Shown here: positions 1 to 64,000 of the stretch, piece by piece | How the letters are laid out: the number at the start of each line of letters is the position of its first letter | Numbering within the stretch: position 1 is the stretch's first letter | NCBI GenBank assembly: GCA_965243395.1 | Contig: CBDEUS010000002.1 | Location: 512,001-576,000, forward strand | From: Gammaproteobacteria bacterium | GTDB lineage: Bacteria; Pseudomonadota; Gammaproteobacteria; UBA4575 | Direction: 5' to 3' | Length of the DNA stretch: 64,000 nucleotides | Program-made: the position numbers and the translations under genes | The notes under the pieces: model-generated | Told to the model about the DNA's origin: nothing | Seen by the model: only the letters and a program-made list of their open reading frames with translations | Database searches by the model: none

Positions 1-1607
1 ACATATTTTTTTACCTCACTGAAAAGCTTGGATGCCAAGGGAGTTGCGTCTGCCCACATATCAATGAGTTTTTCGGCTTTACTAATAGCCTCGTCTGCTT
101 CTTTTCTTTTAGCATTAAGTTGTCCCGACTCGAGTACCTCTTGTAGTCCAATACGGACAGATGACCATGAATTTTTTTGATTTACAAATAGGTGGCCTTC
201 CTTTGTTTTTGTTAATTTAGCTGTAAGATCACTGTAGCCTGCAGGCAGATTTGACAAACGCGCAATATAGCAACAAGCATTAATAACAGCTTCATAGCTT
301 GAGCTCTCATAGTTGCCTGCTTCTTTGGCAAGTCGTTGAAATGATAAAGCAACCTGAGACGCATCACGGTCGACAATATCTACTTTGAAATTTGCAAGAC
401 TCTTTTGCTCGGGCTTCCAGTCTGCTGAAAGAGCTTGGGGAGACAATATCGCATTAACCCTGTCAGATTCTGCAGCCCATATTTTCTCTTTATATTTTAA
501 TTTTAATTTTACTAGTTTATCTCGAAGTACAAAAAATGTTTTTGGATCGTCTGTGACAATTAAAGCACCACAATTTTCATATCCATTTTCAATAGCAACA
601 TTCAAAAAGTCAGGAATTTTCATAATAGATTTGTAGTTGCTTAGAGAAGTTGCATCAAGCAGAATAATTTCTGGCTGGTTATTCTCTTTTAATGCTTCTG
701 ATCCAAGAGAGTCTTCCCAATTGCTTTTGTTTGTGTTTTGAGGTAACACCATCATGGCACCAGGCGCATAAATTGGATTACCCCACTCGTCATTTACTTT
801 CTCTCGTAATATTCGCCGTCGTGCTAACTTATCAACCTTCTTAAGTGAACGTTCTAAAGGGAAGTTAGCCACTGTAGTCCAATCTTGTTGTTCTGGAACG
901 TAAGTAAATGCTGGTATGAGCTCGGCTAGAGATGGATCGTCCATCTCAGGATTATTTTCCCTAATATCATTCAGCGCTGTGAGCATTGCCTTGAATGATT
1001 TGGATTGTGTATGACACTCGAATTTAAGCCCCTCTTCTTCATTATGTACCCAAAGCGATCGAAACAAGTCGCTTAGTTGTTCTCGGTTCACTAAAGTAGA
1101 TTGTAAAGAAATTCGGTATGTACGCTTTCCTGGATATAAGAGTGTTCTCATACCGCGCAAATCTTTTGCAAAGTTACGCTCAATGTTTGCTAGTGCATGC
1201 AGTAACGCAAGCCCGAAGAGACGTACGGGCCAGATAAGACACAAATTAATTTCGCCCTTTTCAGTAGTTTCTAATGTTAAATCAACTAATTCACTAGCCC
1301 ATGGCTGTAATTGGAGCTCTTCCTTGCTCTGAGTTCGCCTGAAAAATTTAAGACTGGAGTCACCAGAGTGTAATTTCCCCCATGGATGACATTTGTTTAT
1401 TACAGGCGCTATATTCTTTTGAACAATTTCTTTTTTATCTTTTGGGGTATTTTTTAAATTAATATCAGATTTAGATTTAGACGATCGAGTCTGTTTAGAT
1501 TTAGGCTTTGGTCGTGGTGTTTTGAATTTTCTAAGTAACTTCTCCTTCATCTCCTGTTTTTGTTTACGCGCATCTACTAAGTCTTTAAATTTTTTTAATG
1601 AAGACAT
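1..1607 (-). CDS. Large hypothetical protein (>535 aa, runs off the window), possibly degenerate helicase-like defence protein
   Basis: Not in ORF track; hand translation from ATG at 1607 (MSSLKKFKDLVDARKQ...) stays open as far as read; contains EIILLDAT and GALIVTDDP, loosely like SF2 motifs II and III. Confidence 0.7.
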   Translation of the reverse strand, partial: MSSLKKFKDLVDARKQKQEMKEKLLRKFKTPRPKPKSKQTRSSKSKSDINLKNTPKDKKEIVQKNIAPVINKCHPWGKLHSGDSSLKFFRRTQSKEELQLQPWASELVDLTLETTEKGEINLCLIWPVRLFGLALLHALANIERNFAKDLRGMRTLLYPGKRTYRISLQSTLVNREQLSDLFRSLWVHNEEEGLKFECHTQSKSFKAMLTALNDIRENNPEMDDPSLAELIPAFTYVPEQQDWTTVANFPLERSLKKVDKLARRRILREKVNDEWGNPIYAPGAMMVLPQNTNKSNWEDSLGSEALKENNQPEIILLDATSLSNYKSIMKIPDFLNVAIENGYENCGALIVTDDPKTFFVLRDKLVKLKLKYKEKIWAAESDRVNAILSPQALSADWKPEQKSLANFKVDIVDRDASQVALSFQRLAKEAGNYESSSYEAVINACCYIARLSNLPAGYSDLTAKLTKTKEGHLFVNQKNSWSSVRIGLQEVLESGQLNAKRKEADEAISKAEKLIDMWADATPLASKLFSEVKKY

Positions 1608-1710
1608 GATTTGGTTGTAAACGATTTAACGACTTAACAAAGTTGTTTTCCTAAATATTTTAAGTATTCGAGGTAAATACAAAAATGTGACACAACATGG
1701 TGCATAATTA

Positions 1711-3009
1711 CTATATAGGTATATCTTTAACTGCTGTAACTGTTAAGTGTCTGCAACGTATTCTTTCATTTAACCAACATGTTACTTTTTTGCTTCTAAG
1801 AATAGTTACTAATTTAGTACATTCAGCTACTGTGCCGTTATTAGGGATACAAACGATAAGATGGTTTTCGACAGCAACTGGCTTTTTTCCGCTAATTATC
1901 ATTGCAACAGCTCTGTGCTCATCGCCATGTCTGGATGTTCGTTTAATGACAACGAAGGGAGGCTTAAAAACTGTACCATTGAATCTAATATTTTCTAGTA
2001 CTTTAGTAGTTTTTCCCCAAGGTTCCAGGTTTTTAGCGTGAATGTATGGATACCATCTACCTAATCCTTTATTTCGAAATGGCACAACCGGTCCTATATG
2101 AACCAAATAATTTTTACCAACTGTTTTTTTATTTTTTATTTTTTTGTTATTTTTCCATTTTCTAGAATTAGATATAAGTGCACTGGTAATTGTTGCATCT
2201 AAAACGAAAACATCGACATCTGCACATCTATCGAATCTTCCATACAATTCAATGTCGTTAACGAAAGCATTTAAATTAAATTCTTTGCGCCATAACTCAT
2301 ATCGAGAACCTGATCGTAGTACATCTGGAAGGATAGCGATCAGTCTAGTACCTGATTTTGCATTTTTTATACATTGATCGACAAACACTGCAGCGGAATT
2401 TACACCACCTCCTATCCATGGGTACTTTTCCTTAGTTTGAATCATATTAAATGGGGGATTCATCAGAATATGTGTAACTTTTTTATAATCTCTATATTTT
2501 AAGCCGTCACCTGTTTTAATATTTGGTAAAAGTTCTTTTAATCGAAGTCTTTTTTGGTTTTTTGCTTTTGCTCCTCTTTGAATTGCAATTAAAGCGATCC
2601 TACTACGAGCTGCATTTACAAAAATCGGATTTAAATCTCTTCCAACAAGCTTTTTACCCCAACTGATTAAAGTTTTTTCTAATGTTTGTTCAATTGGTAA
2701 AACTTTTGCAATAGAAATCAGCAAGTCACCAGCGCCACATGCCGGGTCATAAAATATGCTATTAGGTTGAATTCTATTTAATTTGTTTTGTATCGCTATC
2801 TCACTTAAAGAAGAACCTGTAAAAAAAACACCGTCTTTTCTCCTTACTTCTAAAGACACAGTATTTCTTAGTTCCTTTGAACATTCTCCATCTAGTGCAG
2901 CGGCTATACTTGTTTGCGCCTCATTAGATATGGCACCACTCTGATTTCGTATCACTAAAGAAGTTAAATAATCTGTATATGGTTTAAATTGTTGGTATTT
3001 AGTTAGCAT
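1711..3009 (-). CDS. N6-adenine DNA methyltransferase (gamma-type motif order)
   Basis: FYDPACGAG (motif I) followed by ILMNPPF (motif IV); GVFFT motif X. Confidence 0.9.
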   Translation of the reverse strand: MLTKYQQFKPYTDYLTSLVIRNQSGAISNEAQTSIAAALDGECSKELRNTVSLEVRRKDGVFFTGSSLSEIAIQNKLNRIQPNSIFYDPACGAGDLLISIAKVLPIEQTLEKTLISWGKKLVGRDLNPIFVNAARSRIALIAIQRGAKAKNQKRLRLKELLPNIKTGDGLKYRDYKKVTHILMNPPFNMIQTKEKYPWIGGGVNSAAVFVDQCIKNAKSGTRLIAILPDVLRSGSRYELWRKEFNLNAFVNDIELYGRFDRCADVDVFVLDATITSALISNSRKWKNNKKIKNKKTVGKNYLVHIGPVVPFRNKGLGRWYPYIHAKNLEPWGKTTKVLENIRFNGTVFKPPFVVIKRTSRHGDEHRAVAMIISGKKPVAVENHLIVCIPNNGTVAECTKLVTILRSKKVTCWLNERIRCRHLTVTAVKDIPI

Positions 3010-3049
3010 GTTTTGAGGATTAAAATTGTTGAGAATCTATAGATATGCA

Positions 3050-3322
3050 CTAGGCTAACTCCCAAGGTAAATCACGTCTACCGTGGACAGGCTTAAGCAC
3101 ACCAGAATTACGTAGTTTTTGTGCTGCCCACCTTACATCATATTGCCAAGTATAGAGAAGATCCCCTGATGCTCTTAGTTCTAACTCATGATTTTCCCAA
3201 ATATATTTTGAAACATCTTTTGGCCATCCTTTTCCTCCCAGGGATTTAAGGCAATCAACTATCCAAACCATCATATCGTCACGATTAACCAAAAAATCTC
3301 CCAGAAAGTTTTCTATTGCCAA
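3050..3322 (-). CDS. Small winged-helix protein, Mrr N-terminal-like
   Basis: LKSLGG...WQYDVRWAAQKLRNSGVL pattern; true start may be slightly downstream. Confidence 0.6.
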   Translation of the reverse strand: MAIENFLGDFLVNRDDMMVWIVDCLKSLGGKGWPKDVSKYIWENHELELRASGDLLYTWQYDVRWAAQKLRNSGVLKPVHGRRDLPWELA

Positions 3323-3447
3323 ACTATGAATTTAAGTTTTTTCATTAACAACTAATATAAGAATAGAAAGCATTATAAATATATATGATATGTATTAATT
3401 ACTTTCTAAATTTTCCTTAAACAGGATATTTCATTTTGTATGCGGTC

Positions 3448-3552
3448 CAAGGATCACCCCTCCGCAGTGCACCCAGCGTCAATCGATTGTCGTGCATGAG
3501 TTATTCAATAATTGAAGGTTCATTCTTTTATTTCCACCGCATCCTCCACCAT
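3448..3552 (+). repeat. att-like end, copy 1 (CAAGGA ... ATGAGTTA ... paired TCCACC)
   Basis: Same motifs at offsets 0, 48 and 85 as in the copies at 8632 and 20539. Confidence 0.55.
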
Positions 3553-3882
3553 TAAAGTCGGTGGAGTAGATCGCGCCTAAGCATTATGTAGTCGCAAGGG
3601 ATAGGATAGACCCCATGAGTATACTTAGACGCGACAACTTTTAACGATGCACCCTGTAAGGGGGTGGAGTTGGAAAGCATTCCCCCAATGGTGTGCACAC
3701 TACTCACTCCCGATTCTTGTTTTGATCCTTAGTGACAATGTCGAATCATGGTTTTGCGATCGTAATGACATCCATCTGCGGCCGTGCGCCCGGAATGCGC
3801 CCAGACACTGCTGAGCATCAACAGGGTGAGTACAATTGTTAGAGTGAGTATTTTCATAACACATCCTTTGCTTCGTTAATAA

Positions 3883-4080
3883 TTACTTCGATGATTTTGT
3901 GCGGACCTGAATAATTTCTTCCACGGCTTTCATATACGCAGCGCGCTCCGTGGCTTGGGCATGAAACCATTTATTGACATAAATCAAATCACTTTCTTGA
4001 ACACCTTCTTGTTTTCGTTTTTTCAAATTCTCATTCACTAATCCTACAAAGGCGTTGTAGTTATGCGTAAAGGTAAACAT
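3883..4080 (-). CDS. Small hypothetical protein
   Basis: 65-aa ORF with GAGG RBS, directly downstream of the wHTH gene. Confidence 0.55.
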   Translation of the reverse strand: MFTFTHNYNAFVGLVNENLKKRKQEGVQESDLIYVNKWFHAQATERAAYMKAVEEIIQVRTKSSK

Positions 4081-4091
4081 GACCTCATGAG

Positions 4092-4517
4092 TTACAAATC
4101 ACGATTACCATCTTTATCTTCATCATTGTTCATATGAGACAATTCACTCAAGACGCGATCGGCTAACACCGTACACAACTGCTTGCCGCGCTCATTGAGA
4201 TAGAGATGTTTGGTTTTACTATCAAATTCATCATCCACTTCTTCGATTAAATCAAATCCGGGTAAACGCAGCCGGGTCTCTCGGTCTCGATCGAACGAGT
4301 ATTTACTTAAGTCCCCCACATAACGCTTGGTGGTGGTCAATGATTGAGGGGCCATGGCGTCGTTGATTTCTTTGCGTGTAATGCCTTCATGCAAGCTGAT
4401 TAAAAATAATATGTCCAAGTGATGCGCATTGAAGGTTTTGTTGACAAACTGTTGGGCGGCATGAATACATCCACGTAACTTTGCAATCGCAATCAACTGT
4501 TCCTTCGTTAACATCAA
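4092..4517 (-). CDS. MarR-like winged-helix DNA-binding protein
   Basis: ILFLISLHEGITRKEI helix pattern and wing DEFDSKTKHLYLNERGK. Confidence 0.65.
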   Translation of the reverse strand: MMLTKEQLIAIAKLRGCIHAAQQFVNKTFNAHHLDILFLISLHEGITRKEINDAMAPQSLTTTKRYVGDLSKYSFDRDRETRLRLPGFDLIEEVDDEFDSKTKHLYLNERGKQLCTVLADRVLSELSHMNNDEDKDGNRDL

Positions 4518-4627
4518 TAATTTATTTCATCAATAATGTGTATTGGTGCACAGTGAACTCGGTCCCAGTGGACTTAGTCCGTATTCGGACTTTAAAAACT
4601 TACGAAGTGTTTGTAGATTTTTAATGA

Positions 4628-4658
4628 AGTATGTGTCTAGACCTTAGGCTAGAGTCAA
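4628..4658 (-). promoter_or_regulatory. MerR-type promoter with 19-bp spacer, pointing at the wHTH gene
   Basis: Minus strand TTGACT-ctagcctaaggtctagaca(19)-CATACT with TCTAG/CTAGA dyad. Confidence 0.55.
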
Positions 4659-4688
4659 TTCTTTATTTAAATTAATTACCCGTACTAA

Positions 4689-4710
4689 ACTCTAGACTCA
4701 ACTACAGAGT
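4689..4710. promoter_or_regulatory. MerR/ZntR-like operator dyad
   Basis: ACTCTAGACTCAACTACAGAGT, a 22-bp ACTCT...AGAGT dyad. Confidence 0.45.
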
Positions 4711-4931
4711 TTTATCGAACTTAACCAATTAAAAGATAAACGATTACGTTTAAACGTTTTTCAACGTAAAGTGGTAGTAGTATTCGTTATAAATAATGCG
4801 ATATTTCTTACCGAATAAAATTATTGGTGAAGTCAATTTATTTGCAGCTCATGCTCTTTGCTGCATTCAAATAGTTAGGGGACTCAATAATTAGCTAAAC
4901 GAATTTCAAAAAAAATTAAAAGGTATTAATT

Positions 4932-5225
4932 ATGGGATTATTTTTTAAAGACGAAAGCCACAAGATTATGTGGAACATGGGACAAAACTTAAAGGCACTA
5001 CAGCGACACGAAAACGGTGGATCTGATTTATTAAGAAGAAGCACAGTAGTTTTGATATCTGAGCAAAGAGAACAGCTGAAAAATTTAGGTATCAATAATG
5101 AAGACATCCAATCTTACTTTCGTAGGAGAGGCAAAAAAGAAGATATTTATTTTGATGCTTACTTAGAAGAATGGGATGAACACCACGAGATGTTGTTACA
5201 GGCAAGGGAGCAAGCTAAGTCATGA
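4932..5225 (+). CDS. Hypothetical protein
   Basis: 97-aa ORF with AAGG RBS, first gene of a tightly packed operon. Confidence 0.6.
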   Translation: MGLFFKDESHKIMWNMGQNLKALQRHENGGSDLLRRSTVVLISEQREQLKNLGINNEDIQSYFRRRGKKEDIYFDAYLEEWDEHHEMLLQAREQAKS

Positions 5226-5824
5226 AATTTATATTATGGCTAATGACATTACTGAGTATTCCATTAATGCTGCTAAATGCATTTGGAGGAATTATTTCCG
5301 GCATTTGGTTAGCAATACTCGGTGAGTGGGGAACTATCGGATATGGTTTTGTTTTTATGATAGGCGGAATATTGTTGTTAGGAATTCCGCTTTTACTCGC
5401 AATGATCTTCATGCCGCCAGCTATTTATTTTACAAACAAAGGCTATAACTTTATAGCTCACATATTTACGTATTTAGGCGCTTTATACACTGCAGCAGTA
5501 ATAACAGCTTGGTCAATGTTCATTTTAATCTTCTTCGTAGATGGTACTGGGTATAAGGATTTCATACCGACTTTAATTTGGACATACAGTGTTGCAACAG
5601 CTCCCCTCGCTTACATGGCAAGTAAAGAGCAAGACAACGAATACACAACATTCACAACATTTTTTAGTCAGCTCGCATATTTATGCGTAGTTTTGCTGGT
5701 AGCACTTGTAAGTGAAGTCACGACTATTGATGCCATTATTGTGTTTGGCTTCATAATGTTTATAGGATCGATTGTGCAGATGGTGCTTGTAACAGCAAAT
5801 ACAAAAGAGCGGCAATTGTATTAA
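5222..5824 (+). CDS. Multi-pass membrane protein
   Basis: About 6 hydrophobic segments; ATGA overlap with the upstream gene. Confidence 0.75.
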   Translation: MKFILWLMTLLSIPLMLLNAFGGIISGIWLAILGEWGTIGYGFVFMIGGILLLGIPLLLAMIFMPPAIYFTNKGYNFIAHIFTYLGALYTAAVITAWSMFILIFFVDGTGYKDFIPTLIWTYSVATAPLAYMASKEQDNEYTTFTTFFSQLAYLCVVLLVALVSEVTTIDAIIVFGFIMFIGSIVQMVLVTANTKERQLY

Positions 5825-5836
5825 AAGGAGTTAATC

Positions 5837-6292
5837 ATGAGATGGATTATCGTTCTATTTTTATTAAGTACAGCAGTAAATGCGGATGTCGTTAGATGTG
5901 AATTTGGGACTCATGAATTCACCATTATTATGCCAAGCGAAAATGATATGAAAAAATATATAGTTGCAAGAGATTACGAAAATAATGATGACGAGTTGGA
6001 ATTGTTAGCGATGAGTTACACAGGGAAAGTAATAGATAAAAGCTTCGAACATGAAGCTATCGCAGTAAGTGCATTCAGAGGCTGGCGTGAAGTTGTTTGG
6101 TTCGAGCATGATAGATATTCGAACAAGATAGTTTGGGATCCGACAGGCTTAAGGAAAGATGTATTGACATACGATTACGAAAATACAACTCCAGAAGAGC
6201 GACAAAAGATACTCGAAGAGAATACTAAGAAGAATAAAGGCTACGCTGAATATTCATATGGCAGAACAGTAATTGAAGGGAAATGTAAATAA
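5837..6292 (+). CDS. Exported hypothetical protein
   Basis: AGGAG RBS; signal peptide ending AVNA. Confidence 0.7.
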   Translation: MRWIIVLFLLSTAVNADVVRCEFGTHEFTIIMPSENDMKKYIVARDYENNDDELELLAMSYTGKVIDKSFEHEAIAVSAFRGWREVVWFEHDRYSNKIVWDPTGLRKDVLTYDYENTTPEERQKILEENTKKNKGYAEYSYGRTVIEGKCK

Positions 6293-6462
6293 TGAAACAT
6301 AGTGATTTAACTGTAATTGTAGTAGTGCTAGTTCTAGGATTTGGATCAATTAATTACTGGTTATGGAAGATTGAAGCACATACAGACAACGCAGCATATA
6401 GTGTAAATTCAATCGATTATGTAATTGAGCAATGGCACAAATATAATCGGTACGGTGAATAA
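6292..6462 (+). CDS. Small membrane protein (56 aa, not in track)
   Basis: MKHSDLTVIVVVLVLGFG...; TAATG coupling to the upstream gene. Confidence 0.5.
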   Translation: MKHSDLTVIVVVLVLGFGSINYWLWKIEAHTDNAAYSVNSIDYVIEQWHKYNRYGE

Positions 6463-6465
6463 ATA

Positions 6466-6633
6466 ATGAAATGGATTTTCATGATGCCGTTTTTATTAAC
6501 GGCTTTAATTGGTCCGCATATAGCAAAAGAAACATATTTTGAATGGATTCTTGGTAACGGATGGTGGCTGGCTATTTTATTTTTAATAGGAATAAGTCGA
6601 TGGACTCATCCTGAAATGTGGAAGAAGGAATGA
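6466..6633 (+). CDS. Small membrane protein (55 aa, not in track)
   Basis: MKWIFMMPFLLTALIG...MWKKE; fills the gap exactly. Confidence 0.5.
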   Translation: MKWIFMMPFLLTALIGPHIAKETYFEWILGNGWWLAILFLIGISRWTHPEMWKKE

Positions 6634-6634
6634 T

Positions 6635-6847
6635 ATGGAATACGAAAGCGCTAATGGTTGGGTTCAAATATGGCAGCTATTTGCAGAAAACTGGGCTGTG
6701 ATTTTAGGAGCTGTAGGAATCATAATCGTAATTGGTTGGACAATCATCGCTGTCAGTGAATGGATTTACATGCTTTGGTGTGTCACGCGTTATCACTATG
6801 TTCAGTTGCCTAACGACTTCAAAATGGAAAAGGATAAAAAATCTTGA
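6635..6847 (+). CDS. Small membrane protein
   Basis: One TM helix; AAGGA RBS. Confidence 0.55.
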   Translation: MEYESANGWVQIWQLFAENWAVILGAVGIIIVIGWTIIAVSEWIYMLWCVTRYHYVQLPNDFKMEKDKKS

Positions 6848-7185
6848 AGATCATAGTCGTGCTAATTCTTTCAGTATTTAGTAGTACATTATTCGCTTCA
6901 GAAGCTGATGTGGTGAAACGTGAGTGCAACGGCAAACTAGAAGTTACTCTTAAAGATAAAACGAGAGTGGATTGTTTGACTGATGATGTGGCATATGAAT
7001 ACGACAAAGCAAAAAACTGGGCTGAATGTGTTACCCAAGCGATGCACTATGGCATGTGGACGAACCGTAAAGGCGCATGTGTCCTAATTTATGAAAAGCC
7101 AGAAGACCGAAGATATTTTGATCGAGCGCAAAACTTAATCTGGCATTACAAAATACCGATTAAATTAGAACACGTTAAGGAGTGA
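6844..7185 (+). CDS. Signal-peptide protein with PD-(D/E)xK nuclease-like motif
   Basis: EVTL..KTRVDCLT...AYEYD....WAE...QA.HY pattern after a signal peptide. Confidence 0.55.
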   Translation: MKIIVVLILSVFSSTLFASEADVVKRECNGKLEVTLKDKTRVDCLTDDVAYEYDKAKNWAECVTQAMHYGMWTNRKGACVLIYEKPEDRRYFDRAQNLIWHYKIPIKLEHVKE

Positions 7186-7304
7186 AGAATGAAAATATAT
7201 TTAAGATTTTTTTCATATAAGCGTTAATTCCATTGATACTATGCGGGAATCGATGGGATCTGGAATGTTTATCGAAGATAAAAACAGTAACTAAGGAGTT
7301 CTAT

Positions 7305-7565
7305 ATGAAATGGATTTCACTGCTAGTGTTGTTTTTCACAACCTCTGTCATCGCGGAGAGCATACTGATCGAATGGGAATTAGAAATTCTCATGCAAGAT
7401 GGCACTTATGCATATGGCATGGTCTATCTTAATCAGGATGGCGATTTGATTGGCACGCTACGAACCGGCGAAGAAGGGGATGGCGATTATGTTCAGGTGT
7501 ATGGCAATCCAAGCGACGAAACGTTGTCGTTATATGGTGGAAATATTGCCGAGACGGCCTATTGA
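7305..7565 (+). CDS. Exported acidic hypothetical protein
   Basis: AAGGAG RBS before MKWISLL; track start at 7233 is probably overextended. Confidence 0.55.
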   Translation: MKWISLLVLFFTTSVIAESILIEWELEILMQDGTYAYGMVYLNQDGDLIGTLRTGEEGDGDYVQVYGNPSDETLSLYGGNIAETAY

Positions 7566-7641
7566 AAATAGGTCCGAATTCGAACCTATATAAAAAGTAT
7601 AGAATTAATTCAAAAATTAAATAGTTGGTTTTTGTAATAAC

Positions 7642-7672
7642 TTGACTCTAGTGTGGGTCCAGAGTTTAGAGT
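7642..7672 (+). promoter_or_regulatory. MerR-type promoter/operator upstream of the MerR gene
   Basis: TTGACT-19 nt-TAGAGT with dyad ACTCTAGTGTGGGTCCAGAGT. Confidence 0.7.
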
Positions 7673-7696
7673 CTATGCACCTAAAGAGGGCACATT

Positions 7697-8560
7697 ATGG
7701 AGTTTAAAATCGGCAAACTTGCGTCGGAGACGGGAGTGGGCGTGGATGCAATTCGTTATTATGAAAAACAGGGACTCGTGCAACCGGTCGATCGTAGATC
7801 CTCTGGGTATCGAATCTATAATGATCAATCGATCAAAGAAATTGAGTTCATCAAGCGTGCCCAACTGCTGGGCTTCAATCTTTCGGAAATCAAAAACATT
7901 ATTGAGATCGATAAGAATCAAGACAATATTGATCAAATAAAAAATGTATTACGCAATAAAACGCGCGCACTCAAAAAATTATTATCGGATACGGCATTAA
8001 TCACGCGAGCCTTAAATATTATTGATGCAAAATACAGTGGTTCACGTGATTTGAACTTCATGGATGTAATTTTCAGTGATGAAATCGATGCGTTAACTGA
8101 TTCATCTGAACATAACAATACGTATCTTCTTGAAACCGGCACCTGGAATATTAATGGATCGGCAAAAGCGGTCGATGGAACCGTCCTCGATGTAGTGGGT
8201 GTGTCGACCATCACCCATGAAGAAAAGATTTGGACCATTCGTAATGATTTCGTCATAGGAGGCGGACCCGTCAGTACCGTGATCATTCACGTGCCCCCCA
8301 TCCAAAACAATATGGATGTATCTAGATATGTGGGAAACTGTTGTTTGTATGGAGAAGTGGCCGGAGTGGTCACGTTATCGGAGTCGAATTTATTTAAGTG
8401 CTATGAAATGCCCGAATTTGGTTATAAGGGTTTTGAGCATTTGAAAAAACTCAGCAGCGAAGTCTATGATGTAAACGGATCCGTCATTGATGATGAAGTC
8501 ACGCAACTTCAATGGGAATATCGGCTGGAGCGTACGGAAACGTCTGTACCCTCATCGTAA
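7697..8560 (+). CDS. MerR-family regulator fused to a C-terminal beta-rich domain
   Basis: IGKLASETGVGVDAIRYYEKQGL..RRSSGYRIY HTH; about 150-aa C-terminal extension. Confidence 0.85.
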   Translation: MEFKIGKLASETGVGVDAIRYYEKQGLVQPVDRRSSGYRIYNDQSIKEIEFIKRAQLLGFNLSEIKNIIEIDKNQDNIDQIKNVLRNKTRALKKLLSDTALITRALNIIDAKYSGSRDLNFMDVIFSDEIDALTDSSEHNNTYLLETGTWNINGSAKAVDGTVLDVVGVSTITHEEKIWTIRNDFVIGGGPVSTVIIHVPPIQNNMDVSRYVGNCCLYGEVAGVVTLSESNLFKCYEMPEFGYKGFEHLKKLSSEVYDVNGSVIDDEVTQLQWEYRLERTETSVPSS

Positions 8561-8603
8561 TTGAATTACATTAAATATTCTCTTTGAGAATATTAAAGGT
8601 TTG

Positions 8604-8735
8604 GGGACTACCAATCCTTTAAGCAATGATACAAGGAACACCGCTCCTAGGTGCATATAAAAATATGAGACTAGAATAAATGAGTTAGGGCTTGATACTT
8701 TCTAATTAGAATAATTTCCACTGATACATCCACCC
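8604..8735 (+). repeat. att-like end, copy 2
   Basis: CCAATCCTTTAAGCAATGATACAAGGA matches 20518-20544 at 26/27; paired TCCAC at offset 85. Confidence 0.6.
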
Positions 8736-8819
8736 TATATCGGTCATCAAGATCGGTATTCATCACAATAAAATATATTTTGTGAGAAGAGAACTACCAA
8801 TTTCTTTAATATTTACCAA

Positions 8820-8920
8820 TTTTCCGCTATTGACCGAAAGGAGACAAAAAATGGGACTCAGTTGATTGGATTTAAATAAATACAAGTTCAAAATGTCTGC
8901 TTACGACCCAAAGCGGACAT
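8820..8920 (+). repeat. Doublet of 28-bp sites (inverted relative to the main array) with 45-bp spacer
   Basis: ttttccgctat-tgaccg-aaaggagacaa and atgtctgctta-cgaccc-aaagcggacat. Confidence 0.75.
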
Positions 8921-9103
8921 TCGGAAAAAACATAAAGGACTGGTGGTCCTCAAATCATTACTACTTATTTACATTCTAAACTGTAGGTGAAACCAACTAG
9001 CAGGCCGAATATTTAAAAATAGCTTTCAGCATATATCTAGATTTATAGTTCGAAAAAACTGAAAGATTACGAAGATTTAAACGTATTTTAAACTATTGTT
9101 AAC

Positions 9104-9117
9104 TTGAGTTAGATCAG
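9104..9117. promoter_or_regulatory. Possible FNR/ANR box
   Basis: TTGAG-TTAG-ATCAG (2 mismatches), placed about -41 relative to a TATAGT -10 at 9139, upstream of the USP gene. Confidence 0.35.
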
Positions 9118-9207
9118 TAATTTTAGTCCTAGCTTTATTATAGTGGTTAAGTGCTTTGAATAATAATGTTCAAGTTTAATTATGCGACATCTTCGTGAGG
9201 TAAAAAG

Positions 9208-10167
9208 GTGAATAAATTTTCGAATATTATTTTTGTCTTAGAAGAAGAAATCGATAATACCGCAGCATTTCAACAAGCGATTTCTTTGGCAAAAAATCAT
9301 CAAGCAATGCTTACTGTGGTTGGTACTGTGTATATGTCAAGCATTGATCAGAAAAGTGGTCGTAACAACGAGCTTGTACCAATTCTAACTAAGCAGAGAC
9401 AAGGGCAACTAGAGTCTCTTGTGAATGGAATAAAAATCTCTGACATTGAGATCAATACCAAAGTTCTCATTGGGCGACCGTTTATTGAGATCATTCGTGA
9501 AGCGATCAGACAGGAAGGAGATTTGATTATAAAATGTGTTAAAAACACTAGTTCTATGGCTCGTTATTTATTCTCTGCTTCAGAAATGAAGTTGCTACGA
9601 AAATGCCCATGCCCAGTATGGTTAGTAAAATCAACACAACAAATTGGTGATCGAGAAATACTGGTTGCATTAGATTATCAACATGAAGACGCAGAGAACG
9701 ATGATCTCAATCAACGCTTATTAGAACTTTCTATTTCATTGTCATTAGCTGGTTATGGGGAGCTACATATTGTACACGCATGGAATTTACCTTATGAAAG
9801 CTATTTACGTGGTCCGCATATGTCCTACACAGATTCAGAAGTGGATGATATGGCTCATCAGGAGAAGTCGAGCCGTACAAAATGGTTATCGGATGTAGTT
9901 GAGAAATCTTGTAAGTTATACGGTGAAGAAACGATAAATTTCCTTAAACCGCAGCTACATCTCGTACATGGTAATGCAAAGCACATGGTACCGAAAATTG
10001 TAAATGAAATTGGTGTAGAACTAGTTGTGATGGGAACAGTGGGCCGCGCAGGTGTTCATGGTTTATTAATAGGCAACACAGCAGAGAATATTCTTAACCA
10101 ACTCGATTGTTCAGTATTAGCAATTAAACCAGAAAATTTTGTCAGTCCTATAATGATCGACGACTAG
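9208..10167 (+). CDS. uspE: Tandem-domain universal stress protein (UspE-like)
   Basis: LLRKCPCPVWLVK and LVVMGTVGRAGVHGLLIGNTAENIL. Confidence 0.9.
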   Translation: MNKFSNIIFVLEEEIDNTAAFQQAISLAKNHQAMLTVVGTVYMSSIDQKSGRNNELVPILTKQRQGQLESLVNGIKISDIEINTKVLIGRPFIEIIREAIRQEGDLIIKCVKNTSSMARYLFSASEMKLLRKCPCPVWLVKSTQQIGDREILVALDYQHEDAENDDLNQRLLELSISLSLAGYGELHIVHAWNLPYESYLRGPHMSYTDSEVDDMAHQEKSSRTKWLSDVVEKSCKLYGEETINFLKPQLHLVHGNAKHMVPKIVNEIGVELVVMGTVGRAGVHGLLIGNTAENILNQLDCSVLAIKPENFVSPIMIDD

Positions 10168-10232
10168 TAGTAATAAATTTGGTTAGATGAGTGTTACTTT
10201 TTCAGAAGTTTATAATCTTCAATAACATGAAT

Positions 10233-10260
10233 ATGTCCGTTATTGGCCGTAAGCAGACAT
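10233..10260 (+). repeat. 28-bp site (inverted relative to the main array)
   Basis: atgtccgttat-tggccg-taagcagacat. Confidence 0.75.
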
Positions 10261-10349
10261 TAACGACACAATTCGTGTATGGAAAACAGTGCAAGCAGTA
10301 ATTGTGATATTCCAAAGCATCACACCTATGATGCTCCAAACCGAAAGTA

Positions 10350-11246
10350 TTAGATTTCTTCTAATAACCATTCTTGAAAACATTTAATTTTCTTGCGATG
10401 AGCATAGGATTCAGGATATACAAGTGTATATCTTCCACCAAGAGGAATTTTTTGTTGATAGGGTGCAACTAAACGATTAGTCGTAAGATCCTCGTCAGAC
10501 AAACTTATTCGACCCAGTACAATTCCAGCTCCATCTATTGCAGACTGCACGGCATGGTCCGGTTCACTAAAATGTGGCCCTAAATCAAAATTAATATCTG
10601 TATAACCTGATTGTTCAAACCAATATTGCCATCCTGGTTTACCTAAAAACGTCTCAATGGAATCATCATGTATAAGGGTAAAACTTTTAAGATCTTCAAT
10701 TTTTTCAAGCTTACCTTTTTCTTTTATTAATAATGGGCTACACATAGGTGTTATATGTTCTTCAAAAAGCTCAATTTTTTTCAGGCCTGGATAGTCATCG
10801 GGACTGAATCGAATTGCCGCATCAACGGACTCCCGGTGAAAGTCTACAATTCTGAGGCTTGATGAAATATGAAGATTGATATTTGAATATGCGGAATTGA
10901 ATTTTTCTAACCTAGGACTAAGCCACTTTGCGGTAAACATTGGCGCGGCACTTATACTTAGTTCTTCTCTACCTTCATCTCCTACAATTTGTTCAATCGC
11001 TTGATCAAGCTGTAAAAAACCATCACTTAATCTTGGCAATAATCTTTTAGCGGTATCAGTGAGGAATAATTTATTAGGTTGTCGCTCAAATAATTGAGCA
11101 TCTAAATATTCTTCTAGGGTTTTAATCTGTTGGCTAATTGCACCAGGGGTGACATGCAGTTCTTCAGCAGCTTTAACAAAACTTAAATGTCTAGCCGCGG
11201 CCTCAAATGAACGTAAAGCGGTAAGTGGATAGTTGCGTCTAGTCAT
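10350..11246 (-). CDS. LysR regulator, GcvA subfamily
   Basis: PLTALRSFEAAARHLSFVKAAEELHVTPGAISQQIKTLE; likely start MTRRNYP. Confidence 0.9.
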   Translation of the reverse strand: MTRRNYPLTALRSFEAAARHLSFVKAAEELHVTPGAISQQIKTLEEYLDAQLFERQPNKLFLTDTAKRLLPRLSDGFLQLDQAIEQIVGDEGREELSISAAPMFTAKWLSPRLEKFNSAYSNINLHISSSLRIVDFHRESVDAAIRFSPDDYPGLKKIELFEEHITPMCSPLLIKEKGKLEKIEDLKSFTLIHDDSIETFLGKPGWQYWFEQSGYTDINFDLGPHFSEPDHAVQSAIDGAGIVLGRISLSDEDLTTNRLVAPYQQKIPLGGRYTLVYPESYAHRKKIKCFQEWLLEEI

Positions 11247-11361
11247 AAAAACCCGCCCTATATTTTCTAAACCAGGCTTAAGAATTACTCGTTTGCTGGG
11301 AAGCAAGACTGTAATTATCGTTTTACCTTCAATTTATCACAACTATTAAGGAGAAAGGGCT

Positions 11362-11808
11362 ATGCCTATTATTGATATTGAAATCCCGCAAGGGGCGTTA
11401 AAAGACAATGTAAAACACCAACTACCTGAAAAATTAGGCCGTATTGCCATTGAATATGAAGGGTTAAGCGGCAGTCGATTTGCACAAGAGTTTACTTGGT
11501 TATACATCCATGAGTTACCGGTAACTCATGTAGCGCAAGTATCTGGAGAGCTGCCTAAGCCAATTTATCGGGTCACCTTTACTACTTTAGAAACACTTTT
11601 AGACGATGAACGTAAACACATGCTTGGTGTTGATGTTGCCAAAGCTATTTACGAAGCAGAAGGCTCAAAGTGGAATCCCGAGGAAGCCCATAACCGGGTT
11701 TGGACATTTTTTAATGATGTCAGACAAGGTGACTGGATTGCTGGCTCACTCATCAACAACATTCCAGATCTTCAAAAAAGAGTGGAAAAAGAGCGAGCGG
11801 CTGCCTAG
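11362..11808 (+). CDS. Tautomerase superfamily protein
   Basis: N-terminal MPIIDI (catalytic Pro1), doubled beta-alpha-beta length, W.AG tail. Confidence 0.75.
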   Translation: MPIIDIEIPQGALKDNVKHQLPEKLGRIAIEYEGLSGSRFAQEFTWLYIHELPVTHVAQVSGELPKPIYRVTFTTLETLLDDERKHMLGVDVAKAIYEAEGSKWNPEEAHNRVWTFFNDVRQGDWIAGSLINNIPDLQKRVEKERAAA

Positions 11809-11893
11809 GTATTTGAAATTTATTAGTAATGAATAAGTGCATCCCATTATTTATGGGATGCACTTTAAAAGAAGATTAATGCAGGAGATTACA

Positions 11894-12502
11894 ATGCAAA
11901 ATTTAAACAAAGGTGTTTTTTCTAAAAACCCTAACTATAACGAATCAACAATGCGCAAAGAGTTCGCCCAGCTAATGCCTTTGCGAACGATCGTTATCTA
12001 TTGTTACGACCCACGTGCAACCGGTATTCCATCTGCGGTGGCACAAGAGTTTGGAGATGTATATCCCGGGGAAACAGTGTTTGATGAGGAAGGTAATGGG
12101 ATTGCTACTACATGCTCATTATTAAATGTAATTGTGGCGGGCGGGCGGGCGATTGATGCGCTTCGCTCCATAACTGTTGGGCAACACTTGTTAGGAGTGG
12201 AGAACATTGTTGTCGTTCATCATACCGATTGTGGTGCTACGTCATATACAGCGGATGGAATCGTCGAAGCTTTTAAACATGAGCATAATGTTGATATATC
12301 GAACTTATATGACCAAGCTAGTGTTTGCATTACTGATTTTGAATCTTCGCTCAATCATGACGTTCAATTAATTCGTAACTCAGTTGGCACACCGCCACAT
12401 GTAAATATCTATGGCTATGTCTATGACATAGACACATATGAATTAACCAAAATCACTGAAGATTTATCTTCCAATACATTTCAAGCATCAGCGGTTCAAT
12501 AG
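11894..12502 (+). CDS. Beta-carbonic anhydrase family protein (clade D-like)
   Basis: CYDPR and HHTDCG zinc ligands, AGGR motif; start placed after AGGAG RBS. Confidence 0.85.
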   Translation: MQNLNKGVFSKNPNYNESTMRKEFAQLMPLRTIVIYCYDPRATGIPSAVAQEFGDVYPGETVFDEEGNGIATTCSLLNVIVAGGRAIDALRSITVGQHLLGVENIVVVHHTDCGATSYTADGIVEAFKHEHNVDISNLYDQASVCITDFESSLNHDVQLIRNSVGTPPHVNIYGYVYDIDTYELTKITEDLSSNTFQASAVQ

Positions 12503-12514
12503 AAGGTAAATATT

Positions 12515-13060
12515 ATGAGTAATTTCAGTTATTCAAAAAAATTCCTAGGGGTAGGGGATGTTTTCTTACGCTCCCCTGATTATTACAAACCTTTACTCGA
12601 CTTTTTGGAAAACGTAATGGTCAGTGAATCGGAACTAACAAAAGCAGAACGGGAAATCATCGCATCGCATGTATCTAATATTAATGGATGCACATTTTGC
12701 TTGAATGCGCATCGAGCCACGCTAGAAGCAATGAATGTGAGTAATGAAACAATATCCACACTTGAGAATGGGATAGAAATAAAGGGTATCCGTGATGAGT
12801 TGCGACAATTAATCGTATTTGCAGATAAATTAACACGAACACCTGAAAGCATATCAATTACTGACATTGATGCTCTTAAAGAAGTAGGTATTTCAGAACA
12901 GACTATTGAAGATACGATAAATGTTGTGTCGATCTTTAATTATGTAAATCGATTGACAGATTCATTTGGCGTGAAGGGTAACCCTCTATATTTCAAGCAA
13001 GTGGGCACGTCACTTGTAAAATATGGTTATGCGCATTTGCTGAATAAAAAGGCGGCCTAA
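12515..13060 (+). CDS. AhpD / carboxymuconolactone decarboxylase-like peroxidase-related enzyme
   Basis: EREIIASHVSNINGCTFCLNAH. Confidence 0.85.
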   Translation: MSNFSYSKKFLGVGDVFLRSPDYYKPLLDFLENVMVSESELTKAEREIIASHVSNINGCTFCLNAHRATLEAMNVSNETISTLENGIEIKGIRDELRQLIVFADKLTRTPESISITDIDALKEVGISEQTIEDTINVVSIFNYVNRLTDSFGVKGNPLYFKQVGTSLVKYGYAHLLNKKAA

Positions 13061-13078
13061 TTCTTAGGAGACCAGCAA

Positions 13079-13225
13079 ATGAATAAGTTTTATAAAGGAA
13101 TTGCTTCACTAGTAATTTTAGTGATTATCATTCTACAAATCGTCTATGTTATGCAAGATGAACATATAAGTAATGATAATCAAAAAAATTATGCGTTAGA
13201 AAGATTTCCAGACATTCATCCTTGA
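13079..13225 (+). CDS. Small membrane protein (48 aa, not in track)
   Basis: AGGAG RBS; MNKFYKGIASLVILVIIILQIVYV. Confidence 0.4.
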   Translation: MNKFYKGIASLVILVIIILQIVYVMQDEHISNDNQKNYALERFPDIHP

Positions 13226-13244
13226 TTAGTGAGAGTTCTTTAAA

Positions 13245-13637
13245 ATGAACGACAAACTCGCATGGAACATTAAGGGAGAAACGTTTGAGGATGGAAGTAA
13301 TCTATCGGATTGGGAAAAGTTTTACCAAAGCCCGGAATGGCATTGGCAATATGATACTCATGAGATGACATTTGGAATTTATAAACATTCAGGGCAATTT
13401 TGGAAGCTTTATCTTGGGCGATATGTTCTCCCAGGTGAAACTGATTATACATACGATTACGGTGGTGTTGCTTGTCGCATGATGCTGGTTAAATATCGTA
13501 GTAAAGCTCGTTCACCACATTCTTCTATGCTCAAAGAAAAGGGCGAGGAAGAATGGATACGCACTAACGAATACGATCCTATCATTCACTCAATCTTAAA
13601 AGAGGGAGAAACCTCAGTTGAATATGATGAAAAATAA
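13245..13637 (+). CDS. Hypothetical protein
   Basis: 130-aa aromatic-rich ORF. Confidence 0.65.
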   Translation: MNDKLAWNIKGETFEDGSNLSDWEKFYQSPEWHWQYDTHEMTFGIYKHSGQFWKLYLGRYVLPGETDYTYDYGGVACRMMLVKYRSKARSPHSSMLKEKGEEEWIRTNEYDPIIHSILKEGETSVEYDEK

Positions 13638-13860
13638 TGTAGAACAGAAAGAGCCTGAAGAAATTACATTATGGCAAGCTGTGAAGAGTGTGTTGGCTTC
13701 ATTTATTGGAATTCAAAATAAAAAGAATATGGAGCGCGATGCTCAATCAGATAAAAACATTCCCATATTCCTCGCAGTAGGTTTTATACTCGCAATCCTG
13801 CTCCATGTAATAATTTACATAGCCGTAAAAATAATTCTTTGGCAATCAGGGATTTCCTAA
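13618..13860 (+). CDS. DUF2970-like membrane protein
   Basis: WQAVKSVLASFIGIQNKKNMERD motif. Confidence 0.75.
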   Translation: MNMMKNNVEQKEPEEITLWQAVKSVLASFIGIQNKKNMERDAQSDKNIPIFLAVGFILAILLHVIIYIAVKIILWQSGIS

Positions 13861-13890
13861 AATATTGAACATCGAATATATTTAATAAAC

Positions 13891-13991
13891 TTGTCCGCTA
13901 TTGGCCGGAAGCAGACAAATTATAGGATGAGTCAGGTTGGAATCAATGAACTACAAACTTAAAATGTTCGTTTTAAGTCAATTGCGGACAT
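13891..13991 (+). repeat. Doublet of 28-bp sites with 45-bp spacer
   Basis: ttgtccgctat-tggccg-gaagcagacaa and degenerate atgttcgtttt-aagtca-attgcggacat. Confidence 0.7.
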
Positions 13992-14080
13992 TGTTAAACT
14001 ACGCTCTGCAGACATGTATTCATCATATTAAGCATCTACTTTGTGTGACGAGGACTACCAATCCTCTTAGCTTTATTCAA

Positions 14081-14108
14081 TTGTCTGCTTTCTGCCAATT
14101 GTGAACAT
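14081..14108 (-). repeat. Degenerate 28-bp site, main-array orientation
   Basis: ttgtctgcttt-ctgcca-attgtgaacat, 19 bp from the stop of 14128-14847. Confidence 0.6.
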
Positions 14109-14127
14109 TTAGTCCTCTAAAATTTTT

Positions 14128-14847
14128 TCAAAAATGAAATCTTGTGCTAATAATATAATTTGTATCATCAGGGCCATTAAGATCTTGCGTAACCCCTCCT
14201 TCTAGAACCCAACGTGGTGTTACGACCCATTGAAATCCACCCGTAATTTGTTGTACAACCGTATTACCTTCTACTCCCCGTCCTGCAAACTCCAGAACAG
14301 TGTTAACTTGTGAAGATAATCCCCACTCTGGATATTCTTTAGGGAAAATTCGATATTGCCATGACACGTCATAGCGCAATGTATTGGATGCATCATCGAT
14401 GCCTTGTTGCCAAAGTGCATCAATATCAACTTCATGTCGATCATGAACATGAGTGACGACAAACCCAGCTGAAGCTTTCGGATCTCGATCACTCTCCGTT
14501 GGTACTACTGCACCTAAAAGCAAACCAAATCGTGTCGGATTTCTTGAATCAAGATCTTGCCAAAGAATATTGCGATATAATAAATCTATATCTCCCAACC
14601 GATCTCCTTTCCCAGAAGAAATTCGATAGGGTACAGCTATGAAGAATGATTGTTTACCATCAATTCCGTAAGCAAGATTTGAGGCAAGTCGATCGTTATT
14701 GGTTTCTGGGAATTCGTCTACAACGAATCGCGTAACGGCTCCACCTTTATTGATTGGTAATGCAACAAAGGAACGAAGGCCCATTGCATAGCAGTTGACA
14801 CTTGTTAAATACAGACTACAAAGAATTAACAGGCCACAGTTTCGCAC
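14128..14847 (-). CDS. Putative outer-membrane beta-barrel protein
   Basis: Signal peptide, amphipathic strands, C-terminal RFHF. Confidence 0.65.
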   Translation of the reverse strand: MRNCGLLILCSLYLTSVNCYAMGLRSFVALPINKGGAVTRFVVDEFPETNNDRLASNLAYGIDGKQSFFIAVPYRISSGKGDRLGDIDLLYRNILWQDLDSRNPTRFGLLLGAVVPTESDRDPKASAGFVVTHVHDRHEVDIDALWQQGIDDASNTLRYDVSWQYRIFPKEYPEWGLSSQVNTVLEFAGRGVEGNTVVQQITGGFQWVVTPRWVLEGGVTQDLNGPDDTNYIISTRFHF

Positions 14848-15203
14848 GGATGTTCAGCTCGACCATAATGTTGAGAGACTCCAGAAGCAAAACCCGCATC
14901 TTTAATAATCTCTTTGAGTTCCTCAATCGTTACAGTAGCTCCTGGTATTAAATAAATACGTGTTTTATTTTGCTTTAAGCTTATATCTGCTTTTTCAACC
15001 TCTTTGTGTTTTTCTAGATTCTTTTTTAATCCATACACGCAAAAGCTACAGGTCAGCCCGTTAAGTTCAAATTCTACTATTTGTTCATGTGTGGCGATTG
15101 CAGAAAACGGCCCTAATAGCAAAGAAAGGCATAATATCAAGACATATGCGAATGGGTGATTCGATGATATATGCTGCAATGAAGCCGTTGCTTTTGGAGA
15201 CAT
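14826..15203 (-). CDS. Exported heavy-metal-associated (HMA) domain protein
   Basis: GLTCSFC motif ... IKDAGF. Confidence 0.8.
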   Translation of the reverse strand: MSPKATASLQHISSNHPFAYVLILCLSLLLGPFSAIATHEQIVEFELNGLTCSFCVYGLKKNLEKHKEVEKADISLKQNKTRIYLIPGATVTIEELKEIIKDAGFASGVSQHYGRAEHPCETVAC

Positions 15204-15274
15204 ATAGCTTTCCTTTATAAAGAATTATTTAAATATTAATTGTCTACCACGTTCAATAGCAAACTTTTACATAC

Positions 15275-15562
15275 TTAACCTTTGCTTGAAACTTTGCCAA
15301 TGGCGCAACTAACCACAGATGTCGCTTTAGTCTTGAGATTATTGGAACCCAGAGATCCAACTTCTGGATAACCTAAGTTTTTGAGTTTTTCGCTAAGAGT
15401 GTGTTCAAGACTGGCATTTGTAGTCTGAGTTGTCACAACAACCTGTTTATCTTCAACATTGACATCAACTGCTTCAACTCCATGTATTTCACTCAACTTT
15501 TTTGTGATGGTATTGGCGCACCCACCACATCTGATGTTTTCAACTTCAAATTTATATTCCAT
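15275..15562 (-). CDS. HMA metal chaperone (CopZ-like)
   Basis: VENIRCGGCANTI ... LGYP. Confidence 0.85.
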   Translation of the reverse strand: MEYKFEVENIRCGGCANTITKKLSEIHGVEAVDVNVEDKQVVVTTQTTNASLEHTLSEKLKNLGYPEVGSLGSNNLKTKATSVVSCAIGKVSSKG

Positions 15563-15595
15563 TTTCTATTCCTTTGATTATTCACTTATTTAACT

Positions 15596-16918
15596 CTAAG
15601 TAATTTTAGGACGCACTGGGTTACCAAAGTCAGGATCACTGCTTATTCGAGAAGCAACTGTTCCTGGTGGAGAGGCATACCAACCTGGATCACCGTAGTC
15701 ACCTTTTGCAAGGCTGTCGCGCACCTTAACCGTTGTAAACATTCCACCCATTTCTATGTTTCCATACGGTCCTTTCCCCGTCATCATCGCAAGTGTATTT
15801 CTAGGGCCAGGGTGGTGTCCCATGTCTGTATGCACTTGATGTTCTGCCATTCCATGTTCACCCATTGCCATAAAGCCCGGTAACATTTTCTGAATTTCTT
15901 GTTCGATACCCGATTGATCGACACCAAGTGTATTGGGGATTTCATGTCCCATTGCATTCATGGTGTGATGTGCCATATGACAATGGAATGCCCAGTCACC
16001 GGGTTCTGCTATAAACTCAATATCACGAATTTGACCCACAGCCACAATTTCAGTGGTTTCATTACGCCAACGAGATTGTGGCCAGCGGCCACCATCTGAT
16101 CCAGTTACCCAATACTGAACACCATGCATATGTAATGGATGATTCCACATTGAAAGATTTGCCATACGAATACGTACTCGTTCTCCGGTTCGTGCAACGA
16201 CTGGATCAATGTAAGGAAAAACTTTGCTATTCATGGTCCATAAATCGAAATCTTGCAAGATAGATGGATCAGGACGATAGGTTCCGGGGTGAACACTCCA
16301 ATTGTGAAGTAAAAAACAATAGTCTCTATCTACTGGAACCGCTTCTCCATTTTTTGGGTGAATGATGAACATTCCCATCATACCAACTGCCATCTGTGTC
16401 ATCTCATCTGCATGAGGGTGATACATGTGACTACCGTGTTGCTTTAACGTAAATTCATAAGCAAATGTTTCGTTGGGTTTTATTTGCGGTTGATTTAATC
16501 CGCCTACACCATCCATACCGCTTGGTAATAAAAGACCATGCCAATGAATAGTCGTATGTTCTTTCAAACAATTGGTAACTAAAATTCGAACACGGTCCCC
16601 TTCAACTGCTTCAATTGTTGGTCCAGGGGTTGTACCGTTATAGCCCCAGCATTTTGCAGTAGTGCCAGGTGCAAATTCATGTTCAATTTCTTCTGCGACT
16701 AAATGAAATTCCTTAACACCATTTTTCATTTTGTATGGTAGTGTCCATCCATTTAGTGTTCGACATGGTAAATAGGATTGTTTGTTTCCAGAGGATTTTA
16801 CAGGTGTTGCAACGTTTTCTAATGCTTGCTCAACTGACATTGCAGTTTTGGTTGCTGTTAAACCTGCTGCGAGTGCACCCACTCCGGTATACGATAAAAA
16901 TTCTCTTCTTGAAGTCAT
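15596..16918 (-). CDS. Tat-exported multicopper oxidase
   Basis: SRREFL Tat signal; HWHG, YHPH, HPLHMHG, HCHMAHH copper motifs. Confidence 0.92.
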   Translation of the reverse strand: MTSRREFLSYTGVGALAAGLTATKTAMSVEQALENVATPVKSSGNKQSYLPCRTLNGWTLPYKMKNGVKEFHLVAEEIEHEFAPGTTAKCWGYNGTTPGPTIEAVEGDRVRILVTNCLKEHTTIHWHGLLLPSGMDGVGGLNQPQIKPNETFAYEFTLKQHGSHMYHPHADEMTQMAVGMMGMFIIHPKNGEAVPVDRDYCFLLHNWSVHPGTYRPDPSILQDFDLWTMNSKVFPYIDPVVARTGERVRIRMANLSMWNHPLHMHGVQYWVTGSDGGRWPQSRWRNETTEIVAVGQIRDIEFIAEPGDWAFHCHMAHHTMNAMGHEIPNTLGVDQSGIEQEIQKMLPGFMAMGEHGMAEHQVHTDMGHHPGPRNTLAMMTGKGPYGNIEMGGMFTTVKVRDSLAKGDYGDPGWYASPPGTVASRISSDPDFGNPVRPKIT

Positions 16919-16944
16919 TTTGTTACTCCTATGTTTTAATTCTA

Positions 16945-18579
16945 TTAATGATGTTGATGTTCATCATGTTCACTATCGGTAGATGAAGAATTCGATTCGT
17001 TATTCATTTGGTGGTCTGAATGATCCATCTCATGTTCTGAATGATTCATGTTGTGTTCAGAGTGATCCATTTCATGTTTGGAATGATCCATTTGGTGATC
17101 CGAGTGATCCATATCGTGTTCAGTATGGTCCATTTGATGCCCTGAATGATTCATATGATGACCTGAGTGATCCATGCCACTTGATTTTGGAACAAGGTAG
17201 TCTTCTATATTGATGTGAGCATCACCAACCAAGCTTGTACTTGGTAATGTATTTCCAACTGCACGACTTAATTCAACGCGTCCATGCCAGTAGTCTTTTA
17301 CAGCACTTAAATAACCAAGATACGCTTCGTACTCTTCTCGTTTCACCTCGAGTAATTCAAACGTACCGATTAACATAAAGTTTTCTTCTTCTTGAGCACG
17401 TGCTACGTCGTCAATACGTGCAGGTAACAATCCTTTTTCATACTCGTTAATTCGCTCTTTTGCATTTAACACGGCCGCATGCGCTAAACGCACATCATTT
17501 TCAACTTCAACATCAAGGCGTTTTACTTCTGCTATTGCAATTTGTAATTCTGCATTAGCACGTAATTTGGCGTCTCGATTTTGGGAAAAAAGTGGAACTT
17601 CCCATTCGAATACTGGACCCGTTAATTCTGCGCCATCTGTTTCTTGTTCATGCTCAATACCAATTTCAAGTTCACCTAACCAGCGCGTCCAATTAGTAAC
17701 GCCAAGTTTGTTTGCAAGTAACTCAGCATTTTTATGTGCCGCGCTGTAATCCAGTCGTGAATTACGAGCTAATTCAATTAATGTATCTAGATCATCTTCT
17801 TCAGTTACAGGCACTGGTAATTGAGTAAACACATCTAATTCTTGTCCTAGTGAAAACCCTAATAGATTTACTAATTCAGAACGTTTTTCAAATGCCTCTG
17901 CACTTGCATCCAATGACTCCAGTTTTGTTTCAGATGCTATGATTTGTTCCTCTAGAAATTCACGTGGAGATAAATTACCTGCTTTGTCATATCGTTTAGC
18001 AAGTTCGAAAGACAAGTAGCCAGCTTTAGCTATTTGTGATTGCACTGAAGCCATCTGCTCTGCTGCTACATAATCGTAGTAAGCATTTTCTGTTTCAGTA
18101 ACAATTTCCAATACATCTGCTGCAACTAATTCTTTGACTCTTTCAAATTCACCTTCTGCATAGCGTTTTCTCGAAGGCAGAGTAATTAAGCTTGTAAATG
18201 AAGTGATTAATCCAAATGTTTCGAGATTACTTTCACCTGACTCATCTGAATCTAAATTTGAGTAATGAAATATTGGATTATGAATACGACCAGCTTCATA
18301 CACATCGGCCGCTGCAATTCCTAATTCTGCATACGTAGTTTTAAGTGTTGGATTATTGGCTAAAGCAATACGAACTGCTGTATCAGCAGTTAGTGCTTGT
18401 GCGCTTAATGAATCGATGTACTCTTTACTATCAACTTGAGATTCCTCAGGTGTTTGTACACCACGATCATTAAGTAAGACATCTACATCACTTTTTCCCA
18501 AATCTTCAGGAATCGATGTACATCCTGCGAGCAACCCAAATAAAAAGGCTACGATAATGGGGTTTGTATAAGTTTTCAT
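16945..18579 (-). CDS. TolC-family outer-membrane lipoprotein with His/Met-rich tail
   Basis: LLAGC lipobox, OEP-type repeats, MDHSxH heptads. Confidence 0.88.
   Translation of the reverse strand: MKTYTNPIIVAFLFGLLAGCTSIPEDLGKSDVDVLLNDRGVQTPEESQVDSKEYIDSLSAQALTADTAVRIALANNPTLKTTYAELGIAAADVYEAGRIHNPIFHYSNLDSDESGESNLETFGLITSFTSLITLPSRKRYAEGEFERVKELVAADVLEIVTETENAYYDYVAAEQMASVQSQIAKAGYLSFELAKRYDKAGNLSPREFLEEQIIASETKLESLDASAEAFEKRSELVNLLGFSLGQELDVFTQLPVPVTEEDDLDTLIELARNSRLDYSAAHKNAELLANKLGVTNWTRWLGELEIGIEHEQETDGAELTGPVFEWEVPLFSQNRDAKLRANAELQIAIAEVKRLDVEVENDVRLAHAAVLNAKERINEYEKGLLPARIDDVARAQEEENFMLIGTFELLEVKREEYEAYLGYLSAVKDYWHGRVELSRAVGNTLPSTSLVGDAHINIEDYLVPKSSGMDHSGHHMNHSGHQMDHTEHDMDHSDHQMDHSKHEMDHSEHNMNHSEHEMDHSDHQMNNESNSSSTDSEHDEHQHH
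17008..17175 (-). repeat. 8 x 21-bp coding tandem repeat (M[DN]H[ST]xHx)
   Basis: Counted directly from the translation. Confidence 0.85.
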
Positions 18580-18684
18580 AATATCTTCCTAAATACATAT
18601 TCAAAAATACGTTACGTTTTATTTGCGCAACAAATTTAAATAGATAACCGTTTAACCAAACGGTCCAATTCCGCACTTGCGGAT

Positions 18685-19068
18685 TTAGGAAGAAAGAATC
18701 GGGGGTCGGAAAAGTAGATTCGGGTCAGATGGCTCAGCCCGTACTTGAATTTCTTGATATGTTGATTTGGATGAAAGTCTAAGATCAAATTTAATTGAAG
18801 TAGTTATTAAAGATGCACTACAACCAGAGACTGAACAATCCAAACTACCGCTACATCCACAATCACAATTGGAATGATCATTGTTTTCATCTTCTTGTGG
18901 AGGGGTATAGTCATGCATGTGTTCATGCATACCATCATCATTCATATACATAGCGTGTGAAGTATCGTCAGAAGACTGGCAATGTGAAGCCATAGTCACG
19001 CTTGCCCACATAGATATAGGCAGTGCCAATAACATTACAAATATAACGATTTTACGCCAACGCTTCAT
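18685..19068 (-). CDS. CopL-like Cys/His-rich metal-binding protein
   Basis: Signal peptide, CDCGC..C..SGC, LLFRPPI tail; upstream of TolC/MCO. Confidence 0.7.
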   Translation of the reverse strand: MKRWRKIVIFVMLLALPISMWASVTMASHCQSSDDTSHAMYMNDDGMHEHMHDYTPPQEDENNDHSNCDCGCSGSLDCSVSGCSASLITTSIKFDLRLSSKSTYQEIQVRAEPSDPNLLFRPPILSS

Positions 19069-19305
19069 ATAGATTTTAAGTTAACCCTATTCAATGTCAT
19101 TTGCAATTATTTTAAGACTTTCTGTACATTAAAAATCATCTAAAAAAATCTGAGTAATATTTAAATCTTCAAATTCAGATACTTAAAAATATAGCTATTC
19201 ACTTATCTGAATCTTTGCTCTACCTAAATGTATTCAAAATCTCCTGACTTAAACATTACAGCGGTAAACAACTAAATATTTACCGCTGTGTAATTGACAA
19301 TTTAG

Positions 19306-19797
19306 CTACGAACCAAGATCTGTGCCTAGATCTCTATACTCTTCGTATAATTCGTAAGCTTCGTTTTGATGATGCATCATTTGCTCCATCATCTGTTGCA
19401 TCAAGTCCAAATGCTCCTCCATGTTTTCAGCACGAACATGTGAGCTCATTTTTCCTTCATGTTTCATGGCAGCATGTATTTCTTCCTTTTTTTTACCCAT
19501 TGCTCCTTTATTGCTGTCATCTTTCATCATCATTTTCATACCTTCTCGTATACTCTGACGATGTCCTTGCATGAGTTGTTTACGCCTATCTAGATCTGTT
19601 TCACTTCGGATAGCTTCCATTTGCACTTGCATGAGTTTCATATGATCGTGCATTTTTTGCATATCCATATGCCCTTCATGAGATTCAGAACTAGATATGT
19701 TTTTATGTTCATGCTCTTTTTCTGATGCAGATACCGCTGTGGCTATCCAAGTCATGCTCATTACGAGCAGAAGTAATGCAGTTGTTAATATTTTCAT
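19306..19797 (-). CDS. Periplasmic His/Met-rich helical metal-binding protein
   Basis: Signal peptide; MQKMHDHM, MMEQMMHHQ. Confidence 0.7.
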   Translation of the reverse strand: MKILTTALLLLVMSMTWIATAVSASEKEHEHKNISSSESHEGHMDMQKMHDHMKLMQVQMEAIRSETDLDRRKQLMQGHRQSIREGMKMMMKDDSNKGAMGKKKEEIHAAMKHEGKMSSHVRAENMEEHLDLMQQMMEQMMHHQNEAYELYEEYRDLGTDLGS

Positions 19798-19932
19798 AAT
19801 AATCTCCTAAAAATTAAGTAAAGATTTCAAAATTTGTTACGAATGAACGTAACGATTTAAAAAAATTGAATTAATTGCTTGTAGCTAGATGTGTTTACAT
19901 CAAAGCCAAATGCAATATCCGCGGAAGCGGAT

Positions 19933-20307
19933 TTAGGAGATTGTGATAGGGGGGCGGAAAAGCAGGTCTGGATCAGCCGGGTCTGGAATTGAATGAATTC
20001 TTTGATAAACAGAATGTGTTGTATAGGCTAAATCTACTTCAGATTTGTTTAACAAAGCGATAGCGCCACAGCTTGATACAGAGCAATTTAAATTTTCATC
20101 ACACTCACAATTTGACTGGTTCTTTGAATGTTTTGATGTCTCATGATCATCACCATGCATTGATTCATTATCATCCATTTGTGCATGAGAGGAATGAGGT
20201 GTTGAATCAGACATTTGACAGTGTGATGCCATAGATGCACTGGCCCATAATGAAATTGGGAATGCCAATAACAAAGTGAAAATTACAATTTTTCGCCAGC
20301 GTTTCAT
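19933..20307 (-). CDS. CopL-like protein, paralog of 18685-19068
   Basis: Identical MKRWRKIVIF start, MASHCQ, DPDLLFRPPI. Confidence 0.7.
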   Translation of the reverse strand: MKRWRKIVIFTLLLAFPISLWASASMASHCQMSDSTPHSSHAQMDDNESMHGDDHETSKHSKNQSNCECDENLNCSVSSCGAIALLNKSEVDLAYTTHSVYQRIHSIPDPADPDLLFRPPITIS

Positions 20308-20373
20308 GTACGAATAGAAATTATCTGTGTTTGTGTACTTTTATGACCTTACAATATTAATAAAGTTGCTGTA

Positions 20374-20387
20374 CTGATTTAAATCAA
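20374..20387. promoter_or_regulatory. Possible FNR box
   Basis: CTGAT-TTAA-ATCAA, 1 mismatch to TTGAT-N4-ATCAA. Confidence 0.35.
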
Positions 20388-20511
20388 GAAAAACATATTT
20401 ATATCAATATCTTATTTTATGTCTCGTCATAGTTACGGATTTAACATTATTAATCTAAGTAACTGATGTGATGAGATGTATTCCTCACATCAGACACATA
20501 TTCTGGAGACA

Positions 20512-20642
20512 AGAGACCCAATCCTTTAATCAATGATACAAGGACTACACCTCCGCGGGTCGTCTCAAGGAATGAATTTAGGTTAAGTGCGTTACGACAA
20601 CGTCCTTGTATGCAAATAATATGTCCACCGGATCTTCCACGT
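20512..20642 (+). repeat. att-like end, copy 3
   Basis: CCAATCCTTTAATCAATGATACAAGGA; TCCACCGGATCTTCCAC at offset 85 from CAAGGA. Confidence 0.6.
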
Positions 20643-20667
20643 ATATCAAAGTGATTGAGTGTTGTTT

Positions 20668-20699
20668 AAAGAAAGGCGCACACCGATACGCCTTTCTTT
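20668..20699. terminator. Intrinsic terminator
   Basis: AAAGAAAGGCG ... CGCCTTTCTTT hairpin after the di-haem gene. Confidence 0.65.
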
Positions 20700-20726
20700 T
20701 TCAAATATAACAAATTAGAAAAGATG

Positions 20727-22388
20727 CTATTCGCCTCCTTCGCCGGCGATTTGAAACAGTGCACCCAGATTGATTGAACCATGTACATCCGGGGATTGTA
20801 TGTTTTCCAGATCATTCGGATTCCCGGCATTTAAATTGGAGGCCGTATCATCCGGTGGAAATAACACTAAGGTTTCTAAAAACGCAAGAATACGTCGTTG
20901 ATCTCGAACCCTGAGATTGACATACGCATCTCTTGATTCTTGTGCTTCGCCCCCATGACGTTTAATGACTGCATCTAAATTAATACTACGTCCATCATGT
21001 CCATAGGGTGCAGTAGAACCCACGCCCCATAACGGTTCGGTTACGAATTCTGTTACCACTGAACCATCAAAATCACGCTCATGAAAGGCAGGACCTAAGT
21101 CATGGCGTTTAAGATCAGAATAAAAATTTTGTACAACAAATTGTTCGCCGTTGGGTTGTAACAATGGAAATTCATTGCCATCGTCTTCCGGAGTAAACAA
21201 CGTGTTTGCGGTGGCAAATAATTGATTGAAAATTCCTTGTTCGGGATCGTAAACAGTTTCGACATCGGCGACACGACGATCACTATTGATTCGTAAATTC
21301 GGCTTATGACATTCCGTACACCCAATGCTTTCTAGCAGATCGCGACCACGTTCTGCTTGGCGTGTGACTTGGTATTGAGCCGGTTTAAAATAATTAAGCA
21401 AATAAAATTCCATATGATCAATGAGTGCAGGATCAATTTCACTGACTACACCATCATTATCGGCATCTTCGCTGGCATCACACACGGGAGGACGTTCAAA
21501 GGTATCTTGTTCGGGATCGTATTCAAAACCACTTGGACTGGTCATGGCTTGTGGATTATCCGGATCCGTGACCGCACAGAGCACAGGATCCCACGCTTGT
21601 AGACCCATCTCATCTTTAAAGGCACCAATGATAAATTCTCGCATCGATATGGTTCCGCCTTGATGAAAAAAAGGTTTGATACGCAAATCTTCATCGACAC
21701 CTTCCACCGCGGAAGTATCAACCTCGCCATTCGGGCATGCGGTGAGGGTGCCAAAAGACACGCGTTTGGCCCGAAGCGGTGTGGTGATACAACGATTTTG
21801 TTCGACCGCAACCTCTAATGCGCGATCGCGACGTGCACGTAAGCGTTGTGTCATCTCTTCGGCCAGTTGCTCCACAATACCCAAACCAAATAGATGCGGG
21901 GCATCACGACTGTCCGGTCGTGTATTCACATCCCCACCAAATCCTGCTGAACCTCTCGGACGTCCATGACATGCGGCACAACTATCTGCAAGCCCGGCTC
22001 CAAGTGCACGATTTTGTGTAATGTCTCCGGTTGAATTTGCATTAACGCGAGGACCATGACCTTCATCAGTAGAAAATTTTCGTTGAAAAAGTTGTCGACC
22101 TCGTCGTATAGAGCGTGCGGGATCACGTTTAATTAAATACACTGCTGATCCGGCGGTGTTCACATCACCGTGACCATTACCAATTTGTTCATCTAAACGT
22201 TTCGCGATACAACCACCAGGCGCATTAACCGTTCCTACATCGACCTTGTCACAAGGGACAAGTTCTGCTTGAACATTTTGTGCAAACATAAGCCCGACAA
22301 GCATCGTGAGCACGAGAACGAATCGAATTAGAAGAATATTCTGACGAGCGAAACCGATCGGTTTCCCTACTTGTTTTAATACACTCAT
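20727..22388 (-). CDS. Di-haem oxidoreductase family protein (DHOR/DUF1111-like)
   Basis: CAACH and CTECH haem motifs, PHLFGLG, SDLKRHDLG, TEPLWGVG..PYGHDGR; start chosen after GAGG RBS. Confidence 0.8.
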   Translation of the reverse strand: MSVLKQVGKPIGFARQNILLIRFVLVLTMLVGLMFAQNVQAELVPCDKVDVGTVNAPGGCIAKRLDEQIGNGHGDVNTAGSAVYLIKRDPARSIRRGRQLFQRKFSTDEGHGPRVNANSTGDITQNRALGAGLADSCAACHGRPRGSAGFGGDVNTRPDSRDAPHLFGLGIVEQLAEEMTQRLRARRDRALEVAVEQNRCITTPLRAKRVSFGTLTACPNGEVDTSAVEGVDEDLRIKPFFHQGGTISMREFIIGAFKDEMGLQAWDPVLCAVTDPDNPQAMTSPSGFEYDPEQDTFERPPVCDASEDADNDGVVSEIDPALIDHMEFYLLNYFKPAQYQVTRQAERGRDLLESIGCTECHKPNLRINSDRRVADVETVYDPEQGIFNQLFATANTLFTPEDDGNEFPLLQPNGEQFVVQNFYSDLKRHDLGPAFHERDFDGSVVTEFVTEPLWGVGSTAPYGHDGRSINLDAVIKRHGGEAQESRDAYVNLRVRDQRRILAFLETLVLFPPDDTASNLNAGNPNDLENIQSPDVHGSINLGALFQIAGEGGE

Positions 22389-23069
22389 GTTGAGACCTCG
22401 ACAAATATTAACTGCGTTAAAATACATTGCGTAAACCGCCTTGTTGCGCAATTACTATTTGCTGATCAGGAATAGGGAAGGCTTACTTACAGAATAGTAA
22501 GTAAAGATCTCGTCCAACTCCTAGATAGCGCTGTCGCTTCTCTCAAAATATTGTTGTTCATTCAAGATCACTCCTCATCTTGAATGTGTATTATCCTAAT
22601 CTACTCACACTGTAGTAGCAATTGGCCATCGTCTTGTGTGATAAGTGTAAAAATAAAGTAACGATCTAATTATAAAGATGAAATCGTATTTAAATACTTA
22701 TTCATTGAAATATTTAATCTGTTTAATTAAATAAATATTCTTTTAATTTAAAAAGATTTCTCCAGTTTTCTACGTTGTATTTCAGCAACACTTTGTATGG
22801 ATACATATAGTAGGTGTAAAGCGTCATATTTTTCTAACACTAACTTCAATACAACAAAAAAATAAATTTGTGGCCGATACGCAACGTTAAAATAATAAAA
22901 TTTTATATTTAATTTAAATAATAATGTTTAGCTCGTTTAATTTTTTACTAAGAAATAATTAATCAAAAATTTTAGAATTTTATTTTTCTATGATTGTCAA
23001 ATGCACAAGAGGAAAATGGAGTCGAATTTCCTCTCTTTTATAATTACGTTTAATAATAGGAGTTGGAAT

Positions 23070-23327
23070 ATGAAATATTTACACAAAACATTTTTTACCG
23101 CTTATATCGGTGCCCTTTTGATATGTAATCCAGTATTGGCTGCGAGCGAAGAGTTACCAGCCTTCGATACAGTCGATACTAATCAAGATGGCATGATAAG
23201 CAGAGACGAAGCCTCTAAAGTTCCAGAGATTGCTAATCTCTATAATGGTGCCGATTTAGATCAAGATGGAAATCTTGACGCTAATGAATACGATAGGGCC
23301 AAGAAACATATTGAGAGAAAGTCTTAA
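23070..23327 (+). CDS. Exported EF-hand protein
   Basis: DTNQDGMISRDE and DLDQDGNLDANE; AGGAG RBS. Confidence 0.8.
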   Translation: MKYLHKTFFTAYIGALLICNPVLAASEELPAFDTVDTNQDGMISRDEASKVPEIANLYNGADLDQDGNLDANEYDRAKKHIERKS

Positions 23328-23346
23328 ATAATAAATTCAATTGAAT

Positions 23347-23374
23347 ATGGCGCATCTATGATTAGGTGCGCCAT
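23347..23374. terminator. Hairpin between convergent genes
   Basis: ATGGCGCAT ... GTGCGCCAT. Confidence 0.5.
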
Positions 23375-23447
23375 CGTTATTAAACGAAAGACAAAATATT
23401 AATACCTTTGTATCCACCAGATTTCTACAATCAAATCTTATAAGGAT

Positions 23448-24167
23448 TTAATGTTCCCACATGGTTCGCTTCTTGCCTTTTTCTTCTTTAATCTTGGCCC
23501 CTGTTAGTTGACTCCATAAGTTGACTCCCACCATTACTTCAATATGAGTGGTCGGTACTTGGAATTTATCTAAAGATTTAGTTGATGATTTATGTGGCAT
23601 GACAAAGGACCACATATGAAGCGCCCCGCTTTTTCTTTCTGCTAACACAGATTTAAAAAATGCATGAGGGACAGGGAGTTTAATGGGACTATCATCAGTC
23701 GTTTGAATGGTTTCAATTACGAGATCGAAATCAAAGATTGGTCCGCTGATAACATACACTTCGTATACGTCATCCAGGTCATTTAATTTTCTTACGGCAT
23801 TTTCAAGTCGCTTCCACACACCATTATTAAAACCCTGTTCTTGTGGGCACATATTAGAAAGCAAAAACGTTTCACTGTCTTGTAAAACCTCTTCATTCTG
23901 ATTCGCACTGGCTACAAGATGGCCTCGCGAGAAACCGGAACCTACATATTGTGCTTTATCCACTCGAAATAATTCTGGGATACGAAAGTCCGATCTAAAA
24001 TTTTCAGAACGTTCAACGTCTATCGTACCTCTATCCACTATTTCTAATGCCCATTTAGCTTGTCGATAGTAATAGGAGTACCCGACGATATAGTGTCTGT
24101 TAATTAGAATCTGGTCTGCCGCCGGCATTCCATAGCGAGTTTCAGCCCATTGACTAGGATCAAACAT
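23448..24167 (-). CDS. DNA/RNA non-specific endonuclease (NucA/EndoG family)
   Basis: SRGHL, TFLLSNMCPQ, FNNGVWKRLE; starts 20 bp after the last 28-bp site. Confidence 0.9.
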   Translation of the reverse strand: MFDPSQWAETRYGMPAADQILINRHYIVGYSYYYRQAKWALEIVDRGTIDVERSENFRSDFRIPELFRVDKAQYVGSGFSRGHLVASANQNEEVLQDSETFLLSNMCPQEQGFNNGVWKRLENAVRKLNDLDDVYEVYVISGPIFDFDLVIETIQTTDDSPIKLPVPHAFFKSVLAERKSGALHMWSFVMPHKSSTKSLDKFQVPTTHIEVMVGVNLWSQLTGAKIKEEKGKKRTMWEH

Positions 24168-24359
24168 AAATTCCTCCTAATACTTGAATGTCCGCTTTCG
24201 GCCAATAGCCGTTTTTTTACACTGTCGAATATTTTATAAATCTACAAACGTAGGAATTATCACTATGAATGGTAATTCGTAGTAACTCTATTTCACAATA
24301 TAAAATAACAATTTTGGGTACAATAACATTTAATTTTATTTACATGGATGTAAATCTAA

Positions 24360-24740
24360 ATGAAAAAACTATTACTACTAATACTGTTATTACCAAGTAT
24401 TGGATTAACAGCTAATAATGGATCTGGGAATAAGTTATTAGAGCAATGTAGCTATGCGGATGCATTGATTCATGGCAAAAAGATAAATGCTGATTTAGGT
24501 GAAGATTATGCGTTTCTTTGTCTTGGCTACGTTTCAGGTGTCTATGACGCATTATTTATGAGCAATCAAGTATGTGGCCCTAATGTAGCAGATTGGAACC
24601 AAGCTAGAATAGTTTATAACTATTTAATCGAAAATTCCGAGATACTTCATTTTGATCGACATGTTCTCACCAAAATTGCATTAAAAAAAGCATATTCTTG
24701 TAACAGCAGTCAGACTGAATATTTATCTAGCACTGACTAG
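24360..24740 (+). CDS. Rap1a/Tai-family immunity protein
   Basis: GNKLLEQC ... CLGYVSGVYD ... VC.P ... YL..N.E.LH ... AL..AY.C. Confidence 0.75.
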   Translation: MKKLLLLILLLPSIGLTANNGSGNKLLEQCSYADALIHGKKINADLGEDYAFLCLGYVSGVYDALFMSNQVCGPNVADWNQARIVYNYLIENSEILHFDRHVLTKIALKKAYSCNSSQTEYLSSTD

Positions 24741-24774
24741 AAAAAGTCTGCTTTCGGCCAATAGCGGACAAAAA

Positions 24775-25431
24775 TTATTGTATATAGTTATTAAAAACTA
24801 CAAATATTAAACTCGCTTTTTTCAATTTTGTAACTTCATATTTATTCCCATCATGAACGGCAATCAGCGCATGCAACCCCGCTTCACTAATCCTAATATC
24901 ATGTTTGTATATTCCTTCTACACCAAAATCAATTTCACCTAAAAGTGTGCAGGGCTCGCTAAAATATGCAAGCATGATGAAATTCTCTTCATCATCTTCA
25001 AGACCTCCAGATAGAAACATATCTTTTCCAGCATCGTAACCAAAAGTGCTCAATCTTAAGTATTTAGTACTTGCTGGCTCAATATTTAACCCTTTGTTAT
25101 ATTCGCTCTCAATATTCGCGGCAGAATAACCCACAATCTCTGAACCAAATCTCTTAAGATCAATACTTGGTTTAGACTCTAGACTCATATCAATCATCCA
25201 ATATTTGTCTTTCAAGGGTGCACCATAAAGTGAACCTGGAATAATACCCAACTCAAGAAAAAGAGTATCTGGTGTATCAAAGTTATCTGAAACAACTTTT
25301 GTTTGTTTAAGCTTTAAATGGACTAATTTTGATGAATCTGAATTTTGATTTGCTGAAAAACCTAATAGCGAAATTAGTACTAAAATCGCCGTCATCCATC
25401 CAATCAATATTGATATTTTCTTATTCAACAT
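24775..25431 (-). CDS. Cassette ORF, membrane-anchored hypothetical protein
   Basis: Fills the interval between two sites; N-terminal TM. Confidence 0.7.
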   Translation of the reverse strand: MLNKKISILIGWMTAILVLISLLGFSANQNSDSSKLVHLKLKQTKVVSDNFDTPDTLFLELGIIPGSLYGAPLKDKYWMIDMSLESKPSIDLKRFGSEIVGYSAANIESEYNKGLNIEPASTKYLRLSTFGYDAGKDMFLSGGLEDDEENFIMLAYFSEPCTLLGEIDFGVEGIYKHDIRISEAGLHALIAVHDGNKYEVTKLKKASLIFVVFNNYIQ

Positions 25432-25478
25432 TTTTGTAATTTAAATGTCCGCTTTGGGTCGTTAGTAGTCATTTTATA

Positions 25479-25760
25479 CTAGTATTTTTTATTGCAGTTC
25501 CAACAATTCTTATTCGGCAAGCGAAAATCAAATATATTATTACTTCTCCAAATTTGCTTTTTGCCACAGTCATCACATTTCAATGTGAACATATAATAAA
25601 CAAAATATAAGCTATAGATTATTGTTACATAATAGTGCCACCCTATTTCTCCAAGCCAATTTTCATAGTTTGAAATAGGTTTTTGTAACACCCTATGTAT
25701 CACAACAAGTATTACGAGAACAGAAAGTAGAAATAAGAATTTTGTTCTATGACTGAACAT
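25479..25760 (-). CDS. Cassette ORF, membrane protein with zinc ribbon
   Basis: 2 TM helices; CDDC and CWNC. Confidence 0.65.
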   Translation of the reverse strand: MFSHRTKFLFLLSVLVILVVIHRVLQKPISNYENWLGEIGWHYYVTIIYSLYFVYYMFTLKCDDCGKKQIWRSNNIFDFRLPNKNCWNCNKKY

Positions 25761-25848
25761 GAATAATTTTTGTCCGCTTTGGGTCGATAGCAGTCATTTA
25801 GTATTTATATTTTTTGTACATTATACATTTATCTTTATAGCTACTCTC

Positions 25849-26495
25849 TTATTTTGTGCTTTGAATTAACTTACTAACTAAAACACCAAGCACTCCAATA
25901 ATGTAAAAGGCAATTGGAATAATTAGCCAGCCATACCATGTGCTTAATAGGTTTGATAAATAAGATCCAATTATACTTTGTGGTGCAAGTTTTATAGAAA
26001 TTAATCCAACAAGCATGATAACAACTACAAGGATAGCTACAGTAACATCACCACCTGTTACTTTCTGCACAGAGGCGTGCTGTGGATTTATCTTTTTTAA
26101 TCTACGCTTTATATACTGACCTATTAAATAAACTAGCCCACAAATGCCTAGTAATATAATCCCAGCAATTAAAAGTGCTATGCCCGCTCCCACATCACGC
26201 TTCTTGGAGATGTATATAATATTATTTTTTTCTCTAACTGATAAATTGTTCTCTTCAGCTATCTTATAAATTGCTTCCTTCCAAGGCATGCACTCAAAAT
26301 TAATGGGTACTGATTTATTTATGGATGAGTCCATTTTTATTTCAATCACAGCAAAATCTGCTAATAAAGCGTAAGCTGATTTTAATTTTAAATTTTGAAA
26401 ACTAAATCGAAGTCTCCGTCATCACAATTAGCCCACGCCAAGGAACTTACAAAAAATGTAAGAAAAATTAAAATAAAAAGTCTATTGCTTCTCAA
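25849..26495 (-). pseudogene. Cassette ORF, STN-like domain fused to a membrane region, apparently frameshifted near 26400
   Basis: Signal peptide from TTG 26495; one extra T restores VFQNLKLKSAYALLADFA, similar to the PilQ NFQD...IADF segment. Confidence 0.5.
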
Positions 26496-26530
26496 TATAA
26501 TTAATCTGTTTTCGGCCAATAGCGGTCATA

Positions 26531-27088
26531 TTAAAATTCTTTTTCTTTTAGATAACCAGATGGACAATGTTTGTCTTCAATACGTGTATCACAAACATAA
26601 ACAGTCCTAAACTTATCAACCCATTTGTTCAATTCTGTAGCAGATACATTTTTTTGCCAAATTTTAAGTAGATGATAAGTACTATCTTTTCCTTTTATGG
26701 CTAGATTTAAAATTTGAGCTTTTGAATTGTCCTCTTTTAAGCAAACTGTACGCCAAAGCAAAGACTTATAATTTTGGTTATCTATTGGGTCTAATTCTAT
26801 AGATTCAAAAGATTTACATGCTTTTTTGCCCGGCTTATCTTGCTCTTTTCTCATTTTTGAAGGTTTTTTATTAGACCCATATCTAATATTTACTGCATAA
26901 GCATCTCGCATACCGCTTTCTTTACTACGCCATAGCATACTTCTAAATTTTCCTTCTTTCTTTGTAAGGATTTCCCATTTTTCAGAGCTTAATTCATAGG
27001 GGACAATTAAATTCTCACCTTCGTAAAATTCTGATGAATATACATTTGTAAAAATCCCAATCAATAAAATGAGTATTACTAATTTCAT
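26531..27088 (-). CDS. Cassette ORF, exported hypothetical protein
   Basis: Signal peptide; stop 1 bp from the site. Confidence 0.75.
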   Translation of the reverse strand: MKLVILILLIGIFTNVYSSEFYEGENLIVPYELSSEKWEILTKKEGKFRSMLWRSKESGMRDAYAVNIRYGSNKKPSKMRKEQDKPGKKACKSFESIELDPIDNQNYKSLLWRTVCLKEDNSKAQILNLAIKGKDSTYHLLKIWQKNVSATELNKWVDKFRTVYVCDTRIEDKHCPSGYLKEKEF

Positions 27089-27169
27089 AATGCCGCCTTC
27101 GATGAATAAATTTAGTAGAACGGATAACTATCTTATAATGTCCGCTTTGGGTCGTTAGCAGACATTAAA

Positions 27170-27592
27170 TTACCACGGCCCTCTTAAACTTATATCAACA
27201 CCGTCTCCCGATGGTGTCATTTTAATTGTATACGCCACTTTTCTGCCATCAGTCCTTTCTACAACCCATGCTTCGGTTATCGATGTTGAATCTTTTGTCA
27301 ATAAGCGTGTTTCAATTACTTTACCAGTGGATTGCCCCTCGCTTGATTCAGCTTGTTTAATTAGATTTTCTATATCTTTCTTTAAGGTGGCATCAGCTAC
27401 AGTTGGAGATTCAGTACCAAGCAGGTATTTTTCCATTGCCACCGAACCACCACCAATATCTTTAGATGACCATCTATAAGGTGATCCATCTTGTTCTAAT
27501 TTTTTGTTTAAATCATTTACGGCATTATGGACTGAGGTATTTGCACAACCAAAGAATGTAAACATTGTTAAAAGTATTAATAGTAATTTCAT
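27170..27592 (-). CDS. Cassette ORF, lipoprotein
   Basis: GAGG RBS, MKLLLILL...FFGC lipobox; track start runs into the site. Confidence 0.75.
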   Translation of the reverse strand: MKLLLILLTMFTFFGCANTSVHNAVNDLNKKLEQDGSPYRWSSKDIGGGSVAMEKYLLGTESPTVADATLKKDIENLIKQAESSEGQSTGKVIETRLLTKDSTSITEAWVVERTDGRKVAYTIKMTPSGDGVDISLRGPW

Positions 27593-27633
27593 AAGCACCT
27601 CAATTAAATAAGCTCTCTTTCGGCCATTAGCGG

Positions 27634-27975
27634 TCATTTCTTAATATGAAAGTTAAAAGTATATCTTGCACGAAGTACAACTTTCTCAGAGTCATAAGAA
27701 TATTCTGATAGCTCAATTACGACCGTGTCCTTTCCGATATAATTGTTCATTGGTTTATATCTGAATATGTGTTCATAGGTTTTTTTATTCCAAATAATTT
27801 CACTTATTTCAGAGTTTTGTGCTTGTTTAACAATTTCGAGCGCTTGCTCATCACCAATACTGCCAAGATTTTTCTCATAGGTTTGATTAATATTCAAATT
27901 AATCTCAACTTTAGGTGCGCACCCAAAAAAAGAAACTAGAGTAAAAATTAATACTATTAGTAAGTATTTTTGCAC
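27634..27975 (-). CDS. Cassette ORF, lipoprotein
   Basis: GTG start after the site, FFGC lipobox; TGA stop lies inside the next site. Confidence 0.6.
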   Translation of the reverse strand: MQKYLLIVLIFTLVSFFGCAPKVEINLNINQTYEKNLGSIGDEQALEIVKQAQNSEISEIIWNKKTYEHIFRYKPMNNYIGKDTVVIELSEYSYDSEKVVLRARYTFNFHIKK

Positions 27976-28100
27976 AACTGAAAATGCCCACTTTGGGTCG
28001 TTATTGGACATTTTTTTCTTGTATGTAATTGATTCCAACCTACTACTTCTCATTTTATGACTGCTTTCGGCAAATAGCGGACATATTAGGAATGTAATAT

Positions 28101-28397
28101 TCAATCAGCATTATAATCTTGCGGATATGGATTAGGCTTTTGGATTTTATCGCTGTAAATCCAAGAACGCATTAGTTTTGGGATAGCACTCGTGTGCAAA
28201 ACTGATTCACTTTCTTGATAAGAAAATCTCAGTGCTATAGCAAATCCAAGTACTGGCAGTATCCATATAATAAATATTCTAAGTATCTTAACTGGTGTTG
28301 AAATATTTTCTTCGAGTAGAGTAATTAAAGAAGCAATTAAATTAAAATAAACTATGAATAATATGATACAAATGGATACGATTATAAAAATGTCCAT
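28101..28397 (-). CDS. Cassette ORF, small membrane protein
   Basis: 2 TM helices, IWILPVLG. Confidence 0.65.
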   Translation of the reverse strand: MDIFIIVSICIILFIVYFNLIASLITLLEENISTPVKILRIFIIWILPVLGFAIALRFSYQESESVLHTSAIPKLMRSWIYSDKIQKPNPYPQDYNAD

Positions 28398-28500
28398 TAA
28401 GTTTTCACCTATTTACTTAATCTTTGTACACTTATCATCTATATGTTCTTAATATGATGTCTGCTTTCGGCCAATAGGGGACATTCATCATCCTAACTCA

Positions 28501-28962
28501 TCATGCAGTTGATCTTTCAGCAAACTCTCTAAATCGATTCATAAATGTGAGCGTCTGTTTTTTGAATACACTAGGCATGAAAATGCTCATAAGCTTGACG
28601 ACAATTCCTGAGCATTTGTATTCAGCGTTGAGAACCCACCTAGTTTTATTATTATCAACTTTGAAAAAATGGTTCTCAATGAGATTCCAAATGCCATCTG
28701 CTTCATAGGTTGCAGAAAATTCGTTGGGGTAATTGTGGGTTTTAATGGTCTCAATCATTTCGATTTCTCGTCCACCCATCTTATGAATTTGTTTTGATTG
28801 TGATCCTACCTGACGGGATTCGCCACTTATTTGTTCAAAGTTTATAAGGTCTGGCTGCCATTTGGCTAGATTATTTGGATCTAGAAATAATTCGATGACG
28901 CGCTCTCTCGGCAGTTTGATTTCGATTTCAACTTCATAACTTTTGGAGGTTTCTATTGCCAA
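28501..28962 (-). CDS. Cassette ORF, SRPBCC/START-like protein
   Basis: IEIKLPRERVIELFLDPNNLAKWQP ... FKKQT..FM..F..FAE. Confidence 0.85.
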   Translation of the reverse strand: MAIETSKSYEVEIEIKLPRERVIELFLDPNNLAKWQPDLINFEQISGESRQVGSQSKQIHKMGGREIEMIETIKTHNYPNEFSATYEADGIWNLIENHFFKVDNNKTRWVLNAEYKCSGIVVKLMSIFMPSVFKKQTLTFMNRFREFAERSTA

Positions 28963-29001
28963 TTAATTGTCTCCTTTCGGCCAATAGCGGACATTTGAAA
29001 A

Positions 29002-29403
29002 TTATGAGTGATCAAAAATCTCGATGTCACCATTTTCAAATATAGCTATTATAATTTTATCTCTAATTCCACTTGTAACCCCGACATGAAATTGTAAGTA
29101 AATAACCCTACCTCCTAATTCTTCATAACCACCTTCATAGGATAATTGAATACCGTTATGATAAGCACTTGGGATTTCATTTAAAATTATTTGAGGTATT
29201 TCGATTGTTTTACCAAATGCTCGTACAGTAATTTCTGAAAACAATCGTTTGGTATCTTTCTTTGCCTTAACGACAACAGGGCCTGATTCATCAATCGCTT
29301 CAGAGAATATATGAATGCTAGTAAACGGTAGTACGCCTTCTCGTGAAGAGTATGTGGCTGACATTATTAGATACAAAATCAGGAAAACCATTACTTTTCT
29401 CAT
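29002..29403 (-). CDS. Cassette ORF, exported hypothetical protein
   Basis: Signal peptide; fills the interval. Confidence 0.7.
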   Translation of the reverse strand: MRKVMVFLILYLIMSATYSSREGVLPFTSIHIFSEAIDESGPVVVKAKKDTKRLFSEITVRAFGKTIEIPQIILNEIPSAYHNGIQLSYEGGYEELGGRVIYLQFHVGVTSGIRDKIIIAIFENGDIEIFDHS

Positions 29404-29472
29404 AACCTATCCTTAAATATATCTAGTGAAAAAAGAATATTGAAATGTCCGCTTTGGGTCGTTAGCAGTCAT

Positions 29473-30048
29473 TCAATCGCTATTTATACTATCTCTCCAC
29501 TTCCATGGAGGGATTGGGTCTTCTGTTTTCCATAGTCCTACTTTTTTTGACTTCGCCCAGTATTCTTTACTATTTAAATCTTTCTGCCTTTCTTTTGGTA
29601 ACTGCTTGTAAAATCTTCGCATTACCCATGCATGACCGCATACGACCATTTTTGCATTTACATTTACCCATTCATTATCTGATTCACTTTGTACATATAT
29701 AGTTGCCAACATTCGCTCATATTTATCATAACCATGTGACTCTATTCGAATATGACGACCACCAATTAATCGAATCAGGCCATATTTAGCATTGTCACCC
29801 CAAGGCTGACCATCTTCTGGGCAATCGATTGCGTATAGCCTTACTTTAGACTTACTCCATTCATCACCTACGATAATTGTATCTCCATCAATTACATGAT
29901 GGACTTTTTTTGTCTCGTAGCTTTTTTTATTTGATATTAGTTCTTTATCTTCATCTGATTTTGGTTTTTTATCTTTATCAGACTTGAGGCTAGTTATTAT
30001 GACTAGAGCAATTAAAAATACTACAAATAAAAGTATTCCTAATTCCAT
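29473..30048 (-). CDS. Cassette ORF, thermonuclease (SNase-like)
   Basis: VIDGDTI, VRLYAIDCPE, DKYERMLA, GLW, PPWKWR. Confidence 0.9.
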   Translation of the reverse strand: MELGILLFVVFLIALVIITSLKSDKDKKPKSDEDKELISNKKSYETKKVHHVIDGDTIIVGDEWSKSKVRLYAIDCPEDGQPWGDNAKYGLIRLIGGRHIRIESHGYDKYERMLATIYVQSESDNEWVNVNAKMVVCGHAWVMRRFYKQLPKERQKDLNSKEYWAKSKKVGLWKTEDPIPPWKWRDSINSD

Positions 30049-30154
30049 TTTTTTAGCTTACATTTGTTTAGAGAAATATGTCGTTTTGAACCATTAGTGG
30101 ACATTTATGAATTAATGGGATTGTGCTGTTGTCATTCGGTGATTTCGTCGATAC

Positions 30155-30517
30155 TCATTTACCGTCACCACATCTGCCCCATTCTCTATAAACTTTTCCA
30201 TTCTTTGGTGAAATAAAAGCAACATCAAATAAGTTTTGTGAGTTAGAAACAATCACACAACCATGTAACACACCAACTTTCCCGTAATAGTCTCCATCAA
30301 AGTCTGATTTTAGAAATACTATTGCTGCATCATTTTGACCTACACCAGCAATTTCAATTAACAGACTCTTTCCAACTTCGTATGAACAGTGTTTTGTTTG
30401 ACTACTATCCTCATGACATTCTTTACCAGAAATCACAGCACTAAATGTTTTTTCTTCACCAAAACATGGTGCCGAAAATAAAATTAAAATGATAAATATA
30501 AATTTATAAATTTTCAT
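30155..30517 (-). CDS. Cassette ORF, exported hypothetical protein
   Basis: Signal peptide, paired Cys. Confidence 0.7.
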   Translation of the reverse strand: MKIYKFIFIILILFSAPCFGEEKTFSAVISGKECHEDSSQTKHCSYEVGKSLLIEIAGVGQNDAAIVFLKSDFDGDYYGKVGVLHGCVIVSNSQNLFDVAFISPKNGKVYREWGRCGDGK

Positions 30518-30572
30518 TGATTTAGTCCATTTTAATTAAAGATAATTAATGTCCGCTTTCGGCCATTAGCGG

Positions 30573-31103
30573 TCATTCTGTGGAAGACACTAATTCACTA
30601 CAATCCATCACCTCTTTTGCAACGATTTGTGTTGGTGAGGTTGTTCGCTCAACGACTAAGGCAGGCTTCTCTTCTTTGCTATTAATTATAAATACACGAT
30701 ACGTATGCCCTGGATTAGCATTTAAATTAACATCGGCATTACAACTCAACGTTATCTGCTTATACTCTGGTTCAGAAAAACCGCCACCTAATTTAGCTAT
30801 TATGCAAAAAGGTAAAAGAATTAAACACCGAAGTTCAGGATTTTTTCGATCTTTATGCTTTATTTTATCTGAATTTGGTTCTACTTCTATTTGATGAATT
30901 ACATTTCCATTAAAGGAAATCTCAAAGTTTCCAGACTTTGATTGATAAGACTTGTTTTTATTAAAAGGCTTATCATTAATACTGACATTTTCCACCTGGA
31001 CATTAATTGTTGATTCTTTAAATAATTTACCTTTTAAGCTAGGCCCTGATGACGTTGAACATCCTGATATAAAAATTAGAGTTGTGATAACAAAAATTTT
31101 CAA
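30573..31103 (-). CDS. Cassette ORF, lipoprotein
   Basis: ISGC lipobox; TGA stop lies inside the site at 30549-30576. Confidence 0.75.
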   Translation of the reverse strand: MKIFVITTLIFISGCSTSSGPSLKGKLFKESTINVQVENVSINDKPFNKNKSYQSKSGNFEISFNGNVIHQIEVEPNSDKIKHKDRKNPELRCLILLPFCIIAKLGGGFSEPEYKQITLSCNADVNLNANPGHTYRVFIINSKEEKPALVVERTTSPTQIVAKEVMDCSELVSSTE

Positions 31104-31189
31104 AATTTGAAACTTAATTATGTCCGCTTTGGGTCGTTAGCGGACATTCGAGCACACATAATATATACGGTCAAAATAGATAGAACATT

Positions 31190-31260
31190 TGGTGGAAGGA
31201 TGGTGGAAAATAATTCCAAGGAGATATCAAAGAAACCGGATAATTAGTAACTAGTTGATT
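31190..31260 (-). other. Integrase arm-type repeats and IHF site at the island right end
   Basis: TGGTGGAAGGATGGTGGAAAA; minus strand AATCAACTAGTTA fits WATCAANNNNTTR. Confidence 0.6.
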
Positions 31261-31264
31261 TTAT

Positions 31265-31341
31265 TGGTGGGCCCGGTAGGACTCGAACCTACGACCAAAG
31301 GATTATGAGTCCTCTGCTCTAACCAACTGAGCTACAGGCCC
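31265..31341 (-). tRNA. ileX: tRNA-Ile2 (anticodon CAT, lysidine type)
   Basis: GGGCCTGTAGCTCAGTTGGTTAGAGCAGAGGACTCATAATCCTTTGGTCGTAGGTTCGAGTCCTACCGGGCCCACCA; position downstream of rpoD as for E. coli ileX. Confidence 0.88.
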
Positions 31342-31370
31342 TAACAAGATAAGTAATTGAAAGTAGAAGT

Positions 31371-33182
31371 TTACTCTATTTCCAGAAAACTACGTAACTG
31401 TTCAGAGCGACTCGGATGGCGTAGTTTACGCAATGCTTTAGCTTCAATTTGTCGAATACGTTCACGTGTTACATCAAATTGTTTGCCTACTTCTTCCAAT
31501 GTATGGTCAGTATTCATATCAATACCAAAACGCATACGCAGAACTTTAGCTTCACGGGGAGTGAGTGATGCAAGAATTTCACGTGTGGCCTCGCCTAAAC
31601 CCTCGAATGCTGCGGAGTCAACGGGTGACTCAATAGTGGCATCTTCGATGAAGTCACCAAGATGAGAATCTTCATCATCACCGATAGGTGTTTCCATTGA
31701 GATAGGTTCTTTTGCAATTTTAAGAACTTTACGCACTTTGTCTTCGGGCATCTCCATACGCTCAGCAAGCTCTTCCGGGGTCGCTTCACGTCCCATTTCT
31801 TGCAACATTTGGCGCGAGATGCGATTAAGCTTGTTAATGGTTTCGATCATATGTACAGGAATTCGAATAGTGCGCGCTTGATCAGCAATCGATCGTGTAA
31901 TGGCTTGACGAATCCACCAAGTTGCATAAGTAGAAAATTTGTAACCGCGTCGATATTCAAATTTATCTACGGCTTTCATTAAACCGATATTACCTTCCTG
32001 GATGAGGTCTAAAAACTGCAAACCACGGTTTGTATATTTTTTCGCAATAGAAATTACTAAACGTAAATTCGCTTCAACCATTTCCTTTTTAGCTCGACGT
32101 GCTTTCGCTTCGCCGATGGACATGCGGCGGTTGATGTCTTTTATTTCGCCTACTGTTAAACTAATTTCCTCTTCAATGAATAAAAGTTTTTCCTGTTCTT
32201 TTATAATCTCAGATTTAAATTCCGTTAAAGATGTTGCATATTTGGCTTTCGCGTGGGTGTTTACCCAATCTAAATTTGTCTCGTTACCAGAAAAAGTTTC
32301 TATAAACTTGCTGCGCGACATTTTCACATCATGTACGCAAATTTGCATAATCGCTCGTTCATGAGTACGAATACGGTTCATCATTTTTCGTACATCATCT
32401 GTTAAAATTTCAACGATTTTAGGCACTAGCTTGACCATAGTGAATTCTTCGGCAAGCTTTTCACGCGCTGTAGCTAACTTTTTCTCGTTATTTGCAACAG
32501 TAGTACTAGAGATTTTTTTAAATAATTTTTCTAATCCTTTAAAGTAAGCGCGTGCTTCTTCTGGATCTGGGCCTGTGTCAATTTCTTCTTCAGACTCTTC
32601 ACCTTCTTCTTGATTTTTTTCTCTTTCTGCTTGTTGTTGTGCTGCAGGAGGTGGAATTGCATCCGTATCTTCATCCGGATCCATAAAGCCTGTAATCAAA
32701 TCAGTAAGTCGCAATTCTTCAGTTTCAACTTTGTCATACATGAACAAAAGTTTTTCTATGGTTGCGGGGTAATGGCCGATAGCAAATAAAACCTGTCGTA
32801 AACCATCTTCAATACGTTTAGCGATTTTAATTTCGCCTTCTCTTGTTAATAGATTAACAATGCCCATTTCACGCATGTACATACGCACTGGATCTGTGGT
32901 TCGACCAAATTCACTATCTACAGTAGCGAGTGCCGCAGCGGCTTCTTCAGCAGCATCATCGTCAGTAACATTATCGTCTGTTAATACTAAGCTATCTGTA
33001 TCTGGGGCCTGTTCATGGACTTTAATGCCCATGTCGTTAATCATGCTAACGATGTCTTCGATTTGTTCCGGGTCAACAATACCGCTAGGAAGATGGTCAT
33101 TTACTTCAGCATAAGTAAGGTAACCTTGTTCTTTTCCTTTAGCGATGAGTTGTTTGATACTGGATTGCTGATCTTCGTCCAT
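31371..33182 (-). CDS. rpoD: RNA polymerase sigma-70
   Basis: Regions 1.1-4: [33 protein letters not shown]. Confidence 0.99.
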
Positions 33183-33271
33183 TTGCTATCAAGTCCAAGT
33201 GCGAGAGTTGGTGAGTGAACCGGAAAGTATATCAGAAAATACTGATATAGGTAGTATCACGTCTGTGCTAT

Positions 33272-34975
33272 TTATGATGCCTTTTGGTGTAACAAGTTCT
33301 TAAATTCTTGCCGTTCGTCCTCATTTAATCCATCTGTGCTCTGTTTATCAATGAGTTCCTTGACTCGTGAGCTTTGGGTCTTGCGTTGTATCCATACTAA
33401 AGCATCCTGGAGTGCGGTTTGTGGATCGGTCATTTCTGGAGGATCCCAAGACATCAATTTTTGAATTTGTTGTTCTTCAGGTTGATCCCGAAAGCGCTCA
33501 ATTAATGCAGCGTGACTGAGTTCGGGTTGCTGCTTCCATATATCGATAATTTTGGTCAATAGTGAAACACCTGCGATAGAGCTTTCATCTAAAAAATCAA
33601 TTGCATCTACCTCTAATGCTAAAGAAGGTTGATGCAGTAATGCTGTTATTGCTAAACGAACAGGTGTCCCCTTGTTACTAGATGAACTAACTAGCTTAGT
33701 TTGTTTGGCAGGTATGGGAGAATAATCAATAGGAGCTCCCACTTTTTTCTCTAGTTCTTCAAAAATTAATTTTTTAAATACACCGTTTGGGAATTTTTCT
33801 AATAAGGGTTTCGCTAGTTGCGCCAATCTTGCTTTGCCAGACGGACTGCGAATATCTATATCTTCGGATAACTTTGAGAAGATGAACGTTGCCAAGGAAT
33901 CACCTTCACTAATATATTGTAAAAATATCTCTTTACCACGTGATCGAATTAGGCTGTCAGGATCTTCTCCTTGTGGCAGGAATAAAAATTTTGCTTCTAA
34001 TCCATCTTTGAACAAAGGTATCGTTTGCTGGGCTGCGCGCCAGGCAGCATCACGTCCCGCGCGATCTCCATCAAAACAAAATACAATTTCTTGCGTACAG
34101 CGATATAGATTTTGAATATGTTGTGAAGTTGTTGCGGTTCCCAGGGTAGCTACTACATTTTCAATTCCATGTTGAGCTAAAGCAACAACATCCATATAGC
34201 CTTCTACAACTATAAGTGATCGAGCAGTTTGTTTTGCTTTGCGGGCCTCATAAAGGCCATATAGTGCTTCACTCTTGTGAAATACCGGAGTTTCGGGAGA
34301 ATTTAGATATTTAGGTACCGCATCATCCAGGACTCGTCCGCCAAATCCAATGACACGGCCTCGGCGATCTTTGATCGGAAATATTATTCGGTTACGAAAA
34401 CGATCGTAAATGCTCCCTTTATCATTTTTTTTGATTAAGCCAATTTCAATTAGCTGTTCTTGAGTCGCAGCGTTATCGAATTGCTTAAGAAGATTTTCAA
34501 AGCCATCTTCAGCATAACCTAAATTATATTTGGCAGCTATTTCTCCACTAACACCACGATCTTTTAAATAGCTTATTGCATGTTGGTGATTGCGCAATGA
34601 TTTTTGATAATAAGTGTTAGCTTGTTCAAGAAGAATATATAGTGGTTGAAAATCATTTTTGACAAAGTTGTTATCGTCTTTTGGAATTTCTAAACCATGC
34701 TGTTGAGCAAGCACTTCTACTGCTTCAATAAAATCAAGACGATCATACTCCATTAAAAAACCGAGTGCTGTGCCATGAGCACCACATCCAAAACAATGGT
34801 AGAACTGTTTTTCAGGGCTTACAGTAAATGAGGCAGTCTTTTCGTTATGGAAAGGACAACATGCTGCATATTCCTTACCTTTCTTTTTTAAGCTTACACG
34901 GCTGTCGATTAATTCAACAATATCAGTTCGACTGATTACCTCATCGATGAATGCTTGAGGAATTCTTGAAGACAC
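33272..34975 (-). CDS. dnaG: DNA primase
   Basis: CPFHNEK zinc finger, KYLNSPET, VEGYMDV. Confidence 0.98.
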   Translation of the reverse strand: MSSRIPQAFIDEVISRTDIVELIDSRVSLKKKGKEYAACCPFHNEKTASFTVSPEKQFYHCFGCGAHGTALGFLMEYDRLDFIEAVEVLAQQHGLEIPKDDNNFVKNDFQPLYILLEQANTYYQKSLRNHQHAISYLKDRGVSGEIAAKYNLGYAEDGFENLLKQFDNAATQEQLIEIGLIKKNDKGSIYDRFRNRIIFPIKDRRGRVIGFGGRVLDDAVPKYLNSPETPVFHKSEALYGLYEARKAKQTARSLIVVEGYMDVVALAQHGIENVVATLGTATTSQHIQNLYRCTQEIVFCFDGDRAGRDAAWRAAQQTIPLFKDGLEAKFLFLPQGEDPDSLIRSRGKEIFLQYISEGDSLATFIFSKLSEDIDIRSPSGKARLAQLAKPLLEKFPNGVFKKLIFEELEKKVGAPIDYSPIPAKQTKLVSSSSNKGTPVRLAITALLHQPSLALEVDAIDFLDESSIAGVSLLTKIIDIWKQQPELSHAALIERFRDQPEEQQIQKLMSWDPPEMTDPQTALQDALVWIQRKTQSSRVKELIDKQSTDGLNEDERQEFKNLLHQKAS

Positions 34976-35070
34976 GAGGTACGATTTCTACTAGGTGTGT
35001 TTAATAAAATTTTTACTGGTAGAAATAATAACCTTTTAAATAAAAACATAAACACTATATTTTATAGTGT

Positions 35071-36588
35071 TTATTCTTTTTCTATAACCTCGTGTAAATG
35101 TTTAATTTGTATTGGGTATGGAGTATTTTTTTTCAATGCATCTGTAAGTTGCTCAACACCTTTTAGCGCATCTTCACGAGATTCATAGATGCCGTGCACA
35201 AGCACATACCAAGATTTATTCGCAGAGGTTTTTTGATAATAAGCGGTATTATCAGTTAATTCATTTTTTTTGATGAATTCTAAAAGATTTTGTTCATTTG
35301 GGGAGGCAACAATTTGAATGGTATACGCCGACGGATCTTGTTTGAGTATCCAGTCAGAAGAGAAGTTGGGAGTTGTTTCTACATCAGCTTTTTTCTCGGA
35401 AATGTCCACGACTTTTTTCGGTTTCTTGGTTTCCGATAGGTCTTTTTGTAATGGGCCTAATACCAGCGGCGCAACATAAGGTTTGGCAATCTGTTTTTCC
35501 TCATCTATAGCTTCATCCGATATCGTTTTAGGCTGTTGAATTTCTTCTTTTTCAGTTTGTTCAGGTGAAGTCTGCTCTTGTTTAGATTCAGCGAGATCAA
35601 GCTCAATAGGTTCATCAGGTTGATTTGTGTTTTTAAATATTGCAGAAAGTAAAACAGCTAAGGCTATAAGACCGGCTAAAATTAAACCAAGCCGCATACC
35701 TGGACTTGATTGAATTTTGTTTCCATCGGCTGCCGGTGATGCTTTCTGGTCACACTGTTTGGATAGTTCTTCGCGCGCTAGTTTATTAATGTGTTTGGGT
35801 AAACCTTTAGATTTTGAATAAATTTCAGTGATTATTGCAGAACTGAAAATATCGTCACTGCTCGCACCTGCCTGTTCGAGACGATAGCGAAGATATTCTT
35901 CACATTGCTTAGCATCAAATGAACGTGTATTAACTTGATAAATTTGAGTAGCAGCCGGGTTTGTTTGTTCTAATTCAGAAAGTTTTGTTTGTATGTTTGG
36001 CTCTGCGGCAAGTACCAACCCCATTACTCGTGAAGATTGTAAGCCAACGTGGTGTTTGAGCTTTAGTAATTCATCCAGCACATTATTTGGTAATCGATGA
36101 GCATCATCGATAATCAAAACTGGATATTTATCGTCTTCAATGTATTCTCTTATATGCTCATTTGTACTTAGTGGTTCTTCGTCATCCGCATCTAAGTGAG
36201 TTATCTCCTCATCGCCCAGCTTGGGTAAGCGCCAACGCTCTTTTATTTTTTGTTCAATGTCTAAAAAAGTAGTTTTTGGTTTAGCGCGTAGGGTACAGAA
36301 GTTAAATTGTTGATAGCCTTTGCGTAACAACATGCGAAGATGAGTGGTTTTACCGATTCCTACTTCACCCAGTAATACAATCGTTGAATTTTGTTTTGAT
36401 AAGTAGTCCATCAGAACATTCATGGACATCTCGAGTTGTTTGTCCATGAAAAGGAATGGGTCACGTGCGTGATCAATAAATGGGTTTTGTTCTAACCCTA
36501 GCTTCTCCAGACATTCAACTGATAAAAAATCTATATCCATATCTTCAATAGCTTTACTGCTATAACGTTGTTCAAATGGATTTGGCAT
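35071..36588 (-). CDS. damX: AAA ATPase plus C-terminal SPOR domain (DamX-like)
   Basis: GEVGIGKT, LIIDDAH, YTIQI ... WYVLVHGIY; follows aroKB. Confidence 0.7.
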   Translation of the reverse strand: MPNPFEQRYSSKAIEDMDIDFLSVECLEKLGLEQNPFIDHARDPFLFMDKQLEMSMNVLMDYLSKQNSTIVLLGEVGIGKTTHLRMLLRKGYQQFNFCTLRAKPKTTFLDIEQKIKERWRLPKLGDEEITHLDADDEEPLSTNEHIREYIEDDKYPVLIIDDAHRLPNNVLDELLKLKHHVGLQSSRVMGLVLAAEPNIQTKLSELEQTNPAATQIYQVNTRSFDAKQCEEYLRYRLEQAGASSDDIFSSAIITEIYSKSKGLPKHINKLAREELSKQCDQKASPAADGNKIQSSPGMRLGLILAGLIALAVLLSAIFKNTNQPDEPIELDLAESKQEQTSPEQTEKEEIQQPKTISDEAIDEEKQIAKPYVAPLVLGPLQKDLSETKKPKKVVDISEKKADVETTPNFSSDWILKQDPSAYTIQIVASPNEQNLLEFIKKNELTDNTAYYQKTSANKSWYVLVHGIYESREDALKGVEQLTDALKKNTPYPIQIKHLHEVIEKE

Positions 36589-37762
36589 TGAATATACGTT
36601 CGTGTTCTACAATGGCATATCGATCAGTCATACCAGCGATATAGTCGGCAACAGCTCGAGCTTTGCCTTTATTGCCTTTTTTCTCCATACCCGTAATTGC
36701 ATATTGCTGGTGTTCATCGGGCATTAATTTAATGTCCTCATAAAATGCTTCGTACAAATCTAGGATTATTCTTTTTGCTTTTTGACTCATGCGATGAACT
36801 TTGTAGTGCTGATATAAATTTTTATTTAAAAATGATTTAAGTTCACGATTCTTCTTATACATTGATTCACTAAAGTGAATTAAGGGTTTTGCCTCATTTC
36901 GCACATCATCAATGGTTTTCGTTTGTTTTTGAATGATAGTTTTACTGCTTTGCGCAACTAAGTCGCTCACTAGTTCATTTATTATACTGCGAATGCACTC
37001 ATACACCTTACGACGATTATTTAAGTGAGGATATTTCTTATTGACGTCTTCAAATTTACTGTTAAATAGCGCTATATCACGTAGTTGTTCGACTTTTATG
37101 AGTTTTGCACGTAAGCCATCGTCTAAATCGTGATTATTATAAGCGATCTCATCCGCAATATTGGCCAATTGAGCCTCTAGTCCGGGTTGTTTACGTTGTA
37201 AGAAGCGTTGTCCAAGTTCGCCTAAATGCTCGGCATTTTTGCGTGAACAATGTTTGAGAATACCTTCCCTTGTCTCGAACATTAAATTCAAACCGGAAAA
37301 TTCAGGGTATTTGAGCTCTAATTTATCTACAACGCGTAATGATTGTAAATTATGTTCGAAGCCACCATGATCTTGCATACATTCATTAAGTGCATCTTGA
37401 CCAGCATGTCCAAAAGGTGTGTGGCCGAGGTCATGCGCAAGCGCAATCGCTTCAGATAAATCTTCATTGAGTTTTAAAGCGCGAGCAATCGCACGCGCTA
37501 TTTGAGCAACTTCAATAGAATGGGTAAGACGTGTTCGAAATAAATCTCCTTCATGGTTAACAAAAACTTGAGTTTTATATTCGAGTCGGCGAAATGCAGT
37601 ACTATGAATAATGCGTTCACGATCACGCTGGAATTCAGTACGGTAATCTACTAGGGATTCGGGATATTGCCTACCTATACTACGATCACTGTGGGCTGCA
37701 TAAGGAGCTAATTCTTTAGAAGAAGAAATTCTAGAATAATTTGATAGGGTTGCAGTAGTCAT
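36572..37762 (-). CDS. dgt: dGTP triphosphohydrolase
   Basis: FRRLEYKTQV, RTRLTHS, HDLGHTPFGHAG. Confidence 0.95.
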   Translation of the reverse strand: MTTATLSNYSRISSSKELAPYAAHSDRSIGRQYPESLVDYRTEFQRDRERIIHSTAFRRLEYKTQVFVNHEGDLFRTRLTHSIEVAQIARAIARALKLNEDLSEAIALAHDLGHTPFGHAGQDALNECMQDHGGFEHNLQSLRVVDKLELKYPEFSGLNLMFETREGILKHCSRKNAEHLGELGQRFLQRKQPGLEAQLANIADEIAYNNHDLDDGLRAKLIKVEQLRDIALFNSKFEDVNKKYPHLNNRRKVYECIRSIINELVSDLVAQSSKTIIQKQTKTIDDVRNEAKPLIHFSESMYKKNRELKSFLNKNLYQHYKVHRMSQKAKRIILDLYEAFYEDIKLMPDEHQQYAITGMEKKGNKGKARAVADYIAGMTDRYAIVEHERIFNAKSI

Positions 37763-37765
37763 ATA

Positions 37766-38851
37766 TCAAGCGTTACAACATTCGTTTAGCGTTTCTTCTA
37801 GCAAAACACCGCTAAACTCTGCTGTCAAAATTGCCTCACCGATTGATTTTAATAATACTAAATATAGTTTACCTCCCCTTACTTTTTTGTCTACGGACAT
37901 ATGTTGCATGAAGTTTTCGGCAATTATATTTTTAGGTGCTTGAATAGGTAGATTTGCTTTGTCTAAAAGGTTTTCAACCCGTGTGTAGTCTTGCTCATCT
38001 AGCCAACCTTGCTTTACTGACAACCGCATTGCCATCAACATTCCATAAGCAACCGCTTCACCATGTAACCACACACCATAGCCCACACTTGTTTCTATAG
38101 CATGTCCAAAGGTATGCCCAAAATTCAGTAATGCCCGTCTACCTGATTTTTCTAATTCATCTTCTGCAACAATCTGCGCTTTATTTTCACAAGAGCGGTG
38201 AACTGCGTAAGCGAGCGCCTCAGGATCTCGATTAATAAGTTTCTCGATGTTTTTTTCGAGCCAACTAAAAAATTCTGGATCTCTGATTAACCCATATTTA
38301 ATTATTTCAGCGATGCCTGCACTCAACTCGCGATCATCTAAGGTCTTTAAAGTGCTTAGGTCAGCGATGACACAACGTGGCTGGTAAAAACTACCTATCA
38401 TGTTTTTACCGAGTGGATGATTAACACCTGTTTTACCACCTACAGATGAGTCTACCTGGGCAAGTAATGTTGTGGGCACTTGAATGAAGTTAATTCCTCT
38501 TTGATATGTTGCTGCTGCAAAGCCGGTAAGATCACCAATGACTCCGCCGCCAAGTGCGACTAAGGTTGTGTTACGGTCGTAATGCTTTTCTATAAGTGAA
38601 TTGTATATCGCCTGCATGGAGTCGATATTTTTGAAATTTTCTCCATCAGGTAAAACATGGTAATCACACTTGAATTTTTTAAAGCTATTAAGAACTTTGT
38701 CTAGGTATAAAGGCGCAACTTTTTCGTTGCTTATAACGAAAACATGCTCACTATGAATATGTTTAACCATAAGCTCCGCTTCAGAAAGCAAATCGGTGCC
38801 TATATATATTGGATAACTTCTTTCTTCCAATTGCACATTAAAAGTTTTCAT
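37766..38851 (-). CDS. aroB: 3-dehydroquinate synthase
   Basis: GGGVIGD, PTTLLAQVDSSVGGKT, LNFGHTFGHA. Confidence 0.98.
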   Translation of the reverse strand: MKTFNVQLEERSYPIYIGTDLLSEAELMVKHIHSEHVFVISNEKVAPLYLDKVLNSFKKFKCDYHVLPDGENFKNIDSMQAIYNSLIEKHYDRNTTLVALGGGVIGDLTGFAAATYQRGINFIQVPTTLLAQVDSSVGGKTGVNHPLGKNMIGSFYQPRCVIADLSTLKTLDDRELSAGIAEIIKYGLIRDPEFFSWLEKNIEKLINRDPEALAYAVHRSCENKAQIVAEDELEKSGRRALLNFGHTFGHAIETSVGYGVWLHGEAVAYGMLMAMRLSVKQGWLDEQDYTRVENLLDKANLPIQAPKNIIAENFMQHMSVDKKVRGGKLYLVLLKSIGEAILTAEFSGVLLEETLNECCNA

Positions 38852-39360
38852 GATTGCATTGTTTTTAAAATTTGTTCAACGGACCAATTTACAGTATGCC
38901 GGTCCGTGTTGATGGTGTGATTGGCTATTTCTTCGTAGAGTGGCACTCTTTGCTTTAGTAGATCACTAATTCTCTCTTTTTTGTTTGTTGTTTTTAGTAA
39001 TGGTCTTGAGTTTTCGTTCTTAGCCCGATTGAGTATGGTCTCGACCGAGGCTTTCAAATAAAACACCACTCCACTAGTAAGTAATAGTTCTCGGTTTTGT
39101 TTTATTAGAACAACTCCGCCACCCGTAGAAAGCACAATATTTTTTAACTGACATAAGTCATGAATGATTTTCTTTTCTCTCTCGCGAAAACCGCTTTCTC
39201 CTTCATATTCAAATATGGTCGCAATATCCACGCCTGTTTTTTTTTCGATTTCTTGGTCGCTGTCATAAAAGTCTATTTTTAGTTTCTTAGCCAATCGCTT
39301 ACCAACCGTGGATTTACCCACACCCATTGGCCCTATCAATATGATGTTTTGGTTACTCAC
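38848..39360 (-). CDS. aroK: Shikimate kinase
   Basis: GPMGVGKST, EGESGFR, STGGG. Confidence 0.97.
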   Translation of the reverse strand: MSNQNIILIGPMGVGKSTVGKRLAKKLKIDFYDSDQEIEKKTGVDIATIFEYEGESGFREREKKIIHDLCQLKNIVLSTGGGVVLIKQNRELLLTSGVVFYLKASVETILNRAKNENSRPLLKTTNKKERISDLLKQRVPLYEEIANHTINTDRHTVNWSVEQILKTMQS

Positions 39361-39429
39361 TAAGCCTAAGGTTGATGCGAACTAATGGTCTTTAATAACA
39401 TTTCCAAAAAATAAGTATAGACCAAAATG

Positions 39430-39459
39430 AAAAAACCCTCTCTAAAATAGAGAGGGTTT
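39430..39459 (-). terminator. Intrinsic terminator after pilQ
   Basis: AAACCCTCTCTA/TAGAGAGGGTTT hairpin with T tract on the minus strand. Confidence 0.7.
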
Positions 39460-39483
39460 CAAAAGCATGAGTGTAAAGATTAG

Positions 39484-41622
39484 TTAGCGAACAAGCCGTA
39501 ACTGTTCACTTATAATTTTAGGTGTAATAAATATTAGTAGTTCAGACTTGTCGTCTCTAATCGAGCTGTTTCTAAATAAAACTCCCACAAAAGGTAGATC
39601 AGCGAAGAAAGGCACACGGCTTACGGAATTAACTGTGTCTTGTTGATAGATGCCACCCAATACGATTGTTTGTCCGTTATCGACTAAAACATCAGTCTCG
39701 ACTTCATTTGTGTCAATTGAAGGTATTGTTCCACCAAATCCAGATGGCACTTCCTCACCAATACTATCGTTGTTGATAAGCAGCTTCATAGATATTCTGT
39801 CATCAGGCGTAATTTGAGGAGTCACTTCTAGCGACAATACTGCTTTTTTGAACTCAACATCGGTAGCACCACTGGAGGTTGCAGACTGGAAAGGGATTTC
39901 AGTACCTTGTTCAATTCTTGCAGTGGTTTGATTGGATGCGATTACACGCGGAGTGGAGACCACCTCGGCTCTACTTTCTGCTTGAGCTGCAGATAACTCT
40001 AGGTCCAGTAATAGTCCTAATGGAAGTTTTGCTAAAGCTATGCCAATACTACCTGTTGCAGCGGCAGCAGGTAAATTCACGTTTAATCGATCGTTCAAAT
40101 CGATAGTTGCACCATTTAATGCATCATCCGTTCCTTCAAGATTCCCAGCTATAGCATCAAAGTCGTCATCATCAGTTACATCGGTATCGCGATTCGATAT
40201 TCCGAATCTCACGCCCAATGATTTACTGAAATCATCATTAGCAACCACTATCCGTGATTCAATTAAAACTTGCTTGACCGGTATATCTAGTCTTTCTATC
40301 AAGCGACGAATTTCATTTAGCTTAAGCGCAGTATCTTGTACCAATAAGTTGTTGGTTCGATCATCAACCGTTACATTTCCACGTTCTGATAATAAAGAAT
40401 TTTCAGACGACTTTAATAACGCTGCAAGTTCACCAGCGCGCGCATAATTAACTTGAATGAATTCGGAGCGTAATGGTGCGAGTTCTTGTACCTGTTGTTG
40501 AGCTTCAAGTTCAAGTTTTTCGCGTGCTGCAATTTCTTCGCTCGGTGCAACATAAATTACATTACCATTTTCACGTTTTCCTAAACCCTTAGTTTTAAGA
40601 ATAATGTCTAGAGCCTGATCCCACGGAACATTTTTTAGCCGTAAGGTTAAATTTCCAGAAACTGCATCACTTACGACCATATTTAGATTGGTAAAGTCTG
40701 CAATGAGTTGTAAAACCGAACGCACTTCAATGTCTTGGAAATTTAAAGAAAGTCTTTCGCCTTCAAATACATCTTTTTTGCGTTCTTCGATGATTTCTTC
40801 AGGTATCTCTCTTACTTCTACAACATATTGATTGTCTGATTGATAGGCTAGATGCTCGAATTCTTTATTTGAATCTGGCGAAATAATTAATCTTGTATCT
40901 GTTCCCTCAGAAAAGGTTTCAAACAATTGCACAGGAGTTGCAAAATCTACAACATCCCATCGTTTACTCAAATTATTCGGTAAGGAGGTATTAGCAAAAT
41001 CAACAAGTATACGACCCCCTTGTTCACGAAGATTAATTGGGATATTAGGATTTGAAAGATTAATAATAACCCGTCCCGTACCATCTTCACCGCGACGAAA
41101 ATCTATGTCACTAATACTATTCTTACCGGACGTGCTAGCAGTGTAAGTTTGCACAGGAGTGCTTGTTGAAGATGCAACGGCTTGTGATGATTTATCTGCA
41201 GCAGAGCCAATGGTTAAGATATAAGAATTGCCTGAAACTTTAGTAGTGTAATCCTCCATTCGATTTAAGTTAACCACCACGCGCGTACGGCCTTTGGCTT
41301 CTGCAGTATTAACACTTTGTGCAATACCGATTCCGATTTCTTGAAAGCGATTTGCTAACTCATTGTTGGTGGCCGGGAAATCAAGTGCAATTCTTGCGGG
41401 GTTATCAATTGTAAATGCAAGGGGTTCACTAGGAGTTCCAGAAAATTCAAGTGAAAGCTGAATTTCATCATTAGGGAGACTTGCAATCTTAATGTCTTGT
41501 AACGCATTTTGTGCAAATGAAACTGTTGTCGTCAAAAACAAAAACAGCGTTGCAATACTCTGCAATATAAATAATCGATGTTTTGTATGATGACTAATTA
41601 TGTTATGTAGTATTTCGTTCAT
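39484..41622 (-). CDS. pilQ: Type IV pilus secretin
   Basis: AMIN domains, SLNFQDIEVRSVLQLIADF, secretin core. Confidence 0.97.
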   Translation of the reverse strand: MNEILHNIISHHTKHRLFILQSIATLFLFLTTTVSFAQNALQDIKIASLPNDEIQLSLEFSGTPSEPLAFTIDNPARIALDFPATNNELANRFQEIGIGIAQSVNTAEAKGRTRVVVNLNRMEDYTTKVSGNSYILTIGSAADKSSQAVASSTSTPVQTYTASTSGKNSISDIDFRRGEDGTGRVIINLSNPNIPINLREQGGRILVDFANTSLPNNLSKRWDVVDFATPVQLFETFSEGTDTRLIISPDSNKEFEHLAYQSDNQYVVEVREIPEEIIEERKKDVFEGERLSLNFQDIEVRSVLQLIADFTNLNMVVSDAVSGNLTLRLKNVPWDQALDIILKTKGLGKRENGNVIYVAPSEEIAAREKLELEAQQQVQELAPLRSEFIQVNYARAGELAALLKSSENSLLSERGNVTVDDRTNNLLVQDTALKLNEIRRLIERLDIPVKQVLIESRIVVANDDFSKSLGVRFGISNRDTDVTDDDDFDAIAGNLEGTDDALNGATIDLNDRLNVNLPAAAATGSIGIALAKLPLGLLLDLELSAAQAESRAEVVSTPRVIASNQTTARIEQGTEIPFQSATSSGATDVEFKKAVLSLEVTPQITPDDRISMKLLINNDSIGEEVPSGFGGTIPSIDTNEVETDVLVDNGQTIVLGGIYQQDTVNSVSRVPFFADLPFVGVLFRNSSIRDDKSELLIFITPKIISEQLRLVR

Positions 41623-41685
41623 GGCATAATGCCCCTTGTGTAAACTTTCCCTATGAATATATATAAAATCTAAGTAACACCAAAT

Positions 41686-42228
41686 TTATTCACTTAATGC
41701 GATAGAACCATCTCTTTTTCTCCAGCCTCCAAAACCATCAGGAATAATTTCCTCTAGTTGAATGCCTGCATCTGAAACCTTCAAAACTTTGCCATTGTTT
41801 TGGCCAAGATAACTACCAATTGAAATTCGCTGAATGGTTTTTTCAGGTGTTTGTATCAATGCCCATAATGTACCGCTTTGCTCTAATGTTCCCACCATAC
41901 GTAAAGTATCTAGCGGGAAATTTTCTAAAAATTCAGGCGTACGATTTGGATCAGGTGAAATTGTAGAATTTGACTTTCTAATATTTTGCACGATCTTAGC
42001 TTGGAAAATGGAAGCATCAAAAGGGTTGCGTGCATTGTTCGCTTGGTATTTGAAGCTTTGATAGGGTTTTACTTCTGGAATAGGATCTATTCCTGGCGGT
42101 TCGCGGGACTTAACTTCTTCAACATAATCTTCTAAGTCACGCATTTCTCTACCGCAGCCAGTTAATAAAATGCTTAACGTTATCAGTACTATCCAAGAAC
42201 CAATCGAAACGTTACCTATGTTACTCAT
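41686..42228 (-). CDS. pilP: Type IV pilus lipoprotein
   Basis: LTGC lipobox, LENFPLDTLRMVG, YLGQNNG. Confidence 0.95.
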   Translation of the reverse strand: MSNIGNVSIGSWIVLITLSILLTGCGREMRDLEDYVEEVKSREPPGIDPIPEVKPYQSFKYQANNARNPFDASIFQAKIVQNIRKSNSTISPDPNRTPEFLENFPLDTLRMVGTLEQSGTLWALIQTPEKTIQRISIGSYLGQNNGKVLKVSDAGIQLEEIIPDGFGGWRKRDGSIALSE

Positions 42229-42806
42229 TCTTCATCCTCTTCTAGATAACGATAAGTTTTTGCAGTAGCGGTCATAGTCATATCATCTCCACTTGGTGTA
42301 AGTGAAATGTTATGCAAAGTAACAATGCGGGGCAGTGCTGCAATTTCGCTTGCGAAATTACCAAACTGATGATAATCACCTTTCATACGTAAACTAATGG
42401 GCTTTTCTGCATAAAACTCTTTACGGGATTCTGGGTTAGGTTTGAATAATTCAATTTCTAAACCGCTTGCCAAGCCTGTTTGAGAAATGTCAACGATGAG
42501 AGCAGGAATTTCAGTTTTGCTTGGTAATTGGCGTAACAAAGTACCAAAAGTTCGGCGCATTTCTTCAAGCTGAACTTTATATAGTTCAAGATTAGCTGCT
42601 TTTTCAGCTTTGTTTTCAAATGTAGTCTTTAGTTCGATCTCTTTAGCTTGTACACGCTTTAAATCTTCTAACTGGTTTTTATGATGTAACCAATATCCGG
42701 CAAACAATATTGCAATGCATACTAAACCGATTAGTAACACTTTTACCCATAAAGGAGCGGTACCAATATTGGCAAGATTAACATTTTTTAATTCTGCAAA
42801 ATCCAT
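42225..42806 (-). CDS. pilO: Type IV pilus assembly protein
   Basis: LLRQLPSKTEIP, LPRIVTL, AKTYRY. Confidence 0.95.
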   Translation of the reverse strand: MDFAELKNVNLANIGTAPLWVKVLLIGLVCIAILFAGYWLHHKNQLEDLKRVQAKEIELKTTFENKAEKAANLELYKVQLEEMRRTFGTLLRQLPSKTEIPALIVDISQTGLASGLEIELFKPNPESRKEFYAEKPISLRMKGDYHQFGNFASEIAALPRIVTLHNISLTPSGDDMTMTATAKTYRYLEEDEE

Positions 42807-43370
42807 TTACTCGTCTTGATCTTCAATATTCGGATTAATTTGTTGTGCAGTCATGTTGAAAGTACTTATGCGTGCAAGGTCAGTATCTTTCGTTTCAATC
42901 ACGCCTAGACTAGGTTTAGCTAACCACTCAGAGTCTTCAATCTTACGCATATAGGACGATACGCGAGCATTGGATTCGGCTCGTCCGGATAACTGCAAAT
43001 TACTGTCTGATTGCTTAAGTTTGGAAAGATGCACACCCTCTGGTAATGTTTTTACCAGCTCATCAAACAAATGTACTACACCCGGTCGCGCAGCTTGTAA
43101 ATTTTGAATTACATCCATACGTTCAATGAGCGCCTGTCGTGTAGAGTCTAGTTTTTTGATTTCTGCAATTTGCCCATCCAAAACTTTAATTTCATTTGTG
43201 AGAAATTGATTGCGTTTTTCTTGATGAGAAATTCTGCCATTAATTTCAAAGTGGGTAAGTAATACAACTGCTGCACAAAGTGCACCCGCTAACCCCATTA
43301 AGGTAAAGAATTCTTTTTGTTGCTCACGTCTACGTGTTTCGCGCCAGGGTAATAGATTAATTCTAGCCAT
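42807..43370 (-). CDS. pilN: Type IV pilus assembly protein
   Basis: RINLLPWRE. Confidence 0.95.
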   Translation of the reverse strand: MARINLLPWRETRRREQQKEFFTLMGLAGALCAAVVLLTHFEINGRISHQEKRNQFLTNEIKVLDGQIAEIKKLDSTRQALIERMDVIQNLQAARPGVVHLFDELVKTLPEGVHLSKLKQSDSNLQLSGRAESNARVSSYMRKIEDSEWLAKPSLGVIETKDTDLARISTFNMTAQQINPNIEDQDE

Positions 43371-43384
43371 TTTTTTGATGTCCC

Positions 43385-44446
43385 TTAATCAAATGCTCTA
43401 AGCGCTAAACCACATGCAATTAACATTGAAGGTGCATCACCACCTAATGATTGCGGATTAATTTTAGATCCAAGTGATAGATGACTGAATGGATTCGCTA
43501 TTGTAGTCTGGATACCGGTTTCATTTGCAATCCTTTCGTCTAACCCAGGTATTGCTGCGCAACCACCGGCAAGCAATAAATGATCCACCGTAACGTGCTG
43601 ACTGGCAGAATAATAGAATTGTAAAAAGCGATTAGCTTGCTGAGCAGCCGTGTTTTTGAACGGTTCTAATAAATCGGAAACGTAGTTTTCAGGTAAACCG
43701 CCCTCTTTTTTTGCTAAGCCTGCTTCTTCAAAAGTTAAACCATACTGATGCATGATTTCTTCAGTGAGCTGTTTGCCACCAAACGGTTGTTCTCTTGTAT
43801 ACACCATTTTGTGATCATCAAGAACATTAAGACTGGTCATGGTGGCACCGATATCTAAGATCGCTACGGTTTTATCTCGTCCACGGTCTTCAACGGTCTC
43901 AGTCAAGATTGGGAATACATTCTCAATAGCATAGGCCTCTACATCGACCACAATCGGTATAAGACCGGCAGCTTCTGCTGCCGCTACACGCATATCAACG
44001 TTCTCACTGCGTGATGCAGCGAGTAACACATCGATCGTTTCTGGGTTTTCTTCAGTGGGGCCTAAAATATCAAAATCCAAATTGACTTCTTCTAAGGCAT
44101 AGGGAATATACTGATCCGCTTCCAGTTGAATCTGGCCCTCCAGATCTTCTTCGCTTAAATTCGCGGGCATAGTAATCACTTTGGTGATGACAGCTGAACC
44201 TGCTACGGCCAAACAGCAGTTTTTGGCTTTGGAACTAGACTTCTTCATTACCTGTCTAATGCTTTCACCAACAGCATCGACATCAGAAATTACTTTTTCA
44301 GTAACCGCATTTGAAGGAAGTGGCTCCACTCCATAATGATCTACTCGATAGCCATTACTGGTTTGCGAAAATTCCATCGCCTTTACAGAAGAAGAGCTGA
44401 TGTCTAACCCTACGACAGGACCTTTATTTCGATTAAAAAACAACAC
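43385..44446 (-). CDS. pilM: Type IV pilus actin-like protein
   Basis: GLDISSSSVK, LDIGA, ACGLALR. Confidence 0.96.
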   Translation of the reverse strand: MLFFNRNKGPVVGLDISSSSVKAMEFSQTSNGYRVDHYGVEPLPSNAVTEKVISDVDAVGESIRQVMKKSSSKAKNCCLAVAGSAVITKVITMPANLSEEDLEGQIQLEADQYIPYALEEVNLDFDILGPTEENPETIDVLLAASRSENVDMRVAAAEAAGLIPIVVDVEAYAIENVFPILTETVEDRGRDKTVAILDIGATMTSLNVLDDHKMVYTREQPFGGKQLTEEIMHQYGLTFEEAGLAKKEGGLPENYVSDLLEPFKNTAAQQANRFLQFYYSASQHVTVDHLLLAGGCAAIPGLDERIANETGIQTTIANPFSHLSLGSKINPQSLGGDAPSMLIACGLALRAFD

Positions 44447-44629
44447 GTTAGTAATAAATTAATTAATAATTTCGATGGTTATAGTTGGCTTATATATGTG
44501 TATGTTAGAAACTGTGTGTAACTCTATATCAAATGGTGGGTTTAGCAAAATACTTGCTGAACCGTTCAAATTAGGTTCTGATACCTAGCTCGAAAGATAA
44601 CTCACTACTTCACTGTTAATTGTAAGCTT

Positions 44630-47152
44630 ATGCCATTGTTTTTAAAGCTATTACGTCTCATATTCATCGGAATTTTCGGGATTTCCGTCGCGGCAGGCAT
44701 CGTTGCGGTAGGGGCTTACCTTTATTTTGCGCCCGGATTGCCAAGTGTCAGCACTTTGAAAGACGTTGAATTACAAGTACCTTTGAAGGTATTCAGCCGT
44801 GATCAAAAGCTCATCGCTGTATATGGAGAAAAGCGCCGCCAACCCTTACAGATCAATGAATATCCTGAAGCTGTCATCCAGGCTTTTTTGGCTGCAGAAG
44901 ATGATCGTTTTTATGAGCATCCCGGGGTGGATTATCAAGGATTACTACGTGCCGCAAGTGAGGTAATACGCTACAGGGAGATTAGATCAGGTGGTAGCAC
45001 AATCACCATGCAACTGGCACGCAATTTTTTCCTGGGTAGTGAAAAAAAACTCGTGCGTAAAATCAGAGAGATATTTCTTGCGCTGGAAATCGAGCATGTT
45101 GAAAATCTCAGTAAAGATGAAATTCTAGAACTTTATCTGAATAAAATTTATTTAGGTAATCGTGCTTATGGTGTAGGCGCAGCTGCCGACGTTTACTATG
45201 GACTTGATGTGGATGAATTAAATTATGCACAAGTCGCCATGATAGCCGGGTTACCTAAAGCACCATCAAAATTTAATCCTATTATCAATCCTAGTCGCGC
45301 ACTTCAACGTCGCAATTATGTTTTAAGAAGAATGTATACGCTGGATTATATTGATGAAGAAACCTACCAAAACTCAATTGCAGCTCCTGCAACAGCCTCA
45401 CGCCATTACCCAAGAGTTGAAGTGGATGCGCCTTATATTGGTGAAATGGTTCGTGCACATATAGTCGACACTTATGGTACCGAAGATGCTTATAACAAGG
45501 GGTACCGTGTATTTACTACTATTGATACACACTTACAACAAGCTGCAAGAACCGCGTTGGTGAATGGCTTAAAGGCTTACGACCATCGTCATGGTTACCG
45601 CGGAGCTGAGGCCCAAGTAGAAATTAATCAAGTCACATTAGAGGAAATAGACACTGCTCAACTAGATGAAACCTTGAGTGAAATGACAGATGTGGGAGGC
45701 TTACTTCCAGGTGTTATCACAAATGTTGCTGAGGAAGAAATTAAAGTATACATAGGAGCCGAACAAACGATCGCTATTCCCATAGGCAACGCAACTTGGG
45801 CACGACAATATATAGATGAAAACTCTGTTGGAGATGAACCAAGTGATTTCACAAAAATGTTCAATGTTGGTGATGTTATTCGTGTCACTACAGAAGATGC
45901 TAAGCAGTGGTACTTGGCACAAATTCCGAGTGTTTCAGGAGCACTTGTTTCAGTGGATCCTAATAGTGGCGGTATTTTGGCTTTAGTTGGTGGTTTTGAT
46001 TATTACTACAGCAAGTTTAATCGTGCCGTTCAAGCTAAACGTCAACCTGGTTCCAGTTTCAAACCCTTTATTTATTCTGCTGCACTGGATTCTGGTTACA
46101 CGCCAGCAAGTATCATTAATGATGCACCCGTTGTATTTGAAGATGTTGCTTTAGAAGATACTTGGCGACCACAAAATTACAGCGGTAAATTTTTTGGTCC
46201 GACACGCTTAAGAGTGGCGTTATTCAAATCACGTAATATGGTTTCAATTCGTTTGCTGAACGATATGGGTCGTCGCCATGCAATGCAACATGTCACTAAA
46301 TTTGGATTTGACCGGGAACGTCTCCCCTATGATTTGACTTTGGCTTTAGGTTCAGGGGTTGTCTCACCACTTGAATTAGCTAAAGGTTATACCGTTTTTG
46401 CAAATGGTGGTTACCACATCGAACCTTATCTAATCGAAAGAATAGAAAATGATAAAGGTGAAATTCTATACCAGGCAGGTGATTTAGTATTTTGTGAAAT
46501 CGACTGTTCATTATTTGATGACAATGAATCAGATGAATATGAATCGATTGAAGAAATACTGATTTCGGGAGAGCAAATCAATACAACTACAAACAATACA
46601 GATGAATCAGATAGTTCTATAACAGAAAACCGTCTAGCTACTAGAGTATTAGATGAAGAGAATGCATACCAGATGGTCAGCATGATGAAAGACGTTATTA
46701 AACGAGGTACCGGACGGAAGGCCATCGAACTGGGTAGAGATGATTTAGCAGGTAAAACGGGAACGACAAATGAGCAGCACGATGCATGGTTTAGTGGTTT
46801 TAATGGTGATGTTGTGGCAACTGCTTGGGTGGGTTTCGATCAAGATAAACCACTAGGTAAACGAGAAGTGGGTGGTACCGCAGCATTACCGATTTGGATG
46901 GATTACATGAAAATTGCATTAGAGGGTAGAGAAGAGAACACACTGCAATCACCTGAAGGAATTGTCATAATGCGAATTGATCCTAAAACAGGACTCTTGG
47001 TGGACCAAGACAGTGATCGAGGTATTGAAGAAACTTTTCGCGAGGAATTTATACCAACCAGTAGCGTCGAAATAGATAATCAGATTACTTACCAGCAAGA
47101 AAATGTTGAGCCGGGTGGCGAAGTGATAGAGATTCCTGAGCAATTATTTTGA
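44630..47152 (+). CDS. mrcA: Penicillin-binding protein 1A
   Basis: EDDRFYEH, GSTITMQL, RQPGSSFKP, KTGT; divergent from pilM. Confidence 0.97.
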   Translation: MPLFLKLLRLIFIGIFGISVAAGIVAVGAYLYFAPGLPSVSTLKDVELQVPLKVFSRDQKLIAVYGEKRRQPLQINEYPEAVIQAFLAAEDDRFYEHPGVDYQGLLRAASEVIRYREIRSGGSTITMQLARNFFLGSEKKLVRKIREIFLALEIEHVENLSKDEILELYLNKIYLGNRAYGVGAAADVYYGLDVDELNYAQVAMIAGLPKAPSKFNPIINPSRALQRRNYVLRRMYTLDYIDEETYQNSIAAPATASRHYPRVEVDAPYIGEMVRAHIVDTYGTEDAYNKGYRVFTTIDTHLQQAARTALVNGLKAYDHRHGYRGAEAQVEINQVTLEEIDTAQLDETLSEMTDVGGLLPGVITNVAEEEIKVYIGAEQTIAIPIGNATWARQYIDENSVGDEPSDFTKMFNVGDVIRVTTEDAKQWYLAQIPSVSGALVSVDPNSGGILALVGGFDYYYSKFNRAVQAKRQPGSSFKPFIYSAALDSGYTPASIINDAPVVFEDVALEDTWRPQNYSGKFFGPTRLRVALFKSRNMVSIRLLNDMGRRHAMQHVTKFGFDRERLPYDLTLALGSGVVSPLELAKGYTVFANGGYHIEPYLIERIENDKGEILYQAGDLVFCEIDCSLFDDNESDEYESIEEILISGEQINTTTNNTDESDSSITENRLATRVLDEENAYQMVSMMKDVIKRGTGRKAIELGRDDLAGKTGTTNEQHDAWFSGFNGDVVATAWVGFDQDKPLGKREVGGTAALPIWMDYMKIALEGREENTLQSPEGIVIMRIDPKTGLLVDQDSDRGIEETFREEFIPTSSVEIDNQITYQQENVEPGGEVIEIPEQLF

Positions 47153-47203
47153 AGTGCTGATAATCATAGGTGTTCATTTTTATGTTTATCTTTTTGATTA
47201 AAG

Positions 47204-47830
47204 ATGAAGAATGATAAAAAATCTATTTATCCTAAAGTTGATAAACTAAGGTGTGCTCTTGCGGATGAAACTGCAAAAATAATTATGCTTGAAGGTATTA
47301 AAGACTTTCGCCGAGCAAAACTAAAAGCCAGTGAGCGTTTAGGTAATTCAAATTTTGGTTCTTTGCCAAGTAATATTGAAATTGAAGAAGCAATTAATTC
47401 TTTTCAAAATACTTTTTTGCCAGATCACAAAGAAATTGTTTTTTCGCAGCGCCAGGTTGCATTAGAGATCATGCAGTTTTTACAAGACTATTCTCCATTT
47501 TTAGTAGGATCGGTTTTAGAAGGGACTTCGGGCGTAAATAGCCCAATCAGTATTCATGTATCTAGTGACACCGTAGAAAATGTTATCAATCAAATTAAAG
47601 CAAAAAGCTTGCGAATTGATATTGCTGAGAGAAGGTTAAAGTTAAATAACCAATTAATATTTGTACCAACTATTTGTTTTGAGTATCAGAATTTTGAAAT
47701 AGAAGTATTGATATTTTCATTGCGCCAGCAACACCAGCTCCCAAAAAGTAAAAGTCGAAATCGTAGTATGCAAAGAATGAATATAAAGGGCTTACAAGAG
47801 ATGTTGCAAACTAATGGTATGCAGGGCTAA
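47204..47830 (+). CDS. Conserved hypothetical protein, nucleotidyltransferase-like
   Basis: [23 protein letters not shown]. Confidence 0.7.
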
Positions 47831-48872
47831 ATTCTCGCACAGCTTCAACAAGCACTGTAACTTTGTCTGGATGTACATACTGTTGTATACCGTGACCTAG
47901 ATTAAACACGTGACCTGTTCCTTTACCAAATTTATCGAGAACTTTTTTAACCTCTTCACGAATAACATTGTCACTGCCATATAAAACGCATGGGTCGAGA
48001 TTCCCTTGCAGTGCTACTTTATCGCCCACTTGTGCTCTGGCATGAGCTATTTCTGTGGTCCAGTCTAATCCTAAAGCGTCGCATCCTGTAGCAGCCATTT
48101 CATTTAGCCAATTACCGCCGCCCTTTGTAAACAAAACAATGGGTACGTCACGCATAGAAGATTTGTTTTTGAGTTTTTGCACAATTTCCTGCATAGGGCT
48201 TAAAGAAAACTTGAGATAAGTTTCTTTTGATAATACGCCTCCCCATGTATCAAATATCATTAAAGCTTGTGCACCTGCATCAACTTGTGCTGCAAGATAA
48301 TCTGTAACAGAGTTACTTAATACAGCGAGTAATTTTTCTAAGGTACCAGGTTCTTGGTACATCATGCCTTTTACCTTATGAAACTCTTTGCTACCTTTAC
48401 CTTCAATCATGTAAGTAGCCAAGGTCCATGGGCTGCCCGAAAAACCAATTAAAGGTACTCGGTCATTGAGTTCTTTGCGAATTAAGCTGACGGCGTCAGT
48501 GACATAGCCTAATTCATTCATGGGCGAAAGATTAGAAATACGTTCTACATCAGATAAACATGTAATCGGTGATTTAAAACTGGGCCCCTCTCCTTCACTG
48601 AATTGCAAACCGAGACCAAGTGCATCGGGTATCGTAAGAATGTCTGAGAATAAAATCGCTGCATCCAATGCATAACGGTCGATGGGTTGTAATGTAACTT
48701 CGCAGGCTAGTTCTGGTGTTTTGCAAAGAGTTAAAAAATCCCCAGCTTTTTTTCGTGTGGCTCTATACTCGGGTAGATATCGTCCTGCCTGACGCATAAT
48801 CCATAACGGAGTGCGATCAATTGGTTCTTTGCGTAGTGCGCGCAAGAACAGGTCATTTTTTAAATTTGCCAT
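47811..48872 (-). CDS. hemE: Uroporphyrinogen decarboxylase
   Basis: [20 protein letters not shown]. Confidence 0.98.
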
Positions 48873-48948
48873 GATAGAAAGTAATAGGATCAGGCCACTA
48901 AATTATGTGGGCAACTATAGCAGTGATAATAATAATTATAGAGCTTGG

Positions 48949-49395
48949 TTAAGACAAAGAAGATTTGATTTTAGCGCTAACGGCACCCATATCTGCACGA
49001 CCTGCTAGTTTAGGTTTTAGAATGCCCATTACCTTACCCATATCTTTTATGCTGCTTGCCCCAGAGGCTGTCATTGCTTCTGAAATTAGCTGATCGATTT
49101 CATCTTCGCTGAGTGCTTCGGGTAAATATTCACTAATAACTTCTAATTCTTGTTTTTCTTTGTCTACTAAATCTTGTCGTCCGGCATTTTCAAATTGGCT
49201 AATTGATTCGCGACGTTGTTTTTGCATCTTAGTTAAAGATGCAACGATGTCATCATCGGATTGCTCTTGGCGTGTATCGACTTCTTGCTGTTTTACTGCA
49301 GAAAGAATGAGACGAATTGTTTGAAGTCGAGACTTATCACCATTACGCATGGCGGTTTTCATGTCTTCAGTTATTCTGGACTTGAGGGGAGACAT
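48949..49395 (-). CDS. yqeY: GatB/YqeY domain protein
   Basis: KQRRESISQF, YLPEAL, DMGKVMG. Confidence 0.92.
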   Translation of the reverse strand: MSPLKSRITEDMKTAMRNGDKSRLQTIRLILSAVKQQEVDTRQEQSDDDIVASLTKMQKQRRESISQFENAGRQDLVDKEKQELEVISEYLPEALSEDEIDQLISEAMTASGASSIKDMGKVMGILKPKLAGRADMGAVSAKIKSSLS

Positions 49396-49435
49396 GGTAA
49401 TTAAACACCGATCGGTGTTAGAGCAGTTACTTTAC

Positions 49436-49651
49436 TTAGTAAAGACGACGTCTACGTAAGCTAGTACGAGCTACACGTTTAAGGTTGCGTTTTACCGCAG
49501 CCGCAGCCTTGCGTTTACGAATTTCAGTGGGTTTTTCATAAGCCTCACGACGGCGAACTTCGGTAACCGTACCTGCTTTTTCACATGAACGACGGAATCG
49601 TCGCAATGCAAAATCAAAAGGTTCGTTCTCTTTTACACGTATGCCGGGCAT
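49436..49651 (-). CDS. rpsU: 30S ribosomal protein S21
   Basis: [27 protein letters not shown]. Confidence 0.97.
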
Positions 49652-49782
49652 ATGAATAACTATCTTGCTCAATTGAAAAATGAGCCGCGATTATACAGAC
49701 GGAGTCTTGAATATCAAATTACTCACTAGGGTATGAGATTGAAATATATGCCAAACGCCTTGATTCAAGCGATAATCCACTT

Positions 49783-50808
49783 ATGCGTGTATTAGGAATA
49801 GAGACTTCTTGTGACGAGACAGCGGCCGCAATCCTATGTGAAAAGAAAGGTTTATTAGCCAACCAGCTGTACTCTCAAACTGAACTTCATAGCCCTTATG
49901 GCGGTGTGGTACCGGAGCTTGCATCACGCGACCACATTAGAAAGTTGAGCCCACTTGTAAAAGAGACGCTTCGTTCAGCGGATTTACAACTTGAGCATGA
50001 TATTGATGCCATTGCCTATACCTCGGGTCCTGGCTTAATGGGCGCATTGATGGTCGGCGCTGGATTTGCGCGAAGCCTTGCCTGGTCGATAGGCAAACCT
50101 GCGATTGCAGTCCATCACATGGAAGCACATCTTCTTGCACCTTTAATTGAAAATATTGCTCCACAATTTCCGTATGTAGCACTGCTAGTTTCAGGAGGTC
50201 ATACCTTATTAGTAAAAATAGAGAGTGTTGGTCAATACAAAATTTTAGGTGAAAGCATTGATGATGCAGTTGGTGAAGCCTTTGATAAGACAGCTCAAAT
50301 GTTAGGCTTGCCATATCCTGGTGGACCGCAGATTGCACGCTTAGCGTTAGAGGGTAATCCGCAGCGATTTTCTTTTCCACGACCTATGACAGATCGGCCG
50401 GGATTAGATTTTAGTTTTAGTGGTATTAAGACGCATGTTTTAAATACATTAAAAGAGCTTCCAAGCGTGGATGATCAAGATCGAGCAGATGTGGCACGTG
50501 CATTTGAAGATGCTATTGTCGATACCTTAAGAATAAAGTCTTTGCGAGCCTTAGAGCAAAGTGGAGCTAAGACTTTAGTGGTTGCGGGAGGTGTGGGGGC
50601 AAATAAAAAATTGCGTGAGCAGTTAAAGCAAAAACTTGCCAAAAAAGGTTTAGAAGTTTTTTACCCGGCACCAGAATATTGCACGGATAATGCTGCAATG
50701 GTTGCTCAGCTTGGTTTGTTAAGACTAGATAAATTACGTGCACACAGTATTGTCGATGATAAATTAGCCATTAATGTGCGACCGCGCTGGTCTTTGGAAA
50801 ATATATAA
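49783..50808 (+). CDS. tsaD: t6A synthase subunit
   Basis: [23 protein letters not shown]. Confidence 0.98.
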
Positions 50809-50827
50809 AATAATTTAAAAAATATGC

Positions 50828-51451
50828 TTATTTTTTTGCACCTATTCGCGATTCATTTCCCGATAATAATTTTTTAATATTGTCACGATGTCGCCAAAAA
50901 ACCAATACAGTCATAAGCGCAATAGCTACAACGATTAAAATATTATTTTCTGTATAACTTGTCCATGCCTTCGTAGTTAGCCAACTAATTATGAGTGTAG
51001 TTAAAGTCGCTACCAGCGCTGCTAATGAAGAATAACGAAACAACACTGCGACACCTAACCAAAGCCCAATCCACACGATTGCTAAAACCCAGTCAAATCC
51101 AAATAGCACGCCTAGTGTCGTAGCAACACCTTTACCACCTTTAAACTGATAATAAACAGGATACATATGGCCGAGTAGTGCAGCCACACCCGTTACTGCG
51201 ACCAAAGCTGTGTTGGCAGTTACTAAATCAACAAGCAAGACAGGTAGCAAACCTTTTAATAGATCACCCGCTAATGTAATTCCTGCAGCTAGTTTATTTC
51301 CTGTGCGCAACACATTTGTTGCGCCGGGATTGCCAGAGCCTAAATTACGCGGGTCAGGTAAACTAAAGACTTTGCTAACGATAATTGCGCTATTAATCGA
51401 ACCGAGCAGATAAGCGCCAATAACATATAAAAGCTGTACGTTTTCCATCAT
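50828..51451 (-). CDS. plsY: Glycerol-3-phosphate acyltransferase
   Basis: GSGNPGATN, FKGGKGVAT, HRDNI. Confidence 0.96.
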   Translation of the reverse strand: MMENVQLLYVIGAYLLGSINSAIIVSKVFSLPDPRNLGSGNPGATNVLRTGNKLAAGITLAGDLLKGLLPVLLVDLVTANTALVAVTGVAALLGHMYPVYYQFKGGKGVATTLGVLFGFDWVLAIVWIGLWLGVAVLFRYSSLAALVATLTTLIISWLTTKAWTSYTENNILIVVAIALMTVLVFWRHRDNIKKLLSGNESRIGAKK

Positions 51452-51454
51452 TAA

Positions 51455-52228
51455 ATGTCTAAATTACATGTCACCAAGTTTGAAGAAACTAAGCAAGCGC
51501 CTATATTGGTATTGTTACATGGATGGGGTTCAAGTTCGAAGATATGGCAATTATGTTTGGACGACTTGTGTAAGAACTTTCGGGTTTGGTGCATAGATCT
51601 ACCTGGGCATGGTGAAAACCATTCCATAATCTGGGATGAAAGTGTTGAACAGGGATTAAGCTTGATGGCGAATACATTGCCAGAAATTTGCTCAATAGTT
51701 GGATGGTCATTAGGCGGCCTGTATGCACAATTATATTTGCAACACTTTCCGCACCGCGTACAAAACCTAATGCTTATTGCCAGTACTCCCAAGTTTATCG
51801 CGAGTAAAAATTGGCCTAATGGCATGTCTGTAGAAACATTTAAGAAGTTTTCACATAATTTTAAACATTCACCTGAACAAACTATAAAACAGTTTCATAC
51901 ACTACAAACCTTACATAGCACATGTACAAAAAAAATAATGCATTCGCTCGAACATGCTACAAAGCATCAATCTTTGAAAAATATAATTTGGGGATTGCAA
52001 TGGCTAAACACAATAGACTTGCGTAGCAGCGGCATCGATCAACATGCACACATACATATTATGCAAGGCGAAAAAGATCAGGTTTCATCTCTACATGCTG
52101 CGGAAGACACTGCAAAAATTTGGGACAATGTAAGCTTGCTAAAAATAATGGATGCCGGACATGTGCCGTTTTTATCACATCCAAAACTATTTATAGAAAA
52201 AGTAAATCTTATGATGCAAGTGAATTAA
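51455..52228 (+). CDS. bioH: Pimeloyl-ACP methyl ester esterase
   Basis: LHGWG, GWSLGG, GHVPFLSHP; adjacent to bioC. Confidence 0.88.
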   Translation: MSKLHVTKFEETKQAPILVLLHGWGSSSKIWQLCLDDLCKNFRVWCIDLPGHGENHSIIWDESVEQGLSLMANTLPEICSIVGWSLGGLYAQLYLQHFPHRVQNLMLIASTPKFIASKNWPNGMSVETFKKFSHNFKHSPEQTIKQFHTLQTLHSTCTKKIMHSLEHATKHQSLKNIIWGLQWLNTIDLRSSGIDQHAHIHIMQGEKDQVSSLHAAEDTAKIWDNVSLLKIMDAGHVPFLSHPKLFIEKVNLMMQVN

Positions 52229-52239
52229 GTTTGTAATAA

Positions 52240-53079
52240 ATGTCGATATTAAATAAACAACAAATTCGTGAAGACTTTTCTAAAGCTGCTAAAACCTATG
52301 ACGCAGCTGCTGTTGTACAAGATGAAATATGTCGTCGCGCATTAGAGCGTTTACAAATGCTTAAATTACAGGCGGACGTTATTCTTGATATTGGTAGCGG
52401 TACTGGCACTAGTCTGAATGGACTACAGACACTATTCCCAAGCAGTCGAATAATTGCGAGTGATATTGCTTTGCCAATGTTGCAACAAAATCAAAAATTT
52501 TTATCTATTTGTAATGATGCTGAATGCTCAGCGATAAAAAATGCGTCAGTAGACCTAATTTTTTCTACTTCAACTTTTCAATGGTGTGAAGATCTTCCAC
52601 GAGTTTTAGCTGAATGTTCACGCATTCTGAAAAATGATGGAGCATTGTTATTCACGACTTTTGGCCCTGACACACTAAAGGAGTTACGCCAAAGTTGGGC
52701 ACAAGTAGATCAGCTCGACCATGTACATGACTTTATAGATATGCACCATATTGGCGATATGTTGCTTAGCCTGCAATACCTAGATCCAGTTGTAGATAGA
52801 GAAATGATTATTATTGAGTATGAAAAATTTCAACAATTATTAAGAGACTTGAAGGCAACAGGTAGTCGAAGCAAATTCAAAACTGAGGCTGAAAGTGCTC
52901 TATTGGGTTTAACAGGTAAGGCTAAATTTCAAAGAGTCGTAACAGCCTATGAACGTTTCCGCCAAAAAAATGGCCTATTACCGGCGAGTTATGAAGTAAT
53001 TTACGGATATGCACGCAAATCAAGTCTTCAAGCATCTATGGATGGAGAAATTAAGATACCGGTCGATAATATAAAATAG
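52240..53079 (+). CDS. bioC: Malonyl-ACP O-methyltransferase
   Basis: FSKAAKTYD, LDIGSGTG, FGPDTLKEL, DMHHIGD. Confidence 0.92.
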   Translation: MSILNKQQIREDFSKAAKTYDAAAVVQDEICRRALERLQMLKLQADVILDIGSGTGTSLNGLQTLFPSSRIIASDIALPMLQQNQKFLSICNDAECSAIKNASVDLIFSTSTFQWCEDLPRVLAECSRILKNDGALLFTTFGPDTLKELRQSWAQVDQLDHVHDFIDMHHIGDMLLSLQYLDPVVDREMIIIEYEKFQQLLRDLKATGSRSKFKTEAESALLGLTGKAKFQRVVTAYERFRQKNGLLPASYEVIYGYARKSSLQASMDGEIKIPVDNIK

Positions 53080-53290
53080 CGTCAAATCTAATAATCGATG
53101 TTAATGGCAATATAAAAGTTGATTTTTCATACTATACGACTATCTCTATTGAGCTCGAGTGTCAGATATGACTTTTTCTAATGGAGAGATACAATTATCA
53201 CGCTTAAAATTGTTAGATATATCGTCTAACAACCCATGAATTCTGGACTAAATAAATGGGTAAGGAATTAGCGATTAAGGGATTAATAGT

Positions 53291-53788
53291 TTGAACACAA
53301 TTGCTGATATAGATCATAAACTGGAGGTTCCAACACAGTTTATAGTTCGACGTAACCAATCTCTTTCCTGGCGTGGCAACAAAATTTTTATTACTCATGT
53401 CGGAATTTTGTCATTCAGTATTGCAGGAGTATTCGCATTACATGGTTTGTGGCTTATTTTGCCTTTTGTCGGGTTAGAAATTTTAATTTTATCGGTTGCT
53501 TTATATATTTGCTGTTTACGTAATCGCTATAAAGAAGTGATTACTATTGAGGATAAAAAGCTTATTGTGGAGAAAGGATCACAGCAGCCTAATGAGACGT
53601 GGGAATTTGATCGGGCGTGGGTTAACCTGGAATTGAAAGATTCGAAACTTCTGGGACACCCAAGCAAATTGCTAATTCGATCAAAAGGCTCACAAACTGA
53701 AATAGGTGAATGTTTGACAGACAAGGAAAAACAAAGTTTAGCAAGGTCTTTAATGCGAACATTACACATTACACTAAATAAAAGTTAA
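53291..53788 (+). CDS. DUF2244-like membrane protein
   Basis: RNQSLS, GLWLILPFVGLE, EIGECL. Confidence 0.75.
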   Translation: MNTIADIDHKLEVPTQFIVRRNQSLSWRGNKIFITHVGILSFSIAGVFALHGLWLILPFVGLEILILSVALYICCLRNRYKEVITIEDKKLIVEKGSQQPNETWEFDRAWVNLELKDSKLLGHPSKLLIRSKGSQTEIGECLTDKEKQSLARSLMRTLHITLNKS

Positions 53789-53810
53789 CTACTTAGCTAG
53801 GAAACCATAC

Positions 53811-54734
53811 ATGAAAGACAATCCTATTAAACATTCACTACGCTACAGTTTGTTGGGTAGTTTAATTGTTGTTTGCTCACTTGACGCTTCAGCAGAAGTT
53901 CAGCCTTACAATATGACGGAAGGTGTGACGCAAATAAGCAAAGAAGTTTTCGATTTACACATGCTCATTTTTTATATTTGCTGTGTAATAGGGGTGGTTG
54001 TATTTGGTGCAATGGCAGTCTCATTAATAAGAGACCGCAAATCAAAAGGCGTAGCACCAGCTGATTTTCATGAGAGTGTTTTATTAGAATTTGTCTGGAC
54101 TGCAATACCCTTTGCAATTCTCATCGCTATTGCTATTCCAGCGGCAAAAGTATTAATCGATATGGAGGATGTCAGTGAAGCAGAGATGACGGTCAAAGTA
54201 ACTGGTTATCAATGGTTATGGCATTACGAATATATTGATCATGATATTGATTTCTATAGCGTGTTAAAAACATCTCGTGATGAAATTTATAATCGAAGTG
54301 AGAAAAACGAAAATTATTTGTTGGAAGTAGACAATCAATTAGTTCTGCCAACTAATCGAAAAGTGCGTATTCTCATTACTTCAAATGATGTAATTCATGC
54401 ATGGTGGGTACCTGATCTAGCAGTTAAAAAAGATGCAATTCCTGGCTACATCAATCAAGCCTGGACAGAAATAGATAAGCCCGGCATTTACCGCGGGCAA
54501 TGTGCAGAACTGTGTGGGCGTGATCATGGTTTTATGCCAGTAGTTGTTCGTGCACTGCCACCGGAAGAGTTCGACGCATGGGCACTGCAGCAAAGTAATA
54601 AAACCGTGGCCGGTTCTCAAGGAAGTAGCACTTCTTTGCAGCAAAGTAATAAAACCGTGGCCGGTTCTCAAGGAAGTAGCACTTCTTTGCAGCAGGGTCA
54701 TAAGAAAGTTGTACAAACTGCATCTACTAATTAA
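53811..54734 (+). CDS. coxB: Cytochrome c oxidase subunit II
   Basis: GYQWLW, DVIHAWW, CAELCGRDHGFMP (CuA). Confidence 0.96.
   Translation: MKDNPIKHSLRYSLLGSLIVVCSLDASAEVQPYNMTEGVTQISKEVFDLHMLIFYICCVIGVVVFGAMAVSLIRDRKSKGVAPADFHESVLLEFVWTAIPFAILIAIAIPAAKVLIDMEDVSEAEMTVKVTGYQWLWHYEYIDHDIDFYSVLKTSRDEIYNRSEKNENYLLEVDNQLVLPTNRKVRILITSNDVIHAWWVPDLAVKKDAIPGYINQAWTEIDKPGIYRGQCAELCGRDHGFMPVVVRALPPEEFDAWALQQSNKTVAGSQGSSTSLQQSNKTVAGSQGSSTSLQQGHKKVVQTASTN
54586..54694 (+). repeat. Perfect 51-bp tandem duplication in the coxB tail
   Basis: Units start at 54586 and 54637, plus a 7-bp third start; encodes QQSNKTVAGSQGSSTSL twice. Confidence 0.9.
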
Positions 54735-54785
54735 TTACCTACAAGTTTTAAAAGCTATTATTTAAAGAACATTCGGAGTAAACAT

Positions 54786-56414
54786 ATGTCAACGACGACA
54801 GCTGACGAACATCACGACGATCATCATCCTTCCGGGATCATGCGTTGGATTACCACCACAAATCATAAAGACATTGGTACTTTATATTTGTGGTTCTCAT
54901 TTATCATGTTCTTTATTGGCGGGTTTATGGCTTTGATCATTCGTTCTGAGCTGTTCGAACCTGGCATGCAGTTTGTTGATCCTCAATTTTTTAATTCTAT
55001 GACCACTATGCACGCCATTATTATGATTTTTGGTGTGGTCATGCCCGCGTTTACAGGTTTAGCAAATTGGCTCATACCACTGATGATTGGTGGTACAGAT
55101 ATGGCCTTGCCACGCATGAACAATTGGAGTTTCTGGATTCTGCCTTTTGCGTTCGCAATGATGCTGTCTACTTTATTTATGGATGGCGGTGGCCCTGCTG
55201 GAGGTTGGACACTTTATCCGCCTTTGTCATTGCAGACAGGTGATGCGCTTCCCTTTGTAATTTTTTCAATTCATTTTATGGGCATGTCTTCCATCATGGG
55301 TGCGATTAATGTTGTAGCAACCATTTTAAATATGCGTGCACCTGGAATGACACTGATGAAAATGCCATTGTTTGTTTGGACCTGGCTCATCACAGCTTAC
55401 TTATTAATTGCTGTAATGCCTGTGTTAGCTGGCGGCGTAACGATGCTGCTTACGGATAAGTTTTTTGAAACCAGCTTTTTTAATGCAGCAGGTGGTGGTG
55501 ATCCTGTTTTGTTCCAGCATATCTTTTGGTTTTTTGGACATCCTGAAGTGTATATATTGATTCTGCCTTCCTTTGGTGTGATTTCGAGCATCATTCCTAC
55601 TTTTGCACGTAAACCATTATTTGGTTATTCATCTATGGTGTACGCAACCGCATCCATTGCATTTTTATCCTTTATTGTGTGGGCGCATCATATGTTCACG
55701 GTTGGTATGCCACTAGCAGGTGAACTGTTCTTTATGTTGGCCACCATGCTCATTGCGGTACCCACGGGCGTCAAAGTGTTTAATTGGGTATGCACTATGT
55801 GGCGAGGTGCAATGACGTTTGAAACACCTATGTTGTTCGCAATAGCATTTATTATTTTGTTCACTATTGGCGGATTTTCAGGACTAATGTTGGCAATTAC
55901 GCCTGCTGATTTCCAATACCATGACACCTATTTTGTAGTTGCGCACTTTCATTATGTATTAGTGCCAGGATCTATTTTTGCAATCATTGCTGCTGTTTAT
56001 TATTGGTTACCGAAATGGACGGGGCATATGTATAGTGAGTTTTGGGGTAAGACGCATTTTTGGTTATCCACCATCTTCGTTAACCTCACGTTTTTCCCGA
56101 TGCACTTTGTAGGACTAGCGGGAATGCCACGACGCATACCTGATTACGCATTACAATTTTCAGACTATAACCAAATCGCCACAATTGGCGCATTTGGATT
56201 CGGTTTTGCACAAATCATTTTCTTAGGATTAGTCATCGCCACTATTCGTGGTGGTGTAAAAGCTACAGATCGTGTTTGGGAAGGTGCAGAAGGATTGGAA
56301 TGGACGTTGAGTTCACCTCCTCCATATCATAGCTTTACCACACCACCAAATGTTAAGGGTGAGTGGAATTGGTTTACACATCAACATTATGAAACAGTCA
56401 AAACGCGAAGCTAA
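54786..56414 (+). CDS. coxA: Cytochrome c oxidase subunit I
   Basis: GHPEVY, WAHH, HFH. Confidence 0.98.
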   Translation: MSTTTADEHHDDHHPSGIMRWITTTNHKDIGTLYLWFSFIMFFIGGFMALIIRSELFEPGMQFVDPQFFNSMTTMHAIIMIFGVVMPAFTGLANWLIPLMIGGTDMALPRMNNWSFWILPFAFAMMLSTLFMDGGGPAGGWTLYPPLSLQTGDALPFVIFSIHFMGMSSIMGAINVVATILNMRAPGMTLMKMPLFVWTWLITAYLLIAVMPVLAGGVTMLLTDKFFETSFFNAAGGGDPVLFQHIFWFFGHPEVYILILPSFGVISSIIPTFARKPLFGYSSMVYATASIAFLSFIVWAHHMFTVGMPLAGELFFMLATMLIAVPTGVKVFNWVCTMWRGAMTFETPMLFAIAFIILFTIGGFSGLMLAITPADFQYHDTYFVVAHFHYVLVPGSIFAIIAAVYYWLPKWTGHMYSEFWGKTHFWLSTIFVNLTFFPMHFVGLAGMPRRIPDYALQFSDYNQIATIGAFGFGFAQIIFLGLVIATIRGGVKATDRVWEGAEGLEWTLSSPPPYHSFTTPPNVKGEWNWFTHQHYETVKTRS

Positions 56415-56490
56415 ACGAACCGCAATCATATTGGCTTGCGTAGCATTATTTATTTATGTCGGTTTTTATTTTTTGGTGGCATCAAAATAA
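56389..56490 (+). CDS. Small cox-cluster membrane protein (33 aa, not in track)
   Basis: MKQSKREAKRTAIILACVALFIYVGFYFLVASK between coxA and ctaG. Confidence 0.5.
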   Translation: MKQSKREAKRTAIILACVALFIYVGFYFLVASK

Positions 56491-56496
56491 GAATTT

Positions 56497-57057
56497 ATGA
56501 GTAACGTTAATAGCAAAAGCGCATTTAAATTATTTGTGGTAGCTATCGCTATGTTCGGCTTCGGATATGCGCTGGTTCCCTTATATGATTTGTTGTGCGA
56601 TATAACAGGCTTGAATGGCAAGTCTGATACCGTTACTCAGCAACAAGAACCTATAAAATTTGCCGTAGATGAAACCCGAACTATTACCGTTGAGTTCATC
56701 ACTAATTTAAATCAAGGTATGGCTTGGGACTTTAAGCCTGAGATTGCAAAAATGCAGGTACATCCCGGCAAAGCCTATCAAACAAGTTTTTTTGTTAACA
56801 ACAAAACCAAGCGCTCAATGGTAGGGCAAGCGGTCCCTAGCGTTGCGCCTTATGCTGCAGCAAATCATTTTATTAAAACGGAATGTTTTTGTTTTAATAA
56901 TCAGTTACTAGAAGCTGGACAAACTATGGAAATGCCAGTGGTATTTCTTATCAACCCGGCACTTCCTGATCATGTGAAAACTGTGACACTTTCTTATACT
57001 TATTTTGATGTGAGCAACACTGCTGACAACAATATGAACCTTTCTGATAACACTTAA
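56497..57057 (+). CDS. ctaG: Cytochrome c oxidase assembly protein Cox11/CtaG
   Basis: LVPLYDLLCDITG, KTECFCF. Confidence 0.95.
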   Translation: MSNVNSKSAFKLFVVAIAMFGFGYALVPLYDLLCDITGLNGKSDTVTQQQEPIKFAVDETRTITVEFITNLNQGMAWDFKPEIAKMQVHPGKAYQTSFFVNNKTKRSMVGQAVPSVAPYAAANHFIKTECFCFNNQLLEAGQTMEMPVVFLINPALPDHVKTVTLSYTYFDVSNTADNNMNLSDNT

Positions 57058-57073
57058 ATTAAATGAGATAGAT

Positions 57074-57946
57074 ATGGCAAACGCAGAAAGCAACTACTAC
57101 ATCCCCCACGGAAGTCACTGGCCATTTGTTGGCTCGATAGCGGTTTTCAGCTTAATGGTGGGGTTCTCTAATTTTTTAAATGGTGTCAACTGGGGCACAT
57201 ACGTAATGCTTTTTGGTGTTCTTGTATTACTTGTGATGTTATTTGGTTGGTTTGGAGCTGTTATAAAAGAAAGTGAATCAGGAAACTACAATCAGCAAGT
57301 TGATATTTCATTTCGTTGGGGCATGTTTTGGTTTATCTTTTCCGAGGTAATGTTTTTCGCGGCATTTTTTGGCGCACTTTTTTATGTTCGTGTTTATTCT
57401 CTACCTTGGTTAGGTGGCGAAGCTTCTGGCGCTGCCACCAATAGCTATTTATGGCCAGGATTTGAAGCGTTGTGGCCGCTTACAGCAAATGGGCCAGCTC
57501 AAATTGGTGGAGAGTTTAAAGCCATGGCATGGAACGGTTTGCCTCTCGTTAACACTATTATACTTCTTACCAGTGGCGTGACCTTAACTTGGGCGCACCA
57601 TGCTCTTAAGGCCAATCATCGTGGCCAGCTTATTATTGGCTTGGCATTAACTGTTTTGTTAGGCGCGATTTTCATGGTACTTCAGGGCGTGGAGTATTAC
57701 GAAGCCTATAACCACTTAGGTTTGACGTTGGGATCAGGTGTGTATGGTTCCACATTCTTTATGTTGACAGGTTTTCATGGCATGCATGTAACCATTGGTG
57801 CAATCATTTTATTTGTTATTTTGATTCGATGTATGAGAGGGCACTTCGACTCCGAGCACCATTTTGGATTTGAAGCAGCAGCATGGTATTGGCATTTTGT
57901 TGATGTGGTGTGGCTGGGCTTGTTTATATTCGTGTATATTTTGTAG
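57074..57946 (+). CDS. coxC: Cytochrome c oxidase subunit III
   Basis: FIFSEVMFF, TGFHGMHV, WYWHFVDVVW. Confidence 0.97.
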   Translation: MANAESNYYIPHGSHWPFVGSIAVFSLMVGFSNFLNGVNWGTYVMLFGVLVLLVMLFGWFGAVIKESESGNYNQQVDISFRWGMFWFIFSEVMFFAAFFGALFYVRVYSLPWLGGEASGAATNSYLWPGFEALWPLTANGPAQIGGEFKAMAWNGLPLVNTIILLTSGVTLTWAHHALKANHRGQLIIGLALTVLLGAIFMVLQGVEYYEAYNHLGLTLGSGVYGSTFFMLTGFHGMHVTIGAIILFVILIRCMRGHFDSEHHFGFEAAAWYWHFVDVVWLGLFIFVYIL

Positions 57947-57963
57947 TTATTGCTTACATAGCA

Positions 57964-57993
57964 TAAAAAACGCCGCTATTGCGGCGTTTTTTA
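57964..57993. terminator. Bidirectional intrinsic terminator
   Basis: AAAAAACGCCGC-TATT-GCGGCGTTTTTT. Confidence 0.85.
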
Positions 57994-58022
57994 TTTCTGA
58001 TTAAAAAAATATTTTAATTGTT

Positions 58023-58232
58023 TTACCCACCAATACCATGAGGCTGAATCACCCCGCCGTAATATCCTAGGATGAGTAATAATATAATCGATACAGAAAT
58101 CGCAATCCTGACGGTTAATGCGTTTACAGTACGTTTCGTGGAACCCTTATCTTGTACCAAATAATATAACGCTGCACCAAGACTGATGAGAATGATTACA
58201 AACATTAATATGATGATGATTTTAATAACCAT
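58023..58232 (-). CDS. Twin transmembrane helix small protein (DUF2909-like)
   Basis: SLGAALYYLVQD ... ALTVRIAIS ... PHG. Confidence 0.8.
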   Translation of the reverse strand: MVIKIIIILMFVIILISLGAALYYLVQDKGSTKRTVNALTVRIAISVSIILLLILGYYGGVIQPHGIGG

Positions 58233-58252
58233 AAAAATAGCAAAGATTTAAA

Positions 58253-58981
58253 ATGTATTGGCGTAAACCGTCCTGGATAATTTTAATCGCAACGGTGGTT
58301 GGAGTATTCTGCCTATCTTCTCTAGGTGTTTGGCAATTACAACGTGCAGAAGAAAAAAAACAGATTCTACAAAATTATGAACTACAGCGTAACAATACGC
58401 TGCAAAGTATTCGTTTACCAGTTACACAACCAGAAAAATTACGCTATCAACGCACTCAATTGCAAGGGCGTTATATTTCAAGTAAACAATTTGTGCTGGA
58501 CAATCAAGTACATGATCATCAAGTTGGCTACAATATTCTTACACCCTTTAAAATAATCGACACGGATTTCATTGTACTGGTTGACCGCGGGTGGCTACCA
58601 ATAGGACATTCACGTGAGCAATTGCCTGAAATACATGTAGACGAAAACTTGCGTACCATAACAGGACAAATTTATGCGCCTTTTGGTGAACCATATACAT
58701 TGGGCGAAGTGGATAATCGCGGTACAAAGTGGCCAAGGCTAATTCAATTTCTGGATTTTGCCGCCTTAAGTAAGCGCTTAGAACTGACACTACAACCATT
58801 TACTTTACGTTTAGACAACGATCAACAAGATGGATTTCTAAGAGAATGGAAAATTTTTGCATTTTCCGCTGAACGACACATAGCGTATGCAGTACAGTGG
58901 TTTGCACTTGCATTTACCTTGATTATTATTTTTATTATTTTGCATTTACCCAGATCTAAAGTTACAAAAAGTAAAGACTAA
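58253..58981 (+). CDS. SURF1 family protein
   Basis: LGVWQLQRAEEK, LVDRGW, HIAYAVQWF. Confidence 0.92.
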   Translation: MYWRKPSWIILIATVVGVFCLSSLGVWQLQRAEEKKQILQNYELQRNNTLQSIRLPVTQPEKLRYQRTQLQGRYISSKQFVLDNQVHDHQVGYNILTPFKIIDTDFIVLVDRGWLPIGHSREQLPEIHVDENLRTITGQIYAPFGEPYTLGEVDNRGTKWPRLIQFLDFAALSKRLELTLQPFTLRLDNDQQDGFLREWKIFAFSAERHIAYAVQWFALAFTLIIIFIILHLPRSKVTKSKD

Positions 58982-58983
58982 TA

Positions 58984-59574
58984 ATGAAAGAAGTGACAAA
59001 AAGTAGAATTTATCTGGTTGGAATATTTGCAGTTTTTTTTGGTCCGCTATTTTTTGCCATGTGGTTATTTTATGTCCCAAATAGCTGGATGAATTCTAAA
59101 ACTCAAAATCATGGTGATTTAATTGAACCCGCAAAGCCATTAGATAATTTTAAAATAACATCTATTGATGGAGATATTTGGGACAAGCAAAAATTCATGG
59201 GTAAATGGACTCTGCTTTATGTTGGTGATGAATACTGTGATCTTTACTGTGAGGCAAGTTTATTTAAAATGCGCCAAGTGCGTTTATCGTTAGGTCGCGA
59301 TCGTCAACGGGTGCAAGGTAAATATCTTGGAATAGACAATAAAAACAATAAGCAACCTTTTAATGATATTATTAAAAATTATCCTGATATGCAGGTGGGT
59401 TGGTTTACGTTTGATAATACACCCAATTCACTTTCCACATATGAACTTCAAAAGAACGTAATCTACATAATTGATCCACTGGGCAATTTAATGATGCAGT
59501 ACTCTCGTGATGCAACTTCAAAAGGCATAAAAAAAGATCTTAAACGCTTATTAAAAGTCTCTAAGATTGGCTAA
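58984..59574 (+). CDS. Cox-cluster thioredoxin/SCO-like membrane protein
   Basis: GKWTLL, CDLYC, IDPLGNLMM, DLKRLLKVS. Confidence 0.75.
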   Translation: MKEVTKSRIYLVGIFAVFFGPLFFAMWLFYVPNSWMNSKTQNHGDLIEPAKPLDNFKITSIDGDIWDKQKFMGKWTLLYVGDEYCDLYCEASLFKMRQVRLSLGRDRQRVQGKYLGIDNKNNKQPFNDIIKNYPDMQVGWFTFDNTPNSLSTYELQKNVIYIIDPLGNLMMQYSRDATSKGIKKDLKRLLKVSKIG

Positions 59575-59588
59575 AAAGGTGACATAAA

Positions 59589-60587
59589 ATGTTTAGAAAG
59601 ATTGCTCTACTTGCAACCTTGTTAACTCTTACAGTTGTCGTAATGGGCGCTTACACAAGGTTATCTGATGCTGGTTTAGGCTGCCCGGACTGGCCCGGGT
59701 GCTATGGACATTTGTTAGGCGTTCCCGAATCAAGTTCTGAGATCGACCAGGCCAATCAAGATTTTCCAGAACGTGCTGTCGAGATTGACAAGGCATGGAA
59801 GGAAATGATTCATCGTTACTTGGCAGAAGGATTAGGTCTATTGATTCTGATTTTGGCATTTATAGCGATTAAAAATCGTAAGCAAACGAATCAAGCATTA
59901 TGGCTACCCATATTTCTAGTTGGCTTGGTGATATTTCAAGGTTTGTTAGGTATGTGGACTGTCACACTGTTATTAAAACCGGTGATTGTAATGCTGCATT
60001 TACTAGGGGGTATGACCATTTTGGCATTGCTTTGGTGGTTGGTTTTGCAGACTTCACCTAAAGAAACTCCTATGAAAAGCACTTCTTTAACATCAGTTTT
60101 AGTATTGGGGCTTTTCTTATTAGTGGTGCAAATTTTATTGGGTGGTTGGACAAGTGCAAACTATGCCGCATTAGCGTGTCCAGACTTTCCAACGTGTCAA
60201 GGAAGATGGTGGCCGGCGACCGATTTTAAAGAAGGGTTTGTGTTTTGGAGAGGGTTAGATCAGAACTATGAATTCGGTGTGTTGGATAATCCAGCTAGAA
60301 CCGCTATTCATCTTAGCCATCGCATTTTTGCGATCGTGGTTGCAATATTTTGGGTGGTCGTTTCGTTAAAAATAATGATGAATAAATATTTGTCTTCAAA
60401 TATGCGTCAATTGGCAATCATTACCTTATTGTTTTTAACTGCTCAAATAGGTTTGGGAATTTCAAATGTAGTAATGAGTCTACCTATTAGTGTAGCTGTC
60501 ATGCACAACGGCGGAGCAGCATTACTCTTGCTGAGTGTTGTTACGTTAATTTTCTACTCGCGATTGCAATCGCCGCAGTCTTTATGA
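59589..60587 (+). CDS. ctaA: Haem A synthase
   Basis: [22 protein letters not shown]. Confidence 0.92.
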
Positions 60588-61448
60588 TGCTATGGCTAGT
60601 TTGAGCTTTTTAATTGCATTATTTTCTAGCTGACGCACTCGTTCAGCTGAAATTTCATATTCCTTAGCCAAGTCTTGTAGCGTTGTCTTTTTCTCTGCGA
60701 GCCAACGTTTTGCAATAATGTCGCGGCTACGTTCATCTAGCTCTTGCAATGCAGTTTGCAACTGTTGAGTTTGATGGGCTTGCCAATCATTCTGTTCTAA
60801 CTGTTCTGCGGGAGTCGCGCTATCACTCGTCAAGTATGCAGCCGGTGCATAGCTTGTTGTTGATTCGTCCTCATCACCTTGCTCAGGTAGATCAAAACCA
60901 AGGTCAGGACTACTAAGACGCTTTTCCATTTCTAAGACTTCTACGGGTTTCACGCCTAATTCTTTTGCTACGTTCTCTACTTCCTCTTGATTTAACCAGG
61001 CAAGTCTTTTTTTACTACTGCGTAAATTAAAGAATAATTTACGTTGTGCCTTGGTTGTAGCAATTTTAACAATACGCCAATTTCGTAATACAAATTCATG
61101 AATTTCAGCACGTACCCAATGGACAGCAAATGAAACTAGACGTACCCCTTTATGCGGATCGAATTTTTTCACTGCTTTCATTAAACCAACATTGCCTTCT
61201 TGAATTAAATCAGCAAGAGGTAAACCATAACCACTGTAACCACGTGCAACTTGCACCACGAAACGAAGGTGATGAAGAATTAAAGTACGAGCGGCATCCA
61301 GGTCATTGTGTTCATGCAGGCGTATTGCGAGCGCATGCTCTTGCTCTGCATCTAACACAGGTAATTGATAAGCAGACGCTATATAGCTGTCTACATTAGC
61401 TGTAGATACCGATAAATTGGTCTGGGCTGGCATGATCGACTTTGACAT
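60582..61448 (-). CDS. rpoH: Heat-shock sigma-32
   Basis: RpoH box QRKLFFNLR. Confidence 0.97.
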
Positions 61449-61496
61449 TCTTGCTAATTTCCCCTTTATGGATGGTTATAAATTACTAAGTATATT

Positions 61497-61523
61497 TTAG
61501 CAGTCTTGCCATTAGAGTGCTAA
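61497..61523. promoter_or_regulatory. CIRCE element (HrcA operator)
   Basis: TTAGCAGTC-N9-GAGTGCTAA, 1 mismatch to consensus, 48 bp upstream of rpoH. Confidence 0.85.
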
Positions 61524-62004
61524 TCAGGCAAAACGTTCAAAATTATCCCTTAATTGGTGTCTTGAGAGCTTTTGAACCATGTAAAAAGCATGATTTTCGA
61601 GCAATTTCAAAGTTTTTAGGCTCTACACACAAGCAGAGCTATAAAGTCGAATTTGCTCAATCGAAGTCCTTAGAGAAGCTTGTGAATCACATGCTTTATG
61701 GCAGTCAATTTCTTCCCAAGCACTGTTGTTAAATGGCCCCATATCTCAATTGGTTATTACGTCGCTTCGTCTGGGCGCTTCACCCGAAAGCCAGTTGTTT
61801 GAAAACTCTGAAACAGTATCTTTACCCTATTACAGGCGTGGAGCAGCTCGCTACTACAGGAAGTAGTTAGTGACCTACTCTCAAAAAGCAGGATTGGAGT
61901 TGCTGCCCATTTGTCGGTCTAAATTCGGACTCTATCTATTACGAATACGCCAAAAAATATATAGCAATACAATTTTTAAAGAATACTTTTCTAAATATAC
62001 ATAC

Positions 62005-62238
62005 ATGCCCGGTGTTCAAGTAAGCAAATCTGATTTAGCGCATATCTTTGGTGTGGATCAACCCACAATCGATCACTGGATACAAAGAGGTTTGCCTTAT
62101 ATTCGTAAGCGTATAGGCGTTGCTGCGAATGACACAAATACAAATACACTAAACACAGTAGAACGCGAGCTAATATTTGATACCGCAGATGCCATTAATT
62201 GGCGATTGTCTGTATCTAATTTAGAACACGAATGGTGA
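62005..62238 (+). CDS. Lambda Nu1 (terminase small subunit)-like HTH protein
   Basis: VSKSDLAHIFGVDQPTIDHWIQRGLP ... IFDTADAINW. Confidence 0.6.
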   Translation: MPGVQVSKSDLAHIFGVDQPTIDHWIQRGLPYIRKRIGVAANDTNTNTLNTVERELIFDTADAINWRLSVSNLEHEW

Positions 62239-62278
62239 ATACACTGAAAATTTAATCTCTATTTATTAGGACTCAAGG

Positions 62279-62473
62279 ATGAGTACTCAAATACAACCCG
62301 CCTTCTCTTCACAAGTTACATACTATGTGATGAATATGAAAAACGAGCACTGGATTAAGATTAGTGATACTTATTTTGATTTAGATGAAGCTAAGACAGC
62401 TTATTCAAAATTAATAAAAAGACATCCGTTTGCACGCCTTGGAGGCAAAAATAACTTTACCGTTAAAAAGTAA
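62279..62473 (+). CDS. Small hypothetical protein
   Basis: 64-aa ORF with AGGA RBS. Confidence 0.5.
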   Translation: MSTQIQPAFSSQVTYYVMNMKNEHWIKISDTYFDLDEAKTAYSKLIKRHPFARLGGKNNFTVKK

Positions 62474-62497
62474 TTCGATTGACCAATTTTTGAATAC

Positions 62498-63466
62498 TTA
62501 ACTCGGCTGTATTTTACTGATACGTCGATTTACGGCTAACCAAGAGCCTAATAGTCCTAAAAAAACACTTGCGAGTATCAAGCTCAGACTTTGTTTAAAA
62601 CTAGGCAACATAAGTTTGAAATCACTATTGTAGAGACTGACAAGTTCTTGCGTGGGCTGGCGAATGCCTAATAACACGATGAAAACCAGTAAGAGCGCGA
62701 GTACTCCACCTAATAAACCAAACCACAAACCTCCATATAAAAAAGGTCTGCGAATAAAGCGATCCGTTGCACCGATTAATTTAGTTACTTCAATTTCCTC
62801 GCGACGGTTTTCAATATCCAGACGAATGCTATTTCCTACAACGAGTAATACCGATAGCCCAAGCATGATGCCAATGGCTAAAATCGTGCGTTGAATAATA
62901 TTAGTAATCGCCTGCAAACGTTGTAACCACTGCATATCTAACTGAACTTGCTCAATATGCGCTAATTTTTGCAGTGAATCCCTTAACTCAAAAAGCGTAT
63001 TGCCCTTTTTTGCAGCATCAACAGGTGTAACCACTAGTGTCGGGGGTAATGGATTATTTGGCAGACCCTCTAACAAGTCACCGAACCCACTTCGTTGTTT
63101 AAATTCGCTAAGCGCAATATCTGCTGGCACGTACAATACGCGTTCGATATTCTCGTTTTCTGCAATCTGTTGTTTGACATCTCTAATTTGTTTTTCCGAA
63201 GTGTTACTGTGTAAGAAAAGCGTGATCTGACCTGCGTCATCCCATTGATGTGTGACATTTTGTAGATTGTTTAACAGGACATATAAGCAAGTTGGTAATG
63301 CCAGTGCTACGGCAATCATTAGCAGCGTCATGATAGAGGCAAATGGTGTGCGGTAAAGTTTACCTAAACTGAATAGCAGCACACGTACATGGTCACGCAC
63401 ATAGGCGCGAAAACGTGTTTTTAAATTAGGCCGATTTAGAGGCTGTTGGTGTCTAGTTTTAGCCAT
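62498..63466 (-). CDS. ftsX: Cell division permease
   Basis: NPLP, KLIGATDRFIRRPFLY. Confidence 0.95.
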   Translation of the reverse strand: MAKTRHQQPLNRPNLKTRFRAYVRDHVRVLLFSLGKLYRTPFASIMTLLMIAVALALPTCLYVLLNNLQNVTHQWDDAGQITLFLHSNTSEKQIRDVKQQIAENENIERVLYVPADIALSEFKQRSGFGDLLEGLPNNPLPPTLVVTPVDAAKKGNTLFELRDSLQKLAHIEQVQLDMQWLQRLQAITNIIQRTILAIGIMLGLSVLLVVGNSIRLDIENRREEIEVTKLIGATDRFIRRPFLYGGLWFGLLGGVLALLLVFIVLLGIRQPTQELVSLYNSDFKLMLPSFKQSLSLILASVFLGLLGSWLAVNRRISKIQPS

Positions 63467-63469
63467 GCC

Positions 63470-64000
63470 TCAATTAATAATTTCATACTCTTGTACACTT
63501 TGAATGCTTTGCGAATCGATGCATTCACCAGCACGTAAACGAATAATACGTTTTTGTAAGCGCGTGATAAGATCAAGATCGTGACTGGCAATTAATACCG
63601 TCACACCGACTTGGTTAAAATCACTAAAAAGTCGCATGATTTCAGCTGAAAGCTCGGGGTCTAAATTTCCGGTTGGTTCATCCGCGAGTAAAATCGCAGG
63701 TTTGTGCACCACAGCGCGTGCTATGCCTACACGTTGTTGTTCACCGCCTGATAAGGTAATTGGCATCATGCTTTCTTTATCCAGTAAATCAACTTTATCT
63801 AATGCAGCTCGTACACGGCGGTTGATGTCCGTCTGTGCGAATCCTGCGATTTGTAAAGGTAAAGATACATTGTCGAAGACATTGCGGTCGTGTAATAAAT
63901 GATGATCTTGAAATACGACACCCATATGTCGGCGTAGTGCTGGTATTTTGCGATTGGGAATTCGAGTAATGTTTTTACGGTTGATGAAGATTTGTCCACG
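63470..64000 (-). CDS. ftsE: Cell division ATPase (5' part outside the window)
   Basis: GVVFQD, LSGGEQQRV, ADEPTGNLD; frame open to the window edge. Confidence 0.95.
   Translation of the reverse strand, partial: RGQIFINRKNITRIPNRKIPALRRHMGVVFQDHHLLHDRNVFDNVSLPLQIAGFAQTDINRRVRAALDKVDLLDKESMMPITLSGGEQQRVGIARAVVHKPAILLADEPTGNLDPELSAEIMRLFSDFNQVGVTVLIASHDLDLITRLQKRIIRLRAGECIDSQSIQSVQEYEIIN

Follow-up and report, generated by a model that had tools for sequence, protein, structure and literature searches.

The array at positions 24188-31147 of the window (the whole 64,000-nucleotide stretch analyzed here) raises the question of what kind of element separates a run of small genes beside a tRNA-Met gene, and whether that element takes part in moving them. 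An initial annotation had described 15 co-oriented 28-bp imperfect palindromes delimiting 14 intervals, and had read them as an integron-like system of gene capture. All 15 sites were confirmed, matched by their plus-strand coordinates, with a single weak copy at about 30077-30105. With at most one mismatch allowed, a degenerate 15-nt core pattern matches the window 17 times where 1.35 matches are expected, and none of 100 shuffles reached 17; all array copies except those at 27984 and 30077 (13 of 15) are among these matches.

The site consists of two inverted 11-bp arms around a 6-bp center, reading ATGWCCGCTAW ... AAAGCRGWCAT on the sense strand. The center occurs as two alleles, A (CGACCC) and B (TGGCCG), and a doublet of a B site, a spacer of 30, 44 or 54 bp and an A site is common. 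At arm positions 7/24 the combinations C-G (28), T-G (19), C-A (24) and T-A (2) are found, so that variation in the arms is uncompensated, and folding is clearly better than that of shuffled sequences in only about four of the 15 window copies. Together, these two observations fit recognition of double-stranded half-sites rather than of a hairpin.

The array starts below the tRNA-Met gene (31265-31341; minus strand, as are all array features below unless stated otherwise) with an A site (31120-31147) placed between that gene and the first cassette. As had been pointed out, this copy alone has perfect 9-bp arms (0 mismatches, versus 1-7 in the other 14). The first cassette ORF (30573-31103; 176 aa, lipoprotein-like N-terminus, no Pfam family) ends in a TGA (30573-30575) within the next site, a B site at 30549-30576. 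There follow a 120-aa ORF with a signal-like N-terminus (30155-30517), the weak, decayed site at about 30077-30105 (21 bits by the position weight matrix, PWM), a 191-aa ORF with an SNase domain (29473-30048), an A site (29445-29472), a 133-aa ORF with a signal-like N-terminus (29002-29403), a B site (28967-28994), a 153-aa SRPBCC (Polyketide_cyc2) ORF (28501-28962), another B site (28457-28484) and a 98-aa membrane-like ORF (28101-28397). The next element (27984-28084) is a doublet, with its B site at 28057-28084, a conserved 44-bp spacer and its A site at 27984-28011 (73 from start to start). This is the one interval that had been called non-coding, and it is so; it is the spacer of a doublet, not an empty cassette with arbitrary sequence.

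Beyond the doublet lie a lipoprotein ORF of about 113 aa (27634-27975), again with its TGA (27634-27636) inside the following site, a B site with a decayed right arm (27610-27637); a lipoprotein ORF of about 140 aa (27170-27592); an A site (27138-27165); a 185-aa ORF with a signal-like N-terminus (26531-27088); a B site with a decayed right arm (26502-26529); a 166-aa ORF with a GTG start and membrane segments (25849-26349); A sites at 25770-25797 and 25445-25472 on either side of a 93-aa ORF (25479-25760); a 218-aa ORF with a signal-like N-terminus (24775-25431); and a B site (24744-24771). In two cases the ORF starts of the mechanical list run through sites; GTG at 27975 and ATG at 27592 are the likely starts, each preceding a lipoprotein signal. 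The final interval holds a 126-aa Rap1a-family ORF (24360-24740) on the plus strand, opposite to the other cassettes, so that the description of one ORF in each of 13 intervals holds with this exception in strand. The last site (24188-24215), of allele B with a decayed left arm, ends the array 20 nt before the start codon of a 239-aa Endonuclease_NS gene (23448-24167), homologues of which occur in genome G011, with a site right after the stop, and in the site-free G014. A second, looser group of sites (8827-14110), mostly in the opposite orientation, follows plus-strand genes, with copies at about 8819-8847, 8892-8920, 10232-10260, 13890-13918, 13964-13992 and 14081-14109.

The site is not confined to the window. 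The 2.58-Mb window genome (G000) has 112 sites at a PWM score of at least 18 bits, nearly all in about 12 arrays, and a shuffled-genome control gave one match at the laxer cut-off of 14 bits. A neighbor lies within 3 kb for 74 of 78 strong sites, and all 59 adjacent pairs share one orientation. The sites are intergenic in 109 of 112 cases and follow the orientation of the upstream gene in 100. Typically, a site lies 0-20 nt past the stop of a usually small gene (median 161 aa, versus 236 aa genome-wide) in the direction of that gene, or provides the stop; between stop and site the median distance is 6-12 nt, and in 25 cases the site and the stop codon overlap. Each of the arrays begins after an ordinary gene or a tRNA, with no single platform.

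Related genomes and metagenomes, scanned as the initial annotation had suggested, carry the same site. Within the genus, 13 of 14 genomes have exact matches to the core; outside it, such matches number 70 in G015, 127 in G031, 34 in G033, 9 in G040 and 7 in G034. The site is absent or near-absent in genera g3, g4, g5 and g22, and reversed-pattern controls gave 0-1 matches. Both center alleles are the same across at least six genera of the family. Metagenomes contributed at least 120 contigs with 416 sites, 266 of 291 adjacent pairs being co-oriented. The cargo includes DinB, GyrI-like/Cass2, DUF1801, NYN, M23, Rap1a, SNase and SRPBCC proteins, and among 314 proteins of at least 150 aa from metagenome loci the largest cluster has three members.

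An entry point near the tRNA had also been proposed, and this part of the interpretation is not supported. An exact second copy of the 3'-terminal 49 nt of tRNA-Met and 2 further nt (31263-31313) lies beyond the window at G000:C2:500399-500449, and this 51-bp repeat bounds a 43-kb island that holds the array. The island is absent at this locus from the closest relative, most arrays are not adjacent to any tRNA, and the single perfect copy is no evidence of polarity. A P4-type integrase lies at the far end of the island, beside the repeat copy; it does not track the sites: a close homologue is confined to G002, and the complete, site-rich G011, G001 and G015 have none at E <= 1e-15.

The nuoN-tRNA locus holds 58 bp in G000 and a 16.3-kb array in G012; at the array locus G000 C1:115975-118359, G012 has other cassettes, whose G000 homologues sit at four other loci; and the lysA-xerC-side locus has different cassettes in two genera. 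Content thus differs between species at conserved loci, and the single-gene units recur elsewhere bounded by sites. As single units, three of the window-array cassettes reappear with their downstream site in G011, G004 and G001. For instance, the SNase cassette (29473-30048) and its site are found at G011:C1:715857-716506 (76% nucleotide identity), and the lipoprotein cassette (27170-27592) and its site at G004:C1:7854-8312 (73%) and G001:C1:942813-943119 (68%); the latter cassette is near-identical in a sediment metagenome contig. A 95%-identical unit is present in two arrays of G012, and G031 has two cases of 100%-identical units at two loci. G000 itself yielded no recent cassette duplicate, which suggests that the system may be inactive in that genome.

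A mosaic is present in G031, where three adjacent blocks of 484, 413 and 501 bp meet at two sites and each block is 100% identical to its own distant counterpart, at a different locus for each. From 806 sites with context we obtained 19 junction pairs. Where flanks are 100% identical, pairs with the same upstream and different downstream sequence mismatch only at site positions >= 17, and pairs with the same downstream and different upstream sequence only at positions <= 18; several of the 19 pairs need one or two extra point changes, the last mismatch is at position 19 in one pair, and conservation of the site masks the exact place of crossover. One pair shares only the 11-nt right arm and 100%-identical downstream sequence and differs in its center (A versus B), which is too little identity for homologous recombination. 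Among 277 unbiased metagenome sites, 124 were A/A, 99 B/B, 16 B-left/A-right and none A-left/B-right, so that centers are unsplit. We saw neither an excised circle nor an empty joint; the joints reported from reads have sides of <= 30 nt and are repeat artefacts.

On balance, we favor a reading in which a chromosomal gene-cassette system, integron-like in its working and differently built, uses the 28-bp element for recombination; the initial interpretation is partly supported. Gene-plus-site units are strung into arrays, and conservative exchange between two sites would allow units to be excised, copied, inserted and swapped. Joints at one or other border of the 6-bp center correspond to the core-site geometry of tyrosine recombinases, and a recombinase with geometry of that kind is the best candidate. 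With joints at these borders, the left arm would stay with the upstream gene and the right arm with the downstream gene, and the center would pass whole to either product. The B-spacer-A doublets may be ORF-less mini-units or the two ends of neighboring units. From these patterns we infer enzymatic site-specific exchange, circular intermediates and exact cleavage positions, as well as expression running through the arrays. The sites, found after small genes in their hundreds across this bacterium and related ones, would then mark the exact joints at which single genes have been duplicated and exchanged among loci.

A search for the enzyme gave no recombinase linked to the sites. The window genome, 100% complete by marker genes, lacks IntI, RAYT (Y1_Tnp), serine recombinases (Resolvase), IS110, rve, DDE_Tnp_1, TnpB and RVT_1 reverse transcriptase; its tyrosine recombinases are XerC, XerD and three P4-type integrases only. 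Tyrosine-recombinase numbers do not track those of the sites, and neither the genomes G000, G012 and G031 nor the metagenome loci showed a protein that recurs next to the sites.

This result is compatible with another explanation, which we consider unlikely: a REP/BIME-like self-spreading palindrome has accumulated where small accessory genes form islands, and the shuffling results incidentally when its many copies undergo homologous recombination or template switching with one another, which needs no dedicated recombinase. A short imperfect palindrome directly past stop codons, in single and doublet forms, is what such an element would look like; partial and decayed copies exist, a 10-bp left-arm unit amplified in tandem about 15 times beside one site in G031 points to slippage, and the joints cannot be placed more finely than the conserved stretch. 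However, the complete genome has no RAYT, and the uniform orientation of neighboring copies and its agreement with the upstream gene are at odds with REPs, whose copies tend to be dispersed and to take alternating orientations within BIMEs. A REP family usually belongs to one species, whereas both center alleles are kept across genera. Further, gene-plus-site units move together, not sites alone, and 100%-identical blocks are joined across only 28 bp or, in one joint, an 11-nt arm, lengths far shorter than those commonly regarded as efficient substrates for RecA-type exchange.

Less probable again is that these are Xer-type sites (28 bp, 11-6-11) whose units are moved by the host XerC/XerD, a mechanism proposed for the pdif modules of Acinetobacter plasmids, which offer a described precedent. 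Length agrees, the joints are consistent with the two edges of a 6-bp center, and no tyrosine recombinases except XerC and XerD are common to every carrier genome examined; the site-rich G004, G007 and G009 show no others. Yet the genome has one canonical dif (C1:959290), which the site arms match at only 9 of 22 arm positions; the two arms are alike, which suggests binding by a homodimer and not by a C/D pair; the sites all have direct orientation, in contrast to the alternating C and D modules reported for those plasmids; and XerC/D are equally present in site-free genera.

There is a slim chance that the element acts in RNA only and has no role in gene movement, in which case a 3' stem-loop would terminate, process or stabilize each cistron and the doublet would combine a 3' and a 5' element with a promoter between them. 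The position right after stop codons, co-oriented with genes, would suit this, as would a TTGGAA-N17-(T/C)(T/A)(T/A)AAT-like motif that, in our own reading, the doublet spacers share and that ends where the A site starts. But terminator-like calls number 5 versus 3.9 expected, with none at a site; promoter-like calls are not enriched (28 vs 35.6 +/- 6.1); Rfam has no match to the element at E <= 1; stems are often broken by changes that are not compensatory; a stem does not need conserved loop sequences in two alleles; and the joining of identical blocks at sites is left unexplained. Finally, that the arrays are what is left of ordinary integrons, with degenerate attC sites still clustered after loss of the integrase, is very hard to credit despite co-oriented one-ORF, one-site units, integron-like cargo and true integron integrases in the family (G014, G015, G040 and G050), because the site is 28 bp long, the array has no RYYYAAC...GTTRRRY pair, none of four true integron loci examined carries the site at >= 16 bits, and IntI occurs in the site-free G014 and not, above the cut-off, in the site-rich G000, G001, G011, G012 and G031.

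Literature searches turned up no description of such a site or array system, in keeping with the initial annotation, and the favored cassette system is best placed by comparison with five known ones. The rAID-1 arrays of Bacteroidales are likewise long runs of small genes in one orientation, and their repetitive intergenic sequences have been called integron-reminiscent (bioRxiv 10.1101/471110). One Rap1a immunity-family gene is present here too, but it is the only immunity-family match among 13 ORFs, the 5' XerD-like recombinase gene that defines rAID-1 was not found here, and both phylum and repeat differ. In pdif modules, 28-bp 11-6-11 sites are reported that likewise flank small accessory modules shuffled between replicons, with no dedicated recombinase gene beside them; here, the arms are unlike dif, sites are all direct with one per gene end, and the arrays are chromosomal, contain tens of units and belong to another bacterial family. 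REP/BIME elements with RAYT transposases resemble the site as short extragenic imperfect palindromes downstream from genes, single or composite and in many copies per genome, but here RAYT is missing, orientation is strictly direct, copies cluster in arrays, the sequence is kept across genera and the sites mark borders of moving units. In Neisseria, with its dRS3/NIME repeat arrays and minimal mobile elements, variable segments that separate conserved genes are bordered by short inverted-repeat elements; dRS3 is 20 bp long, flanks non-coding repeat units, serves as a phage integration target and is not known to show one-gene, one-site periodicity. Relative to integrons, the differences are a 28-bp site instead of a 57- to 141-bp attC, no R/L boxes, the look of a double-stranded 11-6-11 core site with uncompensated arms instead of a folded single strand, no intI, about 12 arrays per genome instead of a single platform, and two center alleles with B-spacer-A doublets. 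Features shared with integrons, especially sedentary chromosomal ones, are arrays of mostly promoterless-looking single-ORF units that end in a co-oriented, imperfectly palindromic site, often overlapping the stop codon; sites that are very alike within a lineage; content that varies at a fixed locus; ORF-less units; and a cargo that is hyperdiverse, small and largely uncharacterized.

In the array at 24188-31147, a 28-bp imperfect palindrome recurs 15 times, always in the same orientation, and 13 of the 14 intervals between the copies hold one ORF each (93-218 aa); the fourteenth is a conserved 44-bp spacer with no ORF. This agrees with the initial annotation, and its further observations, that stop codons abut the sites or fall inside them (including two TGA cases) and that perfect 9-bp arms are confined to the copy nearest the tRNA, hold as well. 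A 15-nt degenerate core with at most one mismatch recovers 13 of the 15 copies and matches the window 17 times against 1.35 expected, a number reached by none of 100 shuffles; a second, looser cluster of sites lies at ~8.8-14.1 kb. The array genes are on the minus strand, except for a Rap1a-family gene that is one of the 13 ORFs, and dnaG, rpoD, and tRNA-Met lie upstream of the array. Pfam families among these ORFs are Rap1a, SRPBCC, and SNase, with no Pfam family for 9 of 13; a signal-like or membrane-like N-terminus is present in 11, three of which have a lipobox. Just beyond the last site is a gene assigned by Pfam to Endonuclease_NS (NucA/EndoG-like; 23448-24167), with no signal peptide, which adjoins the oppositely oriented Rap1a-family gene and has homologues in two relatives, G011, where a site lies 3' of the stop, and the site-free G014.

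The site is not confined to this array. A weight matrix derived from the 15 copies, the wider scan that had been suggested initially, detected 112 distinct sites in G000, the genome to which the window belongs (2.58 Mb, 100% complete), compared with one match at a laxer cut-off in a shuffled genome. These sites are held in ~12 arrays: 74 of 78 strong sites have a neighbor within 3 kb, and adjacent sites share the same orientation in 59 of 59 pairs. Their placement relative to genes is regular, with 109 of 112 being intergenic and 100 of 112 co-oriented with the upstream gene, whose stop codon precedes the site by a median of 6-12 nt; stop codons overlap 25 sites, with 14 supplying the TGA at site positions 3-5, and the next start follows at a median of 31-39 nt. 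The upstream genes are short (median 161 aa vs 236 aa genome-wide). Proteins encoded next to sites are nearly all singletons, the multi-member clusters being ordinary ABC and two-component families. As an extragenic imperfect palindrome of 20-40 bp in many copies, the site has the attributes by which REP/BIME elements are recognized, but membership in such a family with a RAYT was rejected because PF01797 (RAYT, Y1 transposase) had no match in this complete genome (the control was positive in 6 of 14 named genomes), and the scatter regardless of gene boundaries that the initial annotation associated with REP elements is not seen.

Long tandem repeats, of ~387-bp and ~318-bp period, make up the ends of both contigs of this genome, C1 and C2 (C1:1-9348, C2:1-10404, C1:1272337-1279210, and C2:1292134-1299313), and because these repeats are common to both contigs in inverted order, C1 and C2 probably belong to a single chromosome that was broken within the repeats. 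Two small arrays, with two sites each, lie near housekeeping recombinase genes: C1:422916-423419 is 3 kb from xerD and C2:247854-248502 is 2.5 kb from xerC, and the xerC-side locus also carries an array in G031, from a separate genus. This closeness may be coincidence.

In a 29-mer numbering in which the 28-bp site occupies positions 2-29, the minus-strand sequence is AATGWCCGCT-AWYGRCCSAA-AGCRGACAT, with two 11-bp inverted arms around a 6-bp center. The center has two alleles, A (...AACGACCCAA...) and B (...ATTGGCCGAA...), found at 32 and 41, respectively, of the 78 strong sites. A composite form, or doublet, is common, in which a B site is followed by a conserved spacer and an A site with a start-to-start distance of 59, 73, or 83 nt; across the genomes examined, the order was B then A in 43 instances, B then B in six, and A then B in none. 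A mechanically called ORF at 27634-28104 begins at a TTG upstream of such a doublet and runs through both sites and the spacer into a lipoprotein gene, an extension that is probably not real because the reading frame of the spacer is not kept in other doublets. Among the metagenome matches listed, 277 sites outside the query selection had centers that were A/A (124), B/B (99), or B-left/A-right (16), with no A-left/B-right. We dropped this 16:0 asymmetry of hybrid centers as evidence, since the same pattern could come from one C-to-T change at position 13. Scans for half-sites (39 found, vs 14-21 in controls) were dropped too, the break positions being noisy and selection-biased; several supposed half-sites were decayed sites or sites with indels. 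At one locus of G031, the left arm recurs as a 10-bp unit (TATGACCGCT) in ~15 tandem copies right next to a full site (L146 ~10509-10660; G031:C1 ~1016509-1016660).

The features of the site point towards two half-sites read on duplex DNA and argue against a selected RNA or single-strand hairpin. Variation in the arms is not compensated: at the mirrored positions 7/24, the combinations are C-G (28), T-G (19), C-A (24), and T-A (2). Among the 15 copies of the window, folding clearly exceeds that of shuffles in only ~4, no site copy received a terminator-like call, and in an Rfam 15 search of 22000-32000 at E <= 1, the tRNA was the sole match above its gathering score. Promoter-like calls in a consensus scan were not enriched, which also led us to set aside our own reading of the doublet spacer as a promoter.

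Comparison of relatives suggests that units made of a gene and its downstream site move. At conserved loci, cassette content differs between G000 and G012, G031, and G003; a comparison of cassette order between close strains had been proposed at the outset. The interval between nuoN and a tRNA measures 58 bp in G000, and in G012, the closest relative, it is occupied by a 16.3-kb array of ~25 units that encode, among others, DinB, GyrI-like/Cass2 with AraC, NYN, DUF1801, M23, MORN, and TPR proteins. The array locus at C1:115975-118359 has different units in G012, and the homologues of those units in G000 are at four other loci. Units also differ between G000 and G031 at the locus adjacent to lysA and xerC, and an array beside the same tRNA-Met in G003 has zero cassettes in common with that of G000. 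Units of the window array recur singly elsewhere, with homology that starts just past the upstream site and takes in the downstream site as far as its outer end: the SNase unit in G011 (76%), and the unit of a 140-aa lipoprotein in G004 (73%) and G001 (68%).

Some copies are recent. An 87-aa unit is present in two arrays of G012 at 95% identity, and in G031, units of 884 bp and 495 bp are each found at two loci with 100% identity. The latter genome also has a mosaic of adjacent blocks of 484, 413, and 501 bp, each 100% identical to another locus (~0.27, 1.33, and 1.77 Mb), and the blocks meet at two sites. The recent duplicates in G000 are an ABC-type binding protein, EF-Tu, and giant repeat proteins, with no cassettes and no transposases among them; because no recent cassette duplicates are seen there, the system may be idle in G000. 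A 927-nt contig from a sediment metagenome (run X1), which matches 27165-27638 with five differing letters and continues with 453 nt absent from the 14-kb stretch compared, is a weak hint of unit movement; array segments that X1 leaves uncovered were given no weight. In two further runs with the same species label (X6 and X7), matches were limited to tRNA-like stretches, and joints at sites in reads were discarded as repeat artifacts, with sides of 30 nt or less.

Among 806 sites with context, we collected pairs in which one side was at least 95% identical across 150 nt and the opposite side <45% identical, obtaining 19 junction pairs, ten with the upstream side in common and nine with the downstream side. 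For upstream-shared pairs with 100% identical flanks, mismatches within the site are at positions 17, 24, 26, 27, and 29 only; for the corresponding downstream-shared pairs, they are confined to positions 1-18. One A/B pair differs at positions 4-18 and is identical from position 19 on, that is, through the 11-nt right arm and 150 further nt, and a joint with only 11 nt in common is hard to ascribe to homologous recombination. Judged from these alignments, the pattern fits joints at 12|13 or 18|19, the borders of the 6-bp center, and 11-6-11 is the layout of tyrosine-recombinase core sites. Joints at these borders would explain why the center alleles are not split. The 19 pairs are few, and those whose flanks are 95-98% identical call for one or two additional point changes; in one pair, mismatches extend as far as position 19, and conservation of the site masks the crossover.

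The site extends well beyond G000, with exact cores in 30 of 56 family genomes; the other 26 are without it, and the enzyme can thus be sought through comparison of gene content between carriers and non-carriers. Within the genus, 13 of 14 genomes carry an exact 16-nt core (none in G014). The core is also present at 70 copies in G015, 127 in G031, 34 in G033, nine in G040, seven in G034, and a few elsewhere, and is absent or nearly so in the genera g3, g4, g5, and g22; reversed-pattern controls gave 0-1 matches. In G031:C1, site sense is forward at ~0.30-1.96 Mb and reverse elsewhere, i.e., it switches with the chromosome arm, and it agrees with the direction of the preceding genes. Matches listed from a scan of genome contigs with the 16-nt core were mostly single chance matches in unrelated phyla, the relatives being Gammaproteobacteria or 'Thiotrichales' MAGs. 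In metagenomes, a 24-nt B core matched at least 120 contigs, on which at least 416 sites lie. Among the matches listed, 100 of 120 contigs have two or more sites, adjacent pairs are co-oriented in 266 of 291 cases with a median spacing of 553 bp, and the largest cluster of the 314 proteins of at least 150 aa has three members. If the cassette reading is true, these loci, with almost no repeated cargo, would open a large gene pool. A metagenome search with the 140-aa cassette protein gave 586 pattern matches, of which none was confirmed.

The array in the window stands at the tRNA end of what is a typical tRNA-linked genomic island. An exact 51-bp direct repeat, composed of the last 49 nt of tRNA-Met plus 2 nt, occurs at window positions 31263-31313 and again 42.9 kb away, outside the window, at G000:C2:500399-500449, beside a P4-type integrase gene (C2:500560-501858). 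Along with the cassette array and Endonuclease_NS, the 43-kb island carries a DNA methylase, MerR, LysR, Usp, a multicopper oxidase with an outer-membrane factor, and a di-haem peroxidase. In G012 (90% nucleotide identity in the rpoD region), the left flank is conserved as far as the repeat, and the locus has no island. The island integrase, 42 kb off, is the tyrosine recombinase nearest to the array; it has a close homologue only in G002 (67%, with the repeat), and G011, G001, and G015, which are complete and rich in sites, gave no homologue at E <= 1e-15.

The co-occurring recombinase that the initial annotation had put forward as a check did not emerge. Matches to PF00589 in G000 number five, namely, XerD, XerC, and three P4-type integrases; XerD and XerC were assigned by NCBIfam, and their integron-integrase scores of 131-135 bits are below the 265-bit cut-off. 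Of 31 family genomes, four score above the cut-off for TIGR02249, G000 not being among them, and Pfam searches of G000 gave no Resolvase, IS110, rve, DDE_Tnp_1, TnpB, or reverse transcriptase. Counts of tyrosine recombinases do not track those of sites, with two recombinases in each of the site-rich G004, G007, and G009, and 4-13 in site-free g3 genomes. No candidate for a linked enzyme came from the eight Pfam families searched in G000, PF00589 and TIGR02249 across the family, the distribution of the island integrase, or clustering of neighbor proteins at G000, G031, and metagenome loci. The enzyme may be XerC/XerD, belong to an unrecognized family, or be supplied in trans.

The best-supported reading is that the 28-bp sites and their genes are a cassette system operating like an integron. 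A unit would comprise a gene and the site behind it, units would be exchanged site to site, and arrays would grow where a site is already present. The earlier proposal of a distinct gene-capture system is thus supported as to cassette-like capture, and the entry point that it placed at the tRNA is not. Further, we consider it possible, if somewhat short of probable, that this is an undescribed, family-wide gene-capture system in which the integron principle was invented a second time, independently, with a new 28-bp core site having two center alleles; an enzyme from an unrecognized recombinase family or a re-targeted housekeeping enzyme; many arrays per chromosome without a platform gene; small exported proteins drawn from a hyperdiverse pool that is shared in the environment; and ORF-less B-spacer-A units that are possibly promoters. 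Should the enzyme prove new, there is a substantial chance that the system is of a new kind. The textbook example of site-specific gene capture is the integron; another such system, with a different and much shorter site and without a linked integrase, would, if true, mean that the cassette organization of accessory genes arose more than once. The arrays escape integron finders during annotation, and the site, with its two center alleles, is a possible tool for recombination-based cloning if the enzyme is found. Literature searches on integron-like cassettes and on palindromic or intergenic repeats, mostly outside subscription journals, yielded no account of such a site or system.

Among known systems, the closest in site geometry, from the portions of the published accounts available, are the dif modules of Acinetobacter plasmids (XerC/XerD), to which the sites correspond in length and in their 11-6-11 pattern of joints. 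As described in those portions, neighboring dif sites have alternating (inverted) orientation, whereas the sites here are direct (59 of 59 pairs in G000, and 266 of 291 among the metagenome matches listed), the arm sequence differs, and the strictly direct sites here form long chromosomal arrays. A dif-like site was rejected, the arms agreeing by our count at only 9 of 22 positions with the single canonical dif found in G000 (C1:959290). Cargo and layout recall the rAID-1 arrays of Bacteroidales, which their authors termed reminiscent of integrons (10.1101/471110). In the part of that report available, rAID-1 is defined by a 5' gene for a XerD-like recombinase, a place taken here by dnaG, rpoD, and tRNA-Met, and its cargo comprises homologues of interbacterial-toxin immunity genes. 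Of the 13 ORFs here, one is Rap1a, nine are without a Pfam family, and 11 have a signal-like or membrane-like N-terminus.

In organization, the system resembles integrons, and the initial annotation had already judged the site distinct from attC, which stands: attC sites are 57-141 bp with R''/L''...L'/R' boxes, and RYYYAAC...GTTRRRY box pairs number zero in the array vs 1.15 in shuffles, in a weak test for which true integron loci gave only 0-4. Integron integrases above the NCBIfam cut-off are present in G015 (L138 6942-8018; G015:C29), G014 (L139; G014:C20), G040 (L140 7309-8292; G040:C9), and G050 (L141 7477-8463; G050:C3); three of the four genes adjoin divergent small-gene arrays, and none of these loci has 28-bp sites, G014 having IntI and zero sites. 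A CALIN (at least two attC sites with no intI nearby) was rejected, since the sites are not attC and the real integrons of the family are without them. Because G000 has no IntI and the array no attC boxes, we place the system outside the integron family; classical integrons thus coexist with it in these bacteria, separately. What the two have in common is the cassette plan, one ORF and one downstream co-oriented site, with content that varies between relatives.

Follow-up and report, generated by a model that had tools for sequence, protein, structure and literature searches.

The window analysed here, a 64,000-nucleotide stretch of the genome of a gammaproteobacterium, holds at positions 24188-31147 fifteen copies of a 28-base repeat, all on the same strand, interspersed with small open reading frames (ORFs) and followed by a tRNA-Met gene. 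The central six bases of the repeat are GGGTCG in six copies (G class) and CGGCCA in seven (C class), with CGGCAA and GAACCA found once each. The features of this array, and of a second array lying on the opposite strand of the window, are as follows.

8820..8920, minus strand: second array, composite junction (G-site 8893-8920, C-like site 8820-8847)
10233..10260, minus strand: second array, 28-bp site, C class
13891..13918, minus strand: second array, 28-bp site, C class
24188..24215, plus strand: 28-bp site, C class, degenerate right arm; outermost site on the 3' side when the array is read in gene sense
24360..24740, plus strand: cassette ORF, Rap1a immunity-protein family; the only plus-strand ORF of the array
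24744..24771, plus strand: 28-bp site, C class
24775..25431, minus strand: cassette ORF, 218 aa, no Pfam family
25445..25472, plus strand: 28-bp site, G class
25479..25760, minus strand: cassette ORF, 93 aa, no Pfam family
25770..25797, plus strand: 28-bp site, G class
25849..26349, minus strand: cassette ORF, 166 aa, no Pfam family
26502..26529, plus strand: 28-bp site, C class, degenerate left arm
26531..27088, minus strand: cassette ORF, 185 aa, no Pfam family
27138..27165, plus strand: 28-bp site, G class; homology with a G004 cassette begins exactly here
27170..27592, minus strand: cassette ORF, 140 aa, signal-peptide-like N-terminus; homologous cassette in G004 (73% DNA identity)
27610..27637, plus strand: 28-bp site, C class, degenerate left arm
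27634..27984, minus strand: cassette ORF, about 116 aa, no Pfam family
27984..28084, plus strand: the only complete composite junction of the array (G-site 27984-28011, 45-bp linker 28012-28056, C-site with centre CGGCAA 28057-28084)
28101..28397, minus strand: cassette ORF, 98 aa, no Pfam family
28457..28484, plus strand: 28-bp site, C class
28501..28962, minus strand: cassette ORF, Polyketide_cyc2 family; 69%-identical DNA match at C1:872327-872566, adjoining another array
28967..28994, plus strand: 28-bp site, C class
29002..29403, minus strand: cassette ORF, 133 aa, no Pfam family
29445..29472, plus strand: 28-bp site, G class; homology with a G011 nuclease cassette begins here
29473..30048, minus strand: cassette ORF, staphylococcal-nuclease (SNase) family; homologous cassette at another G011 locus (76% DNA identity)
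30073..30099, plus strand: degenerate 27-nt site, centre GAACCA
30155..30517, minus strand: cassette ORF, 120 aa, no Pfam family
30549..30576, plus strand: 28-bp site, C class
30573..31103, minus strand: cassette ORF, 176 aa, no Pfam family
31120..31147, plus strand: 28-bp site, G class; outermost site on the 5' side when the array is read in gene sense; the tRNA gene is 117 bp away
31265..31341, minus strand: tRNA-Met

Rescanning the window recovered the copies and centre counts given in an initial annotation of this DNA. The 28-mer pattern of that annotation, allowing at most two mismatches, gave 14 matches in the window and none in any of 100 shuffles, and with at most four mismatches it gave 14 copies within the array, all on the plus strand, to which the degenerate 27-nt copy is additional. 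The genome as a whole has 108 copies, of which 18 clusters account for 99, and arrays are uniform in strand throughout; a reversed-pattern control gave 3+3 matches against 41+57 for the true pattern. All 14 genomes of the genus carry the site, and its stems, with the loop classes in the same order, are found at over 134 loci across Alpha-, Beta- and Gammaproteobacteria and other MAGs. In Alphaproteobacteria the cassette linker takes the form of a triple hairpin. None of the Rfam 15 covariance models matched the sites, the composite junctions or the alphaproteobacterial triple hairpins at E values up to 1.

A larger sample of 222 sites, taken here and at eight loci in related genomes, shows that the two discrete centres first seen in the window persist: within one mismatch, 89 sites belong to the G class, 101 to the C class and 32 to neither, and the 6-bp centre is therefore constrained. 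Position 18 is also class-specific (T in the G class, A in the C class), so that the class difference covers positions 12-18, with positions 13, 14 and 16 near-invariant in both classes alike. The symmetry of the site extends over 9 bp per arm, and the 28-mer is equally compatible with a 9-10-9 and an 11-6-11 layout. Arm variants are freely combined, in line with the mixed combinations already reported in the annotation, and paired arm positions vary independently of one another (Fisher p 0.71, 0.08, 0.77 and 0.79), so the arms are unlike those of a maintained hairpin. Full 9/9 pairing is reached on the repeat strand by only 5 of 89 G sites and 22 of 101 C sites, and on the gene-sense strand by 21 of 89 and 13 of 101 respectively. 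With this lack of covariation the arms behave as two independent half-sites and not as a compensated hairpin.

The arrangement of the two classes is highly ordered. The two centres are the halves of one composite junction, consisting of a G-site, a conserved 45-bp linker and a C-site: in composites the G class is the first site in 45 of 46 and the C class the second in 46 of 46, the two lying 73 or 83 bp apart, and the 101-bp composite of the window recurs in relatives at 75-90% identity. Read in gene sense, a cassette consists of a G'-site, a short leader, the ORF and a C'-site, and a full junction between cassettes of a C'-site, the linker and a G'-site. The array in the window has one complete junction, the other internal junctions retaining one half of either class. 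Over 134 cassettes the G class stands 5' and the C class 3' in 72, the reverse holding in 9, and the sense ORF is longer than the antisense in 123 of the 134 inter-site intervals. The sites thus lie at cassette borders, as was originally claimed, and what were taken for core classes are two kinds of border, one for the 5' and one for the 3' end of every cassette. The claim that the two centres form separate compatibility pools, in which a cassette could be excised only with a neighbour of the same class, draws on the existence of two discrete, conserved centres but is contradicted by this placement; since every canonical cassette has both a G and a C site, each at its own fixed end, the classes do not partition cassettes, and we regard such pools as hardly credible.

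The linker carries a predicted sigma-70-like promoter, which in the linker consensus, built from 30 copies, reads TTGGAA, 17 nt and nAAAAT; on the minus (gene) strand of the window linker it reads TTGGAA, 17 nt and AAAAAT, and at L175 seven matches to the promoter pattern all fall at the same linker position. As judged from its sequence, the promoter would point through the G'-site into the next gene. Such an arrangement could suggest that the sites are kept for expression and not for recombination, the C' hairpin ending or stabilizing one mRNA, the linker promoter restarting transcription, and the G' hairpin capping the following mRNA at its 5' end. The fixed polarity of the sites relative to genes agrees with RNA-level insulators of this type, as do the placement of the promoter, from which predicted transcripts would start inside G', and the common C6/A23 variant of the G class (37 of 89), whose gene-sense strand has a G-U pair there. 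The common T6/G23 variant of the C class (52 of 101), however, gives a C-A mismatch on that strand, and the infrequent gene-sense pairing without covariation described above, the conservation across phyla of sequence and not structure, and the failure to match any Rfam family all argue against a function in RNA. Downstream of the sites in gene sense there is no T-run, and a terminator scan misses them on the gene strand. We consider insulation at the RNA level improbable.

Within the arrays lie small accessory genes of diverse kinds (GNAT, glyoxalase, OsmC, GFA, SNase and Rap1a, and many with no family), with only 6 homologous pairs among the 134 cassettes. Between related species the cassette content turns over completely. 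At the pgeF-clpB locus, among 12 genomes of the genus, we find empty loci, a lone site, one cassette or several cassettes; G000 and G012 have no cassette in common there, with flanks that are 87-92% identical, and G006 has a lone site plus linker with no cassette. Two cassettes of the window have homologs at different loci in G011 and G004, the similarity beginning at the 3' site, an agreement that is partly trivial because these homologs are only 68-76% identical and the site is conserved everywhere. In the window itself, a 51-bp copy of the 3' part of the tRNA-Met gene lies 43 kb away at C2:500399-500449, adjoining a phage-type integrase gene, which places the array in an integrated island, at the end nearest the tRNA gene.

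Turnover of this kind could also arise from homologous recombination or island traffic in tolerant, fast-changing intergenic regions, in which case the 28-mers and their G-linker-C mosaic would be selfish or structural repeats similar to REP and BIME elements. This is the main rival to recombination sites, although we think it unlikely. The copies are short, extragenic, imperfect palindromes, about 100 in number, and the two unit classes with conserved linker motifs resemble BIME mosaics. One study describes REP families with no known transposase and REP super-families in several phyla, some without a dedicated transposase, and also names Neisserial dRS3 repeats and intergenic mosaic elements (PMC3733652). 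In keeping with this reading, no recombinase is linked to the arrays, G006 has its lone site and linker, and two identical composites at L176 whose flanks differ on both sides fit a mobile repeat as well as they fit recombination. Unlike REP, BIME and REPIN elements, however, the copies are clustered in arrays, with 99 of 108 in tight groups and not spread through core operons, and they are oriented uniformly with genes in a fixed G-then-C order. BIME and REPIN units are inverted pairs, and no inverted doublets are found here. The stems lack compensatory maintenance, conservation of a whole 28-mer across bacterial classes is unusual for REPs, and a search for the Y1/RAYT transposase (PF01797) found no gene here and none in 13 of the genus's 14 genomes. 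Inspection against the part of PMC3733652 that was accessible revealed no unpaired GTAG or CGTC tag.

A search for the enzyme gave few candidates. No recombinase gene was found inside the arrays, and searches of this genome, which is 100% complete, found no Y1 transposase, serine recombinase/resolvase, IS110, rve or DDE_Tnp_1 gene. Its five tyrosine recombinases are XerC, XerD and three phage-type integrases. None is an integron integrase: on that model, whose cut-off is 265, the two Xer-like proteins score 131-135 bits, while they exceed the cut-offs for XerD and XerC, and the two phage-type integrases scanned, of the three, score 40-46 bits. Relatives holding 24-76 sites have just two or three tyrosine recombinases, and in several with 24-39 sites there are only two matches, which by analogy we take, untyped, to be XerC and XerD. 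The earlier suggestion that another recombinase is implied thus finds no support in gene content.

Another candidate explanation involves XerC and XerD, the host chromosome-dimer resolvases, which act on 28-bp sites and could be using the repeats as they use dif-like sites on plasmids and integrating elements. The repeats match such sites in length, an arm-centre-arm layout with inverted arms around a short centre is possible, as in dif, pdif modules and Xer-dependent integrating elements, and besides the phage-type integrases the Xer pair are the sole site-specific recombinases found; both xer genes also lie 2.5-3.5 kb from small arrays. The genome's own dif, however, found at C1:959290 near the GC-skew maximum, agrees with the arms at only 4 of 11 and 6 of 11 positions by inspection, a result that bears out the initial view of the arms as unlike those bound by XerC/D. 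XerC and XerD are likewise present in site-free genomes of the family. Neighbouring sites in pdif modules alternate in orientation; all 14 sites of the window array matching the pattern, by contrast, are on one strand, and the two fixed classes with their linker also set the repeats apart from Xer sites. On balance we judge the Xer pair decidedly improbable as the explanation.

We give even chances to the proposal that the 28-bp repeats are recombination sites of gene-cassette arrays which are integron-like in organization but are not integrons. As in integrons and CALIN arrays, the genes are mostly single, small, accessory, in the same direction and of very diverse families, a conserved site stands at every junction, several loci have no linked integrase, and content turns over rapidly. 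The attC sites of integrons are imperfect palindromes of 57-141 bp in which structure is conserved rather than sequence. The sites described here, in contrast, are 28 bp long and conserved in sequence, with no compensatory pairs and no long folded palindrome of the attC type; they form two positional classes joined by a promoter-bearing linker, many junctions carrying their own predicted promoter in place of a single Pc, and IntI is absent. Neisserial dRS3 and intergenic mosaic elements appear similar in that short palindromes bound mosaic hypervariable blocks. Those blocks are mostly non-coding repeat units, and dRS3 is the known target of a phage integrase, whereas here the blocks are genes and the searches turned up no cognate enzyme.

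Under the proposal of recombination sites, each repeat would be a double-stranded binding and crossover site, with two independently constrained inverted arms and an asymmetric centre, on which a site-specific recombinase would act in trans. If a G-site exchanged with another G-site, or a C-site with another C-site, a whole cassette would be excised or inserted and the G'-ORF-C' order kept. The enzyme, not being encoded beside the arrays, might be non-resident, belong to an unrecognized family, or be XerC/XerD acting on an unusual site. Against this proposal stand the lack of a cognate recombinase among the genes found in the genome and the array ends, one with a C-site and the opposite one with a G-site plus linker, which simple one-site integration does not explain. 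Nor did the comparisons reveal a crossover point, a circular cassette or a breakpoint at strain level. We suggest more tentatively that the repeats represent a widespread second cassette platform in Proteobacteria, with two sequence-conserved site types and promoter-bearing linkers, moved without an integron integrase by XerC/XerD at a non-dif site or by an unrecognized enzyme family; such a platform could have been overlooked because its sites look like REPs.

Several handles for experiments follow from these observations, namely the two 28-bp sites as baits for the enzyme, the predicted transcription start, and the pgeF-clpB locus, which is available in empty, lone-site and filled states across related genomes. 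Even if the REP-like alternative were correct, the repeats would be a new family of palindromic mosaics, ordered, shared across phyla and fixed in their relation to genes. If instead the sites are points of exchange, integron-style gene shuffling would not be bound to IntI and attC, and small marine and soil Proteobacteria would hold a large and unrecognized reservoir of mobile cassettes, single genes that each bring their own promoter.

The 28-bp repeat reported in the initial annotation is real: it has 14 matches in the window with up to two mismatches, against none in 100 shuffles, and its centres occur there as first counted, with GGGTCG (the G class) six times, CGGCCA (the C class) seven times, and CGGCAA and GAACCA once each. 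The main array, 24188-31147, holds 14 site copies when up to four mismatches are allowed, all on the plus strand, and one degenerate copy is listed here:

30073, 27 nt: degenerate site copy

The genome studied is that of an uncultured gammaproteobacterium (2.58 Mb, 38% GC, 100% complete), and the window corresponds to C2:512001-576000 in it. Genome-wide, the 22-nt core pattern gives 41+57 matches compared with 3+3 for a reversed control, and the full pattern gives 108 copies, 99 of them contained in 18 clusters. Every one of the 14 genus genomes carries the motif, as do 20 of 24 sampled from the family, and the highest copy number is 127.

The usual junction in related genomes is not a single site but a composite, made up of a G-class site, a conserved linker of 45 bp (sometimes 55 bp) and a C-class site. 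In such pairs, taken from our genome and from eight loci of relatives, a G-class site comes first in 45 of 46 cases and a C-class site second in all 46, and the window's only composite (27984-28084) is found again over all 101 bp in many relatives at 75-90% identity. Genes run opposite to the site orientation, the sense ORF being the longer in 123 of 134 inter-site intervals, and the inter-site ORFs of the main array lie on the minus strand with the sole exception of 24360-24740. Read in gene sense, with the sites written G' and C', a cassette (the small gene between sites) has the form G'-ORF-C'; this 5' G / 3' C arrangement is seen in 72 of the 134 cassettes, the others including C/C (18), G/G (15) and the reverse C/G (9). 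This anatomy is observed directly, and the fixed positions of G and C contradict the earlier proposal that the two centres define alternative compatibility pools: from the counts at the cassette ends, the classes are therefore positional. One junction at locus L175 of the nearest relative (G012:C1:15001-33000, positions 8961-9061) has an inverted G-class site as its second member and no C-class site.

In a consensus of 30 linker copies conservation is highest in two blocks spaced by 17 nt, TTGGAA and then nAAAAT; the latter overlaps the G' site by two bases, its own last and the site's first. A pattern scan finds the pair at the same linker position in seven composites of L175, and it is on this positional conservation that an argument for a promoter rests, because the total of promoter-like matches in L175 is not above that of shuffles. 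The ATG of the site itself was considered as a start codon and rejected, since it is open and in frame for at least 60 aa in just 3 of 89 G sites and 1 of 99 C sites. A simple one-site model does not explain why arrays have C at one end and G with the linker at the opposite end, nor the occurrence of identical composites with different flanks. In a search for G-left/C-right hybrids following linker loss, C6 was found in 24 of 55 single C sites versus 11 of 46 composite C sites, and about half of the single sites retain class-typical arms.

The inter-site genes are small and diverse (GNAT, glyoxalase, OsmC, GFA, DUF1428, HxlR, SNase, Rap1a and many without a family), with no recombinase among them and only six homologous pairs among the 134 cassettes. 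The first cassette of the main array (24360-24740, plus strand) encodes a Rap1a-type immunity protein and lies on the strand opposite to an Endonuclease_NS gene (23448-24167, minus strand) that directly adjoins the array. Turnover is apparent in the pgeF-clpB interval, which we compared in 12 genomes of the genus.

Contents of the pgeF-clpB interval
G001, G002, G003: no site
G006: lone G site and linker, directly behind the pgeF stop
G008, G014: degenerate site
G011, G004, G005: one C-gene-G cassette
G000: five sites, bounding about four cassettes
G012: 3.4 kb

Between G000 and G012 the flanks of this interval are 87-92% identical and no cassette is common to both. Two window cassettes have homologous counterparts at different loci, one in G011 (76%) and one in G004 (73%), with homology extending from the site 3' of the gene to a point some 25 bp before the start codon, a boundary that may serve as coarse evidence only, given the divergence. 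Site-to-site joints in public metagenome contigs were rejected as excision products, the short side being 20-30 letters with an undefined stretch between, and are read as contigs of other arrays landing on common sites; metagenome runs X5-X7 gave coverage of the tRNA only.

Mobile cassettes are not the only way to read such repeats. One alternative is that the sites act at the RNA level as insulators, for which their hairpin potential would be the relevant property. Among the 89 G sites, all nine positions pair on the repeat strand in only 5 and on the gene strand in 21; for the 101 C sites the figures are 22 and 13. Within each class the variable stem pairs 6/23 and 4/25 are independent (Fisher p 0.71, 0.08, 0.77, 0.79), and covariation is detectable in this genome when present, because a second repeat family, E (~60 nt, two hairpins), shows compensatory changes. 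The independent variation at paired positions thus indicates that the arms behave as two separately constrained half-sites, and we regard insulators as improbable, ranking them after a family of REP/BIME-like palindromes, itself ranked second and somewhat doubtful. The symmetry covers nine bases per arm, so that the 11-6-11 layout first suggested is possible and a 9-10-9 layout equally so; the difference between G and C classes covers positions 12-18. Integrons/CALIN, Xer sites with pdif modules, REP/BIME and the neisserial dRS3 mosaics come nearest among known systems, and for each of the first three, defining features were looked for and found to be lacking.

The genome encodes five tyrosine recombinases (XerD, XerC and three phage-type integrases) and no Y1 transposase, resolvase, IS110, rve or DDE_Tnp_1 gene; Y1 transposases are found in one of the 14 genus genomes. 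None of four recombinases scanned (both Xer-like and two phage-type) reached the integron-integrase cut-off. The genome has its own dif (C1:959290, close to the skew maximum), which the sites do not resemble, in agreement with the earlier view that their arms are unlike XerC/D arms; that they are XerC/XerD substrates appears quite unlikely. Among relatives, G011 (76 sites) has three tyrosine recombinases, and G004, G007 and G009 (24-39 sites) have two each. The phage-type integrase at C2:155029 was rejected, being present in 3 of 56 family genomes and not tracking the sites. At locus L272 of G019 (G019:C1:1244001-1262000), paralogous tyrosine recombinases of ~378 aa with 47% identity (4459-5598 and 9695-10831) flank one array. 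One of them and the first G' site are arranged divergently, in the manner of intI and attI. They too were rejected as cognate enzymes, the sole relative found elsewhere adjoining a tRNA with no site nearby, and look like ordinary island integrases. The neighbour genes of 80 cross-phylum loci include no recurrent recombinase, the only recurrent family being an ABC substrate-binding protein.

The tRNA-Met near the end of the main array (31265-31341) has a 51-bp copy of its 3' part 43 kb away at C2:500399-500449, adjoining a phage-type integrase ORF (C2:500560-501858), and in the nearest relative (G012) the island stretch is missing, with the two flanks joined by other DNA. This places the array at the tRNA end of an integrated island; the stretch as a whole, with both window arrays and a DISARM-like locus, has the look of one or more islands inserted at tRNA-Met. 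Elsewhere, arrays frequently lie between two E copies that are inverted and face inward, such as these:

C2:997730-997792, outside the window: E copy
C2:999556-999622, outside the window: E copy
L172 (a locus examined), 3579-3644: E copy
L172, 6008-6065: E copy

A profile of family E matches this genome 33 times, and 14 of the matches lie no more than 400 bp from a site. The element often has its start on the stop codon of the preceding gene, has no Rfam match, is confined to low-GC gammaproteobacterial relatives and is absent beside the window's arrays. With respect to replication, 61 sites in our genome are co-directional and 36 head-on, at most a loose rule. In the complete genome of G019 the sites lie mostly on the minus strand between 0.6 and 1.4 Mb and on the plus strand between 1.6 and 2.7 Mb, and this switch from one chromosome half to the other suggests that its arrays are mostly co-oriented with replication.

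An exact 24-mer scan with one genome per species gives at least 134 loci, drawn from Alpha-, Beta- and Gammaproteobacteria along with a few further bins, a sample biased by its seeding with an exact pattern match; the alphaproteobacterial matches listed include many Pseudolabrys-like MAGs of 55-63% GC. Across the listed loci as a whole the 9-bp stems are identical and the loops belong to a small set of recurrent types. This agrees with the palindrome being, as we presume, common in Rhizobiales. Alphaproteobacterial genes are antisense to the sites, as in Gammaproteobacteria, and the composite there has three hairpins ~45 bp apart with loops, in order, GGGTCA, ACCCCG-like and GTGCCA. Cross-phylum sharing of cassettes amounts to three weak protein matches (35-44% identity). 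Two viral contigs carry the motif; the gammaproteobacterial composite has no plasmid match and the alphaproteobacterial one partial matches in nine plasmids. Those partial matches pair sections of the triple hairpin with unannotated DNA in plasmids of Pantoea, Cronobacter and Duffyella, at 77-94% identity over 33-75 nt. Full-text literature searches with 12-mers of the site gave no matches, figure-only sequences escaping such a search, and word searches found no description of the repeat within the collection searched, papers beyond it escaping. The accessible text of PMC3733652 does not contain the site sequence, which would escape if printed in a figure only.

From this anatomy we infer the mechanism, giving roughly even chances to the favoured reading, that the sites are recombination sites of a non-integron cassette system, which a putative enzyme would serve in trans.
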